Shown: one piece after another, positions 1-64,000 of the stretch
How the letters are laid out: the number at the start of each line of letters is the position of its first letter
Position numbering within the stretch: position 1 is the stretch's first letter
Assembly (NCBI GenBank): GCA_048939765.1
Contig: JBHLPF010000016.1
Coordinates: 30 to 64,029 of the forward strand
Source: Promethearchaeota archaeon
Lineage (GTDB): Archaea > Asgardarchaeota > Thorarchaeia > Thorarchaeales > Thorarchaeaceae
Direction: 5' to 3'
Length of the DNA stretch: 64,000 bases
The notes under the pieces: model-generated
What the model was told of the DNA's origin: nothing
Databases searched by the model: none
The model's input: the letters and a program-made list of their open reading frames with translations, nothing else
Program-made: the position numbers and the translations under genes

Positions 1-1275
1 GATTACTAGTTGTTCTGGGGTTGTAGCATTAAACATTGAAGTGTATCGGCTACGCAAATACTGGACAATCATTTCCCGATCATAGGTATGAGCTTCAGAG
101 TTGGTGCTATCTTGCAGGACTGAAGCTAGACCAGAATCGGCTTCCCAATCATATTCAGTGAGAGAATATGTCCAATCGAAATGAGGGTTTATTCGTTTAA
201 ACTCAGAGACTATGTATTCGCAGTCGAGGCTTGTGCGGAAGTCATAATCAGTGGGGTCCAGGTCTATAGTAAGTATTTCGAGTTTTGCTTCTTTGAACCT
301 GGAAATACTCTGATGGCCGGTTCCACGGAGCGGCAAATAGAGGTAGGAAGGCAGAAACGTGCATTCGACCGCCTTAGCGATATACTTGACCAGGTCTTGG
401 GTGAGGGCCTCTTCTGGATTGGTTCTATCTTCATATGTCCAAATTGGCGGAACAGTTTCCTCAGTCACACTGTTCTCAGTAGGTGCCCCACCTAGAGGAG
501 GACCAGTGTAATAAGTTGGACCCGCTGAGAGATCCAGCCATAGTATCCGAGACTGCTTCCCACCTCCAGCGATTTGATAGGTCGATTGCCAAGGCATGGA
601 GACGGAGGTGTAGCCGTTAAGCTCAGCATCTAGTTCATTCTCTGACGCATTATAGTAATAGGGATGATGTCCAGTGGGATCGAATGAATAGGTGTCAATA
701 ATGACCAAAGTGGGTGTAGGATCGGAAGTGATATTCTCGGCGATATAGGCTTCGATAAGACCTGAGGGGGCGTAGTAGGCTCTAGGGTAGTCCAGATTGA
801 TAAACCAAGGCGAGCAATCTTCCCTTGAGTTTTCATAGAGATAAGACCGATAGGCTTGGACATGACTGAGGTCAAGATATGATATGTGATATGACAATGA
901 GAAATTCAAATCGTAGCTCACTCGATCTAATTGCACATATTGTTTTATGTCGATTGGCGCATACCATTGCGGGAGAGCATTAACAAGTGATTCCTCAGAG
1001 ATTCTTGTTTCATCGATACCTAAGAATACTATATTGATGTCATAATTCATGTGTTCAGGGAGGACTGGCACAGTGAAAGAATCCTGAGCTGCATCAAGGT
1101 TTCTATATTCTGCTGGTGCAATCGAATCCGATGGCTTGATGCTAGTAGGTGAACTACTTTGAGCTTCGGATGTAAGGACAGCAAATCCGTTCGTAAGCAG
1201 AAGGGCAGTGACAACTATGCTTAGGATGATCTTGCTCCAATCTCGAGCTCTTTGGTTTGGAAGTTCCATAGACAT
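1..1275 (-). CDS. secreted or membrane-anchored protein of unknown function (C-terminal part lies left of the window)
   Basis: The minus-strand frame is open from nt 1 up to in-frame ATGs at 1269/1275 (others at 1341, 1347, 1392). My translation starts MSMELPNQRARDWSKIILSIVVTALLLTNGFAVLTSEAQS, a basic n-region plus hydrophobic helix. It is absent from the ORF track because its stop is outside the window. No family recognised. Confidence 0.6.
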   Translation of the reverse strand, partial: MSMELPNQRARDWSKIILSIVVTALLLTNGFAVLTSEAQSSSPTSIKPSDSIAPAEYRNLDAAQDSFTVPVLPEHMNYDINIVFLGIDETRISEESLVNALPQWYAPIDIKQYVQLDRVSYDLNFSLSYHISYLDLSHVQAYRSYLYENSREDCSPWFINLDYPRAYYAPSGLIEAYIAENITSDPTPTLVIIDTYSFDPTGHHPYYYNASENELDAELNGYTSVSMPWQSTYQIAGGGKQSRILWLDLSAGPTYYTGPPLGGAPTENSVTEETVPPIWTYEDRTNPEEALTQDLVKYIAKAVECTFLPSYLYLPLRGTGHQSISRFKEAKLEILTIDLDPTDYDFRTSLDCEYIVSEFKRINPHFDWTYSLTEYDWEADSGLASVLQDSTNSEAHTYDREMIVQYLRSRYTSMFNATTPEQLVI

Positions 1276-1427
1276 AATGATCACGTGAACTATGGAATAC
1301 TTGAATATCAAAACTCGTAAACTCCCTGGTTGGTTTTTCATATTCATGTTTGATTGAATTTCCCAAAACCCGACCGCACTGTTTGTTTTCATGCAGACTC
1401 AAAGAGAGAGAAAGGATAGAAGGAGCG

Positions 1428-1455
1428 GGACGGGCGCACCCTTGCGGGGCCGTCC
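1428..1455 (-). promoter_or_regulatory. GC-rich 3'-UTR hairpin: candidate SECIS element and/or operon terminator
   Basis: mRNA sense is GGACGG-C-CCC-GCAA-GGG-UGCGC-CCGUCC: a 6-bp lower stem, an asymmetric internal loop, a 3 G-C pair upper stem and a 4-nt loop. It lies 30 nt after the vhuU stop and is followed by a pyrimidine-rich tract. Confidence 0.4.
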
Positions 1456-1485
1456 AACCCAGTCCAAGTCTTTACGACCGAGTCT

Positions 1486-1650
1486 TCATCCGCCGCCAGT
1501 CACGAGCTCCTTCCTGACTATCTCGCGACACTCCCCATCATCGTCTTCCTCAACGACGACGAAATGAGCGCCGCATGATAGTCAGCAGTCGTAGCACCGC
1601 ACAACCATCTCTACGAGGTTGAGCAGTCCTTCCGGTATTTCTTCCGTCAT
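1486..1650 (-). CDS. vhuU: VhuU-like mini-subunit: selenocysteine-containing C-terminal segment of the [NiFe(Se)] hydrogenase large subunit (TGA at 1584..1582 read as Sec)
   Basis: Manual translation from the ATG 11 nt after the vhuA stop gives MTEEIPEGLLNLVEMVVRCYDC-U-LSCGAHFVVVEEDDDGECREIVRKELVTGGG*. This matches the C-terminal Ni-ligand motif RxYD[PC][C/U]xxCxxH, which the upstream 438-aa subunit lacks. The track misses it because of the in-frame TGA. Confidence 0.8.
1514..1585 (-). promoter_or_regulatory. coding-region RNA structure around the Sec codon (9-bp perfect inverted repeat plus inner 8-bp hairpin)
   Basis: Plus-strand CTGACTATC (1514..1522) and GATAGTCAG (1577..1585) are exact reverse complements, and the 5' arm in the mRNA includes the UGA. 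An inner stem pairs 1555..1562 with 1538..1545. Confidence 0.35.
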
Positions 1651-1661
1651 GTTTTACACCA

Positions 1662-2978
1662 TTATCTCTTCACCATAGGCTCTGGAAGCTTCAAGCTCTC
1701 GTGAGCCTTGTCTTCGAAAATCTGCTTAGCTGCGACCATGAGAGACTTCTCTATGCCCGCAATGTTGTTGTTAGTGGCGACGACGAGGTTCGCCTTGGTG
1801 AGCATCCCCTCGTCGTCTGAGATGTAGTTGTGCAGGAGAATGCCCCGAGGTGCTTCCACGATTCCCACGCCATCTCCCGCCTTGGGTTCTACATCGGAGA
1901 GTTTTACATCTGTGCTAACAATGTCAGGATCTTGGAGTAGGGTCGCTATCCATTCGAATGCCTGTACCAACTCAATGATTCGTGCATAGTGATATGCAAA
2001 GGTGTGGTGTGAAGGTCTACCCACCAGTTCACGCATCTCTTTGAGCGCCGCATCTGCCAGAGGAGTTGCCATCTTCTCATTGACATTGCAACGGGCCAGG
2101 GTGTTTGCACGCCATATGCCATCGGGATATCCTGCTGGCTTGTAGTATATATGAGTTGCATAGCTGTGTTTAGCTACATGTTCACCGTAGTATTTCGTAT
2201 AGTCTTTTGGTTCGAAGTCCGCGACTATTTTGCCACCCGGCTCTTGCACTCGCACAGTACCGTCATAGATGTCAAGTTCCCCTTTGTTTGAGAGACCTAT
2301 GTAGTAGGTTGGAACCACAGCGACCTTTGTTATCACATCAAGGTAGTCCGTCACCACCTTCTTTGCAAGGTCAACGGTATTCAGTGTTAGTTGCTGAATC
2401 TCTTCGAGCCGTCCGATGAAAAAGTCACGGTCCTCTTCCTTCATCGAAGTCAGCATTCCACCGGGAATTCCGGTCGTCGGATGTACCGCCTTCGCGCCGA
2501 TGGCTCTGATCAGCTCTTGACCGAACTCCATCAGTTTGATTGCTTGAACAGCCACATCAGGGAGGTCTCTCAACACAGCTGCAACATTTCTATCCGCAGG
2601 ATTTGCAAATGGCCCGTACACAAAGTCAGGAGCAGCAAGTGCGTAGAAGTGGATTGCATGTGATGAGAACTGCTTCGCCTCTATCATCAACCTGCGTAGT
2701 TTGATTGCAGCAGGAGGAGGTGTAATATCCCAAGCCGCCTCAACAGCCTTGATTGATGCAAGATGGTGAGGAATCGGGCAGATACCGCAAATCCTGGGAG
2801 CAATCCGTGGAGCCTCCTCCATGGGACGTCCTTCTAGGAATTTCTCAAAGAACCTTGTGCTATTCACGTTGAACTGTACATCTTTGACCTTGCCATCCTT
2901 GCCCAGTTTGAGTGTCAATGAGCCATGACCCTCGAGCCGAGTCACTGGATCAATTCGGATGGTCTTCTCTTCTGTCAT
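1662..2978 (-). CDS. vhuA: [NiFe] hydrogenase large subunit, MvhA/VhuA type (group 3c-like), lacking the C-terminal Ni-ligand motif
   Basis: 438 aa with N-terminal PVTRLEGHG and the RICGICPIPH (RxCGxCxxxH) motif. It ends ...KLPEPMVKR without DPCxxCxxH. ATGA overlap with vhuG. Confidence 0.9.
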   Translation of the reverse strand: MTEEKTIRIDPVTRLEGHGSLTLKLGKDGKVKDVQFNVNSTRFFEKFLEGRPMEEAPRIAPRICGICPIPHHLASIKAVEAAWDITPPPAAIKLRRLMIEAKQFSSHAIHFYALAAPDFVYGPFANPADRNVAAVLRDLPDVAVQAIKLMEFGQELIRAIGAKAVHPTTGIPGGMLTSMKEEDRDFFIGRLEEIQQLTLNTVDLAKKVVTDYLDVITKVAVVPTYYIGLSNKGELDIYDGTVRVQEPGGKIVADFEPKDYTKYYGEHVAKHSYATHIYYKPAGYPDGIWRANTLARCNVNEKMATPLADAALKEMRELVGRPSHHTFAYHYARIIELVQAFEWIATLLQDPDIVSTDVKLSDVEPKAGDGVGIVEAPRGILLHNYISDDEGMLTKANLVVATNNNIAGIEKSLMVAAKQIFEDKAHESLKLPEPMVKR

Positions 2979-3898
2979 TTTGTCTTCGCCTCCTCGCGCT
3001 TAATTCTCATTCTTCCAAGGTGACTAGAAGCATAGTCGAATCTCCAGAAAGTTCCCAAGGGGTCTTTCACTTGTTCCACCAACTTCTCGGGCTCAATTGG
3101 CGCATATGATCCTAGCATCGAGATTGATGCTGCGCCGTGGTCCTGCGTAACTGGCGGTGGTGGACCAAAGCATCCACGACAGGTGGCACCTTTATTCACG
3201 CACTGACCCTCACATAGACCCCAGGTTGCAGAGCCTACGCAGATGTAGCCTTGTTCTAGCAGGCACCTGTCTGGGTCAGCAATTCCTTGATACGGTCGCA
3301 AAATCTCATTGATAGGAGTGTCCTTCTTCTCTCGATTGCAATAGTGGCACACAGTATGTGGCGGAAGGTCTATGGGCTGACCTGAGAGAAGCGCGCTCAC
3401 TGCTGTGTATATGAGGTCAGGAGTGGGTGGACAACCGGGAAGGTAGATGTCGATGTCCACAAAGTCAGAGTTTGGTTTCACCACGGGGGCTATTCCAGGC
3501 AAGTTCTCATATGGAACCTTGCCATCCTTCACAGTCTTATTGTTCCTGAATTTGACATCATAGCATTCCTCGATATCAGAGAAATTAGCCAAACCTGGTA
3601 TCCCACCAAAGCATGAGCATGAACCGAAGGCTATCAGTATCTTGCATTTTTCACGCATCAACTTCAGTAGATGAATATCCTCCTCGGTTCGTGCCATTCC
3701 TTCATAGAGGCCCACAACGATTGACTTGTCTTCATAGCTCTCCAGATGATGGAGCTTGAAGTCTGCAACTGCCTGCCAATATTTAATCTCAATCGCTGGA
3801 AGAACCTCAGCCAATCGGAGGTGAATGTCAACAAGACTCTGGAAACAACCCCAGCAGCTCGACCCTTGGCCCATTGCAATTGGAACTGGATCTGCCAC
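2975..3898 (-). CDS. vhuG: [NiFe] hydrogenase small subunit, MvhG/VhuG type
   Basis: 307 aa with Cys clusters (SSCWGC, GSCSCFGG, LPGCPP, CHYC, CRGCFGP) typical of small subunits. GTG start with a GGGAGGT SD. Confidence 0.9.
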   Translation of the reverse strand: MADPVPIAMGQGSSCWGCFQSLVDIHLRLAEVLPAIEIKYWQAVADFKLHHLESYEDKSIVVGLYEGMARTEEDIHLLKLMREKCKILIAFGSCSCFGGIPGLANFSDIEECYDVKFRNNKTVKDGKVPYENLPGIAPVVKPNSDFVDIDIYLPGCPPTPDLIYTAVSALLSGQPIDLPPHTVCHYCNREKKDTPINEILRPYQGIADPDRCLLEQGYICVGSATWGLCEGQCVNKGATCRGCFGPPPPVTQDHGAASISMLGSYAPIEPEKLVEQVKDPLGTFWRFDYASSHLGRMRIKREEAKTK

Positions 3899-3900
3899 CT

Positions 3901-4134
3901 TCAGACCTCCCTCAGTTTGAAGACGAGCTCATGATGCTCCTCTCCCGCGATCTCTATATTGCCCCATCGAAGCAAGCCAAGTAGGTTCCACATGAGCACC
4001 TTCTTGTCCATCTCTGTCTTCTCGCTGATTGTGCTGACACTTGCTGGGCCTTCCTTGAGTGATTCAAGTATGGACTTCCTCTGTTGCGTCACAACAGCAT
4101 AGTTCTGATCGAAGTACATTGTGAACTCTGTCAT
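3901..4134 (-). CDS. small winged-helix-like protein conserved in both hdr operons
   Basis: Start trimmed to the ATG at 4134, which forms an ATGA overlap with the mvhD stop and has GGGAGGT 8 nt upstream. The 77-aa product RKSILESLKEGPASVSTISEKTEMDKKVLMWNLLGLLRWGNIEIAGEE is clearly homologous to 14191..14556. Confidence 0.6.
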   Translation of the reverse strand: MTEFTMYFDQNYAVVTQQRKSILESLKEGPASVSTISEKTEMDKKVLMWNLLGLLRWGNIEIAGEEHHELVFKLREV

Positions 4135-4571
4135 ACCCATGACCTCCCTATTGGACCAACTTCTTTCACTTGTTCTATTAGCTTCGTCACTCCGTCTGCG
4201 AATACCTGCGCCTCGGAGGCACTTGCCCACTGAAGTCGGATTCGTCTTGGGTCAATGCCCGCCTGTTTGACTGCTTCAGCCATAATTGCCCATCTGGCTC
4301 TCATCTTCAAATTACCAGATGTATAGTGACAGTCTCCTGGATGGCATCCTGATACCAATACTCCATCTGCACCCTGATCAAGTGCACCAAGGATAAACTC
4401 GGTGTCAATCCTTCCAGTGCAGTTTACCCGGATGATACGTGCATTGGGTGGATATTGGATTCGGCTTGTACCAGCCAAGTCCGCTCCAGCATAACTACAC
4501 CAATTGCAGCAGAATGCTACAATCCTCGGTTCCCATTCATTACTAGTCTTGGTTTTGGATGCAGTGGCCAT
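4131..4571 (-). CDS. mvhD: MvhD/VhuD-type [2Fe-2S] electron-transfer subunit
   Basis: IVAFCCNWCSYAGADLAG ... VSGCHPGDCHY, the MvhD/FlpD signature. TAATG overlap with hdrA. Confidence 0.9.
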   Translation of the reverse strand: MATASKTKTSNEWEPRIVAFCCNWCSYAGADLAGTSRIQYPPNARIIRVNCTGRIDTEFILGALDQGADGVLVSGCHPGDCHYTSGNLKMRARWAIMAEAVKQAGIDPRRIRLQWASASEAQVFADGVTKLIEQVKEVGPIGRSWV

Positions 4572-6337
4572 TAGGCAGAACCTCCTTCAGGGTTCATAGG
4601 CGGACACAGAAACGCCTCAACCATTGCAAGAATTTGGTCATCAGTGGAGTGTAACATCATAATTGCAGAACTAGGACAAGCTGCTGCGCATGTGCCGCAT
4701 CCATGACACTTCGCCTCCGTCACGAATGCGATGGGCGGATCGTGTGACTCATCCATTGAGATCGCTCCGTATGGACAAGCGGTGACACATGTATGACAGG
4801 ATGAGCAAAGCTCCGGTGTGACACGTGATACAGTAGCCTCTATCTCTACATCCCCGCGAGCCATGAGTCCAACTGCTTTTGCGGCTGCGCCACTGGCGTC
4901 CGTTATTGCCTCAGAAGCGCTCTTTGCCGCTTGAGCTCCCCCTGCAATCATCACGCCAGCGGTGTGTGTGGTCAAGGGCGCAAGCTTGACATGCTCAGGA
5001 TTGAAGAATCCATCTGGACTTCTTGTGAGGCTGAAGACCTTGGAAACCTCGTCAACTCCATCAGGGGGCACCAATGCTGTGGCTAGGACTAACAGGTCTG
5101 GTTTCATTGCGAGGTCGTCGTCAGAGAAGACATCATGCCAATGCAGAGCCAGCTCTCCATCCGAAACCTGAGCTCGCGGCTTCTTCTCTGGCGGGTATTT
5201 GCTGTAGATGACGTGCTTGGCTCTGGCCTCTCTATGTATCTCTTCATGACCTCTTCCATATGTTCTGAGATCCTCATACAGAATGACTATTTCATCGGCA
5301 ATGTCCTTGAGTTCTCCTGCACTCTTTGCGATTGCTGTGCAACAGACCCTGGAGCAGTGTTCATGCCCCATCACACCAGCCTCACGAGAACCTACGCATC
5401 CAATGTACGCAATAGTTTTTGGTGGTTTTCCATTGCTTGGCCTCAAGACCTCTCCCTTGAGGCGCATTTCCTCCAGCTCAGCTAGTGTCACAATGTCCGG
5501 ATGGTCTCCGTAGGAATAGTAGTTGTACGGTTTGAATGGTTGAATCCCGGTGGCCACAATAATAGTGCCGACTCGATGTACCTTGTCCACATCATTTGTG
5601 GTCACTGTTATATCGAAGTTGCCAATATAGCCATCGAGGTCAGTCACAGTTGACTCCGTTAAGACTTCGATCCTGTCATGACCCTTTACCCTATTGATGA
5701 GCTGCTTCGTCAATGTATCACCCTGCTCACCTGTTGGATAGACACTAGCCAGCTTCGCCACTTGTCCTCCGAGGTTCTTCTCTCGTTCGACAAGAATGGC
5801 ATCAAAGCCTCGGTCTGCCACATCCAGAGCTGCACGCATCCCAGTGACGCCGCCTCCAACAACCAGAGCTTTCGGCTCTACTTTCACAGTCTTGACGGGC
5901 AGAGACTCAAGAAGCGCAGCACGTGCAACTGACATCCTGACAAGGTCCTTTGCCTTCTCTGTTGCTTCCTCAGGCTGTCGCATATGGCACCATGCCACGT
6001 GTTCTCTGAGGTTGACTTGATCAAACAAGTAGCGGTTAACATCCGCCTCTTCAACTACTCTCCGAAATGTCGGTTCATGCATCCGTGGACTACAGGAAGC
6101 GACAACCACACGGTTTAGATTATACTCCTTGATACTGTCCTTGATGAGCTGCTGTCCTGAGTCTGCACACATGAACATCGTCGACGTGGCGAACGCCACG
6201 TGAGGTAGACTCTCCGCGCTCTTGGCCACAGCCTCCACATCGACTGTACCTGCGATATTGTGCCCACACATGCAGACGAATACACCAATTCTTGGCACAT
6301 CGGCTGCAGCATCTGTTTTGATTTCTGCTTCAGTCAC
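4571..6337 (-). CDS. hdrA: heterodisulfide reductase subunit A (N-terminal Cys domain + FAD domain + C-terminal 2x[4Fe-4S])
   Basis: N-terminus RIGVFVCMCGHNIAGTVDVEAV...VVVASCSPRMHEPTFRR as in methanogen HdrA. Also GGGVTGMRAALD, CVGSRE...CSRVCC, and the C-terminal CSSCHTCVTACP / CHGCGTCAAACP. GTG start with GTGA overlap. Confidence 0.9.
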   Translation of the reverse strand: MTEAEIKTDAAADVPRIGVFVCMCGHNIAGTVDVEAVAKSAESLPHVAFATSTMFMCADSGQQLIKDSIKEYNLNRVVVASCSPRMHEPTFRRVVEEADVNRYLFDQVNLREHVAWCHMRQPEEATEKAKDLVRMSVARAALLESLPVKTVKVEPKALVVGGGVTGMRAALDVADRGFDAILVEREKNLGGQVAKLASVYPTGEQGDTLTKQLINRVKGHDRIEVLTESTVTDLDGYIGNFDITVTTNDVDKVHRVGTIIVATGIQPFKPYNYYSYGDHPDIVTLAELEEMRLKGEVLRPSNGKPPKTIAYIGCVGSREAGVMGHEHCSRVCCTAIAKSAGELKDIADEIVILYEDLRTYGRGHEEIHREARAKHVIYSKYPPEKKPRAQVSDGELALHWHDVFSDDDLAMKPDLLVLATALVPPDGVDEVSKVFSLTRSPDGFFNPEHVKLAPLTTHTAGVMIAGGAQAAKSASEAITDASGAAAKAVGLMARGDVEIEATVSRVTPELCSSCHTCVTACPYGAISMDESHDPPIAFVTEAKCHGCGTCAAACPSSAIMMLHSTDDQILAMVEAFLCPPMNPEGGSA

Positions 6338-9075
6338 TCTACTTCACCTCCCCTCGCGAGGACAATAGTTGCTCTCATCGCTGCTGCACTTCCTGCTGCA
6401 ACAGAGTCCGGAATGTCTTTCGGACCGTCGGAGCAGCCGCAGGTGTAGATGCCATCCACATCTGCATCAACTGGGTACAACAGCGGATGTTCTACCTTCA
6501 CATACCCATCGTCATCAAGTTCAATTCCAATGTCATCTGCGAGAATTCGCATGCCCTGTGAAGGTTGGATTCCTCCGCTTAGAACAATTAAATCATGCTT
6601 GTTCTGCAGAAACATTAGATCCTCTATGTTCTCAACTCTGACTAGAGAATCTCCATAGTCGGTTTCTACTACTTCAGCGACTCTGCCTCTGATGAAATTG
6701 ACCCCGAATCGTGTCTTAGCCATTTCAAGGAACTCCTCAAAGCCCTTCCCAAATGCTCTGATATCAGCATAGTACACGGTGACGTCAATATTGGGATCAT
6801 GTTCCTTTGCCATGACAGCATTCTTGATGGAATACATACAACAAACTCTTGAACAATTAGGTACTCCTTTGCTCAAATCTCTCGCGCCTACGCAATTGAT
6901 GAACCCTATTGAGCGAGGCGCCTTGCCATCACTCAGACGAACCAAGTGGCCAGCCGTCGGTCCAGCTGCATTGATCAAACGCTCATACTCCATTGCAGTG
7001 ATGACATTCGGTTGGGTTTCATATCCAAGACGAGGATACTCTTTGACGTCAAACAACTTGTAGCCAGTTGACATCACAATTGCTCCTACATCAAGCTCGA
7101 TTATCTTATCCTGCTGAGTATGGTCTATTGCTTCACGCTGACACGCTTCAACGCACTCCATACACTCGGAGCACACAGTGCAGTTCAGACATCTTCCCGC
7201 CTCGACTGCAGCGGTTTCAGCATCAAAACCAGTCTCCACTTCCTTGAAGGTGGTTCTTCTGTTGTAGATTGATATCTTTGGCATTTCTGCTCTTGGATGA
7301 ACTCCGAAGCGTGCCTTTCTGATTTCTTCAGAAGCAACTTCCAAGAAGGTCTCGGGGCGACCTGTTTTCAAGTCCTCACCTTGGAGGAATCTATGAATAG
7401 ACTCAGCGGCGGCATTTCCTTGACCTACGGCCTCAACGACAAGTCCAGGACCAGTAGCAAGATCACCGCCTGCAAAGACATTCTCCATGCTTGTCTGGAG
7501 AGTGACGGGGTCGACCACTGGAGTTCCCCACTCAGTCATTTCCAGCCCAACATGAGGACCTTTCGGATCAGCACGCTGACCTATTGCGATAATCATGTTC
7601 TCGAATGGAATCGAGAACTCGGAACCAGGAATCGGCACTGGTCGTCTTCTTCCTGAGTCATCAGGCTCCCCGAGTTTCATTTCTATACAGGTGACTCCTA
7701 GGAGTTTCCCCTTTGACTCGATGCACTCTGCAGGATTCGTTAGAACCTTCAACTCTATTCCTTCCTCAAGTGCATCTTCGATTTCATTATGAATTGCTGG
7801 CATCTCTGCCCTTGACCTTCGATAGATGATGGTCACGTTCTTGACACCAAGTCTCTTGGCAACCCGGGCTGCATCAATTGCAGCGTTGCCGCCACCAATG
7901 ACAGCCACATTGTGGCCGAGTGAGACTTCTTCACCACGGTTCACTCTGTCAAGGAAATCAATTGCATGATATACTCCAGTTGACTCCTCTCCCCTAATTC
8001 TCAATTTCGAGCTGATTGGAGCACCAGTCCCTAGGAATACAGCTTTGAAGCCCTCTTTTAGAAGGCTCTCGACGGAGGTGATCTCCTTGCTACACTGGAT
8101 CTTGACACCCATGCTTTCAACGATCTTGATTTCATCAGCGAGAACGTTTCTTGGAAGTCGGTGCTCGGGAATTGCATAGCGGAGCAATCCGCCAGCCTCT
8201 TCGCGCTTCTCGAATACAGTCACCGGATAGCCCAATCTCACCAGTTTCTCGGCACAGGCAATACCTGCGGGTCCAGCGCCGACAACAGCGACCTTCGCCT
8301 TCTTGTCAATGACCGGGATTTCTCCCTTATACCCTCCTTCTTCACGCTCATTGTCATAGAGCCACCGATGTAGGTTGCGGATACTAACTGCGTCATCAAC
8401 AGTACGTCTCTCACACTTCTCCTCACAGAGAGCAGGACAGACACGGCCAAGTGAGCCAGGAAACGGAATCGCATCTCTGACCAGCTTCAATGCCTTGCCA
8501 TTCTCGCCTCTTCGCATCAAAGCCGTGAAACCTTGAGCATTGACATGTGCAGGACAGGTCGTAAAGCATGGAGCGTGGCCACGCTTGTCGATTGTATGTG
8601 TGTTAGGGGTTGCCTGCGGGAAGGGAATATAGATTGCCTTCCTGAATCCTATTCCTTGGTCAAATTCGTTGGGAACCTCAATCGGACAGGCAGACACACA
8701 GTCTCCGCAGCCATTACACTTCTCTTCGTCCACGTATCGCGCTTTCTTGAGAACCTTGACTTTGAAGTTGCCAGCGCTTCCAGAAACCTCCTGAACCTCA
8801 CTGTATGTGAGCAGCTGAATATTCGGATGCCGCTGCACCTCACTTAGTCGAGGTGTCAGAATGCAAGCAGAACAATCCAAGGTGGGGAAGGTCTTATCGA
8901 TCATGGCCATGCGGCCACCGATGCTGCTTGATTTCTCAAGCAGGTGAACCTTGTAGCCTTGATCAGCTATGTCCAAGGCTGCTTGCATCCCAGCGACTCC
9001 TCCACCCACTACAAGGGCTTCATTCGACCATTTGCCTTTGGTGGCACTAGTCTTTGGTCTGGCCAGGGTCACCAC
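6334..9075 (-). CDS. HdrA-like flavoprotein lacking the N-terminal domain, with an inserted GltD/NfnB-like NAD(P)H:FAD [4Fe-4S] module
   Basis: HdrA parts: VVGGGVAGMQAALD, DKTFPTLDCSACIL, CVGARD...CSRVCC. Insert: FPGSLGRVCPALCEEKCERR, VAVVGAGPAGIACAEKL, GGLLRYAIPEHRLP, VIGGGNAAIDAAR, RRRPVPIPGSEF, FAGGD. Confidence 0.85.
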   Translation of the reverse strand: MVTLARPKTSATKGKWSNEALVVGGGVAGMQAALDIADQGYKVHLLEKSSSIGGRMAMIDKTFPTLDCSACILTPRLSEVQRHPNIQLLTYSEVQEVSGSAGNFKVKVLKKARYVDEEKCNGCGDCVSACPIEVPNEFDQGIGFRKAIYIPFPQATPNTHTIDKRGHAPCFTTCPAHVNAQGFTALMRRGENGKALKLVRDAIPFPGSLGRVCPALCEEKCERRTVDDAVSIRNLHRWLYDNEREEGGYKGEIPVIDKKAKVAVVGAGPAGIACAEKLVRLGYPVTVFEKREEAGGLLRYAIPEHRLPRNVLADEIKIVESMGVKIQCSKEITSVESLLKEGFKAVFLGTGAPISSKLRIRGEESTGVYHAIDFLDRVNRGEEVSLGHNVAVIGGGNAAIDAARVAKRLGVKNVTIIYRRSRAEMPAIHNEIEDALEEGIELKVLTNPAECIESKGKLLGVTCIEMKLGEPDDSGRRRPVPIPGSEFSIPFENMIIAIGQRADPKGPHVGLEMTEWGTPVVDPVTLQTSMENVFAGGDLATGPGLVVEAVGQGNAAAESIHRFLQGEDLKTGRPETFLEVASEEIRKARFGVHPRAEMPKISIYNRRTTFKEVETGFDAETAAVEAGRCLNCTVCSECMECVEACQREAIDHTQQDKIIELDVGAIVMSTGYKLFDVKEYPRLGYETQPNVITAMEYERLINAAGPTAGHLVRLSDGKAPRSIGFINCVGARDLSKGVPNCSRVCCMYSIKNAVMAKEHDPNIDVTVYYADIRAFGKGFEEFLEMAKTRFGVNFIRGRVAEVVETDYGDSLVRVENIEDLMFLQNKHDLIVLSGGIQPSQGMRILADDIGIELDDDGYVKVEHPLLYPVDADVDGIYTCGCSDGPKDIPDSVAAGSAAAMRATIVLARGGEVE

Positions 9076-9983
9076 TTTGCCTCCTGCTCGCGGCGGATGA
9101 CCTTAGACTCTATTCTATGAGCGAATTCGAGTAGGACATCAGGACTAATCTTGTTCAGGGGTAAGCCAAGGGTTTCTTGATCGATTCCCATGGCAGCTCC
9201 CATGAATTGGGGCAATGTGAGTACTGGAATTCGATCCCTTGGTTCACCACCTTCGCCAAACTGAACCTGTGTCAGCTGAATATTACAGAATACACACGCG
9301 GTCAGTATTCCTTTGGCTCCTGCGGCCTTGACGTTTGTAATCTTCTCAGAGCCAATGGCAGTGGCTAATTCCTCATCCATGGCGAGCATTGGGCCTCCAC
9401 AGCACCGGACCTTCCCTGCGTAGTCAACAGCTTGAGCACCACAGGCTTCAATGATATCATCGATAGACCTTGGCACCTCGGGATCGTCTACTTGAACTAT
9501 TTCAGCCGGACGGGTCACGTGGCAACCATAGTGTGCAGCGAGAACTACTCCGTTATACGGCTGAACTACTGCTCTTCTAATCGCATCGTAGCCCACCTCA
9601 TCTCGAAGGATTTGCAGAAGGTGCTTCACCTCAACTTTGCCGGTGTATTCTAGGTCTTCCTCGGCCAGAATTTCGTTGACTGTGGCCTTTAGTTCAGGCT
9701 CATTGTCCAGCATGTGTTTCACATGTTTCAGGGAACCGGAACATGCTCCACAGATTGCAATGATATCTTTCCCGAACCGCTCTGCAATTGCCAGAAGACG
9801 CCCACTCATAGCTGCGAAAGCTTCCCGACTCAGTGATTCAACATATTGAGCCCCGCAGCAATTAACATCCTTCATGTGGTGAGCAGTTACACCAAGGTGC
9901 TTTAGGACCGCCATAGTGGCTGCTTCGTAGGCAGGAAGCCTGACTGGTGTAGTGCAACCAGTGTAAACAAAATAGTCTGTCAA
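9069..9983 (-). CDS. hdrB: heterodisulfide reductase subunit B (two CCG domains)
   Basis: DVNCCGAQ...CGACSGS and VRCCGGP...CVFCNIQ. TTG start with TTGA overlap and a GGAGGTGA SD. Confidence 0.9.
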   Translation of the reverse strand: MTDYFVYTGCTTPVRLPAYEAATMAVLKHLGVTAHHMKDVNCCGAQYVESLSREAFAAMSGRLLAIAERFGKDIIAICGACSGSLKHVKHMLDNEPELKATVNEILAEEDLEYTGKVEVKHLLQILRDEVGYDAIRRAVVQPYNGVVLAAHYGCHVTRPAEIVQVDDPEVPRSIDDIIEACGAQAVDYAGKVRCCGGPMLAMDEELATAIGSEKITNVKAAGAKGILTACVFCNIQLTQVQFGEGGEPRDRIPVLTLPQFMGAAMGIDQETLGLPLNKISPDVLLEFAHRIESKVIRREQEAKW

Positions 9984-10546
9984 CTCCCATCACCTCCAGA
10001 GAAATACTTCTTCTTCAATCTTTGAGTGAATTCATTATTCCATCCCAAGTCGGTGTCAAGGCCTAAGTCATCTCTGTCATCCTCGATGAAGTCAGAGTAT
10101 GCATCTCCTAGAAGCCACCCATCGCTTAGGGCTTTCTCCACTGTTGATTTGAAAACCTCAGGGACATATCCATCCCTTGCAGCAATGTGTCGGACAGCCT
10201 GAAAGATCTCAGCCGGACTGACACCCTCTTGGCATCTCTCTTCGCACATTCTACATGTCATGCAAAGCCATGGCAAATCGCTCTGCAAGACTTCATCCCT
10301 CTTTCCAATGATTATCTTCTGAATGAGCTGGCGCGGGCGGTATCTATCGGAAAAAGAAGATACGGCACATGATGCTGTGCATATTCCGCACTGAATGCAC
10401 TTGTTGATGCCTTCGCCACCAGGTTCAGCTGCCACCTCTTTAGCAAAATGGGAAGAAGGAGTATGTTCAGCTTCAATTCCTTTATCGGTCTCTGTTCGAG
10501 TACCCATGTTTGGTCGACCTCTTTCAGACAGGATTCTCCGGACCAT
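9980..10546 (-). CDS. hdrC: heterodisulfide reductase subunit C (2x[4Fe-4S])
   Basis: CIQCGICTASC and CMTCRMCEERC. The start is ambiguous: the ATG at 10546 has its SD directly abutting, while the ATG at 10507 has AGAGGT 8 nt upstream and aligns with the paralog N-terminus. Confidence 0.85.
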   Translation of the reverse strand: MVRRILSERGRPNMGTRTETDKGIEAEHTPSSHFAKEVAAEPGGEGINKCIQCGICTASCAVSSFSDRYRPRQLIQKIIIGKRDEVLQSDLPWLCMTCRMCEERCQEGVSPAEIFQAVRHIAARDGYVPEVFKSTVEKALSDGWLLGDAYSDFIEDDRDDLGLDTDLGWNNEFTQRLKKKYFSGGDGS

Positions 10547-10680
10547 CCACCTTGTAACAAGGGGCTGGCTATCCTTTCTCCGTCTGTAATCTGTGGTGGA
10601 ATTCCAGTTACAGGATGTGCCGAAACTCCGACAAAGTGATTATATGTCTAGTGTCTTCGAGGAGTGCGTATCTCGTTCAT

Positions 10681-10701
10681 CTTCGTGATAAATATCGTAC
10701 A
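10681..10701 (-). promoter_or_regulatory. conserved upstream box shared by both hdr operons (includes a TATA-like ATATTTAT on the minus strand)
   Basis: cttcgtgataaatatcgtaca versus tttcatgaacgatatcgtaca at 17961..17981: 16/21 identical with a 10-nt identical core ATATCGTACA. Both lie about 130 nt upstream of the hdrC start. Confidence 0.3.
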
Positions 10702-10804
10702 CGAGGGTTATGCTCCGTGTTCGATATCGACACTATGATGTGTTTCTATGAAATTCCCCTTTTCTGAATGATTTTCTTGTGTTTTGTTGACTTGTGAACT
10801 CATG

Positions 10805-13800
10805 TCACGGGCCCACTTCAGAGTAAAGATTTCTTGAAGCAGCTTCAATCATAGGCATAAGTTGACTTGTCTTGTAGTGCTTCATGTCGATTGCATTCTG
10901 CGGGCAGGCCGCGCTACAAGTGCCGCATCCTTGACATGCCTCTCGCGCAATCAACATAGCATCGTCCTCAAGCCGAGGTGCTCCATAGGGACAGACTTCA
11001 GCACATAATTCACATTTGATGCATTTGTTGGTGTCAATCTCTGCGTAGATGGGTTCTATTTTGAATTCTCCAGGCCCCATCAAAGCTTGCGCCTTCGCGG
11101 CGGCTGCTTCACCCATTGAAACTGCTTTGGCGATGTCCATTGGACCAAGGCAAGCGCCAGCGACAAACACACCATCCTGGAACGACTCTACTGGCCTTAG
11201 TTTGGGATGTGCGCAAAGGAAGTACCCATAGTGGTCAGTGGTCATCTTCAGCATACGCGCCATATCGGGATTCTCAGGCTGTGGATGTAATGCTGTCGCC
11301 AAGACAACTAAGTCATATGTGAGCCCAATATTCATTCCAGTATACAGGTCTTCAGCATATACCTGGATCTTGTCCTCTATCGGGTTATGCTCCAATTCAG
11401 AAGCCCTCCCTTTCACGATGTTGACACCCATCTCACGTGCTCTCTGATAGAGCTCCTCGTATCCGATACCATGCGTTCGAATATCCATCGTGTATATCGT
11501 AACATCAGTTTCTGGATACTTCTCCTTGATTTGAGTTGCTTGCTTCAGAGAGTTTTCACAGCCAACATAGCAGCAGTAGTCTCTATCGAACCTTGCATCA
11601 CGAGACCCTACGCATTGGAGGAATGCAATGCTAGATGGGGTTTTTCCGTCAGAAGGTCGTTTTATCTTACCATGAGTTGGCCCAGCAGCATTTGTCAATC
11701 GTTCGAACTGTGCATTTGTGATGATATGGGGTAGAATTCCGTACCCGTACTCACGAGTGTCCACTGGTTCGTATGAACGTGAACCTGTGGTAACGATGAT
11801 GGTTCCTACATCTCGGTTCAGAATCTGGTCTGTCATTTTGTGGTCTATAGCATTCGCCTTGCATGCGTCGACACATTGGTTACATTCGCAACATACTGCA
11901 CAACTGATACATCGTTCAGCTTCAGCTAGTGCGCTCTTCTCATTGAATCCAAGTTCGACTTCAGCAAAGCTATTCTTTCGCTTCCCTGTGCTCAATACAG
12001 GCATGACAACTCTGGGAGAACTCCGGATCCCATCCTTGAGGATGAGATCCTTAGGCACAGGAGATGGTTCTTCTCCTCTTCCTAGCGCAAGGTCTTCGCC
12101 AGTTAGGAACCTATCAATTGAGATGGCCGCCTCCTTGCCTGCTCCTACAGCTTCAACGACAGTGGCAGGACCCGTGACCACATCGCCCCCCGCAAAAACG
12201 CCCTTCTTGCTTGTCTGATATGTAACCTCGTCGACAACGACTGTGCCCCACTTAGTAAGCTCTAGGCCCTTGAGTGGACCTTTCGGATCGACTAGCTGAC
12301 CAATCGCAATTATGATGTCATCAACCTTCATATCATACTCCGAATCTGGTATTGGAATGGGACGCCTCCGACCTGATGCATCCGGTGCACCGAGACGCAT
12401 CTGAACACATCGGATTCCATTCACTTTCTCGTCAGTCTCGAGTATCTCCACAGGCGATGATAGAATCTTTATTTTGATTCCCTCTCGTTCAGCCTCATCT
12501 ATTTCACTGCGGATGGCAGGCATCTCATCCCTTGACCGACGATAGACAATTGTGACTCGATTTGCACCCAGGCGCTTTGCACTTCTAGCTGCATCAATCG
12601 CGGCATTCCCGCCACCAATCACAACCACATCTTCACCGAGCGTGACCTTTCTTCCTTGATTGAATCGCTCCAAGAAGTCAAGGGCATGATGAACACCTTT
12701 TGCGTCTTCTCCATTCACTTTTAGCTTACTACTCAACGATGCACCAGTTGCCAGAAAGACCGCTTTGTAACCGTCCTTCTTTAGGTCAGAAAGAGATTCG
12801 ACATTCACTCCTGTCTTCATCTCAACACCCAACGATTCGACTGCTGCGATTTCTTCCCCAAGAATTTCTCTTGGAAGACGGTACTCTGGTATTGCATATC
12901 GCAACAAGCCCCCTGCTTCAGGCTTTGCCTCAAAGACTGTCACTGGATAGCCCAATTTGATAAGATCGTAGGCACATGCAATCCCAGCTGGTCCTGAGCC
13001 AACTATTGCCACTTTCTTTTTCTTGGTTGGCTTGATTCGTGCAAATGGGTCTTCACCTTTCTCGCGTGCGTTGTCAGCCAAGAAACGATGGAGATTCCTA
13101 ATGGACAATGGCTCGTCGATTGATCCCCGCTCGCATCTCTCTTCGCAAAGACTTGTGCAAACCCTACCTAGCGAACCAGGGAATGGATTCGACTCCCGAA
13201 AGATCTCGAGCGCCTTGTCAAAGTTCTTCTCACGCATCAGTGTGATAAATGCATGGCTGTTGACTCCTGCAGGACAAGCTATTCGGCAAGCAGCTGTGCC
13301 TCTCTTATCAATGGTGAATGTGTTGGGCACTGCTTGTGGAAATGGTCGATAGATTGCCTTTCTATCAGCTAGACCATATTCGTATTCATTTGTCACACGA
13401 ACTGGGCATACTGGTTCACATTCACCGCAGCCATTGCAGGCATCAGCACTGACATAGCCTGCTTTCTTTCTAACTGAGAGTTTGAAATCACCCACATGAC
13501 CATCCACTTTCTCCAGCTCACTATACGCAAGGAGTTCGATCTCAGGATGTCGTTCTACTGATGCCATGATGGGGCCAAGTATGCAGATTGCGCAGTCATT
13601 TTGGGGAAACACCTTATCTAGAAGAGCCATCTGTCCGCCTATGGTTGGTCGCTTTTCTATGAGAGAAACCGGATAGCCAGAATTGGCCAGGTCCAGTGCC
13701 GCAGAAATTCCAGCAACGCCTCCGCCCACAACAGCTACTCGAGGTATGATCACTACGGATTCCATTTCCAGTGATTCAAGTTTTCGGGCACGTGCAATAG

Positions 13801-14194
13801 CCATCTCTATAAGGTGCTTTGCCTTTTCGGTCGCCTTTTCCTTTTCATCCATATGACACCATGAAACATGTTCCCGAATGTTCACCATCTCGAAGAGGAA
13901 TCGGTTTAGTCCAACCTCTTCGATCGTCTTTCGAAATACAGGCTCATGTGTCCGTGGCGTACATGATGCAACAATGACCCTATTGATATCATGTTCCTCT
14001 ATACTCTCTTTTATCGACTTAAGGCCGTCAGAAGAACAGGTGAACATGAGATCATTACTGAAGACTACGTTTGGAAGGTCCTTGACATGGTCACGCACAG
14101 CTTCCACGTCAACAGTCCCTGCAATGTTCAGGCCACAGTGACAAGTCCAGACTCCAATTCGGACATCGTCGCTTCTATCAACTGCCATCATCAT
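10805..14194 (-). CDS. full-length HdrA with inserted GltD/NfnB-like NAD(P)H module (1129 aa)
   Basis: N-terminal domain RIGVWTCHCGLNIAGTVDVEAV...ASCTPRTHEPVFRK; VVGGGVAGISAALD; insert FPGSLGRVCTSLCEERCERG, VAIVGSGPAGIACAYDL, GGLLRYAIPEYRLP; CVGSRD; C-terminal CIKCELCAEVCP / CQGCGTCSAACP. Confidence 0.85.
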   Translation of the reverse strand: MMMAVDRSDDVRIGVWTCHCGLNIAGTVDVEAVRDHVKDLPNVVFSNDLMFTCSSDGLKSIKESIEEHDINRVIVASCTPRTHEPVFRKTIEEVGLNRFLFEMVNIREHVSWCHMDEKEKATEKAKHLIEMAIARARKLESLEMESVVIIPRVAVVGGGVAGISAALDLANSGYPVSLIEKRPTIGGQMALLDKVFPQNDCAICILGPIMASVERHPEIELLAYSELEKVDGHVGDFKLSVRKKAGYVSADACNGCGECEPVCPVRVTNEYEYGLADRKAIYRPFPQAVPNTFTIDKRGTAACRIACPAGVNSHAFITLMREKNFDKALEIFRESNPFPGSLGRVCTSLCEERCERGSIDEPLSIRNLHRFLADNAREKGEDPFARIKPTKKKKVAIVGSGPAGIACAYDLIKLGYPVTVFEAKPEAGGLLRYAIPEYRLPREILGEEIAAVESLGVEMKTGVNVESLSDLKKDGYKAVFLATGASLSSKLKVNGEDAKGVHHALDFLERFNQGRKVTLGEDVVVIGGGNAAIDAARSAKRLGANRVTIVYRRSRDEMPAIRSEIDEAEREGIKIKILSSPVEILETDEKVNGIRCVQMRLGAPDASGRRRPIPIPDSEYDMKVDDIIIAIGQLVDPKGPLKGLELTKWGTVVVDEVTYQTSKKGVFAGGDVVTGPATVVEAVGAGKEAAISIDRFLTGEDLALGRGEEPSPVPKDLILKDGIRSSPRVVMPVLSTGKRKNSFAEVELGFNEKSALAEAERCISCAVCCECNQCVDACKANAIDHKMTDQILNRDVGTIIVTTGSRSYEPVDTREYGYGILPHIITNAQFERLTNAAGPTHGKIKRPSDGKTPSSIAFLQCVGSRDARFDRDYCCYVGCENSLKQATQIKEKYPETDVTIYTMDIRTHGIGYEELYQRAREMGVNIVKGRASELEHNPIEDKIQVYAEDLYTGMNIGLTYDLVVLATALHPQPENPDMARMLKMTTDHYGYFLCAHPKLRPVESFQDGVFVAGACLGPMDIAKAVSMGEAAAAKAQALMGPGEFKIEPIYAEIDTNKCIKCELCAEVCPYGAPRLEDDAMLIAREACQGCGTCSAACPQNAIDMKHYKTSQLMPMIEAASRNLYSEVGP

Positions 14195-14556
14195 TCATCC
14201 CCTTTGGTTCCCATTAGGCTCCTAGCGTACAGGTACTCCCGTTTCTCTTCACCCACAATTTCGACCTCGTTCCATTTCATCAATGCCAAGATATTCCAGA
14301 GGACTCTGTGTGGCTCAAGTTCCGTTGCCCTCGCGATTTGTGAGACCGTTGCGAAACCATCATCCAATTGCTTCAGAATATAGTGCCTTTCGTACTCCTC
14401 TTGGATGGTCTTGTCTACCAACTCCTTAAATCTCTCTTGAGTTAGTTCGCCATTTTGGACAAGAACATCACCCTTTCCTATGAGCCATCTGAGTCGTTCG
14501 TCTCCGAAAGCATCCACCATCGCCTCTATGCGACTACTATCTACTGTTTCTCTCAT
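14191..14556 (-). CDS. small winged-helix-like protein, paralog of 3901..4134 with an N-terminal extension
   Basis: RHYILKQLDDGFATVSQIARATELEPHRVLWNILALMKWNEVEIVGEE aligns with the operon-1 protein. ATGA overlap with the downstream hdrA. Confidence 0.6.
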   Translation of the reverse strand: MRETVDSSRIEAMVDAFGDERLRWLIGKGDVLVQNGELTQERFKELVDKTIQEEYERHYILKQLDDGFATVSQIARATELEPHRVLWNILALMKWNEVEIVGEEKREYLYARSLMGTKGDE

Positions 14557-14558
14557 AA

Positions 14559-15896
14559 TTAGGCACCTCCCTTAGCGAGAGTAATACTCGCACGCATAGC
14601 AGCCGCGCTTCCTGCCGCAACACTATCTGGTATGTCCTTTGGAGATTCCGCACACCCGCAAACGTAGATGCCGGGAACCTTTGTATCAACAGGTTTGATA
14701 GTTGCATTCTTAACGGCTAGGAATCCGTCTGCATCGAGCTCGAGTCCCATCTGAATTGAGAGGTCCTTCAATGTCTTAGGAGGCAGAATTCCAGGACAAA
14801 CTACGACCAGCTCGTGCTCGTTCTGCAAGAACTTACCAGTTTCAGTATCCTCCACACGTACAACGATATTCCCATTCTTTAGATTCTCTGAAACTTCGCC
14901 AACACGACCCCGTATGAACTTCACACCAAACCGTGTCTTCGCCATCTCTTTGAACTCTTCAAAGCCCTTGCCGAATGCCCGAAGGTCCGCATAGTAGAGC
15001 GAAACGTCCTTCACATGGTCGTGAGCTAGCTCAAATGCCATCACTCCATTCTTGATCGAATACATGCAGCATATGCGAGAACAGTTGGGAACGCCTTTCT
15101 CTACATCCCGGGCTCCAACGCACTGAATGAAGCCAATCGACTTTGGAATCTTTCCATCGCTCAATCGCATGAGATGCCCGCCACTTGGACCAGCGGCATT
15201 GATGATGCGTTCATACTCTAATGCGTGCATGACATTCTTGTATCTCCCATACCCAAGCCTAGGATACTTGGTGACATCATAGAGTTCGTAGCCTGTGGCA
15301 ACCACGATTGCTCCAACCGGAATCTCGACCTCTTCATCGACTGCATCAAGCATCACCGCTTCTCTTGCGCAAGACTTCTCACACATACCGCATCTGATGC
15401 AGTTCTTTTCGTCAATCGTGTACACCAGAGGGGTGCTCTGGGGAAATCCGATATAGATTGCTTTTCGAAATCCGAGGTCTTGATCGAACTCATTGGGTAC
15501 TTCGATTGGGCAATGTGGTACACAATCTCCGCAGCCGGAGCAAAGATCCTCGTTGACTTTTCGAGCTTTCCTCAATACTTTGACACGGAAATCTCCAGCC
15601 TTACCCGTTACCCCAGTGACTTCGGAGTAGGTCAGGAGCTCGATATTTGGATGTCTTGCAACCTCAGAAAGCCTTGGTGTGAGGATACATGCAGAACAGT
15701 CAAGCGTCGGAAAAGTCTTATCAAGCATTGCCATGACGCCCCCTATGGAGGGCGATTTCTCTACCAAAACAACTTGGTAATTCTGGTTAGCGATATCAAG
15801 GGCGGCCTGCATCCCCGCGACGCCACCTCCAATGACCATAGCGGTCTCAGAAGGAACCAGATGGTCATAGGTTACCTTGTCACCGGCAATCGTCAT
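14559..15896 (-). CDS. HdrA-like core flavoprotein (no N-terminal domain, no GltD insert, no C-terminal ferredoxin)
   Basis: 445 aa and very similar to the HdrA parts of 6334..9075: VIGGGVAGMQAALD, DKTFPTLDCSACILTPRLSEV, CSGCGDCVPHCP, CIRCGMCEKSC, CVGARD...CSRICC. Confidence 0.85.
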   Translation of the reverse strand: MTIAGDKVTYDHLVPSETAMVIGGGVAGMQAALDIANQNYQVVLVEKSPSIGGVMAMLDKTFPTLDCSACILTPRLSEVARHPNIELLTYSEVTGVTGKAGDFRVKVLRKARKVNEDLCSGCGDCVPHCPIEVPNEFDQDLGFRKAIYIGFPQSTPLVYTIDEKNCIRCGMCEKSCAREAVMLDAVDEEVEIPVGAIVVATGYELYDVTKYPRLGYGRYKNVMHALEYERIINAAGPSGGHLMRLSDGKIPKSIGFIQCVGARDVEKGVPNCSRICCMYSIKNGVMAFELAHDHVKDVSLYYADLRAFGKGFEEFKEMAKTRFGVKFIRGRVGEVSENLKNGNIVVRVEDTETGKFLQNEHELVVVCPGILPPKTLKDLSIQMGLELDADGFLAVKNATIKPVDTKVPGIYVCGCAESPKDIPDSVAAGSAAAMRASITLAKGGA

Positions 15897-16360
15897 GTCC
15901 CAGCACCTCCTGCTATTGCTGCTTCCTTCTGTCTAGCCTTCGGGATTGGTTTAGACAATGGACTGGGACCCAGTTTCTTGATGGTTTGGGTCATCTCAGT
16001 TATGCCTTCAGCCCATTGCTGGCCCTCCGATGCACTTGCCCATAGCAGCTTCAATCTATCAGGATGTAAGCCCATTAGGCTCAGCGCAGAGGATAGAGCT
16101 TCATAACGAACAAGTGTGCGATAATTGCCAGTAGAATAATGGCAATCTCCAATGTGGCATCCACTTATTATAACGCCGTCAGCTCCGTTCTTGAAGGCTT
16201 GGAGAACCATTAACGGATCCACACGGCCAGAACACATCAGGCGGATGACCTTCGCATTTGTGGGATACTGGATTCGAGAAATTCCGGCTAGGTCAGCCCC
16301 TCCGTACGAACACCAATTACAGGTGAAAGCCACAATATTCGGCTCAAAGCTCTTGCTCAT
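15893..16360 (-). CDS. mvhD: MvhD-type [2Fe-2S] subunit
   Basis: IVAFTCNWCSYGGADLAG...ISGCHIGDCHY, with a roughly 25-aa C-terminal tail. Confidence 0.85.
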   Translation of the reverse strand: MSKSFEPNIVAFTCNWCSYGGADLAGISRIQYPTNAKVIRLMCSGRVDPLMVLQAFKNGADGVIISGCHIGDCHYSTGNYRTLVRYEALSSALSLMGLHPDRLKLLWASASEGQQWAEGITEMTQTIKKLGPSPLSKPIPKARQKEAAIAGGAGT

Positions 16361-17271
16361 GTTGCTGCACCTCCTTTTCCAACTGCCCCTCCTTTGAGTT
16401 TAGCAACAAAAGAGGCAGTGCTAGCAGTATGCTGTTGAAGCCCGATTTCCTTGGGACTAAAACCAAAAGCCAGAGCGAGGATCTGGGGGTAATGGATGAC
16501 AGGGATATTCAGGTCTTCAATACCGTACTTATTCTTGATAATCCTCTGGCCCATATCATGCTGAATGTGACATAATGAACAGACAGTGACTAGTCCGTCG
16601 ACATCAGCTTCTTTTGCGTCCAATAGGCGTTCCTTGAGCACCTCATCCGCGAGGTCATCAGCTGATCCTCTAAGAAGCCCTCCGCAGCATCTGTGTCTAC
16701 CACTATAATTCTTGCTGGTTGCTCCAATACCTTCCAAGATTTCGTCTGCAAAGGTTGGCCGCTCAGAGTACTCGATGTTGAGGATTTCGTGTGGTTTAAG
16801 CATGTGACATCCATAGCGAAGTCCAAGCTCGACACCTTCGAAATCCTTCACCATCTTGCTTCTTATGACATCAATTCCAATCTCATGGTACAAGAAGTCG
16901 ATAAGATGAAACGCGTCAACAGTTCCATTGTATCTCAATCCAGCAGGCCGGAGGATGTTGTTAATCTGTTCATGAACTCCGGGGTATTTTTTGATGGTGT
17001 GATTGACTCTCTTATATGAGTGAAAACAACCGCTGCATGGTGTAAGCATGTTCAAACCCATCTCTTCTGCTTTGGCTAGATTACGGGATGCAAAGGCTAA
17101 GCTCGTTGTGAGGTCTAGCGACTGCATCCAAAATGGCGCACAACATGTCTCATTTGGGATATCAACTATCTCAACATCAAGATGCTCCAAGACCTTGCGA
17201 GTAGCCGCTTCATACCCAAGCAATGAGCGTCTAGAGGGAACAAGACAGCCCCAGGCAATAGCCATCTTCAT
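16357..17271 (-). CDS. hdrB: heterodisulfide reductase subunit B paralog
   Basis: NETCCAPF...CSGCFHS and RHRCCGGL...CSLCHIQ (two CCG domains). ATGA overlap with hdrC. Confidence 0.9.
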   Translation of the reverse strand: MKMAIAWGCLVPSRRSLLGYEAATRKVLEHLDVEIVDIPNETCCAPFWMQSLDLTTSLAFASRNLAKAEEMGLNMLTPCSGCFHSYKRVNHTIKKYPGVHEQINNILRPAGLRYNGTVDAFHLIDFLYHEIGIDVIRSKMVKDFEGVELGLRYGCHMLKPHEILNIEYSERPTFADEILEGIGATSKNYSGRHRCCGGLLRGSADDLADEVLKERLLDAKEADVDGLVTVCSLCHIQHDMGQRIIKNKYGIEDLNIPVIHYPQILALAFGFSPKEIGLQQHTASTASFVAKLKGGAVGKGGAAT

Positions 17272-17834
17272 AATGACTCATCCCTCCCTTTGTAGAGTGC
17301 GAGTATCTTATCGAAGCCAGAGGCTTGAATGATTTTAGCGATCTCATCCATCGCAGGCTCCTGCAATGGTGGTAGGTCAAGCTTCTCTCGCATCTTGTTC
17401 ACGGCAAAGGTCATTGGAACGACTCGACCGTGCTCAACAACAGTCTTCGCCATGTCCAAATAGCCCTCAGCGGCATGTCCTTCTCTCACTGCCATGTTCC
17501 GTAGTATCGTCACTATGTCGGTGAAGTTGACCTCTTGCACACAGCGCTCCTCACATGTAAAGCAAGCAGCACACATCCAGATATCATCACTAGAGAGCAC
17601 TAATTCCTTGAGTCCTAACAAGACATTCCCTAGCACTTTTCTGGGTCTATAATCAGTCACTGCTCCGACTGGACAACCTCCACTACAGGCTCCACATTTC
17701 AGGCATCTAAGCAGCCCTTCTCCCCCAACTTGACTTGCTACCTCATACTTGAAAGCCCGCGTTACATCCTCATCCCTAATTGGAGCATCGTCTCGTTGGG
17801 TCCTGACTTCATCAGTCTGTCCCATGTTCGTCAC
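17268..17834 (-). CDS. hdrC: heterodisulfide reductase subunit C paralog
   Basis: CLKCGACSGGCP and CAACFTCEERC. GTG start with an AAGGGGT SD; an alternative ATG lies 9 nt downstream. Confidence 0.85.
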   Translation of the reverse strand: MTNMGQTDEVRTQRDDAPIRDEDVTRAFKYEVASQVGGEGLLRCLKCGACSGGCPVGAVTDYRPRKVLGNVLLGLKELVLSSDDIWMCAACFTCEERCVQEVNFTDIVTILRNMAVREGHAAEGYLDMAKTVVEHGRVVPMTFAVNKMREKLDLPPLQEPAMDEIAKIIQASGFDKILALYKGRDESL

Positions 17835-17960
17835 CCAGTACCCCTTTCTGATCCCTGATGTGCTATCGATGTTATCGGGGTTCAGTCGACTACCAGTTTC
17901 CTCAGCGCAAAACCAGTAAGTTCCAATGCCACGTTTTCGATGTCCCTACTTTAAATCAGG

Positions 17961-17981
17961 TTTCATGAACGATATCGTACA
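17961..17981 (-). promoter_or_regulatory. conserved upstream box shared by both hdr operons (copy 2)
   Basis: See 10681..10701. It is followed towards the gene by the TATA-like TTTAAA at about 17948..17955. Confidence 0.3.
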
Positions 17982-18277
17982 AACTAGTATGGACAATTCG
18001 AAGTATTATATCTCTGACGATTCTGAATTCCATTCAACTGGAATCAATCGCTATTGTAATGCAAAGGATTCTCACGAAGTTATGATTGAAATCGTGCATT
18101 TCCAGACATATCGTGTCGAGAGCGCTTTTTGGCTCTCTGGTGACTTCTATTCACTCAAAACAGCGCACTTGTTCGATGTCAGCTCTACCGATACTATGAG
18201 AATTGCGATTTTGTTCACGTTTCGTGAGAGTAATGATTTGCGAATCCAATCATATCACCATTTAAGGAGTAACAATA

Positions 18278-18296
18278 TCGTGCATTTGATGCACGA
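18278..18296 (-). terminator. perfect 8-bp hairpin directly after the aminotransferase stop
   Basis: tcgtgcat-ttg-atgcacga, 3 nt downstream of the stop codon at 18300..18302, followed on the minus strand by the U-rich UAUUGUUACUCCUUAAAU. Confidence 0.35.
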
Positions 18297-18299
18297 AAT

Positions 18300-19439
18300 C
18301 TAAAACGACCGCAGCAGCTCATCAAACTTGGACAGACCTTCTATCAGCTTCTCCGAGCTGTACCCGAATCCAATTCTGAGATACCTCTCCATGCCAAAGT
18401 ATTCTCCAGGTATGATTAGCAGGCTCTTCTCACGTAGTAACCGGCCTACTAGCTCAAGTGAACTGATAGGAAGATTATGCTTCGGAAAGCATATTGCGGC
18501 AGCCTGCGGGGGAATGTACTCGAAGATATCTGATCGCTCATTCAGCCAGCCCTTGAGTATGTTCCAGTTCTTCTTCACTATGCCAGCAGTTCTCCCGAGT
18601 ATCTGCTTACGCATTTCTGGTTGCAAGGCAATTGTGGCGAGCATGTCACTAAGCTTACCCGGCCCTATTGTAGTGTAGTCAGAGTAAGACCATAGCTCTT
18701 TTGCGAATGGCGCCTCAGAAGTCAAGAGCCAACCAAGTCGAAGCCCGGGCAGACCGTATGCTTTGGATAGGCTATTCGTGACAATGACCTTATTATACAT
18801 CCCAAAAATAGTCGGGGTCATCTCAGAATCAAGCTCAGCCCCTTGATAGATTTCGTCCGAAATAACCCACGTGTCTACATCTGCGGCGATGTCTGAGATG
18901 GCCTTCAATTGCTCTGTATCAAAAATAGCACCTGTTGGATTATTCGGATTGCAGATAACAATGGCTGCAGTCTTGCTTGATACTGCGTTCTTCAGTCCTT
19001 CCAAATCAGGAAGCCACCGGCTTCCCTCCATTTGAAGATAGTATGGAACTACTTTACCGCCCAAGCCACGTGTGAGACCATGCATCTGCATGTAATTGGG
19101 GAGCATCATCACGATCTCGTTGCGGTGCTTGTGCTCATACAGCAGATTCCAGATGGTGATGAAGTTGGCTTCCGCGCCTCCGTTTGTTACAAGCACATTG
19201 TCTGCTGTCGCGCCTTCATACATGGCAGCTATTGTTTCTCGAAGCTGCACGGTGCCATTTGTCTGCGAATAGCCAATGCTTGTCTTAAGGAATGCATCGA
19301 GCTGTTCAGTGTCATGTATCAGGTCGGCGATTGACAAAGGACTTACTCCGCTCTCAGTGAGATTGATATCAACGATGTTTTCCCATTCAGATTGCATCCG
19401 CTCCATCTCAAAAGCATTAAGTTTCACAATTCGCACCAT
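18300..19439 (-). CDS. class I/II PLP-dependent aminotransferase
   Basis: ICNPNNPTG and the PLP-lysine motif NSLSKAYGLPGLRLGW. The track start at 19472 is a TTG, so I trimmed it to the ATG at 19439, which leaves a TATATAA box (19479..19485) about 40 nt upstream. Confidence 0.85.
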   Translation of the reverse strand: MVRIVKLNAFEMERMQSEWENIVDINLTESGVSPLSIADLIHDTEQLDAFLKTSIGYSQTNGTVQLRETIAAMYEGATADNVLVTNGGAEANFITIWNLLYEHKHRNEIVMMLPNYMQMHGLTRGLGGKVVPYYLQMEGSRWLPDLEGLKNAVSSKTAAIVICNPNNPTGAIFDTEQLKAISDIAADVDTWVISDEIYQGAELDSEMTPTIFGMYNKVIVTNSLSKAYGLPGLRLGWLLTSEAPFAKELWSYSDYTTIGPGKLSDMLATIALQPEMRKQILGRTAGIVKKNWNILKGWLNERSDIFEYIPPQAAAICFPKHNLPISSLELVGRLLREKSLLIIPGEYFGMERYLRIGFGYSSEKLIEGLSKFDELLRSF

Positions 19440-19478
19440 CCAGCTGAACCGTTGCCTCGCGATTTGGCCCAATCGAGC

Positions 19479-19485
19479 TATATAA
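19479..19485. promoter_or_regulatory. TATA-like box in the divergent aminotransferase/EamA intergenic region
   Basis: tatataa sits about 40-47 nt from both divergent start codons (19439 minus strand, 19532 plus strand). Confidence 0.3.
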
Positions 19486-19531
19486 GAAGTCCGAAGCAGT
19501 CTGCGAGTTTCGTCAGGGAGAATGAAGACTA

Positions 19532-20434
19532 TTGGATGAATTTACGTTTGGCGTCATCTTGGGAGTGCTCTGTGCGCTATTCTTTGCTGTTCAAAATGTT
19601 GTCATAAAGTGGATAGGAGAAGATGTCCGCCCCGTTGCTGCCAATTCAATTCGAGTTTGGATTTCTCTCCCTATTGTCTTCTTTATAGCAGTGAATCCCT
19701 TCCGTCAATCGAATCTTGCATTACCACTCGAAACCTACATAGCTCTGGTGTTATCTGTGTTCTTCGCCGCAGGTTTTGCGGACACAGTCTATTACCAGAG
19801 TCAGGACAGGATTGGGGTTTCTTCTGCATTTGCTATAACAAACACCTATCCAATAGTAACCTACGTCCTAGCAATCCTATTTCTCGGTGACTCATGGATT
19901 CCAGTGCGTTTCCTTGGAGTGGTCCTGGCCATTTCTGGCATCATTCTAATTTCACGGGAACAGGATGTTCAATACCTTGACAAACCTGAAGTGAAGACAG
20001 GCGGATTGGACAAAATCGGATACTTCATGGCGGCTATCACTGCCATAATGTATGCATTGGCAACCATTATGGTGGATATTGGAACCACTGGGATCGATCC
20101 ATTGGATGCCAATTTGATAAGATTGGCATGTGGGTCACTAATGCTTATGCCGGCATTTTATTTCTCTAGAAGAAGGGGAATGCGAATGCCATCTAGACAT
20201 GGGATCAAAGTTGTAGCTGGTGCTGCAATTCTCGGAATGGCATTGGCTTCAACATTTTGGGTTGCATCAGTGAAATTCGTTGGAGCCACAATAAGTGCAG
20301 TTTTAGGTTCAACATCACCTCTCTTTGCATTGCCCCTTTCCATGAGATATCTTGATGAAACAGTGAATTGGAAAGTAGGAATAGGCACACTTGCAACGAT
20401 AATCGGAATATGGATAGCTTTAATCGCTGGATGA
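19532..20434 (+). CDS. EamA/DMT-family transporter
   Basis: 300 aa with about 10 predicted TM helices in two EamA-like halves. TTG start; no in-frame ATG is available upstream. Confidence 0.8.
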   Translation: MDEFTFGVILGVLCALFFAVQNVVIKWIGEDVRPVAANSIRVWISLPIVFFIAVNPFRQSNLALPLETYIALVLSVFFAAGFADTVYYQSQDRIGVSSAFAITNTYPIVTYVLAILFLGDSWIPVRFLGVVLAISGIILISREQDVQYLDKPEVKTGGLDKIGYFMAAITAIMYALATIMVDIGTTGIDPLDANLIRLACGSLMLMPAFYFSRRRGMRMPSRHGIKVVAGAAILGMALASTFWVASVKFVGATISAVLGSTSPLFALPLSMRYLDETVNWKVGIGTLATIIGIWIALIAG

Positions 20435-20456
20435 CAGGTCGCTTCCTGCGATTCTA

Positions 20457-22337
20457 TTACACCACCTCAAAGAGCGAGGGTGAAATATATTCGCCATGTG
20501 CCTGCTTTGCTTCTTGTAGCCTTTCTCTCTGCTCATTTAGCAGCTTGGATAGAATATCGGGGGCGTCGGATACAAATTCGAAGTATTCTTGTTCAATCCT
20601 ATCAATCTTCGCCAGCAGTTCTGGGACACGTATCATGAATTGCCTCTCGTATTGCTCATATGTGTATTCCTTATCCAGATGTTTCTTGAAGAGCTGTTTC
20701 AGATCCTCGAACAGTGGTATATACCCTGTAGGTGTGCTTCTTGCTTTCGCTTCTCCATGGACCCGTAAATCCATCCATTGAAGCCAAACCCGTTTGTCTG
20801 CCTTGTCGGTAAGGTAATTTCCATCTTCAGCCAGCTGGAAGTAATTAACACTGAATATTATCGGAACCTTTTGGAGCGATTCAACAAAGACAAGATGGTT
20901 GGTGATGTATTTCCCCAACGGAATGGAAATGAAGTCCATATTGGAGAATGCTTGGAACTTGCGAACTCCGCTTGGGCCAAGAGTTGCTGCAGTGGATTCT
21001 GACTCCAGACTCGCACCCATTGTGACTACCCCATGCGCCCAGTCAAACGACTGCTGGACAGGAACCCATGTGTCAGCATCCCTGCCCCCATAGATAATTG
21101 CCCCAAGCTCCACACCGCATGGATCTTCCAGAGTCTTATCTACATTGGAAAGCCCCTCTAAGCCTATAGTATACCGTGCATTCTTATGAGCATAGGGAAT
21201 GTCTTCACCATTTTCATCTTTCTTTCCCTCAAACCAGTCTCCTGAGAAATTAATACCCCTCTTCGGCGGTTTGCGGCCATCCTCCAACCAATATGGAATT
21301 CCGTCGTAGCTCACAAGGACATTGGAGAAGATGGCGGGCTCATGTGAATTCAGTACCTCCCATATTACAGGGTCGTCCTTTGCACTCACTGAGCGAATTA
21401 TGCCGAAGATTCCTCTTTCAACATTTACCGCGGTTGCAACGCCATCTATATTCTTGATATATGCTAAATCATCACCCACAATTGTGCAGCCGGGAATCAT
21501 TGAGGTACTTGTCTTCCCGCAGCCCGATGGGAATGCACCAGTCATATAGGTCTTCCTTCCATTCGGGCCAAAGACTGACATTAAGAACATATGCTCAGCC
21601 AACCAGCCCTCTCTGTCAGCCTTTCGTATTGCTAGACGAAGAGACAGTTTCTTCAGTCCTATTGAGTTACCAGCATACTGTGTATTGAAACTATAGACAG
21701 TATTTCCTTTGTAGTCAATAGCTACTCCTCTATTTTGCCAATCTATGCTCACAGAATGGATTAGCTTTCCAGAGCTATGAAGCATCTGAAAAATCTCTGC
21801 ATCCTCTGGTAGTCTCCGAAAGTAGTCGTAGCCACGTCGATAGAGTAAGTCCTCGCTGTGTGCAACATAGAACGAATCAGTGATCTGTATGACTGGAATA
21901 GAAAACACTGAATCCCGAGGGCCAAGACAAAAGAAGCGGACAACCATCTTTTTGTTTTGCATGCTTCCCCTCAATCTATCCTGCACCATTTCGAGACCCT
22001 TCTTCCTATCCATTTGATTAAGCTGCTCACCAAGAGTCTCGCCTTCAGGAACCAGATAGGTCGTCTGTTCTCTGTCTCGTGCTTGATCGTTCAATCCATC
22101 GAAGTGAACGGTGTGAGTTGGAATTGCTAGAGGAGTTTCCTCACCTCTTGCTATGGCAGTCCTTCTGATGTACTCCACATCCATTCGACTATCATCACAG
22201 ATGAAGACCTTCATCGGGTCGCATAGCTCAATTGCTTCTGCAATGAACTTGTGAACTCTCTGATTGGGAATTGTCAAGAGTTTTCTTAGGTTCGCATCAG
22301 TGAGGCGTGATTCGAGGATGGATATGTAGTCGTTCAC
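20457..22337 (-). CDS. pckG: phosphoenolpyruvate carboxykinase (GTP)
   Basis: 626 aa with the P-loop/kinase-1a region GAFPSGCGKTSTSM and overall GTP-PEPCK-like length and motifs. GTG start with GAGGTG 5 nt upstream. Confidence 0.9.
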   Translation of the reverse strand: MNDYISILESRLTDANLRKLLTIPNQRVHKFIAEAIELCDPMKVFICDDSRMDVEYIRRTAIARGEETPLAIPTHTVHFDGLNDQARDREQTTYLVPEGETLGEQLNQMDRKKGLEMVQDRLRGSMQNKKMVVRFFCLGPRDSVFSIPVIQITDSFYVAHSEDLLYRRGYDYFRRLPEDAEIFQMLHSSGKLIHSVSIDWQNRGVAIDYKGNTVYSFNTQYAGNSIGLKKLSLRLAIRKADREGWLAEHMFLMSVFGPNGRKTYMTGAFPSGCGKTSTSMIPGCTIVGDDLAYIKNIDGVATAVNVERGIFGIIRSVSAKDDPVIWEVLNSHEPAIFSNVLVSYDGIPYWLEDGRKPPKRGINFSGDWFEGKKDENGEDIPYAHKNARYTIGLEGLSNVDKTLEDPCGVELGAIIYGGRDADTWVPVQQSFDWAHGVVTMGASLESESTAATLGPSGVRKFQAFSNMDFISIPLGKYITNHLVFVESLQKVPIIFSVNYFQLAEDGNYLTDKADKRVWLQWMDLRVHGEAKARSTPTGYIPLFEDLKQLFKKHLDKEYTYEQYERQFMIRVPELLAKIDRIEQEYFEFVSDAPDILSKLLNEQRERLQEAKQAHGEYISPSLFEVV

Positions 22338-22586
22338 GTGAACACCTCAACTCATAACCTGAGTTTGACAAATCGCGATTGCCATGTTTGTTTTATAACG
22401 CACGCGCCAGCGGCAATGTCGCGAATCGCTCACACCTTTAACACTTTCTGTACCAGAAGCAAAAAGTGCTAGTTTAGAGCCAGTGGTTGGGCAAGAAGGT
22501 AACACTCAAAAGCTAGGCGGAAGCGAACACTGACTGTGCCCAACTCAATTGGGCTGATGATTGTCTGCTGCTCGGAGTGTGCTCGA

Positions 22587-24797
22587 ATGCTCAAGGAGTT
22601 CGATTATGATGTGCCGAAGATTGAGCGGGGGTATGCCAACCAGACCCTTTACATTAATCTCAATGATAATTCCATCAGGATCAAGCCTGTTGATGCCAAG
22701 ATGAAAGCAACCTTCACTGGCGGGAAAGGTTTCGACCTCTGGTTGATGTGGAATAGTCTTCCCAAAGACCGAATTGTGAACTGGGACGACCCTGATAATG
22801 AGATTTGCATTGCGACAGGTCCACTCGGCGGTATAACCCAGTACCCAGGTGCAGGCAAATCAATTGTTACAGCTATTTCTCCTGAAACAGGTCAAGTCAT
22901 TGATAGCAACGTGGGAGGCTATTTCGGACCCAATTTGAAATTCTCAGGCTTCGATGCCTTGGAGATTCAGGGGAAAGCCAAGAAGGATGTATACATCTTC
23001 ATCGATGGCGATAATGGGAAAATCGAGATTCATGACGCTTCAGACCTCCCTGACACTGCCTATGAAATCACTCATGTTTTGAGCTTAAGGCATACAGACA
23101 AGGAAGGAAAGGATGTGTCTGTAGTTACTGCAGGTCCCGGAGGGAAACACTCATGGTTCAGCTGCCTCAATTTCTCTTGGTGGGATATGAGGCGAAACAT
23201 TCCGCGCTATAAGCAAGCAGGACGCGGAGGAATTGGGACCGTCTTTCGAAATAAGAAGATAAAGGCACTTGTTGCCAAGAAGGAAAAAATCACGCTAGAA
23301 ATGAATGGCCCTGCAGATCTCGAAGGTGTCAAGAAGGTTGGAAGAGAACACTCCGGTGAAATACTTGAGGTGGACCCCAAGCAGAACAGAATGCGCGTTG
23401 TTGGCACTGCCCACCTCCCTTCCATCATGGACGAGTTCGACCTTCTGCCTACATGGAATTTCAGGGCGGGTGGAGCTCCGGAGGCTAAGACCCTCTTCGC
23501 TGATGTTTGGGAAAAGACCTACACTAACACCGGAAAGGGGTGGGATGGCTGTTGGAGACCCTGCGCTATTAACTGCTCACACTGTATCGAAGGATTTGTT
23601 CCGAAGACGGGACCATTCAAGGGCAAGAAGGTTGTAGTCGACGGTCCGGAGTATGAAACCGTTGCAGGCTGCGGTTCTAACGTGGGAATCTTTGACCCCC
23701 ACTGGGTGGCAGAGCTGAACTTCTACTGTGATGCCTATGGCATTGATACAATCAGCTTTGGTACGACCATGGCTTTCGTGATGGAACTCTTCTCAGACGG
23801 ACATATCAGCAAAAAAGCTACAGGGGGCCATGCTCTCAAATGGGGAGCAGCAGAGGAAGCTCTAGCAGTACTACATGAGATTGCAGAGGGCAATGGTTTT
23901 GGAGGACAGCACTTCGGGAAAGGCGTGGCATACTTGAAGAAGTATTTCGCTGAGAAATTTGGAGTCGACTCAAAACATATGCAGGACATTGGAATGGAAC
24001 ACAAGGGTCTTGAATACTCGGAATATGTCACCAAGGAGAGCCTTGCTCAGCAGGGCGGCTACGGTCTCACTTTGAAGGGACCGCAGCATGATGAAGCATG
24101 GCTTATCTTCATGGATCAAGTCCACAAGTACCTACCGACTTTCGAGGACAAAGCTCAAGCACTTCACTACTTCCCGATGTGGAGAACATGGTTCGGTCTT
24201 AATGGATTATGCAAACTACCCTGGAACGATGTGGTACCGGCAGATAACGCAGACACCGATGAACCAGCCAAGGTGCCAGTCCATGTAGCATTTTATGCTC
24301 GTTTCTTCAGCGCCGTCACTGGTCGCAAGGTGAAGGGCGATGATCTCATTGAGATGAGTGAGAAAGTCTACAACTTCCAACGTATCTTCAATATTCGGCA
24401 GGGAAAGGGACTCAGGATAAACGATTCCTTCATTCCCTATCGCAGTGCTGGACCAGTGACAAATTGGGAATATGAGAGCCGGCAAGAGAGATACGATGAG
24501 CAGCTCGAGGAATTGGGTATTGATATTTCTGGAATGAATACCACTGAGAAGAACAAAGCTCTGCGAAAGCATAGAGAGGAAGCGTATCGGCTACTAACTG
24601 ATGCGGCCTACAAGCGTCGCGGCTGGACGCGCAATGGTGTCCCCAGCATGAAGAAGGTCAAGAAGCTAGGTCTTGATTGGATTCCTGAGGTTGTGGAGAT
24701 TGTGAAGAAGCATGAAGGAACAGAACCTCCGAAAGATACACTTCCCGCTTCTAATAAAGCCTGGAAAAACCGCAAGACAACGATCCGTGAAGACTGA
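22587..24797 (+). CDS. aldehyde:ferredoxin oxidoreductase family tungsto/molybdopterin enzyme (long form, 736 aa)
   Basis: DGPEYETVAGCGSNVG (EYE motif) and the Cys motif CWRPCAINCSHC. The N-terminus MLKEFDYDVPKIERGYANQTLYINL fits AOR starts. The track's GTG extension was trimmed, and GGAGTG lies upstream of the ATG. Confidence 0.85.
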   Translation: MLKEFDYDVPKIERGYANQTLYINLNDNSIRIKPVDAKMKATFTGGKGFDLWLMWNSLPKDRIVNWDDPDNEICIATGPLGGITQYPGAGKSIVTAISPETGQVIDSNVGGYFGPNLKFSGFDALEIQGKAKKDVYIFIDGDNGKIEIHDASDLPDTAYEITHVLSLRHTDKEGKDVSVVTAGPGGKHSWFSCLNFSWWDMRRNIPRYKQAGRGGIGTVFRNKKIKALVAKKEKITLEMNGPADLEGVKKVGREHSGEILEVDPKQNRMRVVGTAHLPSIMDEFDLLPTWNFRAGGAPEAKTLFADVWEKTYTNTGKGWDGCWRPCAINCSHCIEGFVPKTGPFKGKKVVVDGPEYETVAGCGSNVGIFDPHWVAELNFYCDAYGIDTISFGTTMAFVMELFSDGHISKKATGGHALKWGAAEEALAVLHEIAEGNGFGGQHFGKGVAYLKKYFAEKFGVDSKHMQDIGMEHKGLEYSEYVTKESLAQQGGYGLTLKGPQHDEAWLIFMDQVHKYLPTFEDKAQALHYFPMWRTWFGLNGLCKLPWNDVVPADNADTDEPAKVPVHVAFYARFFSAVTGRKVKGDDLIEMSEKVYNFQRIFNIRQGKGLRINDSFIPYRSAGPVTNWEYESRQERYDEQLEELGIDISGMNTTEKNKALRKHREEAYRLLTDAAYKRRGWTRNGVPSMKKVKKLGLDWIPEVVEIVKKHEGTEPPKDTLPASNKAWKNRKTTIRED

Positions 24798-24869
24798 TGC
24801 AAAACACTAAATGCATAGTTGGAGAAGCTCCCACAAATCAGCGATTATTCGCAATCTCTGGGAAGTTGT

Positions 24870-25841
24870 ATGCAGAAGAAGGAGGGAGTGTTTTCAAAAC
24901 ACTTTCAGAGATTAGCTTTAGCTTTGGTATTCTATACGCTACTCTTCATTTCTGCTGGCTCTGCGTATACTCCGCATGATTTCGCTGTGGATTTGGCACG
25001 ATCAGATTTGCCTGCAATCACGACGCAATATACCGACATGGGTTCTCTAAGCTTCAGCTCAGACGAGGATCTCCGGGAGTGGGCGAATCTGAACGGTTTC
25101 GAGGGAGATGGGAGTTCTCAAAATCCTCTCTTCATTTATGATTTGAACGTGACAGGCCTGTCGGAACCTAGTCTCAGGCTATCAAATATCACTAGAACAT
25201 GGTTCATCTTTGAACATTGCATGTTCCAGACTCATATATGGTATGGTTCATTAGAACTGACTAATGTGACAAATGGCCTCTTTACCAATTGTGCTGTCTT
25301 TGGACAGGTCCTTCTCAATAACGTCTCTTTCGACGTGATTATGGATTCATATTTTGCTGATGGAGTCTATATTGATGACACAATGGATTGTGCACTGATT
25401 GGCAATTGGTTTGATGAGGATTCACATGTAGATGTCAATTCCATCTACATCATATCAACAAACGTATCCTTCTATGAGAATACTTTCCTCGGAGCATTGA
25501 ATCTCCTAAACTGTACGGGCTGTTACGTGATCTCTAATCTCTTCTTCAATTCAATTGTCGATGATGGTGTTTCAAACATATGGGACAACAACAGGTATTG
25601 GAATTATAATGGGATAGGTGTCTATATCATTCCTGGAATCGCTGAGAGCGTCGATTCAAGCCCATTATCACTTGAAACCATCACGACCCCGCTTCCCCCG
25701 ACATTCATACCCATCACTCCAACAACCACTGCTTCCAACGTTGACAATACAGTGGACTACGTTCTTTTTGGAATCACGTGCTTTGAAATTACTGTAGTGA
25801 TAGTAATAGTCATCATCAGAAGAGGTCGTGCTCAATCCTAA
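24870..25841 (+). CDS. secreted parallel-beta-helix-like protein with C-terminal TM anchor
   Basis: Signal-like MQKKEGVFSKHFQRLALALVFYTLLFISAGSA. Repetitive N/V/F-rich turns (LTNVTNGLFTNCAVFGQVLLNNVSF...). C-terminus TPTTTASN...VLFGITCFEITVVIVIVIIRRGR. Confidence 0.6.
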   Translation: MQKKEGVFSKHFQRLALALVFYTLLFISAGSAYTPHDFAVDLARSDLPAITTQYTDMGSLSFSSDEDLREWANLNGFEGDGSSQNPLFIYDLNVTGLSEPSLRLSNITRTWFIFEHCMFQTHIWYGSLELTNVTNGLFTNCAVFGQVLLNNVSFDVIMDSYFADGVYIDDTMDCALIGNWFDEDSHVDVNSIYIISTNVSFYENTFLGALNLLNCTGCYVISNLFFNSIVDDGVSNIWDNNRYWNYNGIGVYIIPGIAESVDSSPLSLETITTPLPPTFIPITPTTTASNVDNTVDYVLFGITCFEITVVIVIVIIRRGRAQS

Positions 25842-26030
25842 TAGTCAACATGAAGAAACGGAGCGGCCAATAGTCTGAATTAGTCCTAAGTCAAAGTAGG
25901 CCTCAAATTCTCGCAAAGATAGATTCTTGCCAGGAGCGGTATTAATCACCTTCCGCAAAGCCCATACTATTTATCCGTGAATGTAAAATGAAATAGTAGT
26001 AAGAATGGAACCACGGTAGGTCAGGGATTT

Positions 26031-26663
26031 ATGCTGATTCAGTCTGCTTACACATTTCCTTTGGGCATGGTGGCTATGGGCCTCGGCTTCTTGATACTCT
26101 ATCTGCTATGTTCAAGCTGTTCGGGAAAGAAACCTGAGGACATTAGTGTACTTGAAAGAGAGAGGGAAACCTACATTCCTTCAAGGGAAAAGACATGGAC
26201 AACTGAAGAAGAACGGTCAGCTCCTACAACACGGAAACCAAGAATGACCCCGTTCCCATCTGCAGCCGAAGTCACAGTAGAACCTAGTGGAGACTTCAAT
26301 CCGGAAAGAATGGATCCAGTGCTTTTTGAGAAGCTACTTGATGATATGACAAGCAGCGCTTTCACCTTTGAAATAGAAGGATTAACCACACCGGAACTGA
26401 GAGATAAGATAGACAAGGTACTCCGCGATTATGGATTCACGATTGTAAGGAATATCATTGAAGAGGAGAATGCTGAAAGAATTGAGGTAAAGATTGGCGG
26501 TTGGACCAGACAGATCAGCACCGACAAGGGACTAGGGGTTAGAATTACACTCAAGGGAGTACCAGAGAGGGAGAAGGCATTCTGTCACATGACTGTATCA
26601 GCTGAGGATAGAACATTAATCCTTCCAACCATTAGTAATCTGAGAAAGAAGATAATATCCTAG
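26031..26663 (+). CDS. hypothetical protein with N-terminal TM helix
   Basis: An ATG ORF of 210 aa with the TM segment GMVAMGLGFLILYLLCSS. No family recognised. Confidence 0.5.
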   Translation: MLIQSAYTFPLGMVAMGLGFLILYLLCSSCSGKKPEDISVLERERETYIPSREKTWTTEEERSAPTTRKPRMTPFPSAAEVTVEPSGDFNPERMDPVLFEKLLDDMTSSAFTFEIEGLTTPELRDKIDKVLRDYGFTIVRNIIEEENAERIEVKIGGWTRQISTDKGLGVRITLKGVPEREKAFCHMTVSAEDRTLILPTISNLRKKIIS

Positions 26664-26731
26664 GTCCTCAGGGCTATTAAAAAAGAAGAACGAGGAAAGG
26701 GAGCTTGCGCTCGCCTCTCCTTTCTAGTAGA

Positions 26732-27553
26732 CTATTGTCCTAGCTTCTCTGCAATTCTGGTCATCCCATAGATGTATAGAATGATCAATAGTATGGCTCC
26801 CAGATTGGAGATTCCAACAGCTCTCATATCTCCGAAGAAGTCTATTGATGTGGGGAATGAAACAGCTCCCCATGGATTAAGGAATATGTAGGCGGTCACA
26901 TTGTAGGTGATACCTAGCAGGAAGACCAAGACCATGAGAATGTAGAAAATCTTTGCCAAATCACCAAAGAACTTCCCAACTCTTTCACCGGTATACATCT
27001 TGAGGAGCTTGAATAGACCATACATGAACAGAATGATGCCAAAAGCCACAAACAAGCCGCCACCCATGTAGAGGAATGGAGGCATAATGTGGTTGATGCT
27101 CATTGTGCCGATAAAATCGTCTAGAACCCAGTTGGCATAGAAGCCGGCTGCTAGGATGATAAAGAGACCCTTCAGTATGTGAAAGATGTTCTTAATCAAA
27201 TCCCAATTGCCCATTCTTGGTTCCAGTATTGGCCCCAAGAAGAACAACAGACCCACAATGAGGATCATGACTGCGGCAGCTGCTGCTGTCGGTTCAACAA
27301 TCATCCAGACTATCGAATTGACAATGATAGCAAGACCGAGTACCATCCATGCCATGTTCTCTTGGCCTATTGCGTAGTATAGGGGGAACAATAGTCCCAA
27401 TACAAGTGCAAAGTAGTAGACCCAAACCTCTGCACCCATCCCTGATGCAAATGACGACAGTGCCGTCCACGGAGTGTAGAGCAAGTAGAACAGTGCCAAT
27501 GCAACTGCGGAAAGGTACAAGATTAGGGTCTTGAAGCCTATTTCTTCACTCAA
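26732..27553 (-). CDS. polytopic membrane protein, unknown function
   Basis: 273 aa with about 8 hydrophobic helices. TTG start supported by AGAGGTG 6-7 nt upstream. Confidence 0.6.
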   Translation of the reverse strand: MSEEIGFKTLILYLSAVALALFYLLYTPWTALSSFASGMGAEVWVYYFALVLGLLFPLYYAIGQENMAWMVLGLAIIVNSIVWMIVEPTAAAAAVMILIVGLLFFLGPILEPRMGNWDLIKNIFHILKGLFIILAAGFYANWVLDDFIGTMSINHIMPPFLYMGGGLFVAFGIILFMYGLFKLLKMYTGERVGKFFGDLAKIFYILMVLVFLLGITYNVTAYIFLNPWGAVSFPTSIDFFGDMRAVGISNLGAILLIILYIYGMTRIAEKLGQ

Positions 27554-27793
27554 TAAAACTCACACCTCTATTGGCCCGTAAGCCACTATAGTTAAGTTTC
27601 TACATGCACGGTAGCTTATATGGATGATGATACATCGCCGAAAATCGATACGACAAAAGCCGAATATTCCCGTCATTCTTCGATTTAACGTACATTTTGC
27701 ACTTGATTGGCGCCAGTTGAACGTTTGTGTCCGTTTCATCGCATCTCATCAGCACGCATCGTTATTAGGAGGGGGCGTCTCAGTTCTCATCCC

Positions 27794-28708
27794 ATGCAGG
27801 CTAGCTCTGAGATCTATGTCCTAGGAATATTGAGTGCATTGGGGGCTACACTCCTCTTTGGCATCACAAATGTCGTGTACAAGAAGTTCGATGAGGAACT
27901 CGATGCTCTTGATATCACATTTTCTCGCATTTGGATCAGTCTTCTGCCAGCATATTCCTTCGCAGTATTGTCTGCGGGCACATTTGAGTTCGAGGTGCCT
28001 CCTCAGTCAATGCTTCCACTTGCTGTCTCGATGATTTTGGGAATCGTCGTAGGAGACACCGTCTACTTTCTGAGTCAGCAGCGAATAGGAGTGGCTAGGG
28101 CTTTTCCAATAGCAATGAGCTATCCATTGGCCGTCTATCTTCTTGCAGCATTGTTTCTCGAAGAACCAGTCATACTTCAGCGAGTAATAGGGGCGGTACT
28201 TGCTGTGGTTGGAGTCGCAGCAATTGCGAGAACAGAGGCCTCAGAAGAAACTTCGGAGGAATCAATAGCGGATGATAGAATGAAGAGAGTGGGGGTATTC
28301 CTTGCTTTTCTAACAGTCTGCCTATGGGCAATGAGTGATGTGATCTTTCAATTTGGCCTTACAGGAATTGGCGCTGCTGAAGCTAATTTCTTCCGGATGC
28401 TCGTGGCCTCCATAGTCTTGATTCCTGTCTTCTTCATCGCACAAGCAAAAGGGAAACCGCTCCCCAGCAGACGCATAATACTTGTGGCGCTCATTACTGG
28501 GTTCTTTAGCATAGCATTAAGCCTAATTCTCTATAGTTATGCTGTGAAGTTTGTAGGAGCAACGGTAACCTCTGTGATTGTAGCTTCTGCGCCAATCTTC
28601 ACTGCACCTTTATCTGCAATATATCTCAAGGAAGAGATGGGATTGAAGGTGGTAGGTGGCACTATCTTGACAGTTGTTGGCGTGGCCCTGGTCGTGATAA
28701 TCATCTAA
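27794..28708 (+). CDS. EamA/DMT-family transporter
   Basis: Trimmed from the TTG at 27707 to the ATG at 27794 (MQASSEIYVLGILSALGATLLFG). Two EamA-like halves. Confidence 0.8.
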   Translation: MQASSEIYVLGILSALGATLLFGITNVVYKKFDEELDALDITFSRIWISLLPAYSFAVLSAGTFEFEVPPQSMLPLAVSMILGIVVGDTVYFLSQQRIGVARAFPIAMSYPLAVYLLAALFLEEPVILQRVIGAVLAVVGVAAIARTEASEETSEESIADDRMKRVGVFLAFLTVCLWAMSDVIFQFGLTGIGAAEANFFRMLVASIVLIPVFFIAQAKGKPLPSRRIILVALITGFFSIALSLILYSYAVKFVGATVTSVIVASAPIFTAPLSAIYLKEEMGLKVVGGTILTVVGVALVVIII

Positions 28709-28934
28709 CTGCGGTTTCCGGAGATTTCCCTACATATGTGGAAAGATGCGGCATCATCTAAGCTCGGGATAATCCCTTCCATTCGTGAACGGATTATCAA
28801 AACGATGATGACCACCGCAACGCCCAAAGAACTGAATTCAACTGCAATACCTATAGCTGCCAAAGATCATATGTCAATACGCTGATAGTCAGCTTTTAGA
28901 AGGCGATAGAGCGTGCTTATGGAAGTTGGTTCTA

Positions 28935-30125
28935 ATGAACATCAGACGGGCAATGGAAGACGATTTTGATACAATTGCTGAACTTGATAGGTATGTATAC
29001 AGCTTGCCACCTGATTATATAGAAATGAGCCGGGAGAGATTTCCGTACACCTTTGATGACTACTACTTGCTTGAAGATCATGGGATGGCTGTTGCATCAG
29101 CACGACTCATTCCCCTTCAACAGAACCTCCGCGGCATCTGGAAGAAGATGGGTGCCGTAGCGATGGTCACAAGCTATCCAGAAACGCGCAGAAGGGGGCA
29201 TATTCGCAAACTGATGAGTCACATGTTTCACGCCATGCACGATGATGGATACGCATCAAGTGTCCTATACCCTTTCAAAGACTCTTTCTACGGGGCATTT
29301 GGTTATGTCAACTGTCCCCCGAGACTCAGAGTAGTTGCCAATCCTTCTCACCTCAGTAGGTGGAAGCTTCCGGAGGGGTACAGAGTGAAACGACTATCTA
29401 TGAAGGATGCAGCTGAGTACTATAAGACTCTCTTCAAAGAGATAGGCGCTAAAACACACGGTGCCACAACGAGGAGCGAGAAACGTTGGAACGAATTGAC
29501 AACGGCTTCAAAAATAGAGATTGCAGCTGTTTTCGGACCAACTGGCAATCCCGAAGGCGTGATGCTGTATCATCATAAGGGATATTCAGATTTTCTGGGC
29601 GAAGCCAATATTGGCTCAATGAATGTTAGAGAATGGTACTGGAATAACAACTTGGCAAGAAGCGCATTGCTAAATTTCATCTATCTTCATGCCGATCAAA
29701 TCGTGCAAGCGACACTCCCTGCCAATCCGCTGAAAGATGATTACTACCAGTGGATTGAAGGACGCAACATCCTTGAGCTCAAAACCGGACTTACCTATAT
29801 GGCCCGTTGCATAGATGTACAGGTCGCTTTGGAAGGCTTGCCAGCCACAAACGATGGTCAGCTAACATTCCGAGTCACAGATCCACTCTGCGAATGGAAC
29901 AATCAAACATTCTGGGTAGACGCAAGTGGTGGAAGTATGAAAGTGGAGCCAATAGGTGATGCAGAGACAGATACTGTTTTGACAATCGAGGGGATCTCAG
30001 CACTCCTCTACGGGACATTGAATGTGAATGATCTACCGCCGTATAGCTGGATCTCAGGAGACGTACCAAGTCTACTCAGTGAATGGTTCCCAAAGAACTA
30101 CATTTGGATGTATGAAGACTTCTGA
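28935..30125 (+). CDS. GNAT acetyltransferase, Eis-like three-domain architecture
   Basis: About 396 aa. N-terminal GNAT-like MNIRRAMEDDFDTIAELD...RRRGHIRKLM, and a C-terminal region of the size and pattern seen in Eis/SCP2-type proteins. Trimmed to the ATG at 28935. Confidence 0.7.
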   Translation: MNIRRAMEDDFDTIAELDRYVYSLPPDYIEMSRERFPYTFDDYYLLEDHGMAVASARLIPLQQNLRGIWKKMGAVAMVTSYPETRRRGHIRKLMSHMFHAMHDDGYASSVLYPFKDSFYGAFGYVNCPPRLRVVANPSHLSRWKLPEGYRVKRLSMKDAAEYYKTLFKEIGAKTHGATTRSEKRWNELTTASKIEIAAVFGPTGNPEGVMLYHHKGYSDFLGEANIGSMNVREWYWNNNLARSALLNFIYLHADQIVQATLPANPLKDDYYQWIEGRNILELKTGLTYMARCIDVQVALEGLPATNDGQLTFRVTDPLCEWNNQTFWVDASGGSMKVEPIGDAETDTVLTIEGISALLYGTLNVNDLPPYSWISGDVPSLLSEWFPKNYIWMYEDF

Positions 30126-30175
30126 TATGATAGGAACTGCGGAACTGCTTAATGTTCCGCATTCCTACCTTACAT

Positions 30176-30853
30176 TTACTGACTACGAGTAGCACCCACT
30201 CTCAGGTAAGTATGTTTGTAGTCTTTTGGCTTGTCACGGGATGATAATTCTCGCTTGAGGCGGTCGTAGTCCCTCTCGCAATTCGATTCCAATTGGAATT
30301 TTGACCACTTGAGCTTGATTTCCTTATCGGTGAATATGTCTATGTCCGTGGGTCCTGCAATCAAGTCAATATCGGGCTGCACTCCGATTCGCTCAAGTGC
30401 TTCCTCCAAGAATCCTCCCCCCAAAAGGAGCCAAACCTCAGAATTCTCATCAAACCAGACATCAATCACAGTCCCAACTTTGAAACCGTCCGAGTCAATG
30501 ACCTTTGCCTTTGATATCTGGGAAAGTCTTCGATCATTTTCGGTGATGATGTCCTCACAAAGGGTTGAGCAGAGTGTTTTACCATCAACCGCTAGGACGA
30601 CTTTGTCCTCCTCAATGACGTCAATGTTGTCTACACTGAAGATAGGGTCCTCGTCCGGACGGACTCCAAATCTCTCCAGAAGCTCCTCTAGCCTTGACCC
30701 CCCAATTATGACGGATTTCGGAATGAGCCTGTTTTCTTCAATAGCGAAGATGAAATCTACAATTCTCCCAAGAGTTTCTCCTTTTGCATCCACAACAGGT
30801 TTCTTCTTGATCTCGCTGTATTTCACATCGATACATTTCTGCACGCAGTACAC
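30176..30853 (-). CDS. tandem PRC-barrel domain protein
   Basis: Two repeats: VVDAKGETLGRIVDFIF...VIIGG and VIDSDGFKVGTVIDVWF...LLLGG. The start is uncertain (GTG at 30853 or a downstream GTG). Confidence 0.65.
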   Translation of the reverse strand: MYCVQKCIDVKYSEIKKKPVVDAKGETLGRIVDFIFAIEENRLIPKSVIIGGSRLEELLERFGVRPDEDPIFSVDNIDVIEEDKVVLAVDGKTLCSTLCEDIITENDRRLSQISKAKVIDSDGFKVGTVIDVWFDENSEVWLLLGGGFLEEALERIGVQPDIDLIAGPTDIDIFTDKEIKLKWSKFQLESNCERDYDRLKRELSSRDKPKDYKHTYLRVGATRSQ

Positions 30854-30956
30854 CTCAGCTTGTTAACAATAGTGAAGATGTATATAGACTTACCTATCTA
30901 TATGATATTGCCACGGGAACTCTCACTCCCTTAATAGTTTCTGCTTTGAAGAGACA

Positions 30957-30983
30957 TAGAAAGAAAAGAGCCCAAAAGGGCTC
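30957..30983 (-). terminator. intrinsic-terminator-like hairpin plus U-tract after 31000..31302
   Basis: Minus-strand RNA reads GAGCCC-UUUU-GGGCUC followed by UUUUCUUUCUA. It starts 16 nt after the stop codon. Confidence 0.5.
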
Positions 30984-30999
30984 GCAGCTATGGAGAAAT

Positions 31000-31302
31000 C
31001 TAGTAGACTTCTCGAGGACTCTGTCGCAGTCTGTCTGGAAGTTGCCCGCCCTCGCCTAGGACTTCCAGTTCATGGTCTCGGCCGTATCGGCCGCCATCAC
31101 CAAAAAGAAAGCCAGTCTTCTGAATCCCACGAGCTTGGCGTTCAGCAGCTCTTCTGATAATCATTCCAACGTTTGTGGGTACAGACATCAGCATCTTTTT
31201 CTGAGCTTCATCGATAACAAGCAGAATGGTGTCGTCACTAGATGTCCTAGTGGTTTCATGAAACTGCGAGTCGTTTTGGTTAAACTCCAGGTAGTATGGC
31301 AT
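31000..31302 (-). CDS. 100-aa hypothetical protein; possible single-domain gelsolin/cofilin-like protein
   Basis: ATG with GGAGGA about 10 nt upstream and its own terminator. The segment DDTILLVIDEAQKKMLMSVPTNVGMIIRRAAERQARGI...ELEVLGEGGQLPDRL resembles the gelsolin-repeat pattern (D-hFhLD...W.G...E+.AA..A..I...V.EG.EP..F). Judged by eye only. Confidence 0.5.
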   Translation of the reverse strand: MPYYLEFNQNDSQFHETTRTSSDDTILLVIDEAQKKMLMSVPTNVGMIIRRAAERQARGIQKTGFLFGDGGRYGRDHELEVLGEGGQLPDRLRQSPREVY

Positions 31303-31379
31303 CCGGGTCTAATCCTCCATAGGGGAGACTAATTGATTCTTTGTTGGATGCCATATATACATTATTTGCGTGAGTACCT

Positions 31380-32069
31380 CTATGTGGGCAATAGGTGTGC
31401 AGTACCACAATGTGCGCAGACAACAGCTTCCTCATAGGGTTCTGGAAGTGGCAAAGGAGCACCGCAGTTCTGGCATTTCAGCTCCTTGATGTCAGATCGT
31501 TCCTCAGCCGGGATGTCCAGACGAAAGACTTGTTGAGCGACATCACGTAGGGTCTTCCCGATTCTTCCGGCTGCTCTTGCGACTGCATCAGTTTCGGAAT
31601 CTGACAGCGACCCTAGCCCTACAGCCTTGAAGAAGTTATCAATGGCCCTGCCTATCCTTCCGAATATTGAGCCAGCTTTCCAGGACAGGACGTCGCTAAC
31701 ATGCAATTCTGCTAGCTCATCGTCAGGATGACCTGGTATCTGATATCCTTGTTTCCAATCGGTACGGTCCGACCTAGTGGATGACAACTGCTGGCCGCAG
31801 CCAGGACAGCCTAGTCTCCACTCTGGTTTTTTAAACCAACCCTTCTTGATCTTTAACTCTCCCGTATCGTACCAGCACCTCTTGTGAGCAACTTTTCCAC
31901 AGTTAGGACAGGAGAACAGGTAGTACTTGTCTGGCTTTGCTTTTTGCACCCTTGCAGCAGGAAGTTGAAGATAAGCAAGGTCGTTAGGAGTGTTGTTCAG
32001 TAGGTACTTCCCGCAGATGAAACAAGTCTTGCCATCATACTTGCCCATCTTGTCAACTGGCACTCTCAT
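31380..32069 (-). CDS. multi-zinc-ribbon protein
   Basis: CFICG, CPNCGKVAHKRC, CPGCGQ at the N-terminus and CQNCG...CAHCG at the C-terminus. No enzymatic domain recognised. Confidence 0.65.
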   Translation of the reverse strand: MRVPVDKMGKYDGKTCFICGKYLLNNTPNDLAYLQLPAARVQKAKPDKYYLFSCPNCGKVAHKRCWYDTGELKIKKGWFKKPEWRLGCPGCGQQLSSTRSDRTDWKQGYQIPGHPDDELAELHVSDVLSWKAGSIFGRIGRAIDNFFKAVGLGSLSDSETDAVARAAGRIGKTLRDVAQQVFRLDIPAEERSDIKELKCQNCGAPLPLPEPYEEAVVCAHCGTAHLLPT

Positions 32070-32307
32070 CCATCAAGCCTCATGCAGGCGTGGTTCTTTT
32101 CGTCTTAAAGCCCTTCGCACTCATGCAGCGTGAATCACGGGGTTGTCCAATGGCATTGTTTTCAACCTCGTCCCGGACGGTATGAAGGTAGCGACGATGC
32201 ATTTGAAACCTTGAGGAAGGAAAACCAGGTTTGTGGAATTGCCAAATCGCTTAATAGTGACTCATATTAGCATGTAGAGAATACACAGAAACGAGAGGAT
32301 TCACCGT

Positions 32308-32979
32308 ATGTTCGACCTAGTCCAAGAGGGTGACATCGGACCAAGCCTAGCGCCAAGGACAATGGTGTATGTCATTACGAGCGGAGAAACAGATGTTAAC
32401 AGGCTTGATAGACTAACAGCTCGAGGAAAGAATCAAGTCGTGGAGCTTGCCAGATCTCGAGTAGCAACAGGAATCCAGATTATCTACTCCGCGTCAAACG
32501 GTGCAGCACGAGAGACTGCGAAAATCCTCAGTGATGAATTTCAAGTTGACGCAAAGAAGAAAGACTGCTTTGAAGACATCAAGTTGGGAAAGGGGAGTTT
32601 GAATGCACAGATCTTAGCTGAAACTCTGCCAGACCTCTGGAATGATGTTGACCATGTTCCCGAAACGGGAGAGTCGCTTATGATGGCGCGTCATAGGTTA
32701 GCTGATTGTATTAGGGGACTGATAGGTAGACATAGAGGAAACAGTATTGCCATAATCCTGAGTACTACGATGACGATTCTATTTCATACGCTGGTCGTAG
32801 GCGGCGATCCCAATTTAGATGACTGGCTTGAAACTGGTCATGCCTCATGTGCAGCATATGAATATACCAAGGATGGTTGGACTCTGATTATGCCACCAGA
32901 CAATAGTTTCCTGGTGGAAGGAAACACTGTGCGAGATACTTTGCCAGATGAGGTAAAGGATGCCCTTGGGATTCCATAG
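32308..32979 (+). CDS. histidine-phosphatase (PGAM/SixA)-fold protein with degenerate catalytic motifs
   Basis: VYVITSGETDVN...LTARGKNQ...IIYSASNGAARETAKIL...ETGESL...IAIILSTTMTI follows the family pattern, but RHG is TSG and the distal SHG/His is STT. Confidence 0.6.
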   Translation: MFDLVQEGDIGPSLAPRTMVYVITSGETDVNRLDRLTARGKNQVVELARSRVATGIQIIYSASNGAARETAKILSDEFQVDAKKKDCFEDIKLGKGSLNAQILAETLPDLWNDVDHVPETGESLMMARHRLADCIRGLIGRHRGNSIAIILSTTMTILFHTLVVGGDPNLDDWLETGHASCAAYEYTKDGWTLIMPPDNSFLVEGNTVRDTLPDEVKDALGIP

Positions 32980-33047
32980 TACATCAATGGAAAAAGACGA
33001 GTTCCCGGGTCACGCCCTTTGCCTGACCCGAGATTAGTGTATTCTAA

Positions 33048-36000
33048 TTACCTGCGTCGTGCCAACACCAGAACTAGGACGAGCATTGCCACCATTGCTC
33101 CAACCATAAGGTATAGCGTGGAATGACCAGTTGGTGGTTGTGGTGGTGTGGTTGAGGTATATGGAGTAGTTGTCGTTGTGCCATTGGCTTGCGCTGATAG
33201 GAATGCACTCGAATATGACACAAAGACGGGGTCGCATCGAACCTCTTCTCCTCCCCACATCTCATATCCAGCAGTCATGAACAGCATTGATGCCTCAACT
33301 GTCCAGTCAGTGACAGTCTGGCCTGCAGCTGACTCGTACATGACACTAAATGCTCCAAGAGGCGCTGTGGATGAACCGGAGATATACTCGGTCGTGAATC
33401 CATCACCACCCCAGTAGTAGGGCAGGCCGCCCATTGTTACATTGGCATATGGTGTGTCTTCTGCTCCAAACTGGTAGTATGAAGCTGCAACGCTATCTGC
33501 ATTTGTGTCTGCGACGGGAACGCCTTCAGCATGGTATGTGGTTCGAGTGGCAGTTCCAAGAATTCCAAAGAAATTCACTGCGAGGCTCCTGTCCTGCAAG
33601 ACACGGTTGTCAAACTCATTCAGAGTCCACTCACCAAACACCTGATCGACCTTGAAGGCGACAGCATGGTTCCATCTTGCGGGATCTTCAGGATCATAGG
33701 CCACCATGTCGACATTGAAACTGATGTCAAATGACATCTTCTCAACAGTTGCAGTTGATATACAGTGGTCGAAATCAGTGTTCGTTAGACTTGACACGGC
33801 CTCGTATGACTGGCGATAGTCCCAGCAGCCTCTGATGCCATCAGAGTCACGAATCTGCAGTGGATAGATGGTCACATTGACATTATAGATGGTGATCCCG
33901 AATTCCACAGGAGTATCGGGGCTGACAACTTCATTTCCGCTGTCTGCATCTGATCCCAAGGGGCGTTCGAGCTCCAATCGTTCAATGTCATCGATGAGCA
34001 CGAAGTGCGTCACCTCATCCGTGACAACCTGGCCGTCTCGTATCTGGAAGTCAGGCGCGCCATTATCCAGCTCACCCTCACCATCGTTGAACAGAAGAAG
34101 GCCTGCATACCTGGCCTTGAAACCAGCCCACTCCTGCCGCTGCGCTGTTGCGGCTACACGAAAGTGCTGTTCTGTACCCCAGGCAAACCAAGTATTGGAC
34201 CATTTGCCTGACTCAATTCCAGGTATGTCTGCATGAACGTCTGTACGGTTCTTGGACATCCATGCAATCCACTCATAGCCTGGCGCGGGTATCTCATCAA
34301 TATCATCAGCCCACAAAGTATCACGGATATCATCCATCTCAACTGGACCAATGGGTGTTCCATCTTCAGCAGAGTACCAGTAGAACATCTCACTCGCCTG
34401 ATAGTCCATGAGCGTTCTTACCACTCCCATCCACGACGTAGACCTGAACTCATCACCAATCCTTCCAGGAGATGGATCGAATTCGACTCCCACTATCATG
34501 CCTTCAAGCGTGGTGTTGCCCTCGTCGTGCCATGTTGCAGTCCTCTTGACATAGTACTGGTCATCTGTTGTGAACTCATTGCCATCAAGGTCAAGAGCAC
34601 CTTCATCGGTAACTGACCAAACCGGTTCCTCCCAAACCGGAATGTCGCCGACAATCAGTCTATGCGGGCTCCAAAGAATATTGGAGGTAATTGGCGCCTT
34701 GATTGTTTTATTGCCGATCGGGTACAAATCGTAGTCGTTGCTAGCATGGGGTGACGCATTCAAGAACTGCTCATCAAGCAAGCCTACCTCTACACTGACG
34801 TCATCGTAGATCGCTGGTGGTGTATTCGGGGAAAGAGCGAAATCAATACGACCAACCGTTAGGTCCTCGCCGATTGCAAGCTCGTATCCGAGATACTCAA
34901 CCAGATTGATTGCAGGGATCAACTGTGGTGGTGAAACCAGACCTGTATCAAGATTCTGATACTGAATGGCAACAATGGAGATATCGCCGCTGAATGGACC
35001 TACTAAATCCACTGTGAAATAGTGTCTTATAGCATATGTCCATGAGTGGGTTTCATTCTGTCCACTACCGTATCCACCAAATGAGACAGTCACATTCTGA
35101 AGGGTTCTGTTCACAAATATCCCATCTACGTCGATGAATAGTCCTGGCTCAGCTTCAAAGTTCGTGGCTTCGGAGTATAGTTCATAGGTGCCGTTTATGA
35201 TGCCTTTGGGAGCATGAACATCAAAGGTGATATTCAGTATATCATTCGGCATGGCACGTTCAGCAATATCACCATTCTGATTGAGCACATTGGCCTCAAT
35301 AAACGCATTCTTGAATGATAGCTGAACTGTGTTCTTCCGTTCAATCTCCCGACGTGGATTCAGGCTGCGTCCGTCCTGACTCACAACAGTCCAGAAGTAT
35401 GGTTGGGGTTTTACTGTGTCGCCTTCAATGTACACGTCGTCATGCATGTCAGTGTAGTCTGTGTAAGAACCTGTCCACTTGATCTCTTGCTGAGTAGGTG
35501 ATTCGTAAACAGCATTGAGAGAATAGAAGCGGCTCAAGTCTGTGGTGTAATTGAGTACAATGTCATAGGTTACGGTCCACAAATTGACAACATCCAGCCA
35601 TATCCAGTTGATATTGTCGAAATACCCAGGTACTGCATAGGCTCCAGTGCTGTTATAGACAAAGAACAACACTAGCGGGAAGTAGTCATAGTGCTTTTCT
35701 GCTGCAGAGTAGTTCCAAAGCTGATCCAAGTCCTTCAATGCCCATGGATGGTGAAGCCCATAATCTGGGTCCCAACTGAGAATCGAGAATTGGACCATAA
35801 CGTCAGCTAGAGGCTCATTGGAAACCATCCTGAAAGTGAATAGGTCGCCAACGTCTACATAGTGGAGGATATTCCCAGTGCCATCGATTACTTCTGCATA
35901 GTAGTATTCCGGCAATGCAAAATCGCTTCTTGGTACTTCCATTCCTAAGCCAATTGGGGGAGTGGCGTACTCTCCAGCTTCAGCCTTTGCCAGCCAAGAC

Positions 36001-36632
36001 GGGGTAATTGGTCGTCCCAAAGTATCTACAGCCTGTAATCCTGTCCAGAGAATCGCGTTCACTACCTCTTCGGTGAACATCATCGCAAAGACAAGATCAT
36101 AGGACCTCTTCACGGTGTCATTCTCATAAACACAATATGCCTCATAGAGTTCCATGAAACCGAGACCCGTTGGAACCACTGCATCGTGGACATAATTGAA
36201 GCTAATACTATTCCATGCTCCAGAAGTGACGTTATACTCCATGCCGAATGCTGTCCTTTGGTGAGGTTGCGTTGCCCCCCAGAAACCGACTGCATCTAGA
36301 GTTGAAGCAGAGCTGAGAAACTCCCAAGGAATTGAGATATTCACTAGAAGCTGATCATCAGCATTGACTCTAAATCCATTCTCAGCGGTTGAGGTGCCAT
36401 TCCAGACCCAGTCTTCAGCATAGCCTATCCAAACCGTAGGCTGAGGACCAAACACCCATTCAGAATGTTCGTCATCATGACTGAAGCTTTCGGTCTCGTT
36501 AACGACCTGCCAGCCGACACGAAGTTCAGGATCACTTTCTCCTTGTGCACTGACAATCCTTGTTCCAGCGAATGCCAGAGCAGAACCGAGCAAAAGAACA
36601 AGCATGACAAATCCAGTTTTTCCTTTCTTCAT
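33048..36632 (-). CDS. 1194-aa secreted surface protein with Thr/Pro stalk and C-terminal TM anchor
   Basis: Signal peptide MKKGKTGFVMLVLLLGSALAFAG and GAGGTGA SD. Many N-x-S/T sequons. C-terminus GTTTTTPYTSTTPPQPP...LYLMVGAMVAMLVLVLVLARRR. Confidence 0.75.
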   Translation of the reverse strand: MKKGKTGFVMLVLLLGSALAFAGTRIVSAQGESDPELRVGWQVVNETESFSHDDEHSEWVFGPQPTVWIGYAEDWVWNGTSTAENGFRVNADDQLLVNISIPWEFLSSASTLDAVGFWGATQPHQRTAFGMEYNVTSGAWNSISFNYVHDAVVPTGLGFMELYEAYCVYENDTVKRSYDLVFAMMFTEEVVNAILWTGLQAVDTLGRPITPSWLAKAEAGEYATPPIGLGMEVPRSDFALPEYYYAEVIDGTGNILHYVDVGDLFTFRMVSNEPLADVMVQFSILSWDPDYGLHHPWALKDLDQLWNYSAAEKHYDYFPLVLFFVYNSTGAYAVPGYFDNINWIWLDVVNLWTVTYDIVLNYTTDLSRFYSLNAVYESPTQQEIKWTGSYTDYTDMHDDVYIEGDTVKPQPYFWTVVSQDGRSLNPRREIERKNTVQLSFKNAFIEANVLNQNGDIAERAMPNDILNITFDVHAPKGIINGTYELYSEATNFEAEPGLFIDVDGIFVNRTLQNVTVSFGGYGSGQNETHSWTYAIRHYFTVDLVGPFSGDISIVAIQYQNLDTGLVSPPQLIPAINLVEYLGYELAIGEDLTVGRIDFALSPNTPPAIYDDVSVEVGLLDEQFLNASPHASNDYDLYPIGNKTIKAPITSNILWSPHRLIVGDIPVWEEPVWSVTDEGALDLDGNEFTTDDQYYVKRTATWHDEGNTTLEGMIVGVEFDPSPGRIGDEFRSTSWMGVVRTLMDYQASEMFYWYSAEDGTPIGPVEMDDIRDTLWADDIDEIPAPGYEWIAWMSKNRTDVHADIPGIESGKWSNTWFAWGTEQHFRVAATAQRQEWAGFKARYAGLLLFNDGEGELDNGAPDFQIRDGQVVTDEVTHFVLIDDIERLELERPLGSDADSGNEVVSPDTPVEFGITIYNVNVTIYPLQIRDSDGIRGCWDYRQSYEAVSSLTNTDFDHCISTATVEKMSFDISFNVDMVAYDPEDPARWNHAVAFKVDQVFGEWTLNEFDNRVLQDRSLAVNFFGILGTATRTTYHAEGVPVADTNADSVAASYYQFGAEDTPYANVTMGGLPYYWGGDGFTTEYISGSSTAPLGAFSVMYESAAGQTVTDWTVEASMLFMTAGYEMWGGEEVRCDPVFVSYSSAFLSAQANGTTTTTPYTSTTPPQPPTGHSTLYLMVGAMVAMLVLVLVLARRR

Positions 36633-36861
36633 GTATTAGTCACCTCGCCCTGACCAATTTGGATTTGGGAGATTCCATTATGCTCCAATCAAGAATGCAT
36701 CTGAGCATAATCCTAAGCATGAATTCCGAAACCTGAAATTGATCGTGTGGCGCGTTATTAGTGGTCACGTCTATCGTAACCCCTGATGGAAAAGACCGAC
36801 TAACTGCAGTATATCATCCCTCTTAGAGTATATTAAGGTATATGGATGAATCATACAATTG

Positions 36862-37821
36862 TCAACTTGACAAGATTGCTTCCACTATGCCTTCGTTTTC
36901 TTCGATGACTGCTACTCCCCTACTCTCAAGAATTCTCAGGAGGTCATAGGTTTCCGCAAGGGCTAGCACCATTGAGCTTGCATCATAATCGCCAAACTGT
37001 TTCCGCGATAGCCAGTAGAGTGTCCGAGGCTGTGATGACAAGTAGCTCCTCATCTGGCTCAACTTCATATCATATTCAGACTGCAGTTCGGCAACCCTAC
37101 CTGTGAGATCTGAGATGGGTTCACGATGCCCGGGAAGAGCCGTATAACCAGAGAGAGTTTCCATTCGTCTCAAAGATTTCATGTATCGGACCATGGATAT
37201 CTGTTCACTGATATCGTAGTCAAGACTTGGATTCGAACTGATGGTACCAAGGATATGGTCGCCACTAAACACCACTCGACAGGATTCGCATACGAAACAA
37301 CAAGAACCGAGCGAATGACCTGGAACCCAGATTGTTCTCAGAGCACCAATACTTGTCTTGATTGCGGCACCTTCCTCTAGAAGAAACACGTTTGGTACAG
37401 ACTCTCCGAATCTGAGGAAGTAGCTCTCAAGATACCCAATAGGCATCAGTGGACGTTCATCAGTTCGGACCCCTGCCATTTCGATGATCCGAGTATACGA
37501 CTGAACACGCTCCTTTATGAAGCCCTCATAGTCCACCACTCTGTTGCTATCCGCCTCATGGATACTTACACCGATGGCTGAGTCCCCCTTGTGAGCATTC
37601 TCTCGTACAATTGTTCTTGCGAGTCCAGTATGGTCCACATGGCCATGGGTCAACAGAATACGATCGATATCTTCTGTTGTATATCCGACTCGCAATAGAC
37701 CTTTGCGAAGTGATGAAAGCGCTTCTTCGGTTTTAGGCCCAGTGTCAATCAAGACAACAGGATCGCCCTCTATCAGATAGGCGTTCATGGAGCCAACAGC
37801 GAATGGAGTTGGAATCTCCAA
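36862..37821 (-). CDS. metallo-beta-lactamase-fold hydrolase
   Basis: LLTHGHVDHTG (HxHxDH), a downstream VPGHS, and the GDH..G motif. TTG start. Confidence 0.8.
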   Translation of the reverse strand: MEIPTPFAVGSMNAYLIEGDPVVLIDTGPKTEEALSSLRKGLLRVGYTTEDIDRILLTHGHVDHTGLARTIVRENAHKGDSAIGVSIHEADSNRVVDYEGFIKERVQSYTRIIEMAGVRTDERPLMPIGYLESYFLRFGESVPNVFLLEEGAAIKTSIGALRTIWVPGHSLGSCCFVCESCRVVFSGDHILGTISSNPSLDYDISEQISMVRYMKSLRRMETLSGYTALPGHREPISDLTGRVAELQSEYDMKLSQMRSYLSSQPRTLYWLSRKQFGDYDASSMVLALAETYDLLRILESRGVAVIEENEGIVEAILSS

Positions 37822-37875
37822 CCGATGAATCTCCCTTGGAATCTCTATTGTAGATATCCTCCCGACAATCTGTTT

Positions 37876-39882
37876 CTACAGCTCCTCAAAATAGACTCGC
37901 AAGAGTTCTGCCACATTGCGTGCCCTTGACACACAACCACGATCTCGGTGTGGCGATGATCCGTCAAATAAGTCTGATATTGTTCCTAAAGCTCCTCGTC
38001 TCACTGCCCCTAGGACTGGCCTAAAGAATTCCTGTTCAACAAACGCTCGTGTAGATTTCTTTCTTCCCATTACGGTGAGATACGCAGAGATGTAAGGTCC
38101 AATCAGCCAAGGATGAACACTACCTTGATGAGTGGCATCTGCTCTGCTTCGAGGACCCCCTGTGCATGCACGTGCATACCTTGGGTCTTGTGTTGATAGA
38201 GTTCTCAATCCATAGGGCGTTACGAGCTCTTTCGTTACAACCTTAAGAATGGATCTTGCCATGTCACCTTCAAGCAATGGAAAAGGTAGACTCAGGGCGA
38301 ATATTTGATTTGGTCGAATTGATGTATCATTCTCCTCGTCATTGACAACATCAAAGAGGCATCCTCTATCATCATCATAGAAAGTCTGTAAGAATGCCTC
38401 TTGAATCCAAGAAGCCACCGCTCTGAACTCATACGGATCACGACCTATTAGTTCAGACATGCCAGCCATAGCCATTAGTGAATTATACCATAATGCATTG
38501 GTTTCAACACATTTTCCAACTCTTGGCGTTGCGACCCAGTTGCCAATCTTCTCATTCATCCAAGAAACTTCAATGCCTTCGATTCCAGAAGAAATCAAGC
38601 CATCGTGATCCTCATGGATGTTGTACTTCGTGCCAATTCTAAAGGCTGCGATAATTGATTCCATTGTATCCCAGATGATTCCGCGTAGAAACTCGGTATC
38701 ATTTGTGGCTTGGATGTATTTGTGTACGCCCATAATATACCAGAGTGACGCATCGACTGAGTCATATTGAGGTTGAATCCCCTTATCCGGAAAATCATTT
38801 GCAACAAGGCCATAGCGAGAATGCCTCGCGTATGTCGTTAGAATCGCCCTTGCATCCTGGAATCTGCCAATTGACATTGTGAGGCCAGGAAGTGAGATTA
38901 GAGCATCAAGGCCTATGTCAGCAAGTTGATGATATCCAGCAATCACAGATCTCATTCTCGTGGACGCCCGATCAACAATGAATGAATCGGCATTGAGCAC
39001 AAGCCACTCTATGTCTTCATCGCGTTCCTTTGCCGACATAGAATATGCGCGGTCGTTGAGCACTTTCCGTCTTCGCAGCTCTTCGAATCGAAGCTTGGCA
39101 AAATCCTTGCGCTCCGCATTTGCCAAACCTCCCAAGTCTTTGCGCAATTGCTTTCTCGTCGGTCCCACTGCGAAGAGGAAAGACAGGAAGTGCTCCCCTG
39201 GTTCAAGAACAGTATGAAAGACGCCCGGGACATAGAGTTGTTCCTGATGTGGTAGGCCCATATCCTTCTCTCGTCTATAGACCTGTGTGTCGGAAGTCCG
39301 AATCCCTGAAGCCACGAATTCGGCATCCGGAGTATATGAAAGCATCCATGGGCTATTTGGACGGTCATCGAAGGAGAAGAATGAGTTTTCGTCTATTGCC
39401 TCAACTTGAGGTGTAAAATCCAGGTGAGGGGGTCTCGCATGGAAATCTCTGCATGTCTGCAATGGAGTGACTGTAAACACCGTTTCTTCTTCATTCTTCA
39501 CTTCGTAGTTTATAATAGTGAAGTTTCGTCTATATGCCATGAACATTGTCTTGTCTATGGTCACACCATCAGTTGCATACTTCATCTCGGGAAGCGGATT
39601 CAACTCAAAACGCTTTAGCATCCGATAGCCTCGATGTACTACCCCATTGATTGTCTGTTCAGTGGCGAGATTGGCTTCACCCTCAGATGTAGCAACAACC
39701 TCATCAAGACGAGATAGTGTGAGCCATCTATCAACAGGAGGACTTAGAGACGACACCAAAAGCCCATGATAGCCTCTGGTATTGAGCCCTGCTATTGTGG
39801 ATGAAGCATAGCCTCCAATACCATTTGTATACAGCCATTCGAATGTGACAGCTCTATTGAGCTTCAGGTCAGCTTCATCCAT
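37876..39882 (-). CDS. glycogen debranching enzyme (archaeal type, amylo-alpha-1,6-glucosidase family)
   Basis: N-terminus WLYTNGIGGYASSTIAGLNTRGYHGLL and a C-terminal (alpha/alpha)6-like region with WMNEKIGNW...ALWYN. Trimmed from the TTG at 39906 to the ATG at 39882. Confidence 0.85.
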   Translation of the reverse strand: MDEADLKLNRAVTFEWLYTNGIGGYASSTIAGLNTRGYHGLLVSSLSPPVDRWLTLSRLDEVVATSEGEANLATEQTINGVVHRGYRMLKRFELNPLPEMKYATDGVTIDKTMFMAYRRNFTIINYEVKNEEETVFTVTPLQTCRDFHARPPHLDFTPQVEAIDENSFFSFDDRPNSPWMLSYTPDAEFVASGIRTSDTQVYRREKDMGLPHQEQLYVPGVFHTVLEPGEHFLSFLFAVGPTRKQLRKDLGGLANAERKDFAKLRFEELRRRKVLNDRAYSMSAKERDEDIEWLVLNADSFIVDRASTRMRSVIAGYHQLADIGLDALISLPGLTMSIGRFQDARAILTTYARHSRYGLVANDFPDKGIQPQYDSVDASLWYIMGVHKYIQATNDTEFLRGIIWDTMESIIAAFRIGTKYNIHEDHDGLISSGIEGIEVSWMNEKIGNWVATPRVGKCVETNALWYNSLMAMAGMSELIGRDPYEFRAVASWIQEAFLQTFYDDDRGCLFDVVNDEENDTSIRPNQIFALSLPFPLLEGDMARSILKVVTKELVTPYGLRTLSTQDPRYARACTGGPRSRADATHQGSVHPWLIGPYISAYLTVMGRKKSTRAFVEQEFFRPVLGAVRRGALGTISDLFDGSSPHRDRGCVSRARNVAELLRVYFEEL

Positions 39883-40041
39883 TATTATCAAGAGCAGGGT
39901 CCTCAATTCAACTCGTTTCTATACTAGAGTCGAATCAACTAGGCACTATAAGGATTCTGTGATTACGTGCAGAAACACTGGAACAGGTAGCGTCATAAGG
40001 AGCTCAATGGCTCCTGAAATGCCATATAGGGGTGGCACTCC

Positions 40042-41316
40042 ATGCCGGACATTTCTAGTGACATCACGGCGAATGCCGAATCATTAGGAATTAACCAAGC
40101 TAGCTCAGGCCTTCTTGGTCTGAGCAGAAGCCTCTGGCGTCTAGCAATCGTGGTCGGCATCGCACAGTTTTCCGTTAGCATTTGGAATTGGGAGTTTAGC
40201 ATCTTTCTCGAAACATTTCTTGAACCTTGGCAAATGGGCTTGACCTTTTCAACCAGTACGCTAGCTAGTTTGATTGGCTATTTTCTATCTGGTACAATTG
40301 CTGATCGTATAGGTCGCCGGAAAACCATGATGTTTGCATTCTTGCCAGTGATATTGGGAGTCCTTTCACTAGCGAATTATCCTGTGTGGCCACTCATCCC
40401 TCTTGAGTATGCGTCTTTCATGTTTGGGTGGAGCTTCATAATAATTATGAGTAGAGCGATACCAGCTGATGAGATTGAGAGGACTGGGGGACACAACGCT
40501 GCGCGAAGATTCACAATGGTTCTCATGCCTGCCTTTCTCGTCGACGGTATCAGCCCTGCGGTTGGAGCTACACTGCTGAATTTGGGCCTAGGTTCCAGAG
40601 ACCTTCACATCATGGCAGGCATAGGAGCAATGATTGCTTGTGTTGCTGCCTATTTCCTTATTCAAGAATCCTTGGCAGGAGAGATAATTGAGAGGACAAG
40701 GGGAGGTCCACTAATCTCCTTCAGACGTTTGGGTTCCAACTTCTGGAAACTGACCATAGGCATGTTCACATTTATCTTCTTCTTCAATTCAGCCCTAGCA
40801 TATTATGGAAATATCATTGTAGGTGAATGGGGACTCGATGAAACAACTTTTGGATATGCATGGAGCGGGTTCTCCATAGCCATGGTATTACTTATGCATA
40901 CTATCAGTGGCTATGTTGATAGAGGCTTGAAGAAATCACTATTCCTGGCTGTCCTGGGAAATGGTATAATAATCGCAGTATTCTCATTTGGAAGCGGAGC
41001 TTGGACGCTTTTCCTTCTCAACTTTATCTGGGCAGTTCCGGTAGTAATGTGGATAGGTGCTGAAAGAACCTTAGTTGTTCATGATATCGATGAAGAGAAT
41101 AAGGGGAGGGCACTTGGCACATATCAATTCATTTCGAGTTCTACGAATCTAGTTGCAGCACCCTTTGGCGCCTATATCTGGACCATTTCCGGAAGCCTCA
41201 GGACCCTCTGGCTAATCTCAGGCATCGGTGGCATAATCGCAGCCATGTTTCTAGGTGCCGCATTGAAGTCAATGACATCAGAGGGCGACGCAAATGTTCT
41301 CCCTGACTCGGATTGA
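40042..41316 (+). CDS. MFS-type transporter (paralog A)
   Basis: 424 aa with about 12 TM helices and the MFS loop motif GTIADRIGRRKTM. By eye about 40-45 percent identical to 45223..46461. Confidence 0.8.
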   Translation: MPDISSDITANAESLGINQASSGLLGLSRSLWRLAIVVGIAQFSVSIWNWEFSIFLETFLEPWQMGLTFSTSTLASLIGYFLSGTIADRIGRRKTMMFAFLPVILGVLSLANYPVWPLIPLEYASFMFGWSFIIIMSRAIPADEIERTGGHNAARRFTMVLMPAFLVDGISPAVGATLLNLGLGSRDLHIMAGIGAMIACVAAYFLIQESLAGEIIERTRGGPLISFRRLGSNFWKLTIGMFTFIFFFNSALAYYGNIIVGEWGLDETTFGYAWSGFSIAMVLLMHTISGYVDRGLKKSLFLAVLGNGIIIAVFSFGSGAWTLFLLNFIWAVPVVMWIGAERTLVVHDIDEENKGRALGTYQFISSSTNLVAAPFGAYIWTISGSLRTLWLISGIGGIIAAMFLGAALKSMTSEGDANVLPDSD

Positions 41317-41381
41317 CCGAGGAATCTTCTTATCTCGGTTCGCTGCGTACAAATAGCATAAACAGGTAGCGGGGAACAGGA

Positions 41382-43298
41382 ATGGCGAAAGAAGGCTCAC
41401 GTATCACACGCAGGCTCAAGAAAACAGGTGAGCTTCTTCTAGGTGGAGCCAAACAGCAGGTCACAGGCTACAAGAGCCGTTTTGACAGTCTAAGCGGAAT
41501 CTATGACGATTTTCTGTCTGGATATATCAATCAGTATCCAGAGGGAAAGGCAGATCCTTCATTTGTGGACCGATTCTTTGGCAAGCGTGAACTGTCCTTC
41601 GCGGGTATTGATGGTACTATATGCAAGTATGATGTGTTCGACCTTATCATCTTCTTCGCTGGAGCTTACTCCTCGCACGGCGTAGCCCGAATTGATGACT
41701 CAGGGAATATTGATTTGGAATATGAGGAGCAATACCTCGAGAGGGGCATAGGTCTGTCGAGTGTGCTTCCCATTTATATCAATGAGGTACCCCTCGTAGA
41801 TCAGACAATTCTCTCACGAGCTGAAGATGGCAGTGTGGACCACACCGTAGCTCACACTGACTCTTGGATAATCGACAATTCCGCATTTGCGGATTACATG
41901 ATGACATTGTCAGAGTTCTATCTCGCTTACCGACTGGTCAGCGAGGAGAATCCTGTTGATATCCTTCTTATGGATCGGATCTGCTCTTCTGAAATCTCTT
42001 CATCCTATGCAGAAACCTCTGACTTCAGAATCGATATTGAAAAGGAGTGTGGACTTGTTGGACAAGATGTTGATGGCAGACCGTTTAGTGCTACTGAGTG
42101 GGTTCAAGCGAGAAGGCTCCTCGGGAATTTGCAGCTTGGCACTCCCCCTGCAAGGGGAGAATACCTTCTTCCGAGGATTATGGCAGAACTAAGTATCGAG
42201 AGCTCTGGATTAACGAGAGATGAGCTCTCCATGCGAATGGGAATTGATTCAGAACCAAGACGGGAACGACTTGACAAGGAGCTTGAGTCGGCAATCCGGG
42301 GAAAGGGAGCCTCCAAAGGAATTGTTGTTCGCAAGGGAAAGCACTTCAGTCTGCGGCCTGAATATCGTGATCTCAGAGGACGATTAGAAACCTTGGTTGT
42401 AGAAACTTGTGAACGTCTTTTCTCCGAGGATTCCTCAATAACATATGATGAGAGATTCAAGGTGGGCAAACGATGGCTGACAACCAATGACCTGTCATTC
42501 CTTGCCTTGGCCTCTCTATACCTGACCATCGAGAAATCCTGGCAGAATAAGACCCTTCTAATTGGAGTTGCTAAGGATACTTCTGCAAGAGACCTCAAGA
42601 GACAAGTGATACCGGTTTTGAATCATCTTGGCATATCTGACAAAGGATTCATTGGAGAAAAAGGCGACACACCAGATACTGACAGGATGATTCTGCAGTG
42701 GGTCTCTCTCCAAGAGAGGGAGCGTTTGAAGACGCCATGGGCTACCATTGAATATGACACAGCCTTCAAGACGATAGTACCACATTTTGATAGAAAGCCC
42801 GGACTCGTGTCAGGGGCCAGAAGGAATCAAATCTCACTAGAGAAGACTTTCGTCAAGTCATATTTCCAGCTATGCGAAGCAAAATCGAACCCTCGTTTGC
42901 GGAGCAATGTGCTTCTTTATGATAGGCTGGTATATCCCGGATTTGATGATTTGGATTCAACCTTACTTGAGCTGAAGCATGACTATGAGAGCAAAGCGGA
43001 ATACCCAGAACCCATTGAAGCTGTTCTCTATTGCAGTGTTGAGAATCCAATACAATCATTCATTATCGCATTGTTCAAAGCCATGACAAGTGCGAGCATT
43101 CCCGAGTTATTCGGTCATCTGAAGCCACTCTTTGTTGCAGACAAGGTGGCAAAGTATAATTTCAGTCAATTCAAGAATATGGTCGAGAGCGCTGGAAGTT
43201 GGCTCATCAATCGACCTGAGTTGCGTGAGTTTCTATTCTATCTAAGCACATTTCGAGAAAGGAGGTCTGATGTTGAACAGTCACGAAGACGTACCTAG
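41382..43298 (+). CDS. NurA-like nuclease, enlarged (638 aa) with an inserted winged-helix-like segment
   Basis: NurA-like motifs in order: FAGIDGT, ILLMDRICS, LIGVAKDTSARDL, PDTDRMILQWV. The central segment GLTRDELSMRMGI...GIVVRKGKHFSL looks like a wHTH. Confidence 0.6.
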   Translation: MAKEGSRITRRLKKTGELLLGGAKQQVTGYKSRFDSLSGIYDDFLSGYINQYPEGKADPSFVDRFFGKRELSFAGIDGTICKYDVFDLIIFFAGAYSSHGVARIDDSGNIDLEYEEQYLERGIGLSSVLPIYINEVPLVDQTILSRAEDGSVDHTVAHTDSWIIDNSAFADYMMTLSEFYLAYRLVSEENPVDILLMDRICSSEISSSYAETSDFRIDIEKECGLVGQDVDGRPFSATEWVQARRLLGNLQLGTPPARGEYLLPRIMAELSIESSGLTRDELSMRMGIDSEPRRERLDKELESAIRGKGASKGIVVRKGKHFSLRPEYRDLRGRLETLVVETCERLFSEDSSITYDERFKVGKRWLTTNDLSFLALASLYLTIEKSWQNKTLLIGVAKDTSARDLKRQVIPVLNHLGISDKGFIGEKGDTPDTDRMILQWVSLQERERLKTPWATIEYDTAFKTIVPHFDRKPGLVSGARRNQISLEKTFVKSYFQLCEAKSNPRLRSNVLLYDRLVYPGFDDLDSTLLELKHDYESKAEYPEPIEAVLYCSVENPIQSFIIALFKAMTSASIPELFGHLKPLFVADKVAKYNFSQFKNMVESAGSWLINRPELREFLFYLSTFRERRSDVEQSRRRT

Positions 43299-45144
43299 CC
43301 ATTTATTCACCGATTTCGACGGAACATTTGATGGAAGACTTGCCAGAGTCATTCCTGTAGCTGCAAACTACACCTCAGAGTGGGCAGGCTCAGCCGCAAG
43401 GTATGACTGCAGAATCAAGATAAAGTACAACAAGGAACTGATGGCCCAGCTTGAAGAAGGCATGATGATAGCGGTCCGCAATTTCAAGGGGCAGGCGAAG
43501 TCAGCCAAGAGGAAAGGAGTCCAGCGTTTCACAGTGATGGTCATTAGTAAAGTATGGCCCCTACACTATGGACTTGGAGGTATTAGTGACAGCCATTATT
43601 ATCCAATGCAGATGGAGATGATAGAGCAAGCAGTACCAGATTGGGACACTGATGACCAGGCAACAATGATGGTTCATCTCACAGCAATTCCGATCAACTA
43701 TGATCTCATTGTTCCAGAGAAAGGAGAGATAGAATTCAGGAAGGGATTTTCATATCCTCTTATTGGGGATAGGGTACATGTCATAAATCTGGAGACGGTA
43801 GACCTCATCTATAATGGAAGAGTTAGAGAGACTCTGGGGTTGAAGAAGAAGGCGACATCATCTGATCCCAGGAAAGACCCGCGGGTTGGTATTCTCAGGA
43901 TGTTCATGGATTCTGAGAAGGAGGTTCCTGTTCTTGTGGACCTCTATAAGCTTCTCAGATACCACTTCGGAGTATTCTCATTCACTGGAGGCGGAAAAAG
44001 CAACCTTCTCTCAAATCTATTCAGAAGAATCCTCTACCATACCAAAGACACCAAACTTGTTATCTTCGATGTCAGTTGCGAGTACCCATTCCTCTTGTCG
44101 GATGTGCTATCGGACGCCAAAATTCAGGCTAGGGTAATTGTTGAAGAAGAACCAAGAACGGCTGAGGACTTCGCTAGGTCGATTGTAAAACCACGCGACT
44201 TCGAGGACGACCCACGAGCAAATACCGCGCTTAAATCACTCTATGATATGGACTTGGTGACTTTCTATAATCTCCCTCAATCACGGATGCCAACATACCG
44301 TTCTGTTCTCGATGACATCAATGATCTACAAAACGATAACTCATCAAAGCCAACCTATGTCCAAGCACTTGATCAAGTTAAAGCAGCTGTAATGGGATGG
44401 ATGGACGCCTGGGATAAGTCAGAAAGCGATGCACTTGATGACAAGTTCGTTGATATGCTCCATAAAGAAGCGGTTACAGCTGTAGAGGAGTTTTCAGTTT
44501 ATGCCAAATCTGGAGTCGCGGCATGGGCCAGTACAAGAGGGAAACTGAAAGATGTCATTGCACGGACCAAGAGTGGCAAGAAGAAGGGCATGACTGTAAA
44601 GGATATGCTCAAGATGATGAGCGGCCCTGAACGCGTCATCTGCATATCGATTGCAGATCCAGACATTATCAGAGATATCGTAATTCGTATGACAGGTTCC
44701 GCCTTGAAGTATAGGAAGAGAAGCTTTGAGATAAAGCCGCAGATACTATTCGTATTCGATGAAGCTCAGGAGTTCATTCCTTCGAACGCTACTGGTCAAG
44801 TAGCGCGGTGCAGCAGTGCTATAGAGAGGCTATTACGCCAAGGAAGGAAGTATGGACTGGGGGGAACGATTGCCACACAGAGAATCGCATATCTAAATAC
44901 AAACATCATGCAACAATTGCATACCTTCTTCGTGGGAACATTGCCCAGACCGTATGATCGAACAGTCGTTAGCAGTTCATTCCAAATCGACCTCAGTATT
45001 CTCGACAAGACACTCGAGTTCCCTCCAGGATCATGGCTTCTATCAAGCTATATAGCAATGGGCATTGATAACGTGCCCGTGTTTGTAAAAGCCGATAACT
45101 CTGAGGATGCATTGCAAGACCATATTTCAGCCATAACTGAATAG
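43270..45144 (+). CDS. HerA/FtsK-like hexameric ATPase (DUF87-type)
   Basis: Walker A FSFTGGGKSNLLSNL, Walker B ILFVFDEAQEFIP, GGTIATQR, and an N-terminal barrel-like region. GGAGG SD. 29-nt overlap with the NurA-like gene. Confidence 0.8.
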   Translation: MLNSHEDVPSHLFTDFDGTFDGRLARVIPVAANYTSEWAGSAARYDCRIKIKYNKELMAQLEEGMMIAVRNFKGQAKSAKRKGVQRFTVMVISKVWPLHYGLGGISDSHYYPMQMEMIEQAVPDWDTDDQATMMVHLTAIPINYDLIVPEKGEIEFRKGFSYPLIGDRVHVINLETVDLIYNGRVRETLGLKKKATSSDPRKDPRVGILRMFMDSEKEVPVLVDLYKLLRYHFGVFSFTGGGKSNLLSNLFRRILYHTKDTKLVIFDVSCEYPFLLSDVLSDAKIQARVIVEEEPRTAEDFARSIVKPRDFEDDPRANTALKSLYDMDLVTFYNLPQSRMPTYRSVLDDINDLQNDNSSKPTYVQALDQVKAAVMGWMDAWDKSESDALDDKFVDMLHKEAVTAVEEFSVYAKSGVAAWASTRGKLKDVIARTKSGKKKGMTVKDMLKMMSGPERVICISIADPDIIRDIVIRMTGSALKYRKRSFEIKPQILFVFDEAQEFIPSNATGQVARCSSAIERLLRQGRKYGLGGTIATQRIAYLNTNIMQQLHTFFVGTLPRPYDRTVVSSSFQIDLSILDKTLEFPPGSWLLSSYIAMGIDNVPVFVKADNSEDALQDHISAITE

Positions 45145-45222
45145 AAACCTCTACAAAGATGTCCATCATCGACACTGACTTAAGAGTGATTCAGTAGCCA
45201 GAGCTTCCAGGAGGACGGCGCA

Positions 45223-46461
45223 ATGGCAAGCCCAGAGAAAGCTGCACGAGAAGAAGCAAATCAAGCTAGGGCTCCAACCCGTGAGATTTTGGGCCTCGGT
45301 TCCGATCTGTGGAGAGCTGCCATTCTTCTCGGTCTAGCTCAGTTTTCAATCGGCCTATGGAATTGGCAATTCAGTGTGCATCTTGACACCTTTCTAGAGC
45401 CATGGCAAATAGGGCTGACTTATTCAGCCAGACCAGCTGCAATGCTTCTGGGAGGATATCTCTCGGGTATGATGGGGGATTTTTTTGGTAGAAAGAAGAC
45501 AATGGCGATTAGCCTTGTGCCAATTTCATTCGGACTCACCGCACTTTCTTTCTATCCAGTTTGGCCAATGATCCCAATTCAGTTTGGTTTTGTAATGTTT
45601 GGAATGAGTTCTGTGCGTCTAATGCAAAGGGCGATTCCAGCAGATGTTGTCCAGGCTCAACGGAGCCAAGACGCTGCACGCAAGTTCATGATGATCATGG
45701 TACCCATGTGGGCTATGGATGGAATCAGTCCGTTATTGGGAACATTCATACTGAGTATTGGATTTCAACCTCAGCATCTCTACCTTATAGCAGCAGTAGG
45801 CGGAGCATTCACCTGTGTCGCGATTCTACTCACAGTCAAGGAGTCGCTTGGAGATGAGATAATCAAGAAAGCGAAACAAGGTCCAAAAGTACCAATTCGA
45901 AGTCTTGGAGCTAATTTCTGGTTGTTTTCAGGGGGTATGCTCATGTACTTCTTTTTCTACAGCTCAGCAATATCGTATCTAGGAGTCCTCTCCGTTGATG
46001 AATGGGGCGTTGATATTTCGGTCTACGGAGTTTCTTGGAGTGTATTCTCAATCACAGGCGCACTAATTATGTATTCAATGAGCGGCCTTGCTGATAAGAA
46101 TCTAAAAGCTGCGCTTATTGCCGCAGTCTTTGGAAATGGGTTGTCATTCATTGGTCTCAGCGTAGGTACAGGTGATTTATGGCTCATTGTCTTGAATATA
46201 CTCTGGGCATTTCCTTTCATGGTATGGTTGGGGACTGTGAGGAGCATCGTGGCAAGTACTGTATCAGAAGAGCTCAAGGGTCGAGCGTTTGGCACCTATG
46301 ACATGGTCCTTGGGTTGACTGCTGTGTTTGCCACGTCATTCGGAGCACTTCTCTGGCAAATTTCTGGAAGCCTAAGACTCGTTTGGATGCTCGCAGGAAT
46401 TGGGATGATTCTGGTTACGGTTGTGATAGCGTTTATTATACGACGAATTGAGATTGACTAA
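45223..46461 (+). CDS. MFS-type transporter (paralog B)
   Basis: 412 aa with GMMGDFFGRKKTM and a CAGGAGGA SD. Collinear similarity with 40042..41316 (LWR.AI..G.AQFS...WNW.FS..L.TFLEPWQ.GLT.S). Confidence 0.8.
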   Translation: MASPEKAAREEANQARAPTREILGLGSDLWRAAILLGLAQFSIGLWNWQFSVHLDTFLEPWQIGLTYSARPAAMLLGGYLSGMMGDFFGRKKTMAISLVPISFGLTALSFYPVWPMIPIQFGFVMFGMSSVRLMQRAIPADVVQAQRSQDAARKFMMIMVPMWAMDGISPLLGTFILSIGFQPQHLYLIAAVGGAFTCVAILLTVKESLGDEIIKKAKQGPKVPIRSLGANFWLFSGGMLMYFFFYSSAISYLGVLSVDEWGVDISVYGVSWSVFSITGALIMYSMSGLADKNLKAALIAAVFGNGLSFIGLSVGTGDLWLIVLNILWAFPFMVWLGTVRSIVASTVSEELKGRAFGTYDMVLGLTAVFATSFGALLWQISGSLRLVWMLAGIGMILVTVVIAFIIRRIEID

Positions 46462-46532
46462 AATTAGATCCGTAATTAATTGCAGTCATTCGGGATTTGG
46501 CATCTCTAGAATCCTATTGATGTCTCTAACTG

Positions 46533-47651
46533 ATGAGTACCTATAAATCGGGGCTTGTTCTGTGGAAGCTCGGAGTTGGAGCTATGTCTGGCCATCTGGA
46601 AGATAGTTACGCCAAGATTCAGGATTGGTTGAAGGAAAACACGAAGAGATTCGCTTTCAAGAAACTCGAAAAGGAAATTGTTACAAGCGGGGTCTGTGTG
46701 GAATGCGGAGCATGTGTGGAGAATTGTCCAGTTAATGCCCTTACAGGTGATTATTCAACTGGCAAGTACGTTCCCACATTGACGGGAAAATGCACGGCCT
46801 GCGGCATTTGCTACGCAAATTGCCCTAGGACATACTTCTATCGAGATAATTTGCTAGGAAATGTCAGAAGTGCATGGAAAGCGAAAGCAGTCAACCGAAG
46901 TAGATCTGCACAAGATGGCGGAGCTGTAACCGCTATTCTTTCAAATATGCTTGAAACCGGGCGGATAGATGCTGCTGTTGTGGTGCAGGGAAATCCGGAT
47001 AAACCGTGGATGCCCGTAGCGAAGATTGCCAAGACAGCAAAAGAAGTTGAAGAGTGCGCAGGCTCAATCTACACCCATGCGCCTATTGTCCAAGGTGTTG
47101 TCCAGGCATTCAAGGAAGGTGCCAAGAAGATTGCAGTTGTTGGCACATCCTGCAATATTGACGCTGTTCATAATATGGAAACATTGCCTTCCGGGCCTAT
47201 CAAGGCCACCAAGGGTGCAGAAGCCATCCAATTCGGATTATTTTGCACCAAGTCATACGACTACACTGGCTTGACAAACTTCCTCAAGGAGCAGGGAATA
47301 GACATCAAGGATGCAAAACGCTTCGCCATTGCTGGAGGCAAGATGATGGTTGAACACTCTGAAGGTGAAGCTGAATGGGAAGTGGGTGCATTGGAGGAAT
47401 TCTCGGCAAGCTCCTGTGCGTATTGCCAAGACATGAATGGCAGGAATGCAGACATCTCTTGCGGCAACGTTGGCTCCGATGATGGATGGACTACTCTCCT
47501 GATTATGACTGAGCGCGGGGAGAAGGTCTTCAAGCAAGCTGTTAAATCAAAAGCAATTGAAGCTGATCCTATTGATGAAAAGGCGATTCGAGCTATTGAC
47601 AATCTTGCTCGATTCAAAGCGGCACGCTGGTATAAGATGAAAGCCCATTGA
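46533..47651 (+). CDS. F420 hydrogenase/dehydrogenase beta-subunit family protein (FrhB/FpoF-like) with N-terminal 2x[4Fe-4S]
   Basis: CVECGACVENCP and CTACGICYANCP, followed by a FrhB/FdhB-like body (GGAVTAIL..., VVGTSCNI). The start could instead be the second ATG, 17 codons in. Confidence 0.75.
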   Translation: MSTYKSGLVLWKLGVGAMSGHLEDSYAKIQDWLKENTKRFAFKKLEKEIVTSGVCVECGACVENCPVNALTGDYSTGKYVPTLTGKCTACGICYANCPRTYFYRDNLLGNVRSAWKAKAVNRSRSAQDGGAVTAILSNMLETGRIDAAVVVQGNPDKPWMPVAKIAKTAKEVEECAGSIYTHAPIVQGVVQAFKEGAKKIAVVGTSCNIDAVHNMETLPSGPIKATKGAEAIQFGLFCTKSYDYTGLTNFLKEQGIDIKDAKRFAIAGGKMMVEHSEGEAEWEVGALEEFSASSCAYCQDMNGRNADISCGNVGSDDGWTTLLIMTERGEKVFKQAVKSKAIEADPIDEKAIRAIDNLARFKAARWYKMKAH

Positions 47652-47668
47652 CAGAGAGCGGGCAATCA

Positions 47669-48184
47669 ATGAGAAAGAATATAGTCCTCACAGGAAGACC
47701 AGGGATTGGCAAGAGCACGGTAATCAGGAAGGTAATTCATGCTCTTGGCTTGGATAGCGTAGATGGATTTTGGTCATCTGAGATTCGCGAGAAGAATCGA
47801 CGAGTAGGGTTTTCCATCAATACATTGTCTGGAGAAACAGGCATTCTCGCTCACGTGGATTTAAGGAGAGGTCCTCGTGTAGGGAAATACCGCGTGAATA
47901 TTGAGGATTTGGAGTCACTTGCCATCCCTACTCTTGCTAAAGCTCGAGATCTTCGCAAGATCATTGTGATAGATGAAATTGCCTCAATGGAGTTGTACTC
48001 ACCTCAATTCGCCCCGGAGGTAAGGAGATGTCTTGACACAGGACGAGTCCTTGCTACTCTCCAACAGCGCCGTGGCAGTTTCCAAAATGAAGTCAGGAAT
48101 CGCAACGATGTGGACCTAATAGAGATCACTTTCGCTAATAGAAACGCTATTCCTGAGGAGGTCCTCTCAAGACTCCAAGTATAG
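47669..48184 (+). CDS. THEP1-type nucleoside-triphosphatase
   Basis: MRKNIVLTGRPGIGKST (P-loop), GF.S.E.R...RVGF, and Walker B IIVIDEI. Trimmed from the TTG at 47648. Confidence 0.75.
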   Translation: MRKNIVLTGRPGIGKSTVIRKVIHALGLDSVDGFWSSEIREKNRRVGFSINTLSGETGILAHVDLRRGPRVGKYRVNIEDLESLAIPTLAKARDLRKIIVIDEIASMELYSPQFAPEVRRCLDTGRVLATLQQRRGSFQNEVRNRNDVDLIEITFANRNAIPEEVLSRLQV

Positions 48185-48186
48185 AT

Positions 48187-49938
48187 CTATCTCCTTCTAG
48201 TCCTGAAATAAAGGGACAAGATTATGATTGTTGATAAACCGCCGATGATCGCAACAACTACAGAGATGGCCAATGGCAGACCCGGTCGTGTCATTGAGGT
48301 GATTTTATACTGTAGCCATCCAGTGTCGTACACATTCCTTGCTGACGAGTTATCCTCTGCCACAACCTTATAGTGAACCACAACCCCGTTGCTGAATTCA
48401 CCCAGATGTGCAGAGTAGAAATCATTTGACTCGTGCATCATCTCTACAACTTCCGTTTCGGTCCCATCCCCAGTATACCATTCAACCGTGATATTCCGAA
48501 TTCGGTTTATGTCCCACGCATAAGCTTGAACTGTGAGGTTCGTTGTTGTGGGAGTTGAATACAATTCAATCGCCTGAACCTCACTGACTAGGGGATGGTG
48601 TGCATCTGGTCCCACGGTAAGAGTCACAACTGCAAAGGACGTCTGATTGAAGAAGTCCTTTAGAGTCAGGTTGTACACATACACAGCCACCTCCAAGCCG
48701 TCGATAGAGATAGAGATATTCTCTCCTAGCCAAGTTCCATTCAGAAGGACTTCCCCGTTTCTTGTCAAACTATAGGAGCGAGGATTCGTCTCTTCTGCTG
48801 ACCATTCTAGGGAGTACCCAGTATATCCCTCTTCATATTCAAAATCACTAATCGAGTCTATTATCGGCGCCCGAGTATCCTCATAGACTGTGACATTGAC
48901 CGTGTTGTTTACTGACCTGTCAAAATCATCGAAGAGGACGATCTGGAATGTGTAATTGCCCAAGTACAGATAGTCGAGTGGAAACTCGATTGGTCCGCCC
49001 GTGGGCTCTGAGAAGGTCCAGTTAGTTGAAGAAACATTCGTCGGTGCATGAAGGGGCAGGCTAAGATTGCCATATTGTGTGTCGTTGTAGCGAATCCAGA
49101 CATTTATCGAGTAGTTCTTTGGATTGCTATCGTAAGCCATCCATCGTATTCTCTGGTCAATCGAGCCCCACTCAAACTCAATGTTTCCGGGGTCACTCAC
49201 TGTTGGAGCAGTCAGGTCCAGGACCACTGTCACATTGACTGAGCTAGTGGAGTTGTATCCAAGTGTATCATTGACGAACAAAGTATAGAGATACCATCGA
49301 GATGCGTTCAGTCCATCAACATTGATGGTAATATTGTCACCATCCCATTCGTCACTCAGAATCACCGTGTCATTGCTAGTTGGCTCATTTGAGATCCTTG
49401 TTATGTTAAAGAAGTCTGGATTGGTTTCAGTAATATTCCATCGAATCTCATGCCCAAAGCTACCTTCTTCGTAGCTTATGTTCTCAGGCTGTGCTATGAT
49501 AGGTGCAGCTTCGTCAGGAATAACATGGACTACCACAACATCCCACGCAGACTCATCATCCTCATTGAAGACTGTACAGTTGAATACGAAGTCAGATGGC
49601 ACTTCACTTGGTTCATCGAGAAGGCCCTCATCATACAAGTGATTCAGGAACACAGTAATATCGCTACCAGTCCAGGTTCCCTGTCGGTAGACATCTCCAT
49701 CTCTTGTGATGCTGTAATTCTTGGGATTCGTTGCAGTTGGGGACCATCGGATCAATTCACTCAATGATCCATTCTCAAATGTGAGATCCGGAGGACTATT
49801 GATGGAAATTGAAGCAACAAAAAAGGTCTGTGAGCCTGAGAGAGGGCGGCTAGCTAGCGGTCCGCCAATTGTAGGCTGAAGCACAAGCCAAGTTAGAACC
49901 AGAGCGACGATTGCACCTTGCTTTCGTTTGGATACCAT
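48187..49938 (-). CDS. secreted surface protein with four tandem Ig-like repeats and a PGF-CTERM-like tail
   Basis: Signal/anchor IVALVLTWLVLQP. C-terminus RPGLPLAISVVVAIIGGLSTIIILSLYFRTRRR. More than 20 N-x-S/T sequons. Confidence 0.75.
   Translation of the reverse strand: MVSKRKQGAIVALVLTWLVLQPTIGGPLASRPLSGSQTFFVASISINSPPDLTFENGSLSELIRWSPTATNPKNYSITRDGDVYRQGTWTGSDITVFLNHLYDEGLLDEPSEVPSDFVFNCTVFNEDDESAWDVVVVHVIPDEAAPIIAQPENISYEEGSFGHEIRWNITETNPDFFNITRISNEPTSNDTVILSDEWDGDNITINVDGLNASRWYLYTLFVNDTLGYNSTSSVNVTVVLDLTAPTVSDPGNIEFEWGSIDQRIRWMAYDSNPKNYSINVWIRYNDTQYGNLSLPLHAPTNVSSTNWTFSEPTGGPIEFPLDYLYLGNYTFQIVLFDDFDRSVNNTVNVTVYEDTRAPIIDSISDFEYEEGYTGYSLEWSAEETNPRSYSLTRNGEVLLNGTWLGENISISIDGLEVAVYVYNLTLKDFFNQTSFAVVTLTVGPDAHHPLVSEVQAIELYSTPTTTNLTVQAYAWDINRIRNITVEWYTGDGTETEVVEMMHESNDFYSAHLGEFSNGVVVHYKVVAEDNSSARNVYDTGWLQYKITSMTRPGLPLAISVVVAIIGGLSTIIILSLYFRTRRR
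48598..49797 (-). repeat. four tandem repeats of about 90-110 aa within the surface protein
   Basis: The recurring pattern [DE]x[FY]E.GS....I.W.....NP..[YF][SN]I[TN]R occurs at about residues 48, 146, 248 and 358. Each repeat ends in V(N)VTV...AP. Confidence 0.6.
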
Positions 49939-50127
49939 TTGGTTGACTTCCTAAAGAGACCTAGTTTGTGCTCGATGCCCGCTCGAACTTCGAGGCACGG
50001 TTTTATACTTTGCGACTAGGCGAAGATTGCACTCATTGCTAAATAGTCTATCAAGCGAATGCTGATAAGAGGGATGTGCACACTAGACCCAGCGCCTACA
50101 GTGTTGTTTGATAGAGGACTGTATAAT

Positions 50128-51060
50128 ATGCCCGAGGCGATATTCTCTATTTGGTGGGATGACACGCTTGGACCAATGGTCGGTCGAAGCTTCCCTGAGG
50201 AGGAACCACTCACTGGAGAGGAAGCTCTGAGCATTTTCATGGGACACGGTGTAAATCAGGAAGCTAAAATGGGATATACCAAGCTTAGGAGAGGATTGAT
50301 TATTTCATATATGCAGGCTCCAAACTGTATAGCTGTCTTGCTCTCGCATGGCGAAGAATCGGGCATTGTAGAGAGGAACCTGCAGAGACTGGTCAAAGAT
50401 ATTGACATGAACGCAGATGATTGGGACGCTGAGTTGACTAGCGCATTCAGCAAGTTGCTGCTTTTGATAAAGGAGTTTTCAGGTCCGGATTTGCTTGATA
50501 ATCCTGGTGTATCCAAGATGGTGCAGGACATGCATTCGGGGAGAGTGGGACCTCTTGCTCCACGACATATACTCGAAGGCACTGTCAAATATCCAAATGC
50601 AACAGACTATCTTGGCGAAGACCAAGAAGAAACAAGAATGATTCTTACAGACTTGGTTGATGCTGGCATTCTAGTACCGAAGACATATGGTCGCCGGGTT
50701 CAATGCAGACAGTGCGGTGGAGAGGATGTGGAAATCACTCTGCTGTGTCCAAATTGCGGCTCCCAAAAGCTGCATAAAGTCTACACGGTCCATTGCCCTT
50801 GGTGCAGAGAACAGACACCCACAGTAATTGAAGATCAACTCACCAAAGTGAAGTGTGTTCAATGCAAAGCAGACATGGAGGTCTCAGATCTCAATGTACT
50901 TCATGTCGAACCCCTTTGCCAGGATTGTGGTACCGCGTCCAATGAACCGAGGATAGCTTTTGCCTGTGCGACATGTGGAAAGAGTCTTAATGCTGTTGAC
51001 CTTCTGGGTGGAACTGGTCTCGCCTATTACCATGCAAAGCGAACCGAGATTGATGAATGA
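50128..51060 (+). CDS. longin/roadblock-like N-terminal domain + winged-helix + four zinc-ribbon protein
   Basis: N-terminus MPEAIFSIWWDDTLGPMVGRSFP...NCIAVLLSHGEESGIVERNLQRLVKDI. Central ETRMILTDLVDAGILV. C-terminal CRQCGG..CPNCG, CPWC..CVQC, CQDCG, CATCG. Trimmed from 50059. Confidence 0.55.
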   Translation: MPEAIFSIWWDDTLGPMVGRSFPEEEPLTGEEALSIFMGHGVNQEAKMGYTKLRRGLIISYMQAPNCIAVLLSHGEESGIVERNLQRLVKDIDMNADDWDAELTSAFSKLLLLIKEFSGPDLLDNPGVSKMVQDMHSGRVGPLAPRHILEGTVKYPNATDYLGEDQEETRMILTDLVDAGILVPKTYGRRVQCRQCGGEDVEITLLCPNCGSQKLHKVYTVHCPWCREQTPTVIEDQLTKVKCVQCKADMEVSDLNVLHVEPLCQDCGTASNEPRIAFACATCGKSLNAVDLLGGTGLAYYHAKRTEIDE

Positions 51061-51144
51061 TAGTACTGCAGAAGCACACCACAACAGTTATGTTCTAGTC
51101 AACATGGCGCTTTTGCGGATATTCACTTGAATGGAAGGATATGA

Positions 51145-52011
51145 ATGGCAGGAGATGTCTTCAAGCTAGGTGTTGTGAAATTCGGATGCATCGGCGCGGC
51201 TCCCTTGCTCGACCTCCTAATTGATGAGAGAGCTGATCGTCAGGATCTCGAAGTCAGGGTGTTCACAAGTGGAGCAAAGCTTGACCCCGATTCATGTGTC
51301 GGACCGACTCAGATGGTAATTGAATACAAACCAGATCTGGTTTTGTCTGTGAGTCCTAATGCTGCTCTAAAGGGACCGACGAAGTCTAGAGAGATGTTGC
51401 ATGAGGCTGGATTACCGACAATTACTATCTCAGATGGTCCTTCTGAGAAAGGATTCTACAAGAAAGATGAAGAGGGCAAGAAGAAGAAATCAGTGCTGGA
51501 TAAGCAAGGATTCTTTATTCTATACGCGGATTCCATGATAGGAGCCAGAAGAGAATTCCTGGACCCGACAGAGATGACTCTATTCAATTCAGATATGATC
51601 AGAGTTCTATCAAACTCTGGAGTTATGCGGCTTCTTCAGCATGAGATCTATGGAGTCATGGATGCCCTAAGAAGCGGCAAGGACCCCAAGATGCCCACGA
51701 TGAAGGTCACAGCTGAGAAGGCGGTAGAGGCTGGCGGATTCTCCAATCCATACGCTGCTGCAAAAGCATATGCAGCCCTTAAAATCGCAGAGGCTGTAGC
51801 TGATGTCACTGTCAAGGGTTGCTTCGTGGAACAGGAGATGGAGAAGTACGTACCCATTGTTGCAGCTGGACATGAGATGATGCGAGCTGCGGCCATGATT
51901 TCAGATGAAGCAAGAGAGCTTGAGAAGAGTATGGATACTCTCCTAAGGACACCTCACAACAAAAAGGGTGTACTTCAGAGAAAGACCAAACTTGGCGAAA
52001 AGCCGGCATAG
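51145..52011 (+). CDS. mtd: F420-dependent methylenetetrahydromethanopterin dehydrogenase
   Basis: KFGCIGAAPLLDLLIDERADR, MIGARREFLDP, VTAEKAVEAGGFSNPYAAAKAYAA and AAGHEMMRAAA match Mtd throughout. GGAAGGA SD. Confidence 0.9.
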   Translation: MAGDVFKLGVVKFGCIGAAPLLDLLIDERADRQDLEVRVFTSGAKLDPDSCVGPTQMVIEYKPDLVLSVSPNAALKGPTKSREMLHEAGLPTITISDGPSEKGFYKKDEEGKKKKSVLDKQGFFILYADSMIGARREFLDPTEMTLFNSDMIRVLSNSGVMRLLQHEIYGVMDALRSGKDPKMPTMKVTAEKAVEAGGFSNPYAAAKAYAALKIAEAVADVTVKGCFVEQEMEKYVPIVAAGHEMMRAAAMISDEARELEKSMDTLLRTPHNKKGVLQRKTKLGEKPA

Positions 52012-52013
52012 GT

Positions 52014-53678
52014 CTATCTCTTGGTGATTCTATTCACGGCTTCGCGAGCGTTAAGCAGAATGCGCTCAGCCTGCTTTTCGCTCAGTCCCTTTATTTTCGA
52101 AGCTAGCCGCTTGGGCGTTTCACCTGCAAGCTGAGCTGCTGAATCGTAGCCCGCTTTCTTGAGCTTCAGTTCTAATGCAGGTCCAATGCCCGTGACTCTT
52201 TTGAGGGGCAACATCTTCTTCAGGTCTTCCCCCAAGAACTCGTTGAATTCCTTGTCACTCATCTCCTGTGAGGCATCAATTACAGCCATCTGAGTCCTGA
52301 TTGATTCGAAGTCCTCGTCCTCAAGATAGGCAGATACTGTCTTGTCGACCATTTTCTGATCGAAATCAAGCGCAAAATCCTCCATCTCGATCTCACGCCC
52401 AAGAATTTCAGGAAGATGAGCGTTCTGCCATAGGGCGAGTAATGAAAAGAAAATGGCAAACGGCCCTCCAATATCTCCGACCCAATCAGGCGGATTACCA
52501 AATGGCACCCCTAAATCAGCAGCCCAAAAGAGGGCCATATAACCAATATAGAACCAAATCACAAGTGAAAGCCGGAGGCCTTTTCGGTTAGGTGAGCCAA
52601 GTTCAGACCAGATGAGTAGAAGACAAAGCCCTAGAATATAGCCCTCCACGAAGCGCTCCCATCCAAGCAGCGGAAGGGCTAGTACTTCGACTGAAGCACT
52701 TGATGTTCCTGGGGAAGCAATGTAATAGAATGTTTGGCCAAAAATCGCCAATAGTCCGAACGCAAGGACAGCGGTGCTGAAGGCAGTCTTTCTACCTCGG
52801 AAGTCAGCAATCGTCCCAGCGATTATTACACCAGCGACGACGAATAGTAGTTGAAGGATACCAAATGAGGGTATACCTCCCAAGTCAATAGCAGCATCTT
52901 CGACAAGAGGGATGAAAGCTTCGCCAACCAGATCGTATAGACTTCTAATCGCCATTTTTGTGGAAAAGTACCAAATAATATGAGAGGCGAGCAGGAAGAA
53001 CATAGGCACAAAGTATCTTAGCGCATTGGCTTGGACAGCAAGAGGATGAGGTGACCATTTCCACGGCTTAAGTGTGAAACTCGCAAATATACTCCCAATG
53101 ACCAAGAACTCCATTACTGGAAGGCCAATTGATGCCAATAGAGTTTCAAGGAGCATAAACATCATAGAAATCAGAATACTTGCAGATAGAAAAGACGCAA
53201 CAATTCGTCCTCTGAATTTAGCAACAACAGTCTGATTGAGTGAGACCCCCCAACTTACCAATACACTCACTAATCCGCTGAATATTGCCAGAATGAAGGC
53301 AGTTTCTAGTGTAGGAGAGTCCTGTGGTGGATAGTCAAGAGCTTTGAACCAGACACTCATTATCATTGGGATCAATGCTGAAATGCTAAGCACGAATTTC
53401 CCTCTGCGGGTTCTATCAAGAATCAAACCGATGGGAATAATGACTAGGGCTGCCATTCCCATTCCGAGACCAAGAAGTAGTAGGTGGTCAATTCCGGAGT
53501 TTGTAAAGTAATCCTCCGCCAGCAATTTGCTAATAATGAAAATGCAGTAGGCGATGAATGGGGAAAAAAAGAGATAGTAAACAGCAGTCTTGCCTGGGAA
53601 ATTCCTGTATTCCAGCGTGTTTTCCACCAACTTTGTTGAATGGCTGCGAAGATAAGAATATGGACCTTTCGGGTACAA
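52014..53678 (-). CDS. polytopic membrane protein with cytoplasmic C-terminal (HhH)2 domain
   Basis: About 12 TM helices, then LPLKRVTGIGPALELKLKKAGYDSAAQLAGETPKRLASKIKGLSEKQAERILLNAREAV (two helix-hairpin-helix motifs). TTG start, so the N-terminus is uncertain. Confidence 0.7.
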   Translation of the reverse strand: MYPKGPYSYLRSHSTKLVENTLEYRNFPGKTAVYYLFFSPFIAYCIFIISKLLAEDYFTNSGIDHLLLLGLGMGMAALVIIPIGLILDRTRRGKFVLSISALIPMIMSVWFKALDYPPQDSPTLETAFILAIFSGLVSVLVSWGVSLNQTVVAKFRGRIVASFLSASILISMMFMLLETLLASIGLPVMEFLVIGSIFASFTLKPWKWSPHPLAVQANALRYFVPMFFLLASHIIWYFSTKMAIRSLYDLVGEAFIPLVEDAAIDLGGIPSFGILQLLFVVAGVIIAGTIADFRGRKTAFSTAVLAFGLLAIFGQTFYYIASPGTSSASVEVLALPLLGWERFVEGYILGLCLLLIWSELGSPNRKGLRLSLVIWFYIGYMALFWAADLGVPFGNPPDWVGDIGGPFAIFFSLLALWQNAHLPEILGREIEMEDFALDFDQKMVDKTVSAYLEDEDFESIRTQMAVIDASQEMSDKEFNEFLGEDLKKMLPLKRVTGIGPALELKLKKAGYDSAAQLAGETPKRLASKIKGLSEKQAERILLNAREAVNRITKR

Positions 53679-53755
53679 TTTGCGAATTCAACTGCAGGCG
53701 ATATCTTAAAGAGAACCTAGCATAGAGCCCAAGCATCTAAGGAGAGCTACACTTA

Positions 53756-54661
53756 TTGTCGGGAAGACTTGGGATCTATGAGTTCATGGTACTGACAGCT
53801 GGAGGAGTCCCTATATTTCACTACTCACAAGATGAATCTAGAAAACTCGATGAATTGTTATCCGGATTCCTGACTGCAATCACCTCCTTTGCATCTGAGT
53901 TTGGTGAGAAGTCGGTTCAAAGCTTATCATTTGAAGGCTCGGAACTCTTGTATGAGGAAACAGAAGCGGATATTCTCTGTGTCATTCTAGCTGATACAGA
54001 TGCACCCAAGAAGATACTTAGAGCCGTGCTCAGAGACCTGAGTCGAAAATTCATCAACAAATACTCCGGCGATCTGGACTTCGACCTCGCAATTGAAGGT
54101 GCCTTCAAGGATTTCAAGGATGACGTAGAACGAGCATTGAACTACTACGATGGAGTGCTAATGATCACATCAAGCCTGAGTTCTTTCGTCGTACCTGCAC
54201 TCAAGAAAGATGCATATCAGCTAGCAGCTGGCTCTCAGGGGCTTCTTGACCAATTCCACAGGGATTTTGGGAGCAATGGGAATCGAATCCTAGAAGCAGT
54301 TAACGGAAATGATTCTATATATGATATCAGCCAATCCCTAGGGATTGAGGAGCAACAAGTCCAAGAAGTAATTGAATATCTAGCCATCTGGGGAGTCCTA
54401 CAGATATCCAAGATTGCTCCGGAGGTAAAGGCGGAAGATGCAAGGTTTGATGCATTTCTTGATCTAGTCGGTCTTCCGCAAAGAGATTACCAACTGCTTA
54501 AGCGAGCAATGCCTCTATGTAATGGCGCAAGGCCCTTGGCTGAGATTAGCACCAAACTTGGAGTTACATCCGAGCGCCTCTTTGAAGTCCTGAGTAAGCT
54601 GGGAGATGAGGTCGAGTGGAAGAGACTCAAAGTTACTGATCTTCTCAATCAGAATCTTTAG
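53756..54661 (+). CDS. longin/roadblock-like N-terminal domain + two winged-helix-like segments
   Basis: IYEFMVLTAGGVPIFHYS...LLSGFLTAITSFASEFG...ADILCVILADTDAPKKILRAVLRDLSRKFINKYSG; later EVIEYLAIWGVLQI and LFEVLSKLGDEVEWKRL. TTG start. Confidence 0.55.
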   Translation: MSGRLGIYEFMVLTAGGVPIFHYSQDESRKLDELLSGFLTAITSFASEFGEKSVQSLSFEGSELLYEETEADILCVILADTDAPKKILRAVLRDLSRKFINKYSGDLDFDLAIEGAFKDFKDDVERALNYYDGVLMITSSLSSFVVPALKKDAYQLAAGSQGLLDQFHRDFGSNGNRILEAVNGNDSIYDISQSLGIEEQQVQEVIEYLAIWGVLQISKIAPEVKAEDARFDAFLDLVGLPQRDYQLLKRAMPLCNGARPLAEISTKLGVTSERLFEVLSKLGDEVEWKRLKVTDLLNQNL

Positions 54662-54746
54662 TATTTCCCAAGAGAGATTATAAGGCGTTAGAGTGAGTCT
54701 GGTCTCACAGCAACGATTGAAAATCTAAGGAATTCAGTGGTAAATA

Positions 54747-55508
54747 ATGAGTCCTAAAATCGTCAGCATCCATAGTTTCAGAGGCGGCACAGGCAAATCA
54801 AACATTGCTGCGAACCTAGCTGCAGTTGCAGCTCTTGATGGAAAACGAGTAGCTGTGATGGACACAGACATCGCTTCACCGGGAATCCACGTGATTTTCG
54901 GACTTGGTCGTGAGAAGCTCAAACGCACCCTCAACGACTACCTCCGGGGAGAGTGTGACATCGCAGACGCATGCATAGACCTGACGGGGCGCAAGGAGTA
55001 TTCAGGCATGAAGCCAGGGAAACTATTCCTTATTCCCAGCTCAATGATAGCCGATGACATCACTCGAATTCTCCGTGAGGGCTATGAAGTGAGTGATCTC
55101 AGAAATGGATTCACAGAGGTCATCCGGGCAAAGGATTTGGACTTGTTGATCATTGATACTCATCCTGGACTTGATAGAGAAACTCTATTGTCGATGGTCA
55201 CTGCTGATTATCTTTTTGTAGTGGCGAGAATTGATGAGCAGGACTTGTTGGGTACGGCGGCCACGCTGGACGTTGCACGTAGACTGCAAGTTCCTGAGAT
55301 TAGAATTGTTATCAACAAGAGGCCAAACATCTACGAGGACAAAGCAATAATAGGCGAAGTTGAGAAGAAGTTCAAATCGCCTGTGGTTACTATCATTCCA
55401 ATGCTACCACTTCTTATCGATACCGGAAGTCGCTATGTCGTAGCTATCAGGCATCCAGATAGTGAATTCACCAAGTGCATCGAAGAGATATACGAAGTCA
55501 TCAAGTAG
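54747..55508 (+). CDS. MinD/ParA-family P-loop ATPase
   Basis: Deviant Walker A SFRGGTGKSNIAANLA (Arg in place of the signature Lys), VAVMDTD, and Walker B LLIIDTHPG. Confidence 0.85.
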   Translation: MSPKIVSIHSFRGGTGKSNIAANLAAVAALDGKRVAVMDTDIASPGIHVIFGLGREKLKRTLNDYLRGECDIADACIDLTGRKEYSGMKPGKLFLIPSSMIADDITRILREGYEVSDLRNGFTEVIRAKDLDLLIIDTHPGLDRETLLSMVTADYLFVVARIDEQDLLGTAATLDVARRLQVPEIRIVINKRPNIYEDKAIIGEVEKKFKSPVVTIIPMLPLLIDTGSRYVVAIRHPDSEFTKCIEEIYEVIK

Positions 55509-55517
55509 CTTATGCAT

Positions 55518-55649
55518 GTTATTTGAACCAGAGAGGTACATAGATAATCGCGACAGCTAGCAGAAGGATAATGAAGCAAATCACTAGGATGAGTAGTAGA
55601 AGACTGTCAGATGTGCTTCGCGAGTCTATTGATGGATTTTGATTCTCCA
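55518..55649 (-). CDS. possible 43-aa single-TM micro-protein (below the track cutoff)
   Basis: My translation is MENQNPSIDSRSTSDSLLLLILVICFIILLLAVAIIYVPLWFK*. ATG start and no SD seen. Convergent with the minD-like gene. Confidence 0.3.
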
Positions 55650-55773
55650 TATTGGATTCATGCTTTATTATGACATTTGTTCATATGAAGCTGCGCCAAA
55701 CGCAGTTGTATTGTGTGACCACAAAGTTTCTATCAGGTGTTATGGGCTTTCGAGATTCGCGGAGCACGAGCTT

Positions 55774-56220
55774 ATGGAAATAGAGGTCAGACTTGCCACG
55801 GCTCAAGACAAACCTTCCTTGGAGGAGTTCTATAGGCGAGAAGGTTTTGATTTCCAGGAATTGTCGCATCGTCCTGCCATATCTTCTAGCGGATCTGTCA
55901 GAGAGACTATGTATATCATAGCAGTAACAGTAGACATGGTCGTAGCCGCTTTGAAACTTGATGTCATTAGGGATCCGGATTTAGGGGACATTGGTCATAT
56001 ATTCCATTTCGAGATAGAAGATGCACTGGAAAGCACTGATTTGGGGCAAAGGATGCTCAATAGGGCGATTGAACTCGCTCAGGAAAAGGGGCTGAGGGCA
56101 CTTGATGCCATGGTAAGAGAGGATCGGGCTGACGTTATCTCGCTTCTTCTAGATAGCGAATTCAATGAGATGAGAAAAGAGGTTCATCTTCGCCGATATT
56201 TCAGAGAGCGCATCTTCTAG
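55774..56220 (+). CDS. GNAT-family acetyltransferase
   Basis: Trimmed to MEIEVRLATAQDKPSLEEFY. Contains QRMLNRAIELAQEKGLRAL (acetyl-CoA-binding-like). 148 aa. Confidence 0.7.
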   Translation: MEIEVRLATAQDKPSLEEFYRREGFDFQELSHRPAISSSGSVRETMYIIAVTVDMVVAALKLDVIRDPDLGDIGHIFHFEIEDALESTDLGQRMLNRAIELAQEKGLRALDAMVREDRADVISLLLDSEFNEMRKEVHLRRYFRERIF

Positions 56221-58031
56221 ATTATTCCATCAAGTCCCAGTTTCTTCAAAGTTGCTGCTGTAGGCAGTCCATCCTCCTTATCCCAACCCATCAGATCATA
56301 ATATCGGTCAAGACTGGCCTCAAAGTCCTCCTTGCTAATATATGCAGGAAGCCCTTCATTAGGACCACTGACCTGTCCTTCCCAGAATCTCTGAGGAAGA
56401 ATATCATCAGCTCGAGAGATTCCTTCCCTGTGATTGAACATTCGAGTAAGAGTTTCGACTCGTTGACCAAAAAGATTGATGCTGTCTTGGTCATAGGTTA
56501 AGCCTGTAGCTCCATTCAAAAGCCGAATGAGAGGCTCAAATCCAAGCGGAAAATGCCAGACGAAATGGCATACTACCAAGGAATCGCGAAGAATCTTGAG
56601 ATACCTGCCTTCTATCATTGATTCAACCATGTCAACTGCGGATTCCAATGGTGGATCATTTGTGGCGGGCCAGCCTCTGAGATGACTAGCTCCCACATCT
56701 CCAGTTGCATAAGAGAGACCCAATCCCTTCTTGCCTCTAGGATCCCAAGCAGCAACTTCAAGTCCCTTTACATGTACTGCAAATGCTTCACTACCCTTTC
56801 CTATCTTTGCAGCAGCTTTCTTTGCACCAAGTGTCAAGATGTCACCAATGCCCTCTCTCATTCCAATCATTCGGAGCAGGCGAATAGCCGCATCTCCATC
56901 GCCGAATCTAAGTGGGAATCCTATATCATCCTCAGTGAGGATACCTTTCTCAAAGGCCTCCATTGCAAAGCCTATCACTGACCCTGAACTAATAGTATCA
57001 AGTCCCAAATCATCGGCGATGTAGCAAAGCTTGAACAGTGTTTGCGGGTCTCTAATACCAAGGCCTCCAGCCATCATACCCCAGGTTTCATACTCCGGAG
57101 TTGTTAGAACTTGTTCGCCGTCTATCTCTGTTTGATATGCATGAGTGCAACGCATTATACAATGGGGACAGGACATATCATTTCCTGCATACCAATCACT
57201 CAATTTCTCTGGCCACAGGTCTTCGTTTTCATCAAGATATCCACTCTGCCAATTCCTAGTGGGAAATTGGCCTCGACTGTTTGAAACTTCAGTCAACATG
57301 GAAGTGCCATATTTCTTGAATCCATATTCAGGGCCCTTGTCATCCCAAAGCTTTTGGGCTTCCTTTCTAACTTCGCCCAATACGTTTCCATCGAATGGTT
57401 CTATCTTTCTTGTTCCCTTTGCAACGACAGCCTTGAGATTCTTTGATCCCACTACTGCCCCAGCACCACCACGCCCTGTCTGATGTGCAATCTCACAACT
57501 TCCTGTGGAAATCAGACTCATGTTCTCTCCGGCAGGGCCAATTACATAGACAATAGCACCCTTCTGATGAGAATCCTTCAAAACACTAGTTGATTCATGA
57601 ACACCCTTTCCCCAGATAGACGATGCATTTTCGAACGAGATAGTTTCGTCCTGAATCACAACTGTTGTTGGATTCTTCGCTTTTCCTTTTATTCCCACAG
57701 CGTCATAACCGGACGTCTTAATCTCTCTTCCAAGTGCCCCTCCACAATGGGTATCTAGAAAGATCCCGGTTAGTGGGGACTTTGTTACAAGTGACCATCT
57801 CCCAACGTTGGGAGCAGGAAGTCCCTGAAGCGGGCCAGTCATGAATAGGAGTAGATTATCAGGACCCAATGGATCTATACCTGCTTCAATATCACGATAG
57901 AGCAAGTATGCACCGAGCCCCTTGCCGCCTATGAATTTCTCATATATCTCAGTATCAAGTATCTCTTCGGTCGTTTCCTGAGTGGTTAAGTCAATCCATA
58001 TGATCTTTCCATTCCAACCTAGTAGCGTCAT
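56217..58031 (-). CDS. aor: aldehyde:ferredoxin oxidoreductase
   Basis: 604 aa with MTLLGWNGKIIWIDLT, TPEYETWGMMAGG, the Cys motif MSCPHCIMRCTH, and the C-terminal GWDKEDGLPT...LGL. Confidence 0.9.
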   Translation of the reverse strand: MTLLGWNGKIIWIDLTTQETTEEILDTEIYEKFIGGKGLGAYLLYRDIEAGIDPLGPDNLLLFMTGPLQGLPAPNVGRWSLVTKSPLTGIFLDTHCGGALGREIKTSGYDAVGIKGKAKNPTTVVIQDETISFENASSIWGKGVHESTSVLKDSHQKGAIVYVIGPAGENMSLISTGSCEIAHQTGRGGAGAVVGSKNLKAVVAKGTRKIEPFDGNVLGEVRKEAQKLWDDKGPEYGFKKYGTSMLTEVSNSRGQFPTRNWQSGYLDENEDLWPEKLSDWYAGNDMSCPHCIMRCTHAYQTEIDGEQVLTTPEYETWGMMAGGLGIRDPQTLFKLCYIADDLGLDTISSGSVIGFAMEAFEKGILTEDDIGFPLRFGDGDAAIRLLRMIGMREGIGDILTLGAKKAAAKIGKGSEAFAVHVKGLEVAAWDPRGKKGLGLSYATGDVGASHLRGWPATNDPPLESAVDMVESMIEGRYLKILRDSLVVCHFVWHFPLGFEPLIRLLNGATGLTYDQDSINLFGQRVETLTRMFNHREGISRADDILPQRFWEGQVSGPNEGLPAYISKEDFEASLDRYYDLMGWDKEDGLPTAATLKKLGLDGII

Positions 58032-58071
58032 GTCTGTTCACATCCTGAAGCAATAATTGATTGCTCGCGCT

Positions 58072-58221
58072 TCATGATATTTCAATTTTCGAGATTTCAT
58101 CCAATTCGATGTCTCGCAGATTATTGAGAAGTGCAAGGATAATGTCACGAAAAACGCTCGCAACAAATTCGTTCATGTGCACTTCTTCTCCTCCGACAAC
58201 AAGTTTCAACTTTGAAGCCAT
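58072..58221 (-). CDS. 49-aa conserved-looking small protein upstream of aor (below the track cutoff)
   Basis: My translation is MASKLKLVVGGEEVHMNEFVASVFRDIILALLNNLRDIELDEISKIEIS*. AGAGGT lies 8 nt upstream of the ATG. Same strand as aor and 40 nt before it. The track lists only an antisense ORF here. Confidence 0.45.
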   Translation of the reverse strand: MASKLKLVVGGEEVHMNEFVASVFRDIILALLNNLRDIELDEISKIEIS

Positions 58222-58302
58222 TGGTCCGACCTCTAGACTGGATGATTGTTGAGCACCTTTTAGATATTCCTAAACATGAAAGAAATCTCCTTGCGTGCAC
58301 CC

Positions 58303-59022
58303 CTACGAATGGGGAGTTTCAAGACCTCGTAACCAACTGTCAACGACACGAACCCCTACCTCAGGGAAATCAGTTATGATCCCATCGACACCCCACTTCA
58401 GAATACGACGCATGTCAGCTTCATCATCAGCACCCCATACATTGACCTTCAGCCCCGCTTCATGAGCTTGATTCACAAGGTCATTTGTGACATCCGGCAG
58501 TACTGGATGAATTGCGTTTGCACCAACGTTCAAGGTATGCTTTACCATTTCTTCCATTCCAAGTTGGAAAATTGCTCCAGTTTGTACATCCTTATTCAAT
58601 TCATTTACTATCTCAATGGACACAAGAAAGAATGACGAAATGATTGTGGAGTCCAACATTCCTCTTTCAATTACCAACTCCAGGATTTGCTCCTCGACGC
58701 CAAAGGATTTCAGGTCAATATTGATTCCTATTTTGCCTTGAATCAAATCAAGCACCTCTTCAAGAAGGGGCACTTCTTCACCCTCGCCTGCATCCAACGA
58801 CTTAATCTCTTCTATAGTCAGCTCTTCTATCATTCCCACACCGTTGGTTGTAGCTGACACATCTGGGTCATGCATACAAACTAACTGGCCATCTGCGGAA
58901 CCCCATACGTCCACCTCGATCATATCGACTCCGGACTGCATGGCAATTTCATACGACCTGAGGGTATTCTCAGGTGCAGCAATAGGGGAACCGCGGTGAC
59001 CCATTACAAGAATATCCCTCAA
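58303..59022 (-). CDS. glycerophosphodiester phosphodiesterase
   Basis: VMGHRGSPIAAPENTLRSY...IEVDVWGSADGQLVCMHD...VNVWG (GDPD motifs). TTG start. Confidence 0.85.
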   Translation of the reverse strand: MRDILVMGHRGSPIAAPENTLRSYEIAMQSGVDMIEVDVWGSADGQLVCMHDPDVSATTNGVGMIEELTIEEIKSLDAGEGEEVPLLEEVLDLIQGKIGINIDLKSFGVEEQILELVIERGMLDSTIISSFFLVSIEIVNELNKDVQTGAIFQLGMEEMVKHTLNVGANAIHPVLPDVTNDLVNQAHEAGLKVNVWGADDEADMRRILKWGVDGIITDFPEVGVRVVDSWLRGLETPHS

Positions 59023-59065
59023 AACAAATCAACTCCTATTGCTCACATTCGTGTATCGCAAGAAT

Positions 59066-59362
59066 CTAATCATCCTGACGCGCCAGTCCAGTACCGCCAC
59101 ACCTTGGACATGTTTCCTCTCCATCTTCTGAGCCAATCTTCCCTGTTCCTCTGCAGTAATAGCAGTCATCTCTCGGCATTTCAATGGAGGCATCTATTTC
59201 CTTTGCCAGAGCCGTTCCCATCCCAATTAGCACAACTCCGATGAACAAACTGACGAGCGCAATGAAATAGAGGTCAGCAAAGTAAAGGAGCAACACTAGT
59301 GAAACAGCAAGGATCAAAATGCCAACAACAATGAGTAGTAGACCTCTCTTCTTCCGTTCCAT
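59066..59362 (-). CDS. membrane-anchored protein with DnaJ-type CxxCxGxG zinc finger
   Basis: Trimmed to MERKKRGLLLIVVGILILAV (TAGGTG SD). Two TM helices, then CYYCRGTGKI...CPRCGGTG. Confidence 0.6.
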   Translation of the reverse strand: MERKKRGLLLIVVGILILAVSLVLLLYFADLYFIALVSLFIGVVLIGMGTALAKEIDASIEMPRDDCYYCRGTGKIGSEDGEETCPRCGGTGLARQDD

Positions 59363-59498
59363 TCGAAACACCTAAGCCAACCTTAAGGGCGTCTTAGGCG
59401 GGCGGAAGGTCCTCTTTATACATTGTGGCTTGATTCAGTATCCATGGACAAGAGATAATAGTCCTCACAGAGTAAACTTGCAGCTAGCGTGATTCGGC

Positions 59499-60413
59499 AT
59501 GTCAAGAACAGATTTGTTTGCAAGATACACTCAGCTATACCAAAAGACACGGGCCAGAGAGATCGTGCCAGAAGGCTCCTTTGTGCGTCAGCTGAGCGAT
59601 ATAACGCGCCTAGGGCTTGATATAGGCATTTTCTTCAAATCAATACGAAAGAAGCCAGTCCAGGTGTTCTTGGGAAATCCCATTCCGTTCGAAGTGGCAA
59701 AAGAAGAAGGCTTTCTCGAAACAGAGGATGAAACGTTTCTTTGCAGAACGATTCTGTCAGACATTAGATCGCTAGAATACCTAAAGGTAGCTTTTTCCGC
59801 AGGCTTCCTCCTTGATGCCTATCAAGAAAGAGTCGATTTCCTGAAGAAGTGCCAACGAATAGTCGATGTGCTTGTCCGTAAGGCAAGAAATGTTGTTCAT
59901 ATGGGCGACTTCACTCCGTTTCAATTTGACAATAGAGTGAGCACACTCAATGATTTCCTGAAGAAGACGCTCAAAATGGATGATATATCTGTCGAAGCAG
60001 CATCGATCGCATTTCATGTTGCAGATCCCCTATACATCACTCTCACTGGGAACGACATCATTGTCATGAGTGATGAGAGCGCAGTTCCTCATGGAGTGTT
60101 CTACTTCGTTGGTGGGATAGGGTATACATTCGACAAGACGCTTGGAGCCGTCAGTGAAGAGCGTCTCTTCAGGACAACCGAAGACCTTTCATCATTCGGG
60201 ATTGACAAAGCTTACATAGAAACAAAGATTTCACAAGTGACTGAAGATTTCCAGAACAATCTTCATTCATTGATTTTCTCAGACGTGTGGAGGAAGAGTC
60301 CAGCCAAACCGCTGAGTGTGAACTTTGGTGGTGACATCCTCATCAGAGCAGAGCCCACAAGCGAGATATGGATGGGTGTCTTTGAAGTATATCTGAAATC
60401 GCCAAAAACCTAG
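59499..60413 (+). CDS. hypothetical protein
   Basis: An ATG ORF of 304 aa. No motif recognised. Confidence 0.5.
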   Translation: MSRTDLFARYTQLYQKTRAREIVPEGSFVRQLSDITRLGLDIGIFFKSIRKKPVQVFLGNPIPFEVAKEEGFLETEDETFLCRTILSDIRSLEYLKVAFSAGFLLDAYQERVDFLKKCQRIVDVLVRKARNVVHMGDFTPFQFDNRVSTLNDFLKKTLKMDDISVEAASIAFHVADPLYITLTGNDIIVMSDESAVPHGVFYFVGGIGYTFDKTLGAVSEERLFRTTEDLSSFGIDKAYIETKISQVTEDFQNNLHSLIFSDVWRKSPAKPLSVNFGGDILIRAEPTSEIWMGVFEVYLKSPKT

Positions 60414-60783
60414 CAAAGGCAAGTCTTAGTCGCAGGATGAAGATGTGGCTAGGCTTAAGATCAGAACTCGGTAGTTTGCCGACTCACCTCGAGATATGCT
60501 TGGATATGTCGCCTGAACTAGAGAAGAGTATTGATTTCAAAAGAGAGAACACTTGGGCTATCAGGATGATCAATGCTGTCTTTGATGGATAATGAATTCC
60601 AAGAATGGCAATTCTTTTTGAAAGTAACCTCGCAAACCTTTTGTGGAAGCTATGGGCATAGTCTGGGCTATAGTGTTGTCACATCAATAACACATCTTCA
60701 CAACCCTCTCATATGGGAGAGCTTAACGACTTCTTGAATTACAACACTTTTTGGGATAGCAAAAGGAGTATGAGGTGAGAGAT

Positions 60784-61107
60784 ATGCCATATATTGTTAC
60801 ACGTACGTGGTACCCAACGCATAAAACACCTGAAGTAGCCAAGAGATATCTCGAGGTGCTGGAGAAATTTCCACCAGATGAAAAACTGATTGAACCAGTC
60901 GTACCTGCATCAATAAAAGCCACAGAACGAGGAATTGCTTCATTAGGTATATCACTGGTAAAGGAAGGAAAACTGGAAGAAGCCTTGTCACGAACCATAG
61001 AGTCCATGGTAATGTATCACGAAATCGAAGGATACGAATATTCAGTAGAAGTACAATATACAGCTGTAGAAGCTCTAGCTTTTATCGGAATGAGCATACC
61101 AGAGTGA
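60784..61107 (+). CDS. hypothetical small protein (107 aa)
   Basis: ATG with GAGGTGA 6 nt upstream and a terminator-like hairpin downstream. No family recognised. Confidence 0.5.
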   Translation: MPYIVTRTWYPTHKTPEVAKRYLEVLEKFPPDEKLIEPVVPASIKATERGIASLGISLVKEGKLEEALSRTIESMVMYHEIEGYEYSVEVQYTAVEALAFIGMSIPE

Positions 61108-61117
61108 AATAGTAATA

Positions 61118-61157
61118 GGAGGAGCTACATTTTCTCGTGGCTCTTCCCCTATTTTTC
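61118..61157 (+). terminator. hairpin plus T-tract after 60784..61107
   Basis: GGAGGAGC (61118..61125) pairs with GCTCTTCC (61140..61147), 8 bp with one G-U, followed by CCTATTTTTCGG. Confidence 0.4.
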
Positions 61158-61309
61158 GGATAAGGCTAGCCAGTTATGGGTAGTCACAAACACACTCCAG
61201 TCCTTAATAGAGATGGCCGCAATATAACGAACAATCTTAGACTCTCAGAATCGCGCTCAACTAGATACTCATTATGCTATTCTCAAGATATCACCTTGAT
61301 TGTAATTCC

Positions 61310-62899
61310 TCAAATCATGAGTGGATCGAAGGAATCTATTGCGATGAAGACTGCCCGAAAAGCGTAGATTCTGAATGTGTAAGTGACACCTACTTGTCCA
61401 ACTCCCTCGATAGCTGCAATGAGGTCATCTACTGCATTTGGTCCAAAAGCTGATGCAAGCAGCGGTAATGATTCTAATGTCACCGATGGAACCTCATTTC
61501 CCTCTGCAATTACCAAATCCGCCGCAATGCTTTCCAAGGAGTTGTAGACTTGATTGGGTCTTGACTGAACATCAGTTTCATTCCCAACAGCCCCAAGGCG
61601 CATTGACCATGACTGTCCATATTGTGAGATGGTCCTGGAGTAAGAATGAGTGAGGTATTCTCCAACATCCCCATTCATTTCAAAGGAGAAGCGTGATCGA
61701 GAGCAATCAATTTGTACATTATCCCATTGAGATAGAGTAAGCATAGTCTGACCACAGACTTTCATCACCAAGCTATCACCATCTTGAACGTCATCGAGGA
61801 TGAAAGATTCAACGAGGACTCCAGTACTGAGGTCTAGAGAATCCGACTCACTAGCCAGCAAAGCAGCACTGGTTTCAATCGCGTCAGCATCAATAGAATC
61901 GAATGATTGGCGTACTAAACCGGAGAAGCCGATTAGGTCAAGACTGCGAGTTCGCGCCATCAGGGTTTGCCACTCCAAAGCTGACAAAGTCATATCAAAG
62001 TAAATGCAGTACGGCATCTGCGACATATTCAGTGATTCCAGTTCTGAATCAACCAGCTGCAATGAGCTTAGGTGACTCTGATAGACTTCCTGAAGCACGG
62101 ATGTCGTTCCCAAACTGGTAGGGTCCCCTTCGAAATATGACGACCTGGGTGCAGTCATTGTTATTGTAAATTGGACAGATGATTGATTAAGAGCAATCAG
62201 CCAGTTTCTCAGCCGATCCATGGATGCCACGTTTCCCTCCATTATGTGAAGATCCAATGAAACTCCGGCAGAGCTTAGATTCTGAATGAGCGACGAACTA
62301 GGAGCCATATCGATGTAACCAAAGTCGAAATCAGCTAATGGGACTTCAAGGGTTAAATTCAATTCACCTGCAGGTTGAATCAATGCGATGGGTGTTTGCC
62401 CTAGTACGAGTGTCGTCACAGGAAAACTCCAGCCAAGCAGATTGAGGATGATTATTGTGACGCAAGTCTTCCTTCCGATTTGACGAATACTTGTATTAAA
62501 TCGAAAACGACCCATCACGAAAATGATGCATAATGTAGCAGCATTCAAAATGAGGAAAATGATGAAGCCATGAACAAGAAGTGAAAGCACTCCGAAGAAT
62601 CCTGATGCAATAAGCAAGATAATGAAGTTCGCAGGCGCAAATCTGTCCCTATAATATGCTCTTACCATTAATGGTAGAATAATCATGAGTGGGAGTATAT
62701 AGAGTACAATCGGAAGGGAGTCTAGGAGCCCAATTCCCGCTAGAGTCATGCGACCAGTCACAGAGAGCATGGTATACAGAATCAAAGAGATATTGAGTAC
62801 TAGAACTCCGGTCGCATAAAGATGAAGCCATCCATCCAACTTCGCATTCAGTTTGACTTTGGCTCTTAATGCCCGACGTCTGCCGATGAACCCGCTCAT
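61310..62899 (-). CDS. membrane protein with a large extracytoplasmic C-terminal domain, unknown function
   Basis: Start moved to the ATG at 62899 (AAGGAGGA SD 6 nt upstream; MSGFIGRRRALRAK...). The track start at 63106 would overlap the divergent reductase gene. About 5 TM helices followed by a soluble domain. Confidence 0.6.
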   Translation of the reverse strand: MSGFIGRRRALRAKVKLNAKLDGWLHLYATGVLVLNISLILYTMLSVTGRMTLAGIGLLDSLPIVLYILPLMIILPLMVRAYYRDRFAPANFIILLIASGFFGVLSLLVHGFIIFLILNAATLCIIFVMGRFRFNTSIRQIGRKTCVTIIILNLLGWSFPVTTLVLGQTPIALIQPAGELNLTLEVPLADFDFGYIDMAPSSSLIQNLSSAGVSLDLHIMEGNVASMDRLRNWLIALNQSSVQFTITMTAPRSSYFEGDPTSLGTTSVLQEVYQSHLSSLQLVDSELESLNMSQMPYCIYFDMTLSALEWQTLMARTRSLDLIGFSGLVRQSFDSIDADAIETSAALLASESDSLDLSTGVLVESFILDDVQDGDSLVMKVCGQTMLTLSQWDNVQIDCSRSRFSFEMNGDVGEYLTHSYSRTISQYGQSWSMRLGAVGNETDVQSRPNQVYNSLESIAADLVIAEGNEVPSVTLESLPLLASAFGPNAVDDLIAAIEGVGQVGVTYTFRIYAFRAVFIAIDSFDPLMI

Positions 62900-62997
62900 T
62901 GGTCGTCCTCCTTGGATGCGATATGGGGCACATAAACCTTCACGCTGAAGCGCAAGGCAAAATAAGCTGCTGAATCCGGAATATTCAGGTCTCTGAT

Positions 62998-64000
62998 GTG
63001 TATGATGTAACAGTGATAGGAGCAGGCCCTGGTGGATCAACAGCCGCCAGATATCTGGCAAAGCAGGGTTTTGATGTCTGTCTAATTGACAAGGATAGAT
63101 TTCCAAGAGACAAGCCCTGTGGAGGTGGATTTTCGACCCAACTTGTTGAGGAATTTCCCTATCTCAAGAAGAGAGAGGAGGAATTTCTCAAAGGAGTATG
63201 TCATGTCGGTGTGCTACATTCTCCCAACCGGAGGACAGTGATGCGAGCCCGTGTTGATATGGCAGTCGCTCTTAGAACTGATCTTGACAATGCAATGTTT
63301 GAAACTGCGTTAGACGCTGGTACTTCTTCGATTACAGGACAAAGAGTGAAGTCGATTAGCATTTCAAATAACTTTGCCAAAGTTTCGCTTGACAATGGAA
63401 AAGAAATCTCTACAAGGGTGATAGTAGGCGCGGACGGAGTCACCAGTATGGTTGCAAGATCAACTGGATTAAACACTAAGTGGTCATCAAAGGATGTAAC
63501 GGCCTGCAGGGTTGCAGAGGTACCGGTCAATCCTGCTACTATAGAAGAGTTATACACTGCAGATAGGGAATACCACTTCTTCGCGAATTTGGGGGGAGTG
63601 CCGGGATACGGTTGGATTTTTCCCAAATTTGAAACCATAAATGTCGGTCTGGGGATTGTTGCAGATCATGCCAAGGGACTTCTCAGACACTTTCGTTCTT
63701 TCACCAAATTCCTAATGAAAAAGGGATATCTGATTGAAGATGCCGACTTGAGAAATGCGAAAGGCGCTTTGCTTCCTACTGGGGGGACCATCTCAAAGAC
63801 CTATGCGAGGCGATGCGTGCTTGTTGGTGACTCTGCAGGTATGGTGAACCCAATCACAGGAGGGGGCATAGCATATGCAATGAAGGCGGGAAAGCTGGCA
63901 GCGGCTGTGTTGGGGAAGTGTCTTGATGATGACATGCTTGATGAAGCCAGTCTGAGCACCTACCAAAAGATGTGGATGCAACTCTTTGGGAATGAGATAG
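62998..64000 (+). CDS. geranylgeranyl reductase family flavoprotein (3' end outside the window)
   Basis: Manual translation from the GTG at 62998: (M)YDVTVIGAGPGGSTAARYLAKQGFDVCLIDKDRFPRDKPCGGG...VIVGADGVTSMVAR...GYGWIFPK...LVGDSAGMVNPITGGGI. Absent from the track because there is no stop in the window. Confidence 0.85.
   Translation, partial: MYDVTVIGAGPGGSTAARYLAKQGFDVCLIDKDRFPRDKPCGGGFSTQLVEEFPYLKKREEEFLKGVCHVGVLHSPNRRTVMRARVDMAVALRTDLDNAMFETALDAGTSSITGQRVKSISISNNFAKVSLDNGKEISTRVIVGADGVTSMVARSTGLNTKWSSKDVTACRVAEVPVNPATIEELYTADREYHFFANLGGVPGYGWIFPKFETINVGLGIVADHAKGLLRHFRSFTKFLMKKGYLIEDADLRNAKGALLPTGGTISKTYARRCVLVGDSAGMVNPITGGGIAYAMKAGKLAAAVLGKCLDDDMLDEASLSTYQKMWMQLFGNEI

Follow-up and report, generated by a model that had tools for sequence, protein, structure and literature searches.

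The window, by which we mean the whole 64-kb stretch of DNA analysed here, carries on its minus strand a string of hydrogenase genes in which an hdrA-like gene (588 aa) lies directly upstream of vhuD-vhuG-vhuA-vhuU (Table 1); its product, a flavoprotein, is likely the electron-bifurcating partner of the hydrogenase. The vhuD-like subunit is a Cys form without an in-frame TGA, and the small-subunit gene vhuG ends in an ordinary TGA (2977..2975) that overlaps the start of vhuA within an ATGA. The vhuA frame (2978..1662) contains the motif RICGICPIPH with the N-terminal ligands, its 438-aa product matches Pfam NiFeSe_Hases (E 4.9e-30), and it stops at a TAA short of the C-terminal metal-binding motif. 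Following an 11-nt spacer (tggtgtaaaac), the small vhuU frame starts with an ATG at 1650; its translation runs MTEEIPEGLLNLVEMVVRCYDC-TGA-LSCGAHFVVVEEDDDGECREIVRKELVTGGG-TGA, with one TGA inside the frame (1584..1582) and one at its end (1488..1486). Written with U for the internal TGA, it reads MTEEIPEGLLNLVEMVVRCYDC-U-LSCGAH, followed by an extension of 25 residues past the His. Both this extension and the absence of the gene from the ORF track, which has no minus-strand entry over the stretch, had been pointed out in an initial annotation, whose coordinates proved exact throughout against the sequence, the ORF list and the translation. Elsewhere in the window there are a second hdrCB/vhuD/hdrA set, a PEP carboxykinase gene, aldehyde:ferredoxin oxidoreductase genes, a frhB-like gene and mtd, and no maturation protease was identified within the 64 kb.

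Table 1. Features of the hydrogenase gene string and of the RNA element at its 3' end, with positions in the window
Feature	Position	Strand	Basis
hdrA-like flavoprotein, 588 aa	4571..6337	minus	NCBIfam HdrA2 E 1.8e-162; Pfam Fer4, Pyr_redox_2
vhuD/mvhD-like subunit, 146 aa	4131..4571	minus	Pfam FlpD E 8.6e-52; NCBIfam VhuD E 1.8e-37
vhuG/mvhG-like small subunit, 307 aa	2975..3898	minus	Pfam Oxidored_q6; NCBIfam VhuG E 1.2e-67
vhuA/mvhA-like [NiFe] hydrogenase large subunit, 438 aa	1662..2978	minus	ORF list, Pfam, NCBIfam, PDB
vhuU-like mini-ORF, 54 codons including the putative Sec codon, plus stop	1486..1650	minus	Translation, NCBIfam VhuU, 9sfi_M/MvhA alignment, 69 related loci
In-frame UGA, predicted to be read as selenocysteine	1582..1584	minus	TGA in 70/70 loci; third-position variation downstream; MvhA/9sfi_M alignments
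Asgard type I (eukaryote-like) SECIS core and upper stem-loop	1451..1493	minus	Covariance model, covariation, published features
Whole structured element, P1a and P1b around the SECIS stem-loop and P3	1419..1513	minus	RNAalifold, pairing counts

Among the NCBIfam families, the large subunit is matched best by VhuA (E 5.5e-145; 483 bits against an equivalog cutoff of 800), and the mini-ORF, scored with U written as C, by VhuU, the 'F420-non-reducing hydrogenase selenoprotein subunit' (E 1e-12; 47.7 bits against a cutoff of 70). The matches to VhuA, VhuU, VhuG, VhuD and HdrA2 all lie below the NCBI equivalog cutoffs, those for VhuU and VhuA probably reflecting Methanococcales sequences. When VhuA and VhuU were concatenated and searched against solved PDB chains, the best match was the split large subunit 9sfi_g (418 residues, E 1.6e-126), followed by the unsplit MvhA chains 5odc_F and 9sw2_F, which are collinear with the concatenate to its end. 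The segment MLIRAYDPCLSCATH of 5odc_F is aligned with ...MVVRCYDC[U]LSCGAH of VhuU, and the MvhA stretch LNYMEMLIRAYDPCLSCATH pairs with LLNLVEMVVRCYDC[U]LSCGAH; when the mini-ORF alone is aligned with the 27-residue VhuU chain 9sfi_M (...LRAYDPXYSCAAHM), the X, which is Sec, falls on the TGA. Thus, in the C-terminal ligand motif DPCxxCxxH, the TGA stands in place of the first Cys, where [NiFeSe] enzymes have Sec. The initial proposal of a split VhuA/VhuU-type subunit with TGA at the Ni-ligating Cys/Sec position is therefore well founded, both in the best families and in the architecture of 9sfi_g and 9sfi_M. Its further statement that the mini-ORF supplies the missing motif is right for the ligands U, C and H, which stay in register, but not for the Pro of D-P-(C/U)-x-x-C-x-x-H: a Cys stands there instead, giving D-C-U-L-S-C-G-A-H in the window, and this replacement is common to all 70 Asgard loci described below. 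Conceivably, the invariant Cys-Sec pair (DCU) forms a selenenylsulfide with a protective or tuning role at the Ni site.

Searching one genome per GTDB species for the large subunit gave 80 loci, nearly all of them from Asgard archaea. The large subunits of the top three relatives, titled Thorarchaeota or Hermodarchaeota, are 95-98% identical to that of the window, followed by those of Thorarchaeota SMTZ1-45 (92%) and AB_25 (91%), with values of 55-64% in MAGs of Freya-, Jord-, Hel- and Lokiarchaeia type. The Asgard host first suspected from the letters alone thus agrees with the closest large subunits (98%), which come from Thorarchaeota-labelled MAGs and place the window in a Thorarchaeia genome. 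A vhuU-like ORF was found in 69 of the 80 loci. The linker EEDDDGEC in VhuU of the window is acidic and 4 residues longer, a feature common to the closest relatives. As separate observations, a vhuA paralogue without vhuU was noticed, and in Lokiarchaeia-type loci there are mini-ORFs about 1.5 kb away from vhuA.

The orthologue comparison that the initial annotation had proposed, TGA versus TGC/TGT, has a uniform outcome: TGA stands at the Sec position in every one of the 70 sequences compared (the 69 loci and the window), with no TGC or TGT, while the codons of the flanking Cys residues vary between TGC and TGT. Apart from the error rate to be expected in any metagenome assembly, nothing speaks for an assembly or sequencing error as the origin of the TGA, and the identical codon across 69 independent assemblies refutes it. 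The frame offset between vhuA and vhuU is not constant among the loci, which argues for two cistrons and against a frameshifted gene. One may also suspect a decaying pseudogene, in which a stop and a frameshift have broken the large subunit and the TGA counts as one more inactivating change, and what a gene caller sees, a shortened large subunit and then an unannotated stretch, looks like just that. However, the same break and the same TGA recur in 70 loci across Thor-, Loki-, Hel-, Jord- and Freyarchaeia, extra frame-destroying changes are absent, third-position variation goes on after the TGA, and the split form has been solved experimentally as chains of 418 and 27 aa (9sfi). The pattern by which the initial annotation would have recognised a pseudogene, an uninterrupted large subunit in relatives and decay at this locus, was not seen, and this explanation is effectively refuted.

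Translation past the TGA is supported by the way the codons vary. Among 69 distinct sequences, residues L, C, A and H downstream of the TGA never change, while their codons differ by synonymous substitutions (TGC/TGT, CAT/CAC, GCN). Summed nucleotide diversity at codon positions 1, 2 and 3 is 1.99, 0.96 and 4.87 after the TGA and 2.80, 0.53 and 7.35 before it, and this dominance of third-position variation downstream indicates that the frame is translated through the TGA. Judged by these substitution patterns, the vhuU frame 3' of the TGA is under purifying selection. A C always follows the TGA directly, as part of CUA in 59 of the 69 sequences. UGA-C(UA) is a weak-termination context and would favour recoding. 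If translation did stop at the UGA, it would leave a peptide of 22 residues and a hydrogenase that is inactive or works without its C-terminal ligands. Neighbouring genes do end ordinarily with TGA, which is the stop of mvhG (the vhuG of Table 1), of a 913-aa hdrA-like gene (6336..6334) and of hdrC (9982..9980), so the genetic code is not generally reassigned. Nevertheless, such a stop is hard to reconcile with the synonymous variation of the L, C, A and H codons over an invariant protein, and the C-terminal Cys/Sec pair is needed for any [NiFe] site, which could not be built without it; termination at this codon is thus highly improbable.

The stop codon of vhuU is itself TGA in 68 of the 70 loci, mostly inside an AUGA, and in the window this AUGA (1489..1486), enclosing the stop UGA (1488..1486), begins the core of a SECIS, the decisive element that the initial annotation had missed. 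The AUGA is followed by A1485, a 9-bp stem (1484..1476 with 1464..1456) closed by an apical loop of 11 nt at 1475..1465 (GUAAAGACUUG, starting GUAAA), and, 3' of the stem, G1455 and then GA at 1454..1453. Window positions 1489..1453 hence display the published features of Asgard type I elements, namely AUGA on the 5' side of the stem and GA (or AA) on its 3' side, an upper stem of 7-15 bp, a loop without a ministem that starts A-rich and ends in G, and a position at or just past the stop codon. A covariance model, R1, built from 42 orthologous elements has a sole significant match in the 64 kb (1493..1451, minus strand; 56.4 bits, E 1.9e-14); for further SECIS elements in the window, the remaining R1 scores stay below 11 bits, and a scan of its TGA-joined ORF pairs for further selenoprotein genes gave nothing convincing. 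R1 also gave 49 vhuU-adjacent matches in Thorarchaeia-type loci. In an alignment of 49 Thorarchaeia-type sequences, 94% of the cells of the SECIS stem form pairs, compared with 11-53% for slid partners, and seven of its nine pairs have changed on both sides. Rfam SECIS_1 (RF00031) matches the same place and strand with 16.3 bits (E 1.4), below its gathering threshold of 35, which is a hint and not evidence. The arrangement of Methanococcales-type SECIS elements, in which a GAA_A internal bulge parts two stems and the upper one has three G/C pairs, was not evident by eye in 1400..1490, the element conforming to the AUGA/GA model, and Rfam gave no gathering-level match.

The SECIS stem-loop is part of a larger fold. 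A wide alignment, covering 56 sequences from 45 nt upstream of the stop codon to 91 nt downstream, was folded by RNAalifold into a three-way junction, in which the outer helix P1a joins 1513..1507 (GAAGGAG, codons R-K-E) to 1425..1419 (CUCCUUC), the 10-bp helix P1b joins 1503..1494 (GUGACUGGCG, codons V-T-G-G, the last of vhuU) to 1436..1427, and hairpin P3 spans 1450..1438 (CCC-CGCAA-GGG). The proportion of paired cells in the full structure is 90.1%, compared with 36-50% for slid partners; both sides have changed in 7 of the 10 pairs of P1b, and pair 95-107 of P3 is AU in 37 sequences and GC in 12. P1a and the SECIS stem appear in the MFE fold of the window sequence alone, and single-sequence folds of the 3' region do not differ significantly in stability from those of shuffled sequences (z -1.8 and -0.7), so that the structure is supported by covariation and not by folding energy. 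As its codons supply the 5' strands of P1a and P1b, the conserved C-terminal peptide RKELVTGGG probably owes its constraint to RNA pairing no less than to protein function. Two other pairings were discarded. A lower stem GGCG/CCGC, which RNAalifold drew from a narrow alignment and which competes with P3, was replaced by the better-supported 10-bp helix and P3. A hairpin of CUGACUAUC with GAUAGUCAG, linking the Sec codon to downstream codons, had first surfaced as a spurious miRNA match; its 3' strand varies without compensation in Thorarchaeia, it has no counterpart in Lokiarchaeia-type loci, and it was rejected as a conserved element. A lower-stem site [U/C]GG_C[C/U][A/G] has been reported for frhA genes (Huang et al. 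2024, PMC11227280), and it corresponds in the window to U1498-G1497-G1496 opposite C1434-C1433-C1432, with two G-C pairs and a U1498/C1432 mismatch. Thus, the central pairs of P1b are the published frhA lower stem and that part of the fold was known, and no mention of P3 and P1a was found in the available passages of PMC4989117 and PMC11227280.

A natural control is offered by a Cys form of the gene. A search of the mini-ORF (U as C) against 5.8 billion protein clusters found one protein, a single match that shows why protein databases are without the Sec forms. This 50-aa Thorarchaeota 'F420-nonreducing hydrogenase' (...VRCYDCCLSCSAH) has the motif DCC; its gene follows a 438-aa split large subunit and has TGT at the critical codon, and the SECIS model found no match in either of the two loci that hold it. 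TGA and SECIS thus occur jointly, both having been lost from the Cys form. These results bear on whether the UGA might be read as Cys, Trp or another amino acid, through near-cognate decoding or a tRNA-Sec mis-charged at scarce selenium. Such non-Sec read-through could draw on the conserved UGA-C(UA) with its weak-termination context. It could also draw on the lack of Sec machinery in the 64-kb window, where none of tRNA-Sec, EFSec/SelB, PSTK, SepSecS and SelD, and no tRNA gene at all, was found. However, every TGA form comes with the covarying SECIS and the TGT form is without it, the UGA sits where characterised [NiFeSe] enzymes hold Sec, and Sec machinery is reported in 77% of Thorarchaeia genomes (PMC11227280), all of which makes a residue other than Sec quite unlikely. 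As the window holds no Sec-pathway genes, the decoding capacity of the host is taken from its lineage: according to PMC11227280, the Sec trait is carried by 77.4% of sequenced Thorarchaeia, an frhA/mvhA/vhuU selenoprotein occurs in 68% of Sec-using Asgard genomes, and Thorarchaeia Sec-SelD sequences are given in the supplement. The statement in the initial annotation that Sec decoding in Asgard archaea has been reported only for the Lokiarchaeota type is contradicted by the same source, which also lists Thorarchaeia, Sif/Borrarchaeales and Jordarchaeia. Asgard Sec use therefore extends well beyond Lokiarchaeota, and the locus is expected for its lineage rather than a new marker of it.

Taken at the level of sequence, the gene anatomy, the positional homology and conservation of the UGA, the translation downstream of it and the covarying SECIS make it very probable that vhuU is a genuine selenoprotein gene, encoding the VhuU-type subunit of a Thorarchaeia group-3c (Mvh/Vhu, Hdr-associated) [NiFeSe] hydrogenase. 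The large subunit would be made in two pieces, VhuA contributing the N-terminal Ni/Fe ligands and the 54-codon VhuU contributing U-x-x-C and the His. UGA 1584..1582 would be recoded to Sec by the eukaryote-like SECIS, whose core begins 93 nt downstream, so that the whole fold would still be intact while the ribosome decodes UGA-1584 and could recruit a Sec-specific elongation factor there. On reaching UGA-1488, the ribosome would already have unwound P1a, P1b and the core, and because these are then melted the second UGA would terminate translation, an argument that follows Mariotti et al. (2016, PMC4989117). VhuU would then join VhuA, and assemble with VhuG, VhuD and HdrA; after Ni insertion the extension past the His would probably be cut off by a maturation protease, as suggested by the 27-residue VhuU chain in 9sfi and by [NiFe] maturation in general.

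The 3' end of vhuU has a further peculiarity outside the window's own locus, which holds a single functional copy of the vhuU-tail/SECIS module. In several Thorarchaeia relatives, further complete modules are found on the vhuU strand downstream of that gene, none of them preceded by an ORF that contains a UGA. They flank small accessory cassettes with an alpha/beta-hydrolase-like gene, a possible toxin-antitoxin pair or a secreted Zn-protease-like gene; the last of these begins at position 1276 in the window. Two such cassettes come in opposite orders in a pair of loci, both with large subunits sharing 98% identity with that of the window. Elements that integrate at the 3' end of tRNA genes carry their own copy of that end. 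The cassette-flanking copies and the swapped order resemble this pattern of elements that integrate into gene 3' ends and bring their own copy. The module of about 95-140 nt, comprising the last vhuU codons and the full SECIS fold, could accordingly be a preferred recombination or integration site besides a recoding signal, a suggestion that we consider doubtful.

The locus has close precedents. Sec-VhuU with a eukaryote-like SECIS was described from Lokiarchaeota in 2016, where the published Asgard SECIS has AUGA with the VhuU stop codon inside it, a stem of 9 bp and an 11-nt loop with G as its last base, and where no SBP2 homologue is given as known in Asgard archaea (Mariotti et al. 2016, PMC4989117). 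Earlier work on Sec machinery and eukaryote-like SECIS elements in Thorarchaeota/Jordarchaeia is noted in PMC11227280 and in a 2026 review (citing Liu et al. 2018), and a systematic map of 227 Sec-using Asgard genomes, summarised by that review, gives G[U/G]AAA as the typical loop start in frhA/vhuU genes of Thorarchaeia (Huang et al. 2024, PMC11227280). A supplementary alignment of that study contains the peptide '...LLNLVEMVVRCYDCXLSCGAHLVV...KELVTGGG', labelled Thorarchaeia, which is near-identical to that of the window, belongs to the same family and includes the DCU motif; the finding is thus real but already known. Sec-VhuU, the AUGA-embedded stop and the Thorarchaeia loop signature are all published, and no new principle is involved. 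As described in the available parts of these papers, Asgard VhuU (FrhA/MvhA/VhuU) shares with the window its size of about 50 aa, one Sec, a position directly after vhuA, AUGA as stop, and a SECIS with the same stem, loop length, closing G and G[U/G]AAA start. Nothing substantive is different from those descriptions; the window has the longer linker EEDDDGEC, P3 and P1a.

More distant systems share parts of this arrangement. VhuA/VhuU of Methanococcales (M. voltae, M. maripaludis; NF041785/NF041786; 9sfi chains g and M) has the same split and a mini-subunit with U-x-x-C-x-x-H, likewise in a vhuD-vhuG-vhuA-vhuU type string by hdrA and with an extension after the His. In contrast, its SECIS is of the archaeal type with a GAA_A bulge, whereas that of the window is, by sequence, of the AUGA...GA kink-turn type; its motif is DPU and that of the window DCU; and VhuD and HdrA of the window's operon are Cys forms, which is another difference from Methanococcales. 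MvhA of Methanothermobacter/Methanothermococcus (5odc, 9sw2) is collinear with VhuA plus VhuU throughout (E 6e-110), its DPCLSCATH aligning with DC[U]LSCGAH of the window, but this group 3c subunit is an unsplit single polypeptide, has Cys for Sec and is without a SECIS. The eukaryotic SECIS (RF00031) shares with the window the AUGA...GA core, the A-rich apical loop and the 3'-UTR position; the element of the window has a shorter upper stem, its core and the stop codon overlap, and coding sequence forms the 5' strand of its lower helix.

In summary, an essential part of this genome's main H2-activating enzyme escapes standard ORF calling. Metabolic reconstruction should add VhuU and take the Mvh/Vhu-Hdr module as complete and selenium-dependent. 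In addition, the locus is a further clean example of an Asgard eukaryote-like SECIS, which bears on the origin of the eukaryotic Sec system.

The base 3' of the Sec UGA is C in all 70 loci with a vhuU-like ORF (1582..1579 in the window), and the codon after the UGA is CUA in 59 of the 69 distinct sequences, those of Lokiarchaeia-type loci included. In the Lokiarchaeia-type loci this CUA lacks a pairing partner, which suggests that the conserved C/CUA reflects a codon-context effect on recoding rather than an RNA helix. In addition, Cys replaces the Pro of the DPCxxCxxH motif, a residue that is near-universal, giving an invariant Cys-Sec dyad (DCU) in 70 of 70 loci, with the Cys codon of the window at 1585..1587. 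The rare Cys form of VhuU reads DCC, and all five aligned solved homologues, out of thirteen matched, have DP(C/U). The dyad recalls the Cys-Sec pair found in thioredoxin reductase, and is not known to have a function.

In a few relatives vhuU lacks an ATG at its start: the codon aligned with the ATG encodes Ile (L011, L027, L036) or Val (L057). In L027 and L036 an alternative start could be the Leu codon located three codons further upstream, and in L011 a stop codon lies shortly upstream of the homologous start. Translation of these copies may begin at alternative start codons or through coupled re-initiation once vhuA has been read.

In six Lokiarchaeia-type loci (L064, L067, L073, L074, L076 and L077), the mini-ORF with its TGA and SECIS is present, and it is located ~1.5 kb downstream of vhuA, not directly after it; an Fe-S-protein-like ORF fills at least part of this gap in L064. 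Moreover, loci L041-L049 encode a paralogous large subunit, ~70% identical and with the same truncation point (...LPDPMIK, then the stop codon), and no vhuU-like ORF was found on either strand in the 0.5-4 kb of flank examined per locus. Genomes with this paralogue also carry a vhuU-bearing copy, as in Thorarchaeota AB_25 (L048 beside L010) and Zod_maxbin.0292 (L044 beside L016). The paralogues may use the single VhuU in trans, or they may be non-functional.

A second Hdr-type gene string is found on the minus strand of the window at 10805..17834 (see table). Since its genes are all Cys forms without a SECIS match, vhuU is the sole selenoprotein gene in this stretch.

Coordinates of the second Hdr-type string and of features downstream of vhuU in related loci
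Feature	Locus	Position	Strand
hdrC	window	17834..17268	-
hdrB	window	17271..16357	-
vhuD-like ORF, 155 aa	window	16360..15893	-
hdrA core, 445 aa	window	15896..14559	-
ORF without assignment, 121 aa	window	14556..14191	-
HdrA2/GltD-type fusion, 1129 aa	window	14194..10805	-
Homologue of gene after vhuU	L002	5626-8049	
Homologue of gene after vhuU	L001	6192-8612	
Additional module copies	L001	6007-6137, 8598-8679	
Additional module copies	L002	8028-8168, 9189-9285	
Additional module copies	L014	6302-6385, 6868-7002	
Additional module copy	L018	~4064	
Additional module copy	L021	~6742	
Additional module copy	L004	~6342	

In relatives, a module consisting of the last ~13 codons of vhuU and the full SECIS fold is repeated downstream of the genuine gene and in its orientation; the window itself contains none of these additional copies. 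Their lengths range from 80 to 143 nt and their identity with the reference copy from 76 to 88%. Most reach 37-59 bits with the SECIS covariance model, and two weaker ones 25-30 bits. Neither a vhuU body nor a UGA-containing ORF lies upstream of them. Their stems show compensatory changes relative to the local vhuU SECIS, and one L001 copy has exactly the sequence of the functional vhuU SECIS in L002.

The next gene downstream of vhuU begins at 1276 on the minus strand and extends past the left edge of the window, which contains 1..1276 of it. Its homologue in relatives encodes ~806 aa with an N-terminal hydrophobic segment and the zinc-protease motif HEAGHALGLRHPHD. The stop codon of the L001 gene falls within an orphan module copy; the window's counterpart of this copy would fall beyond its edge.

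The additional copies flank small cassettes, which comprise an opposite-strand alpha/beta-hydrolase-like gene in L001 and L002 and, in L014, two small opposite-strand ORFs that look like a putative toxin-antitoxin pair. L001 and L002 differ in the order of the hydrolase and Zn-protease segments, which have exchanged places (spacings 1160+2591 versus 2591+1161). Judged from these arrangements, the module copies and their cassettes look like the outcome of recombination or integration at the 3' end of vhuU.

Follow-up and report, generated by a model that had tools for sequence, protein, structure and literature searches.

Among the closest described relatives of the locus analyzed here are the MvhADG-HdrABC and Vhu-Hdr complexes of methanogens (5ODC, 8RVU, and 9SFI), in which HdrA, a single four-domain polypeptide, forms a homodimer. 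[quoted passage not shown] 2022, PMC9012536). The idea of a heterodimeric HdrA has already been proposed for the ANME tandem HdrAs and for NfnB-inserted HdrAs. In Moorella thermoacetica, a MetFV-HdrABC-MvhD complex oxidizes NADH and contains 2 FAD in HdrA (Mock et al. 2014; PMC5861303).

Our locus lies in a 64,000-nt stretch of DNA (the window, to which all coordinates refer) from an Asgard archaeon of the Thorarchaeota lineage. In common with the methanogen complexes, it encodes a group-3c [NiFe(Se)] hydrogenase with split VhuA/VhuU and selenocysteine (Sec), an MvhD bridge, HdrB with two CCG non-cubane motifs, HdrC, and FAD-containing HdrA domains. In contrast to them, it has two complementary partial HdrAs that would form a heterodimer, a low-potential exit domain interrupted by an NfnB/GltD NAD(P)H module, and a winged-helix protein, and the organism is a member of the Thorarchaeota without mcrA, comA, and comB.

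A nine-gene Hdr-Vhu operon

The nine genes are all on the minus strand and span 10546..1486. Inspection of the open reading frames gave the order hdrC-hdrB-hdrA'-hdrA-mvhD-wHTH-vhuG-vhuA-vhuU, with every gene at the position assigned to it in an earlier note on this DNA, and Pfam and PDB searches agreed with the nine identities proposed there. The eight junctions are likewise as first described: TTGA, a 7-nt GTG..TGA overlap, GTGA, TAATG, ATGA, a 2-nt gap, ATGA, and an 11-nt gap. GGAGG-like Shine-Dalgarno sites precede seven of the eight internal starts. With only overlaps or gaps of 11 nt or less between them, the nine genes are translationally coupled and probably form one operon, as had been claimed.

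We scanned the nine-gene span for transcription signals and found no oligo-T run (T5) or TATA-like box at the internal junctions; its two T5 runs and both of its TATA-like matches are inside coding sequence. The earlier note had held that internal promoters or terminators, or orthologues scattered in relatives, would speak against a single unit. The junctions are clean and the orthologues are syntenic. The 258-nt spacer upstream of hdrC contains one TATA-like match, ACATATAATCA (10635..10645, minus strand), which is kept in the aligned loci L001, L002, L016, and L019 and is a candidate promoter of the nine-gene unit. At the other end, a GC hairpin with a CCCCGCAAGGG core followed by a pyrimidine-rich tract (1400..1455, minus strand) is conserved in 13 loci and is probably the operon terminator; the gene that follows begins at 1392. 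Directly upstream of the nine genes lies a second coupled Hdr operon. Because no clear terminator was found between this operon and hdrC, the nine genes are a minimum transcription unit rather than a proven boundary, and the unit may be larger.

The hdrC gene (9980..10546, minus strand) encodes 188 aa as its longest reading frame, with Pfam Fer4_8/Fer4_17 matches and two [4Fe-4S] motifs (cysteines 50/53/56/60 and 95/98/101/105). In an upstream alignment with four close relatives, frame-breaking indels precede a conserved AAAGAGGTCGACCAAAC-ATG, and the true start is therefore probably the ATG at 10507 (Met14; 175 aa) rather than 10546. The TTG start of hdrB (9069..9983, minus strand; 304 aa) overlaps the hdrC stop as TTGA. 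HdrB has two CCG domains (Pfam CCG, 4e-24), and all ten cluster cysteines aligned with PDB 8rvu_b (2e-58). Two CCG motifs in HdrB and two [4Fe-4S] clusters in HdrC are what is expected of MvhADG-HdrABC.

The hydrogenase genes also conform to this type: both [NiFe] subunits, large and small, are of group 3c, and MvhD accompanies them. MvhD (4131..4571, minus strand; 146 aa; Pfam FlpD, 8.6e-52) is the [2Fe-2S] electron bridge, and VhuG (2975..3898, minus strand; 307 aa) is the small subunit (Pfam Oxidored_q6; PDB 5odc_E, 1e-60). VhuA (1662..2978, minus strand; 438 aa) is a group-3c large subunit that has the RICGICPIPH motif and lacks the C-terminal Ni-binding motif; it matched the 418-aa split VhuA 9sfi_g (1e-126) and 5odc_F (2e-104). 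The C-terminal piece of the large subunit is VhuU (1486..1650, minus strand; 54 aa), which reads ...VRCYDC-U-LSCGAH... through an in-frame TGA, the Sec codon, at 1584..1582. Its alignment covers MvhA residues 423-452 and the 27-aa VhuU chain 9sfi_M, with YDC-U-LSCGAH opposite YDP-C-LSCATH of MvhA, such that Sec replaces the first Cys of the C-terminal Ni-binding motif, as in Vhu-type hydrogenases with a split large subunit. Thirteen other Thorarchaeota operon copies, from 12 loci, keep the Sec TGA without exception.

A eukaryote-like SECIS element (1450..1489, minus strand) begins with an AUGA that overlaps the vhuU stop and continues with a 9-bp helix, a G/C-AAA apical loop, and a 3' GAC. Among 14 sequences compared with RNAalifold, the ATGA, AAA, and GAC never vary, and compensatory changes occur in at least five helix pairs. 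The element matches the description of type I Asgard SECIS elements, which are known for these archaea (PMC11227280). The genome also encodes tRNA-Sec (identified with ARAGORN) and SepSecS (2e-110); the recoding signal and these two parts of the Sec machinery, as expected with a Vhu-type [NiFeSe] hydrogenase, are thus present.

Gene order is conserved in related genomes, as the earlier note's proposal presupposed. At least 12 complete Thorarchaeota loci show synteny of the gene set, and the close relatives L002 and L016 have the same nine genes in the same order (contig ends interrupt L001, L019, and L030). In distant Thorarchaeota (58-63% identity; L003, L004, L008, L009, L010, L018, L023, L026, L031, and L033), the order is hdrA'-hdrC-hdrB-(hdrA445)-hdrA-mvhD-wHTH-vhuGAU. 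In L015, a complete chromosome, the homologue of hdrA' seems to be truncated at its 5' end, and hdrCB does not lie next to it.

Two complementary HdrA proteins

The first HdrA, HdrA' (6334..9075, minus strand; 913 aa), has a TrxR-like FAD domain, the motif FPTLDCSAC (Cys197), and an NfnB/GltD module that splits the inserted ferredoxin domain. Its flanks align to residues 144-298 and 300-577 of 8rvu_a. The insert of ~470 aa (residues ~165-633) matched NfnB 5jca_L (1e-81) and GltD 2vdc_G (5e-56), as well as 4ylf_B. The module contains two [4Fe-4S] clusters, FAD, and an NAD(P)H site (Fer4_20 and Pyr_redox_2, a second Rossmann GxGxxG, and YRR at residue 418), and these motifs predict activity with NAD(P)(H). 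From what holds for GltD and NfnB, the YRR motif presumably means that NADPH is preferred over NADH. Pfam, PDB, and motif evidence all agree with the earlier description of this protein as an N-terminally truncated HdrA with a GltD/NfnB-type NAD(P)H module. That description missed a second loss: by PDB alignment and motif check, the C-terminal ferredoxin domain is absent as well as the N-terminal domain.

The second protein, HdrA or HdrA588 (4571..6337, minus strand; 588 aa), has an N-terminal cluster domain (CMCGHNI), an FAD domain, CSRVCC, and a C-terminal 2x[4Fe-4S] ferredoxin domain. It aligns to residues 9-242 and 328-657 of 8rvu_a, and the same two analyses found neither the inserted ferredoxin domain nor the Cys197 motif (DCxxC). 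Within the pair, Cys197 is therefore in the 913-aa protein only and the N-domain CxCGxNI in the 588-aa protein only. Neither protein holds all four domains of the homodimer-forming methanogen HdrA; the two are complementary in the N-terminal domain, Cys197, and the inserted and C-terminal ferredoxin domains. The pair is thus not a normal HdrA accompanied by an extra one. Since both are partial and exactly complementary, an obligate heterodimer may take the place of the methanogen homodimer.

The motifs of HdrA588 and HdrA913 follow the tandem-HdrA pattern of Chadwick et al. As described in that paper, adjacent ANME hdrA genes show the same complementarity between Cys197 and the N-terminal domain, and the same NfnB-like insert of ~470-500 aa occurs (PMC9012536). 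Here, on the other hand, both features are found in one HdrA pair, and the pair goes with a [NiFeSe] hydrogenase, not with FdhAB or unknown partners, in a non-methane-metabolizing Asgard archaeon with a dedicated winged-helix protein.

In Spirochaetes and Bacteroidales, the HdrA pair is fused in the same order in proteins of 1,492 and 1,512 aa that keep the pattern of motifs, and many fused relatives of ~1,475-1,565 aa exist. The bacterial homologues of HdrA' and HdrA (38-44% identity) occur in hdrC-hdrB-hdrA(fused)-mvhD-metV-metF clusters. This order was checked with Pfam in L021, while in L022 hdrC-hdrB-hdrA(fused)-mvhD is followed by a candidate 222-aa ORF at the metV position. Bacteroidota keep a split pair next to mvhD, tusA, and dsrE2. 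The Moorella enzyme, by its description, has the module of HdrCB, NAD(P)H-linked HdrA, and MvhD in common with our operon (PMC5861303); there the MvhD partner is MetFV and HdrA is fused, whereas here the partner is a hydrogenase and HdrA is split in two genes.

Because the domains are complementary and the pair is fused in bacteria, an obligate HdrA/HdrA' heterodimer is the best reading. We infer the physical heterodimer from these two observations, and we consider an operon with this architecture likely. The earlier note had compared the gene set with the methanogen complex and counted the truncated HdrA and the winged-helix protein as additions. The locus is no isolated oddity; it belongs with known classes (PMC9012536, PMC5861303). 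Many distant Thorarchaeota operons encode a third HdrA (445-type) with the features of HdrA' minus the NfnB module. The gene set therefore does not fix the stoichiometry, and HdrA588 may alternate between partners. HdrAs may also cross-pair between loci, given at least ten other paralogues elsewhere in the genome.

The small winged-helix protein

The wHTH gene (3901..4134, minus strand; 77 aa) is ATGA-coupled to mvhD. Its AF2 model is a winged helix (pLDDT 92.6, topology H-H-H-H-E-E), and Foldseek matched it to winged-helix, ArsR/SmtB, and Z-alpha folds (probability 1.0, TM 0.65-0.72), including HlyU (4K2E), CzrA (1R1U), NolR, SqrR, and the PKZ Z-alpha domain (4KMF). The note's identification of a small winged-helix protein is therefore sound. 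The protein is kept in 19 Thorarchaeota operons, is always in one operon with Hdr genes in the loci examined, and is confined to Thorarchaeota and Sifarchaeia, where it occurs only in Hdr operons. Its homologue in at least 96 proteins of the Bacteroidota type is a C-terminal extension of 588-type HdrA (hhalign probability 94.4%, E 8.5e-8). Because this homologue is a domain fused to HdrA, wHTH probably belongs to the enzyme and may be more than a regulator. It would most likely be a detachable accessory domain of 588-type HdrA, and it may dock a partner or tie the enzyme to DNA.

It could be argued instead that wHTH is merely an ArsR/SmtB-type autoregulator outside the enzyme that binds the conserved upstream region. 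It has the ArsR/SmtB winged-helix fold, the repressors HlyU, CzrA, NolR, and SqrR are among its best fold matches, and there is a weak Pfam HTH_5 match (19.1 bits, under the 22-bit cut-off). The spacer that precedes hdrC has conserved palindromes, TCGATATCGA and TGGAATTCCA, and a CGATATCG core is likewise found upstream of the second Hdr operon. However, the other Hdr clusters of the genome show no enrichment of these palindromes nearby, and at 77 aa the protein is shorter than ArsR proteins and lacks their extra dimerization helices. The residues of a metal or redox sensor are missing too, as 22 of 23 family members have no Cys and no His is conserved. Its net charge is near neutral to acidic (family mean -0.6; -3 for the protein of our operon), every locus has it translationally coupled between structural genes, and 588-type HdrA carries a homologous domain as a covalent C-terminal fusion. 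We regard a purely regulatory role as rather unlikely, although the roles of regulator and enzyme component are not mutually exclusive.

The proposed complex and its alternatives

The nine genes probably encode a single cytoplasmic flavin-based electron-bifurcating or -confurcating complex with an obligate heterodimer of complementary HdrA paralogues as its core, where methanogens have an HdrA homodimer. Electrons would pass from the [NiFeSe] hydrogenase (VhuA/VhuU-VhuG) via the [2Fe-2S] cluster of MvhD to the MvhD-facing ferredoxin domain of this core, where FPTLDCSAC of HdrA' (the Cys197 equivalent) would supply the cysteine ligand missing from the N-terminal cluster of HdrA588. The only low-potential exit would be the inserted ferredoxin domain, contributed by HdrA', with the NfnB/GltD-like module (FAD, two [4Fe-4S], NAD(P)H) spliced into it. 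HdrBC, whose non-cubane cluster ligands are intact, would form the high-potential thiol/disulfide branch.

A different view is that two enzymes are encoded side by side, a classical Vhu/MvhD-HdrA(588)-HdrBC complex with homodimeric HdrA and an independent NAD(P)H-dependent HdrA913 flavoprotein, acting alone or with other Hdr paralogues. The many other Hdr clusters and HdrA paralogues of the genome offer possible partners, and distant relatives place hdrA913 upstream of hdrC, away from hdrA588. A homodimer of HdrA588, however, would have neither the Cys197 ligand nor a low-potential exit domain. In a homodimer of HdrA913, the Cys197 motif would be an orphan, and both the N-terminal cluster and the ferredoxin domain that faces MvhD would be missing. 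Both HdrA types are moreover found in one polypeptide in bacteria, and the pair is adjacent or co-operonic in every Thorarchaeota locus seen, so we consider two separate enzymes improbable. Far less probable still is a CoM-S-S-CoB-reducing MvhADG-HdrABC of the methanogen type. The operon has members of all six canonical subunit families, and HdrB keeps its cluster ligands, but the HdrA architecture differs, and the disulfide is left unnamed in the Asgard literature (PMC11291895). The lack of a methanogenesis context, noted before for the neighborhood, extends to the whole 88.5%-complete genome: profiles for mcrA (PF02249), ComA (PF02679), and ComB (PF04029) gave no match while controls responded. 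Since the organism lacks mcr and comA/comB (CoM biosynthesis), the disulfide substrate would differ from that of methanogens.

For the single heterodimer-based complex, we tentatively suggest a reversible coupling of H2/H+ with NAD(P)+/NAD(P)H, and also with ferredoxin and/or a disulfide other than CoM-S-S-CoB. The H2 pressure would set the direction, such that NAD(P)H and reduced ferredoxin are made from H2 or disposed of as H2. Electron path, substrates, and direction are all deduced from sequence; because electron transfer from H2 to NAD(P)+ is exergonic alone, it does not follow from the sequence that bifurcation is needed, nor what part ferredoxin and HdrBC would play. Taken as a whole, the operon appears to be a conserved variant of a known enzyme class, in which a selenium hydrogenase would be wired to an electron-splitting flavoenzyme made of two half-HdrAs.

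Architecture and conservation of the nine-gene operon

Nine consecutive ORFs run on the minus strand from position 10546 to position 1486 of the window, in the order hdrC-hdrB-hdrA'-hdrA-mvhD-wHTH-vhuG-vhuA-vhuU. Pfam domains were Fer4 dicluster for HdrC, CCG for HdrB, Pyr_redox_2, Fer4_20 and FAD/NAD domains for the 913-aa HdrA' (HdrA913), FAD and Fer4 for the 588-aa HdrA (HdrA588), FlpD for MvhD, Oxidored_q6 for VhuG and NiFeSe_Hases for VhuA; wHTH encodes a 77-aa winged-helix protein. When extracted directly from the sequence, the gene order and all eight junctions matched exactly those listed in the earlier note: TTGA (hdrC/hdrB), a 7-nt GTG..TGA overlap (hdrB/hdrA'), GTGA (hdrA'/hdrA), TAATG (hdrA/mvhD), ATGA (mvhD/wHTH), a 2-nt gap (wHTH/vhuG), ATGA (vhuG/vhuA) and an 11-nt gap (vhuA/vhuU). 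GGAGG-type ribosome-binding sites precede seven of the eight internal starts. The true start of hdrC is probably the ATG at 10507 rather than 10546, because in an alignment of four close relatives indels break the frame upstream of a conserved AAAGAGGTCGACCAAAC-ATG.

Transcription as one nine-gene unit is predicted from the sequence. An oligo-T scan of 17 kb found only three T5 runs on the transcribed strand, every one intragenic. The spacer ahead of hdrC has one TATA-like box (10645) and that ahead of the neighboring Hdr operon has two (18011 and 17955); the only two others (16173 and 2152) are within coding sequence, and none occurs at an operon junction. Sigma-70 promoter and rho-independent terminator scans, which say little about an archaeon, gave counts that did not differ from those in shuffled sequence (13 vs 9.3 and 8 vs 7.9). 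Rfam at gathering thresholds and ARAGORN returned no matches over the window.

Immediately upstream lies a second coupled Hdr operon (10805-17834, minus strand), with the order hdrC2-hdrB2-mvhD2-hdrA(445 aa)-wHTH2-hdrA(1129 aa). Its 445-aa HdrA carries the Cys197 motif and no N- or C-terminal domains, and its 1,129-aa HdrA is full-length with an NfnB insert. The oligo-T scan found no terminator between this operon and hdrC, so transcripts may read through into the nine genes. Some 3-5 kb beyond this Hdr superlocus, on its upstream side, are genes for a GTP-dependent PEP carboxykinase and a divergently transcribed tungsten-type aldehyde:ferredoxin oxidoreductase (20457-24797), the latter a possible source of reduced ferredoxin. 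Elsewhere in the window, a 1,194-aa ORF (33048-36632, minus strand) had no Pfam match at E<=1e-6.

To assess conservation, one genome per prokaryotic species was scanned with the 913-aa protein, and gene order at the resulting 36 loci was mapped by tblastn with all window proteins. The majority of the loci are in Thorarchaeota-lineage Asgard MAGs, with 58-98% identity to the 913-aa protein. Close relatives have the identical nine-gene order (loci L002 and L016) or are interrupted by contig ends (L001, L019 and L030), and ten more distant Thorarchaeota loci read hdrA'-hdrC-hdrB-(extra 445-type hdrA)-hdrA-mvhD-wHTH-vhuG-vhuA-vhuU. The orthologs are thus not scattered in relatives, an outcome that by the earlier note would have refuted the operon.

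On the Thorarchaeota bin8 chromosome (CP070658.1; L015:9791-11746), the hdrA' homolog looks 5'-truncated, its remnant being a 651-aa ORF that starts near the NfnB FAD site. There hdrC and hdrB were not detected within 10 kb upstream of the hdrA' homolog, and the downstream hdrA-mvhD-wHTH-vhuGAU is intact; this could reflect decay, rearrangement or assembly error. On one Thorarchaeota contig (DXJO01000006.1, locus L009), ~400 bp separates two complete hydrogenase operons; both have a Sec-containing vhuU and a SECIS of their own, and one of them uses a 115-aa winged-helix paralog.

An asymmetric HdrA pair and its partners

The two HdrA proteins were aligned to methanogen HdrA (8RVU/5ODC). HdrA588 covers residues 9-242 and 328-657 and lacks the inserted ferredoxin domain. 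HdrA913 covers residues 144-298 and 300-577, and its inserted ferredoxin domain is interrupted, between the two cluster motifs, by ~470 further residues. This insert has its own GxGxxG and YRR motifs and matches NfnB, GltD and dihydropyrimidine dehydrogenase (5jca_L, 1e-81; 4ylf_B, 8e-79; 2vdc_G, 5e-56). The alignments and matches bear out the earlier suggestion of a second, N-terminally truncated HdrA carrying an NAD(P)H module. Motif inspection found the Cys197-type motif FPTLDCSAC in HdrA913 only, with VYPTGEQGD at that place in HdrA588, and the N-domain CxCGxNI motif in HdrA588 only; GxGxxG and CSRVCC are kept in both.

In the methanogen enzyme, Cys197 of one HdrA completes the N-terminal cluster of the other, the C-terminal ferredoxin domain is fed by MvhD, and the inserted ferredoxin domain is the low-potential exit (PMC9012536). 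Because Cys197, the N-domain and the ferredoxin domains are split between HdrA588 and HdrA913, a functional homodimer of either appears to be ruled out, and together they would supply one complete domain set. Exactly such complementarity led Chadwick et al. to propose heterodimeric HdrAs in ANME archaea, and HdrA9-11 of ANME-1 have an NfnB insertion of ~500 aa (PMC9012536); the Thorarchaeota pair resembles them in both respects.

Gene fusions provide what looks like independent support for the pairing. MAGs from Spirochaetes (L021) and Bacteroidales (L022) encode the 913-type (Cys197, NfnB insert) and 588-type (N-domain, C-terminal ferredoxin domain) HdrAs as single fusion proteins of 1,492 and 1,512 aa, with the two types in the same order, and a database search returned many fused relatives, about 1,475-1,565 aa long and 46-50% identical. 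The Spirochaetes cluster, hdrC-hdrB-fusion-mvhD-metV-metF adjoining formate-THF ligase, has the Moorella-type MetFV-HdrABC-MvhD arrangement, for which an HdrA with two FAD and NADH oxidation have been reported (PMC5861303). A split pair occurs in Bacteroidota as dsrE2-tusA-mvhD-hdrA(925, 913-type)-hdrA(671/733, 588-type) followed by a gene for an HdrC-like membrane protein. Recurrence of the fused or split pair beside different partner genes indicates that the asymmetric NfnB-HdrA'/HdrA pair is a portable core joined to differing partner modules. At the two Bacteroidota loci (L047, JANJVQ010000015; L048, PHCZ01000001), crp adjoins dsrE2-tusA-mvhD-hdrA(NfnB insert, 925 aa)-hdrA(588-type), the 588-type HdrA bears a C-terminal winged helix, and an HdrC-like protein fused to a membrane domain follows, with DsrC nearby in L048. 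These operons are a sulfur-relay-linked version of the core.

The source genome encodes at least ten further HdrA paralogs, including several 445-type and 588-type tandems and a second hydrogenase-linked cluster. On contig C37 (13366-20425; L051), hdrC-hdrB-hdrA(445-type) precedes a 588-type hdrA::mvhD fusion (721 aa), which is followed by a 761-aa protein and an acyl-CoA dehydrogenase. In the 761-aa protein, repeats with a weak likeness to the winged helix (E 4e-5 against the wHTH profile) are accompanied by a 2x[4Fe-4S] domain at the C terminus.

The winged-helix protein

Conservation of the 77-aa protein extends to 19 Thorarchaeota operons, in which its gene sits between mvhD and vhuG. AlphaFold2, run with a 23-sequence alignment, gave a canonical winged-helix topology (pLDDT 92.6), and the best PDB matches of the model were Z-alpha, the archaeal centromere-binding protein AspA and ArsR/SmtB repressors; the fold named in the earlier note is thereby upheld. 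The protein is near neutral to acidic and has no conserved Cys or His. Its family is small, with 180 proteins in a set of 5.8 billion (nearly all Thorarchaeota, one Sifarchaeia) and 96 representatives among 1.84 billion at E<=1e-3. A 115-120-aa paralog occurs in the upstream Hdr operon, where wHTH2 (14556..14194, minus strand, 120 aa) is ATGA-coupled to the 1,129-aa hdrA.

What might this protein do? A link to Sec decoding was rejected, as the 115-aa paralog type occurs in Hdr operons with no hydrogenase or Sec gene. Because the longer form ends hydrogenase-less hdrA-mvhD-hdrA-hdrA operons, the protein is Hdr-associated and not hydrogenase- or Sec-specific. It may bind DNA. A regulon or specific operator is without support, however, as the conserved palindromes found upstream are not enriched genome-wide or at other Hdr loci. 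Each of the two Hdr operons is preceded by such palindromes, TCGATATCGA and ACGATATCGT (10721-10730 and 17969-17978), and within the probable hdrC 5' UTR a conserved TGGAATTCCA (10597-10606) forms part of the inverted repeat CTGTAAC...ATTACAG. In the genome TGGAATTCCA has 13 copies, none at another Hdr locus, and CGATATCG has 60 copies vs about 51 expected.

A role as a component of the complex is more likely than that of a purely free regulator, because in Bacteroidota the winged-helix domain is covalently joined to a 588-type HdrA. A C-terminal extension is present in at least 96 HdrA proteins (660-740 aa), which come from Bacteroidota such as Paludibacter and Proteiniphilum. Among these, P0341 aligns collinearly with HdrA588 (33% identity, 1e-111), and its residues 611-667 matched the Thorarchaeota winged-helix profile (hhalign probability 94.4%, E 8.5e-8). 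The free Thorarchaeota protein thus seems to correspond to a covalent domain of 588-type HdrA elsewhere.

Hydrogenase, substrate and predicted electron flow

VhuA is closest to the solved 418-aa split VhuA (9sfi_g, 1e-126) and to MvhA (5odc_F), VhuG is closest to MvhG, and VhuU aligns with the MvhA C-terminus and the 27-aa VhuU chain of 9SFI. Within vhuU, an in-frame TGA occupies the position of the first cysteine of DPCxxCxxH (reading YDC-U-LSCGAH), and the 13 other Thorarchaeota operon copies compared, from 12 loci, all share it. Just downstream, an AUGA overlaps the stop codon and is followed by a 9-bp helix in which five or more pairs show compensatory changes, an apical loop containing AAA, and GAC; these features make up a predicted type I eukaryote-like SECIS, as described for frhA/vhuU genes of Thorarchaeia (PMC11227280). 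The GC-rich hairpin at 1428-1455 was rejected as the SECIS, since the covarying helix lies upstream of it and begins at the stop codon. A conserved GC hairpin and pyrimidine tract downstream of the SECIS are a probable terminator. The genome encodes tRNA-Sec and SepSecS; the Sec/SECIS/VhuU biology is already known.

Since the ten HdrB cluster cysteines are conserved, HdrBC likely carries out a thiol/disulfide reaction. Searches of the 88.5%-complete genome found no mcrA, comA or comB, and control genomes responded; the lack of mcr and CoM genes noted earlier for the neighborhood therefore extends genome-wide for these three. Because they are absent, the HdrB substrate is predicted not to be CoM-S-S-CoB. 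Sulfur carriers, suggested by TusA, DsrE2 and DsrC beside the Bacteroidota pair, are without local support, because TusA genes are on contigs C10 and C48, away from the operon, and DsrC is absent from the genome. MetF is on contig C52 and adjoins no Hdr cluster.

We infer the whole electron path through the complex as follows. [quoted passage not shown] From there one branch would reach the disulfide site of HdrB by way of the CSRVCC cluster and HdrC. A second branch would pass via a composite N-terminal cluster (HdrA588 N-domain and HdrA913 cysteine) into HdrA913's inserted ferredoxin domain, where the NfnB-like FAD would exchange hydride with NAD(P)+ and/or ferredoxin would be reduced. In the H2-consuming direction the complex would provide the Wood-Ljungdahl pathway with NAD(P)H and reduced ferredoxin; the H2-evolving direction would be confurcation, which has been proposed for MK-D1 (bioRxiv 10.1101/726976).

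A wider model is offered tentatively, and we think it rather unlikely to hold in full: the HdrA'/HdrA pair would serve as a portable asymmetric "double-bifurcase" core in which two flavins, both potentially bifurcating, are arranged in series, and MvhD would connect this core to an [NiFeSe] hydrogenase in Thorarchaeota, to MetVF in Spirochaetes and Bacteroidales, and to TusA/DsrE2 with a membrane subunit in Bacteroidota. The winged helix would be integral, either docking a partner or substrate protein or enabling the redox enzyme to bind DNA and control its own genes. The result in Thorarchaeota would be an [NiFeSe] hydrogenase of a kind not yet described, with H2 coupled to NAD(P)+, to ferredoxin and to a non-CoM disulfide.

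Every building block has precedent, in methanogen Mvh/Vhu-Hdr, the heterodimeric and NfnB-inserted HdrAs of ANME, Moorella MetFV-Hdr and Asgard VhuU selenoproteins. A literature search that covered few subscription journals found no paper on the nine-gene combination in Asgard archaea, on the asymmetric HdrA core recurring with other partner modules, or on homology between the winged-helix protein and an HdrA domain.

Hydrogen metabolism in Asgard archaea lies at the heart of eukaryogenesis models such as hydrogen or reverse-flow syntrophy, and papers on Asgard archaea usually show a methanogen-like "MvhADG-HdrABC" with "an unidentified heterodisulfide". The Thorarchaeota enzyme appears to be built differently from the methanogen form, with an asymmetric HdrA heterodimer and a built-in NAD(P)H module. 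Such a design alters the predicted stoichiometry and redox partners and makes NAD(P)H-linked hydrogen turnover a testable hypothesis. Non-methanogenic Hdr enzymes are poorly understood, and the recurring core and the HdrA-domain-like winged helix offer two new ways into them, one through a defined core and the other through a defined accessory protein.

Follow-up and report, generated by a model that had tools for sequence, protein, structure and literature searches.

A GltD/NfnL-inserted type III HdrA encoded beside a predicted selenium-dependent hydrogenase in a Thorarchaeota-type Asgard archaeon, a candidate link between NADP(H) and the HdrA ferredoxin branch

[quoted passage not shown] Because it belongs with these descriptions, the GltD/NfnL-inserted HdrA examined here is a real but not a new kind of enzyme. 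An initial annotation of this DNA had left undecided whether the fusion had been characterised: described it has been, in these three reports, but our literature search found no biochemical data on any GltD-inserted HdrA and, with subscription journals outside its coverage, no Asgard-specific description of the fusion. In Desulfobacterium autotrophicum and Syntrophobacter fumaroxidans, HdrL joins HdrA to a glutamate-synthase small subunit, like the 913-aa protein of our locus; its gene precedes mvhD and lies in association with hdrBC genes, its substrate is proposed to be NAD(P)H, and the S. fumaroxidans protein has been detected in the proteome under sulfate-reducing conditions (PMC2702500, PMC5947623). 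The bacterial HdrL proteins measure ~1150-1560 aa with additional domains and are frequently selenoproteins; their identity to the 913-aa protein is 34-50%. Their loci have no adjacent hydrogenase genes, and DsrC is the suspected disulfide. The type III classes A9 and A10 reported from ANME-1 and Bathyarchaeota (PMC12054007) correspond to the HdrA9/10/11 'HdrA-NfnB' proteins of ANME-1 (PMC9012536); there, as here, a GltD/NfnB-like domain of ~470-500 aa interrupts the inserted ferredoxin domain. [quoted passage not shown] Type III HdrA keeps K409 and E356, again as here, its function being predicted only.

Outside these fusions, two groups of proteins carry a comparable cassette. NfnL (4ylf, 5jca) and GltD share with the insert two [4Fe-4S] clusters, FAD, two Rossmann folds and an NADPH-type motif (fold rmsd about 2.1-2.4 Å, TM about 0.8), but they have the native topology and require NfnS or GltB as a partner, and NfnL further differs in its Glu ligand and its bifurcating flavin. 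NfnA/StnC (9n5u, 9bov, 8oh5) provides the best match of the insert in both sequence (E about 1e-111) and fold (E about 1e-52), and has in common with the 913-aa HdrA the permuted order, the location of the cassette inside a host FeS domain and a proximal ligand that is neither Cys nor Glu. In NfnA/StnC the cassette sits in a NuoG/Fdh-like subunit, partnered with HydBC-like NfnBC/StnAB, of an FMN-based (Bfu) bifurcating enzyme, whereas here it sits in HdrA; the StnC ligand is Lys where ours is His, and StnC Cys114 is Ala here. On the HdrA side, the MvhADG-HdrABC and Vhu-Hdr complexes of hydrogenotrophic methanogens (5odc, 8rvu) and this locus have genes for HdrB, HdrC, MvhD and a [NiFe(Se)] hydrogenase in common, and their HdrA cores are roughly 60-66% identical over aligned blocks, as estimated from the alignments. 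In contrast to methanogen Hdr, HdrA functions are here divided over two paralogs, a predicted heterodimer, and the ferredoxin exit bears an NAD(P)H module. The organism is not known to make CoM/CoB.

The stretch of DNA analysed (64 kb, hereafter the window) encodes three HdrA paralogs besides the 913-aa protein, together with the remaining genes of such a complex (Table 1). The translation of the 913-aa ORF contains every motif quoted in the initial annotation, and it comprises only a thioredoxin-reductase-like FAD domain and an inserted ferredoxin domain bearing the GltD/NfnL-like insert. The first HdrA segment holds the FAD Rossmann fold, C68, equivalent to Cys197 of solved HdrA, and the first ferredoxin motif (C120, C123, C126, C130), all five Cys being invariant in an alignment of 122 homologs at 38-95% identity. 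The second carries the other ferredoxin motif (C635, C638, C641, C645), E698 (E356), K751 (K409) and the HA4 cluster motif C728...C741xxxCC, which fits the pattern CxGxRD...CSxxCC; K751, E698, C728, C741 and C746 are invariant, and C745 is found in 118 of the 122 homologs. In the central segment, the domain HMM search proposed by the initial annotation confirmed GltD/NfnB-type families, with Fer4_20 (DPD domain II) at 167-246 (E 6e-19) followed by Pyr_redox_2 at 261-553 (E 3e-50), the latter matched over its full length (profile 2-291/291), and among solved structures the insert matched NfnL-like modules at E 1e-111 to 1e-80 and GltD at E 1e-56. An AF2 model of the 913-aa protein (pLDDT 88.7, pTM 0.80) had NfnA of NfnABC and StnC as its best relatives in Foldseek (9bov_A, E 2.5e-52), while its HdrA core matched 8rwn_A (TMt 0.95) and its insert matched NfnL 4ylf_B (rmsd 2.1 Å, TMt 0.80). 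Four ORFs on the + strand within the gene (6369-6641, 6779-7063, 7297-7656 and 8533-8847) were taken as antisense artefacts. As judged by its FAD domain with the K409/E356 pair and HA4 motif, its inserted GltD/NfnB-like domain and its association with hdrB, hdrC and mvhD, the protein is a type III HdrA (HdrL / HdrA-NfnB class) of a Thorarchaeota-type Asgard archaeon.

Table 1. Features of the hdr-hydrogenase locus, in positions of the window; res, residues of the 913-aa protein.
Feature	Position	Strand	Evidence or remark
vhuU-like small ORF with C-terminal Ni-binding motif	1486..1650	-	in-frame TGA (1582-1584)
mvhA/vhuA, [NiFe] hydrogenase large subunit	1662..2978	-	Pfam NiFeSe_Hases
mvhG/vhuG, [NiFe] hydrogenase small subunit	2975..3898	-	Pfam Oxidored_q6
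small conserved ORF between mvhD and mvhG	3901..4130	-	paralog of ORF 14191-14556
mvhD, [2Fe-2S] connector	4131..4571	-	Pfam FlpD, E 9e-52
hdrA partner, 588 aa	4571..6337	-	matches 8rvu_a 9-242 and 328-657
hdrA type III, A9-like	6334..9075	-	913 aa; Pfam, solved-structure alignment, AF2, Foldseek
HdrA part 2, res 635-912	6340..7173	-	match to 5ODC_A 293-570
insert, res 166-634	7174..8580	-	Pfam, solved structures, homolog alignment, Foldseek
insert tail, res 596-634, ...FKEVETGFDAETAAVEAGRCLNC	7174..7290	-	profile match to NfnL/GltD N-terminal ~45 residues
HdrA part 1, res 17-165	8581..9027	-	match to 5ODC_A 143-291
hdrB, two CCG domains	9069..9983	-	Pfam CCG, E 4e-24
hdrC, 2x[4Fe-4S]	9980..10546	-	Pfam Fer4_8/Fer4_17
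hdrA type III, A10-like, 1129 aa	10805..14194	-	complete HdrA, 5ODC 3-291 + 293-651
small conserved ORF, 121 aa	14191..14556	-	paralog of ORF 3901-4130
hdrA A6-like, 445 aa	14559..15896	-	TrxR domain + intact inserted ferredoxin domain
second mvhD	15893-16360	-	Pfam
second hdrB	16357-17271	-	Pfam
second hdrC	17268-17834	-	Pfam

Alignment with 5ODC_A places the insert between residues 291 and 293 of the solved protein. The initial annotation had put it at the ferredoxin-insert position, where the canonical ferredoxin domain sits. More exactly, the insert neither takes the place of that domain nor simply comes after it, being nested inside it and flanked by its two Cys motifs, CNGCGDCVSACP and CSECMECVEAC. 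[quoted passage not shown] A profile of the insert tail (44 aa) matched the N-termini of NfnL at E 1.6e-11 to 2.4e-10 (4ylf_B 4-42 at 1.6e-11), its only other matches being internal segments of the NfnA/StnC structures 9n5u, 9bov and 8oh5_C and the N-terminus of GltD. The insert is colinear with 9bov_A 102-574 and 8oh5_C 101-573, and its RCLxC segment follows the FAD and NADPH domains instead of forming the N-terminal segment, as it does in native NfnL. On these alignments, the cassette is a circular permutation of the NfnL/GltD arrangement, like that of Bfu-type NfnA/StnC. The permutation would set both cassette termini in the loop between the second and third Cys of the distal-cluster motif, and it is because of the permutation that C632, a distal-cluster residue, and C635, which belongs to the ferredoxin cluster of HdrA, are only three residues apart. 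The permuted topology explains how the same NADPH module comes to be plugged into unrelated hosts (NuoG-like, HdrA). In the available text of PMC12054007 and PMC9012536 we found no mention of the permuted topology, the His ligand or the GxGxxA/YRR motif. The identical junctions in A9 and A10 and their mosaic identities also sit awkwardly with the published 'two separate insertion events'.

The cassette contains seven Cys and H236 for two [4Fe-4S] clusters, a GxGxxG FAD fold, an NAD(P)H fold with GGGNAA and YRR, and R306. The seven Cys, both Rossmann motifs, R306 and Y418-R419-R420 are invariant or nearly so across 63-122 homologs, as are both HdrA ferredoxin motifs, the HA4 Cys and K751/E698. 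Together with the Pfam and structure matches, the conservation of these motifs in the 122 homologs upholds the initial reading of the central segment as a GltD/NfnB-like FAD/NAD(P)H/[4Fe-4S] module. The FAD and NADPH Rossmann folds and predicted ligands for two clusters are those of NfnL; the fourth proximal-cluster ligand is not, being His in the 913-aa protein instead of the Glu of NfnL. Position 236, assigned by hand-indexing the solved-structure alignment against StnC K170, is His in 91 and Lys in 31 of the 122 sequences and never Glu, the aligned relatives of >1200 aa having Lys. We know of no characterised precedent for a His-ligated proximal cluster in an NfnL/GltD-type module, and the potential of this cluster is therefore not predictable. 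The invariant Arg306 is equivalent to the Arg that contacts the FAD N5 in NfnL; StnC/NfnA conserves this Arg too, but without the N5 contact (PMC10482914, PMC12018979). The second Rossmann fold reads GxGxxA (394-399, A399 invariant) and is followed by YRR, a pattern shared with the aligned NADPH-specific NfnL and StnC sequences, and the NAD(P)H site is probably NADPH-specific. The first fold (GxGxxG, 266-271) we take, from structures of the GltD/NfnL family, to be the FAD fold. We did not adopt the GXGXXG-based inference of NAD+ given in PMC12054007, as in this module GxGxxG would be the FAD fold and the second, nicotinamide-nucleotide fold is GxGxxA.

The genes around the 913-aa ORF make up the MvhADG-HdrABC set: hdrB with its two CCG domains, hdrC, mvhD, mvhG and mvhA are encoded together, along with a vhuU-like piece, and the cluster setting of HdrB, HdrC, MvhD and [NiFe] hydrogenase genes put forward initially was recovered by Pfam. 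The mvhA/vhuA product is truncated before the C-terminal Ni-binding motif and lacks DPCxxC at its C-terminus. In the vhuU-like ORF, which is conserved with its in-frame stop in 15 loci, reading the TGA as selenocysteine gives RCYDC-U-LSCGAH. The linked hydrogenase is thus, on its gene sequences, a split selenocysteine (Vhu-type) enzyme; a VhuA/VhuU large subunit split in this way occurs in Methanococcales. In a search for a SECIS element, a single folding of the 106 nt that overlap and follow the vhuU-like stop codon (1395-1500) was not significant (z = 0.48), and Rfam at gathering thresholds and a tRNA search returned no match. The two small conserved ORFs are paralogs (40% identity over 55 aa, E 4e-15) with no Pfam match above threshold, and the one between mvhD and mvhG is present in most Thorarchaeota loci. 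Pfam searches detected no NfnS-like partner among essentially all ORFs of at least 120 aa in the 64-kb window, nor any NuoF/NuoE-like genes among its ORFs.

Type III classes A9 and A10 are neighbours in this single locus, each forming a pair with an HdrA paralog that complements it. The 588-aa HdrA has an N-terminal FeS domain, a TrxR domain and a C-terminal 2x[4Fe-4S] ferredoxin domain, but neither the inserted ferredoxin domain nor the Cys197 motif, which is absent in 22/22 orthologs. Its gene adjoins or lies near a type III hdrA in ~20 loci, and in ~20 Thorarchaeota loci the 913/588 pair keeps its synteny with hdrCB, mvhD and mvhGA. Instead of a single four-domain HdrA forming a homodimer, the domains thus appear divided between the 913-aa and 588-aa proteins. 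These complementary domain losses imply a heterodimer, and the 913-aa protein most likely dimerises with the adjacent 588-aa HdrA. The same complementarity rule has been proposed for tandem HdrA of ANME (PMC9012536). The 588-aa partner would contribute the cluster domain at its N-terminus, which C68 of the 913-aa protein would complete, and the ferredoxin domain at its C-terminus, which would take electrons from MvhD. Both HdrA proteins, HdrB, HdrC, MvhD and the split [NiFeSe] hydrogenase (VhuA/U/G-like) would then form one asymmetric bifurcating unit.

In canonical Hdr, the inserted ferredoxin domain (HA5/HA6) is the low-potential exit of electrons to ferredoxin or polyferredoxin (PMC12350162, PMC12054007). 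The cassette, which would carry FAD, an NAD(P)H site and two [4Fe-4S] clusters, most likely couples NADP(H) directly to this branch: the HdrA ferredoxin domain would be the attached ferredoxin partner of an internal ferredoxin:NADP(H) oxidoreductase, a wiring between clusters suggested by their adjacency in the sequence and by homologous structures. In Bfu-type NfnA/StnC the cassette FAD is a non-bifurcating, mid-potential entry point for NADPH (PMC10482914, PMC12018979). With NfnA/StnC as the closest relatives, a His/Lys ligand and no NfnS in the window, the cassette flavin here would likewise be a non-bifurcating 2e-/1e- converter, leaving HdrA-FAD as the only bifurcating or confurcating flavin. 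The predicted net reaction would be 2 H2 + NADP+ + R-S-S-R' <-> NADPH + H+ + RSH + R'SH, its direction set by the in-situ H2 pressure and the NADPH/NADP+ ratio. We give this reading as a whole, a type III HdrA with its cassette as NADP(H) converter on the ferredoxin branch, a heterodimer and a single bifurcating flavin, a probability of roughly 0.55. The standard potentials are -414 mV for H2, -320 mV for NAD(P)H and about -140 mV for the disulfide. NAD(P)H is then the mid-potential couple at standard conditions, and bifurcation from H2 to NADP+ would be needed only at low H2 or high NADPH/NADP+, which counts against the reading, as do the preference of PMC12054007 for NAD(P)H as mid-potential donor and its inference of NAD+ over NADP+.

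That donor role is the basis of a second model, which was proposed for type III HdrA in PMC12054007 and which we consider possible but doubtful here. Electrons from NAD(P)H would pass from the cassette through the inserted ferredoxin domain to HdrA-FAD and bifurcate there to disulfide, by the high-potential branch through HdrBC, and to protons, by the low-potential branch through MvhD and the hydrogenase with evolution of H2, the reverse being confurcation. The cofactor evidence is identical to that for the converter reading, at standard potentials NAD(P)H does lie between H2/H+ and the disulfide, and cultured Asgard archaea are reportedly syntrophic producers of H2 or formate. The gene content also agrees, since mvhADG occurs in Bathyarchaeota type III hdrA clusters as well (PMC12054007). 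However, the canonical input (MvhD and the C-terminal ferredoxin domain) and the low-potential exit (HA5/HA6) would have to swap roles, the hydrogenase is of the uptake-class Vhu/Mvh type, and a fermenter would lack a separate supply of disulfide oxidant; the sequence itself gives no clue to the direction.

We consider it very unlikely that HdrA-FAD and the NfnB-like FAD both bifurcate or confurcate, linking H2, NADPH, ferredoxin and a disulfide, as the initial annotation and Chadwick et al. envisaged. The insert is 35-39% identical to bifurcating NfnL (4ylf_B, 5jca_L, 5vj7_A; rmsd about 2.1-2.7 Å in Foldseek), R306 is invariant, and one ligand of the proximal cluster is, like that of NfnL, a residue other than Cys. 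Yet the cassette is nearer to NfnA/StnC, which has the same permuted topology and whose flavin is non-bifurcating, with an Arg that makes no N5 contact; the Glu of NfnL is replaced by His or Lys; the bifurcating flavin of NfnL needs a high-potential path through the [2Fe-2S] cluster and FAD of NfnS, and the window contains no NfnS-like protein or NfnA partner; and the distal cluster, the ferredoxin docking site in NfnL, is taken up by the junction with HdrA. Two bifurcating flavins in one polypeptide are on this evidence not favoured.

The architecture recurs in 36 loci of independent genomes, mostly Thorarchaeota and one of them a closed chromosome record, with conserved synteny, and this recurrence excludes the assembly artefact joining two genes that the initial annotation had raised. 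It is found in at least 43 clusters at 50% identity and in many metagenome contigs, and with >85 clusters at 90% identity it greatly outnumbers the nine sequences surveyed in PMC12054007. Its hosts here, Thorarchaeota and related Asgard archaea, lie outside the coverage of PMC12054007 and PMC9012536. That the cassette has degenerated or is purely structural, without a part in redox chemistry, or that the fusion is an artefact of assembly or annotation, has a negligible chance and no supporting point, being refuted by cofactor-binding residues invariant throughout the 122 homologs, a fold predicted with high confidence by AF2 and this recurrence of the same ORF.

HdrA proteins with an integral NAD(P)H module are widespread, and they would bypass the usual path to NADPH, in which electrons leave HdrA on free ferredoxin and pass through Nfn. 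Since the conserved locus includes a selenium-dependent hydrogenase, the enzyme is a concrete candidate for coupling H2, pyridine nucleotides and a thiol/disulfide pair in Asgard archaea. More speculatively, and in our view improbably, the His-ligated heterodimeric type III Hdr and its selenium hydrogenase could form the principal direct connection between the pools of H2 and NADPH in Thorarchaeota, as a disulfide-pulled H2:NADP+ oxidoreductase or in NADPH-driven H2 evolution, and the His cluster might tune a further gating or bifurcation step within the cassette, one absent from the characterised Nfn, Stn and Hdr enzymes. A coupling of H2, pyridine nucleotides and disulfide in Asgard archaea would bear on hydrogen-based models of eukaryogenesis.

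The minus-strand ORF at 6334-9075 encodes a 913-aa HdrA interrupted by a module of the GltD/NfnL type. Its translation contains every motif quoted in the initial annotation, and Pfam matches to Fer4_20 and Pyr_redox_2 bear out the GltD/NfnB-like character ascribed there to the central segment. Residues 143-291 of HdrA 5ODC_A align with residues 17-165 of the protein and residues 293-570 with residues 635-912, so that the roughly 469 intervening residues interrupt HdrA cleanly between its residues 291 and 293. As had been noticed, the 445-aa paralog matches both ends of the protein (69% and 59% identity), and the 1129-aa paralog, a complete HdrA (5ODC 3-291 and 293-651), carries the same insertion at the same residue. 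The insertion site originally proposed, that of the inserted ferredoxin domain, needs one refinement, as the domain has not been replaced: the insert is nested within it, between motif 1 (C120-x2-C-x2-C-x3-C130-P) and motif 2 (C635-x2-C-x2-C-x3-C645). An AlphaFold2 model built on an alignment of 63 sequences is confident (mean pLDDT 88.7, pTM 0.80), and Foldseek searches with this model returned NfnA/StnC (E about 1e-52), NfnL (4ylf_B, rmsd 2.1 Å, TM 0.80) and the HdrA core (8rwn_A, TM 0.95), predicted HdrA and NfnL-type parents that agree with those obtained from sequence matches.

Features of the hdr locus, the 913-aa protein and other genes in the window
Feature	Position	Strand	Remark
Set 2	17834-10805		hdrC, hdrB, mvhD, hdrA(445), small ORF, hdrA(1129), in order
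Set 1	10546-1486		hdrC, hdrB, hdrA(913), hdrA(588), mvhD, small ORF, mvhG, mvhA, vhuU-like ORF, in order
FAD Rossmann fold, N-terminal	residues 17-109		913-aa protein; Pfam
Ferredoxin motif, single	residues 114-133		913-aa protein; Pfam
Fer4_20 (Fe-S domain of dihydropyrimidine dehydrogenase/GltD)	residues 167-246		913-aa protein; Pfam, E 6e-19
Pyr_redox_2, complete	residues 261-553		913-aa protein; Pfam, E 3e-50, profile 2-291 of 291
His236 codon	8368-8370	-	913-aa protein
Small ORF, set 2	14191-14556	-	hdrA(445)/hdrA(1129) gap
Small ORF, set 1	3901-4130	-	mvhD/mvhG gap
vhuU-like ORF	1486-1650	-	54 codons
In-frame TGA	1582-1584	-	vhuU-like ORF
FrhB/FdhB-like gene	46533-47651	+	F420-dependent protein
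Mtd gene	51145-52011	+	F420-dependent methylene-H4MPT dehydrogenase
Aldehyde:ferredoxin oxidoreductase gene	22536-24797	+
Aldehyde:ferredoxin oxidoreductase gene	56217-58031	-
Large ORF	33048-36632	-	1194 aa
Large ORF	41382-43298	+	638 aa
Large ORF	48187-49938	-	583 aa
Large ORF	61310-63106	-	598 aa

A word-index search identified more than 85 full-length clusters (59-95% identity), named at NCBI as Candidatus Thorarchaeota, Hermodarchaeota, Promethearchaeota or Odinarchaeota MAG proteins, as well as further versions, some of about 1,010-1,120 aa and others of about 1,460-1,565 aa. Scanning one genome per species yielded 36 loci, headed by a Thorarchaeota MAG (98% identity); among bacteria, relatives sharing 34-44% identity were found in Spirochaetes, Bacteroidales, Desulfosarcina and Ca. 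Desulfatibia. In an exhaustive phmmer search of 1.84 billion representatives, 43 of the clusters at 50% identity within the best 150 aligned over host and insert in one colinear stretch. Recurrence in 36 loci and many clusters rules out an assembly artefact. About 370 additional residues are present in the ~1,500-aa forms of Bacteroidales and Spirochaetes. In the loci of Desulfosarcina variabilis (L034) and Ca. Desulfatibia (L035), the ORFs of HdrL-type relatives (about 10001-14000) are broken past ferredoxin motif 2, consistent with the in-frame selenocysteine codons reported for HdrL.

The best sequence matches of the insert are the NfnL-like modules of Thermococcus sibiricus Nfn-BfuA (9n5u_A, E 2e-111), Caldicellulosiruptor NfnA (9bov_A, E 3e-111) and Sporomusa StnC (8oh5_C, E 3e-91), with classical NfnL/NfnB (E 1e-82 to 6e-80), GltD (about 1e-56) and DPD (about 1e-47) next in rank. 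The phmmer match to classical NfnL splits in two, NfnL 46-462 aligning with the start of the insert and NfnL 8-43 (...NFEEV..GY..EEA..EAQRCLQC) with its end (...TFKEVETGFDAETAAVEAGRCLNC). Searched against the whole PDB sequence set, a profile of this tail (44 columns, 34 homologs) matched the N-termini of NfnL (4ylf_B 4-42, E 1.6e-11; 5vj7_A 6-45; 5jca_L 6-45) and GltD (E 0.011), internal segments of 9n5u (552-594), 9bov (526-567) and 8oh5_C (525-566), and nothing beyond these. The split match and the profile matches together show a circular permutation of the cassette with respect to NfnL/GltD that places the new termini in the loop separating the second and third Cys in the distal-cluster motif (RC-x2-C / x2-3-PC-x3-CP). 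The identical permuted order is found in the Bfu-type NfnA/StnC cassette, itself an insertion, in a NuoG-like host (PMC10482914). Both junctions in the 913-aa protein are tight (...TIDK-RG-HAPC170... and ...RC629LNC632-TV-C635SEC...), and from the three-residue spacing of C632 and C635 we infer that the cassette distal cluster would lie within electron-transfer distance of one HdrA ferredoxin cluster.

In recent Hdr structures, the low-potential electron leaves at HA6, a cluster of the inserted ferredoxin domain at which the MvhB and FmdF polyferredoxins dock, and HA4 is the route to HdrBC (PMC12350162). This places the cassette on the ferredoxin-reducing branch of HdrA. A study based on predicted structures of ANME-1 proteins arrives at the same graft point and expects the GltD domain to obstruct access of ferredoxin (PMC12054007). 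In the 1129-aa protein, the HA4 motif (about residues 860-880) reads CVGSRD...YCCYVGC versus CVGxRD...CSRVCC, with one Cys displaced three positions, as also seen in three homologs (P0114, P0115 and P0118).

Seven cassette cysteines (C170, C174, C213, C217, C221, C629 and C632), the first Rossmann fold (G266xG268xxG271), the second (G394-G-G396...A399), R306 and Y418-R419-R420 are invariant in 122 aligned homologs, so that the module possesses all residues for binding FAD, a nicotinamide dinucleotide and two [4Fe-4S] clusters. The GxGxxG of this module belongs to the first Rossmann fold, which we take to be FAD-binding. The nicotinamide-dinucleotide fold reads GGGNAA (GxGxxA, residues 394-399), followed by YRR (418-420), as in the NADPH-specific NfnL and StnC, and NADPH is favoured over NADH as the probable substrate, both for this reason and because the GXGXXG motif from which a published survey inferred NAD+ for type III HdrA (PMC12054007) corresponds to the first fold. 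NfnL uses Glu, and StnC Lys170, as fourth ligand to the flavin-proximal cluster (PMC10482914, PMC12018979). Hand-indexing of the NfnL/StnC sequence alignment places a His at this position in both the 913-aa and 1129-aa proteins (SIRNLH236RW). His is present in 91 of 91 homologs of 1,200 aa or less (Asgard forms) and Lys in all 31 above 1,200 aa (the ~1,460-1,565-aa forms, bacterial where named); the putative His ligand would thus distinguish Asgard-type cassettes from all characterised relatives. Where StnC has Cys114, the 913-aa protein has Ala.

The host segments T1 and T2 of the 913-aa protein are nearest the insert-free 445-aa paralog (78% and 65% identity, versus 55% and 38% with the 1129-aa protein), whereas the insert (58% identity) and ferredoxin motif 2 (52%, versus 33% with the 445-aa paralog) are shared with the 1129-aa protein, and both insert junctions are residue-for-residue identical in the two fusions. 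The mosaic identities and identical junctions suggest that the cassette moved between hdrA paralogs by recombination or was precisely lost in the 445-aa lineage. Two independent insertions, such as the 'two separate insertion events' proposed in the literature, appear to fit less well.

The locus comprises two tandem hdr sets. The 588-aa HdrA of set 1 combines an N-terminal cluster domain with a C-terminal 2x[4Fe-4S] domain and lacks the inserted ferredoxin domain, about 9 residues standing for 8rvu_a 243-327; the DKTFPTxDCSxC motif, which holds Cys197, is absent from it and from 22 of 22 orthologs examined. [quoted passage not shown] According to Chadwick et al. (PMC9012536), the N-terminal cluster of one HdrA protomer is completed by Cys197 of its partner, and ANME tandem HdrA pairs with the same complementarity are proposed to form heterodimers; by the same logic, HdrA(913) and HdrA(588) would heterodimerize. 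All four HdrA paralogs of the window retain the FAD-stabilising Lys (K409), and the 913-aa and 588-aa proteins, the two checked, the FAD-stabilising Glu (E356). The gene neighbourhood is kept in about 20 Thorarchaeota loci, and the double-set arrangement occurs in three (L001, L002 and L016). The two small ORFs are paralogous (40% identity over 55 aa) and match no Pfam family, with a weak winged-helix-like match for one; most Thorarchaeota loci have a homolog in the mvhD/mvhG gap.

MvhA is only 438 aa long and lacks the C-terminal Ni-binding motif, which is carried by the vhuU-like ORF twelve bases downstream of mvhA (MTEEIPEGLLNLVEMVVRCYDC-TGA-LSCGAH...), with the in-frame TGA at the metal-binding Cys position (RCYDC-U-LSCGAH). 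Fifteen related loci contain a vhuU-like ORF with the same in-frame stop. This arrangement fits a split VhuA/VhuU-type [NiFeSe] hydrogenase large subunit with a predicted selenocysteine, consistent with MvhA/VhuU being a common Asgard selenoprotein (PMC11227280); no convincing or significant SECIS-like fold was found downstream of the vhuU-like ORF.

We favour, with a probability of about 0.55, an asymmetric HdrA(913)/HdrA(588)-HdrBC-MvhD-VhuAGU complex in which HdrA-FAD would be the bifurcating site and the cassette would act on the low-potential branch as a tethered ferredoxin:NADP(H) oxidoreductase, for a net reaction of 2 H2 + NADP+ + RSSR' <-> NADPH + H+ + 2 thiols. By our estimates, with H2 at 1-10 Pa in situ the H+/H2 couple has a potential of about -270 to -300 mV, and cellular NADP+/NADPH one near -370 mV, so that H2 would serve as mid-potential donor and its coupling to the reduction of a disulfide would be reasonable. 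The main rival, which we consider rather unlikely, is the published proposal of NAD(P)H as mid-potential donor, with H2 as a product (PMC12054007); the sequence data do not distinguish the direction of the reaction. Bifurcation at both HdrA-FAD and the cassette FAD in one polypeptide, as envisaged in the initial annotation, is improbable, because no NfnS-like partner was found among the ORFs of the 64-kb window scanned with Pfam, the cassette groups with non-bifurcating NfnA/StnC modules by similarity and topology, and the NfnL Glu ligand is absent from it.

For four large ORFs elsewhere in the window, Pfam returned nothing at E <= 1e-5 (for the one of 598 aa, the cut-off was E <= 1e-3). A gene for a HerA-like (DUF87) ATPase follows the 638-aa ORF. 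The FrhB/FdhB-like, Mtd and two aldehyde:ferredoxin oxidoreductase genes suggest that the organism also has an H4MPT-type Wood-Ljungdahl branch and metabolism linked to ferredoxin.

The GltD/NfnB-inserted HdrA fusion has been described three times before: as HdrL, in which HdrA is fused to a glutamate-synthase small-subunit module (PMC2702500) and which is expressed in Syntrophobacter fumaroxidans (PMC5947623); as ANME-1 HdrA9/10/11, where an NfnB-like insertion of about 500 aa interrupts the inserted ferredoxin domain (PMC9012536); and as 'type III HdrA', classes A9 and A10 (PMC12054007). Under the latter scheme, the window has one A9-like HdrA (913 aa), one A10-like (1129 aa) and one A6-like (445 aa). 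Neither a biochemical or structural characterisation of the fusion nor a description of it in Asgard archaea was found in the searchable literature. To these accounts, the present analysis adds the distribution and abundance of the fusion in Asgard archaea, a permuted-cassette topology common to Bfu enzymes, a putative lineage-specific His ligand, a complementary partner HdrA and a predicted selenium hydrogenase context.
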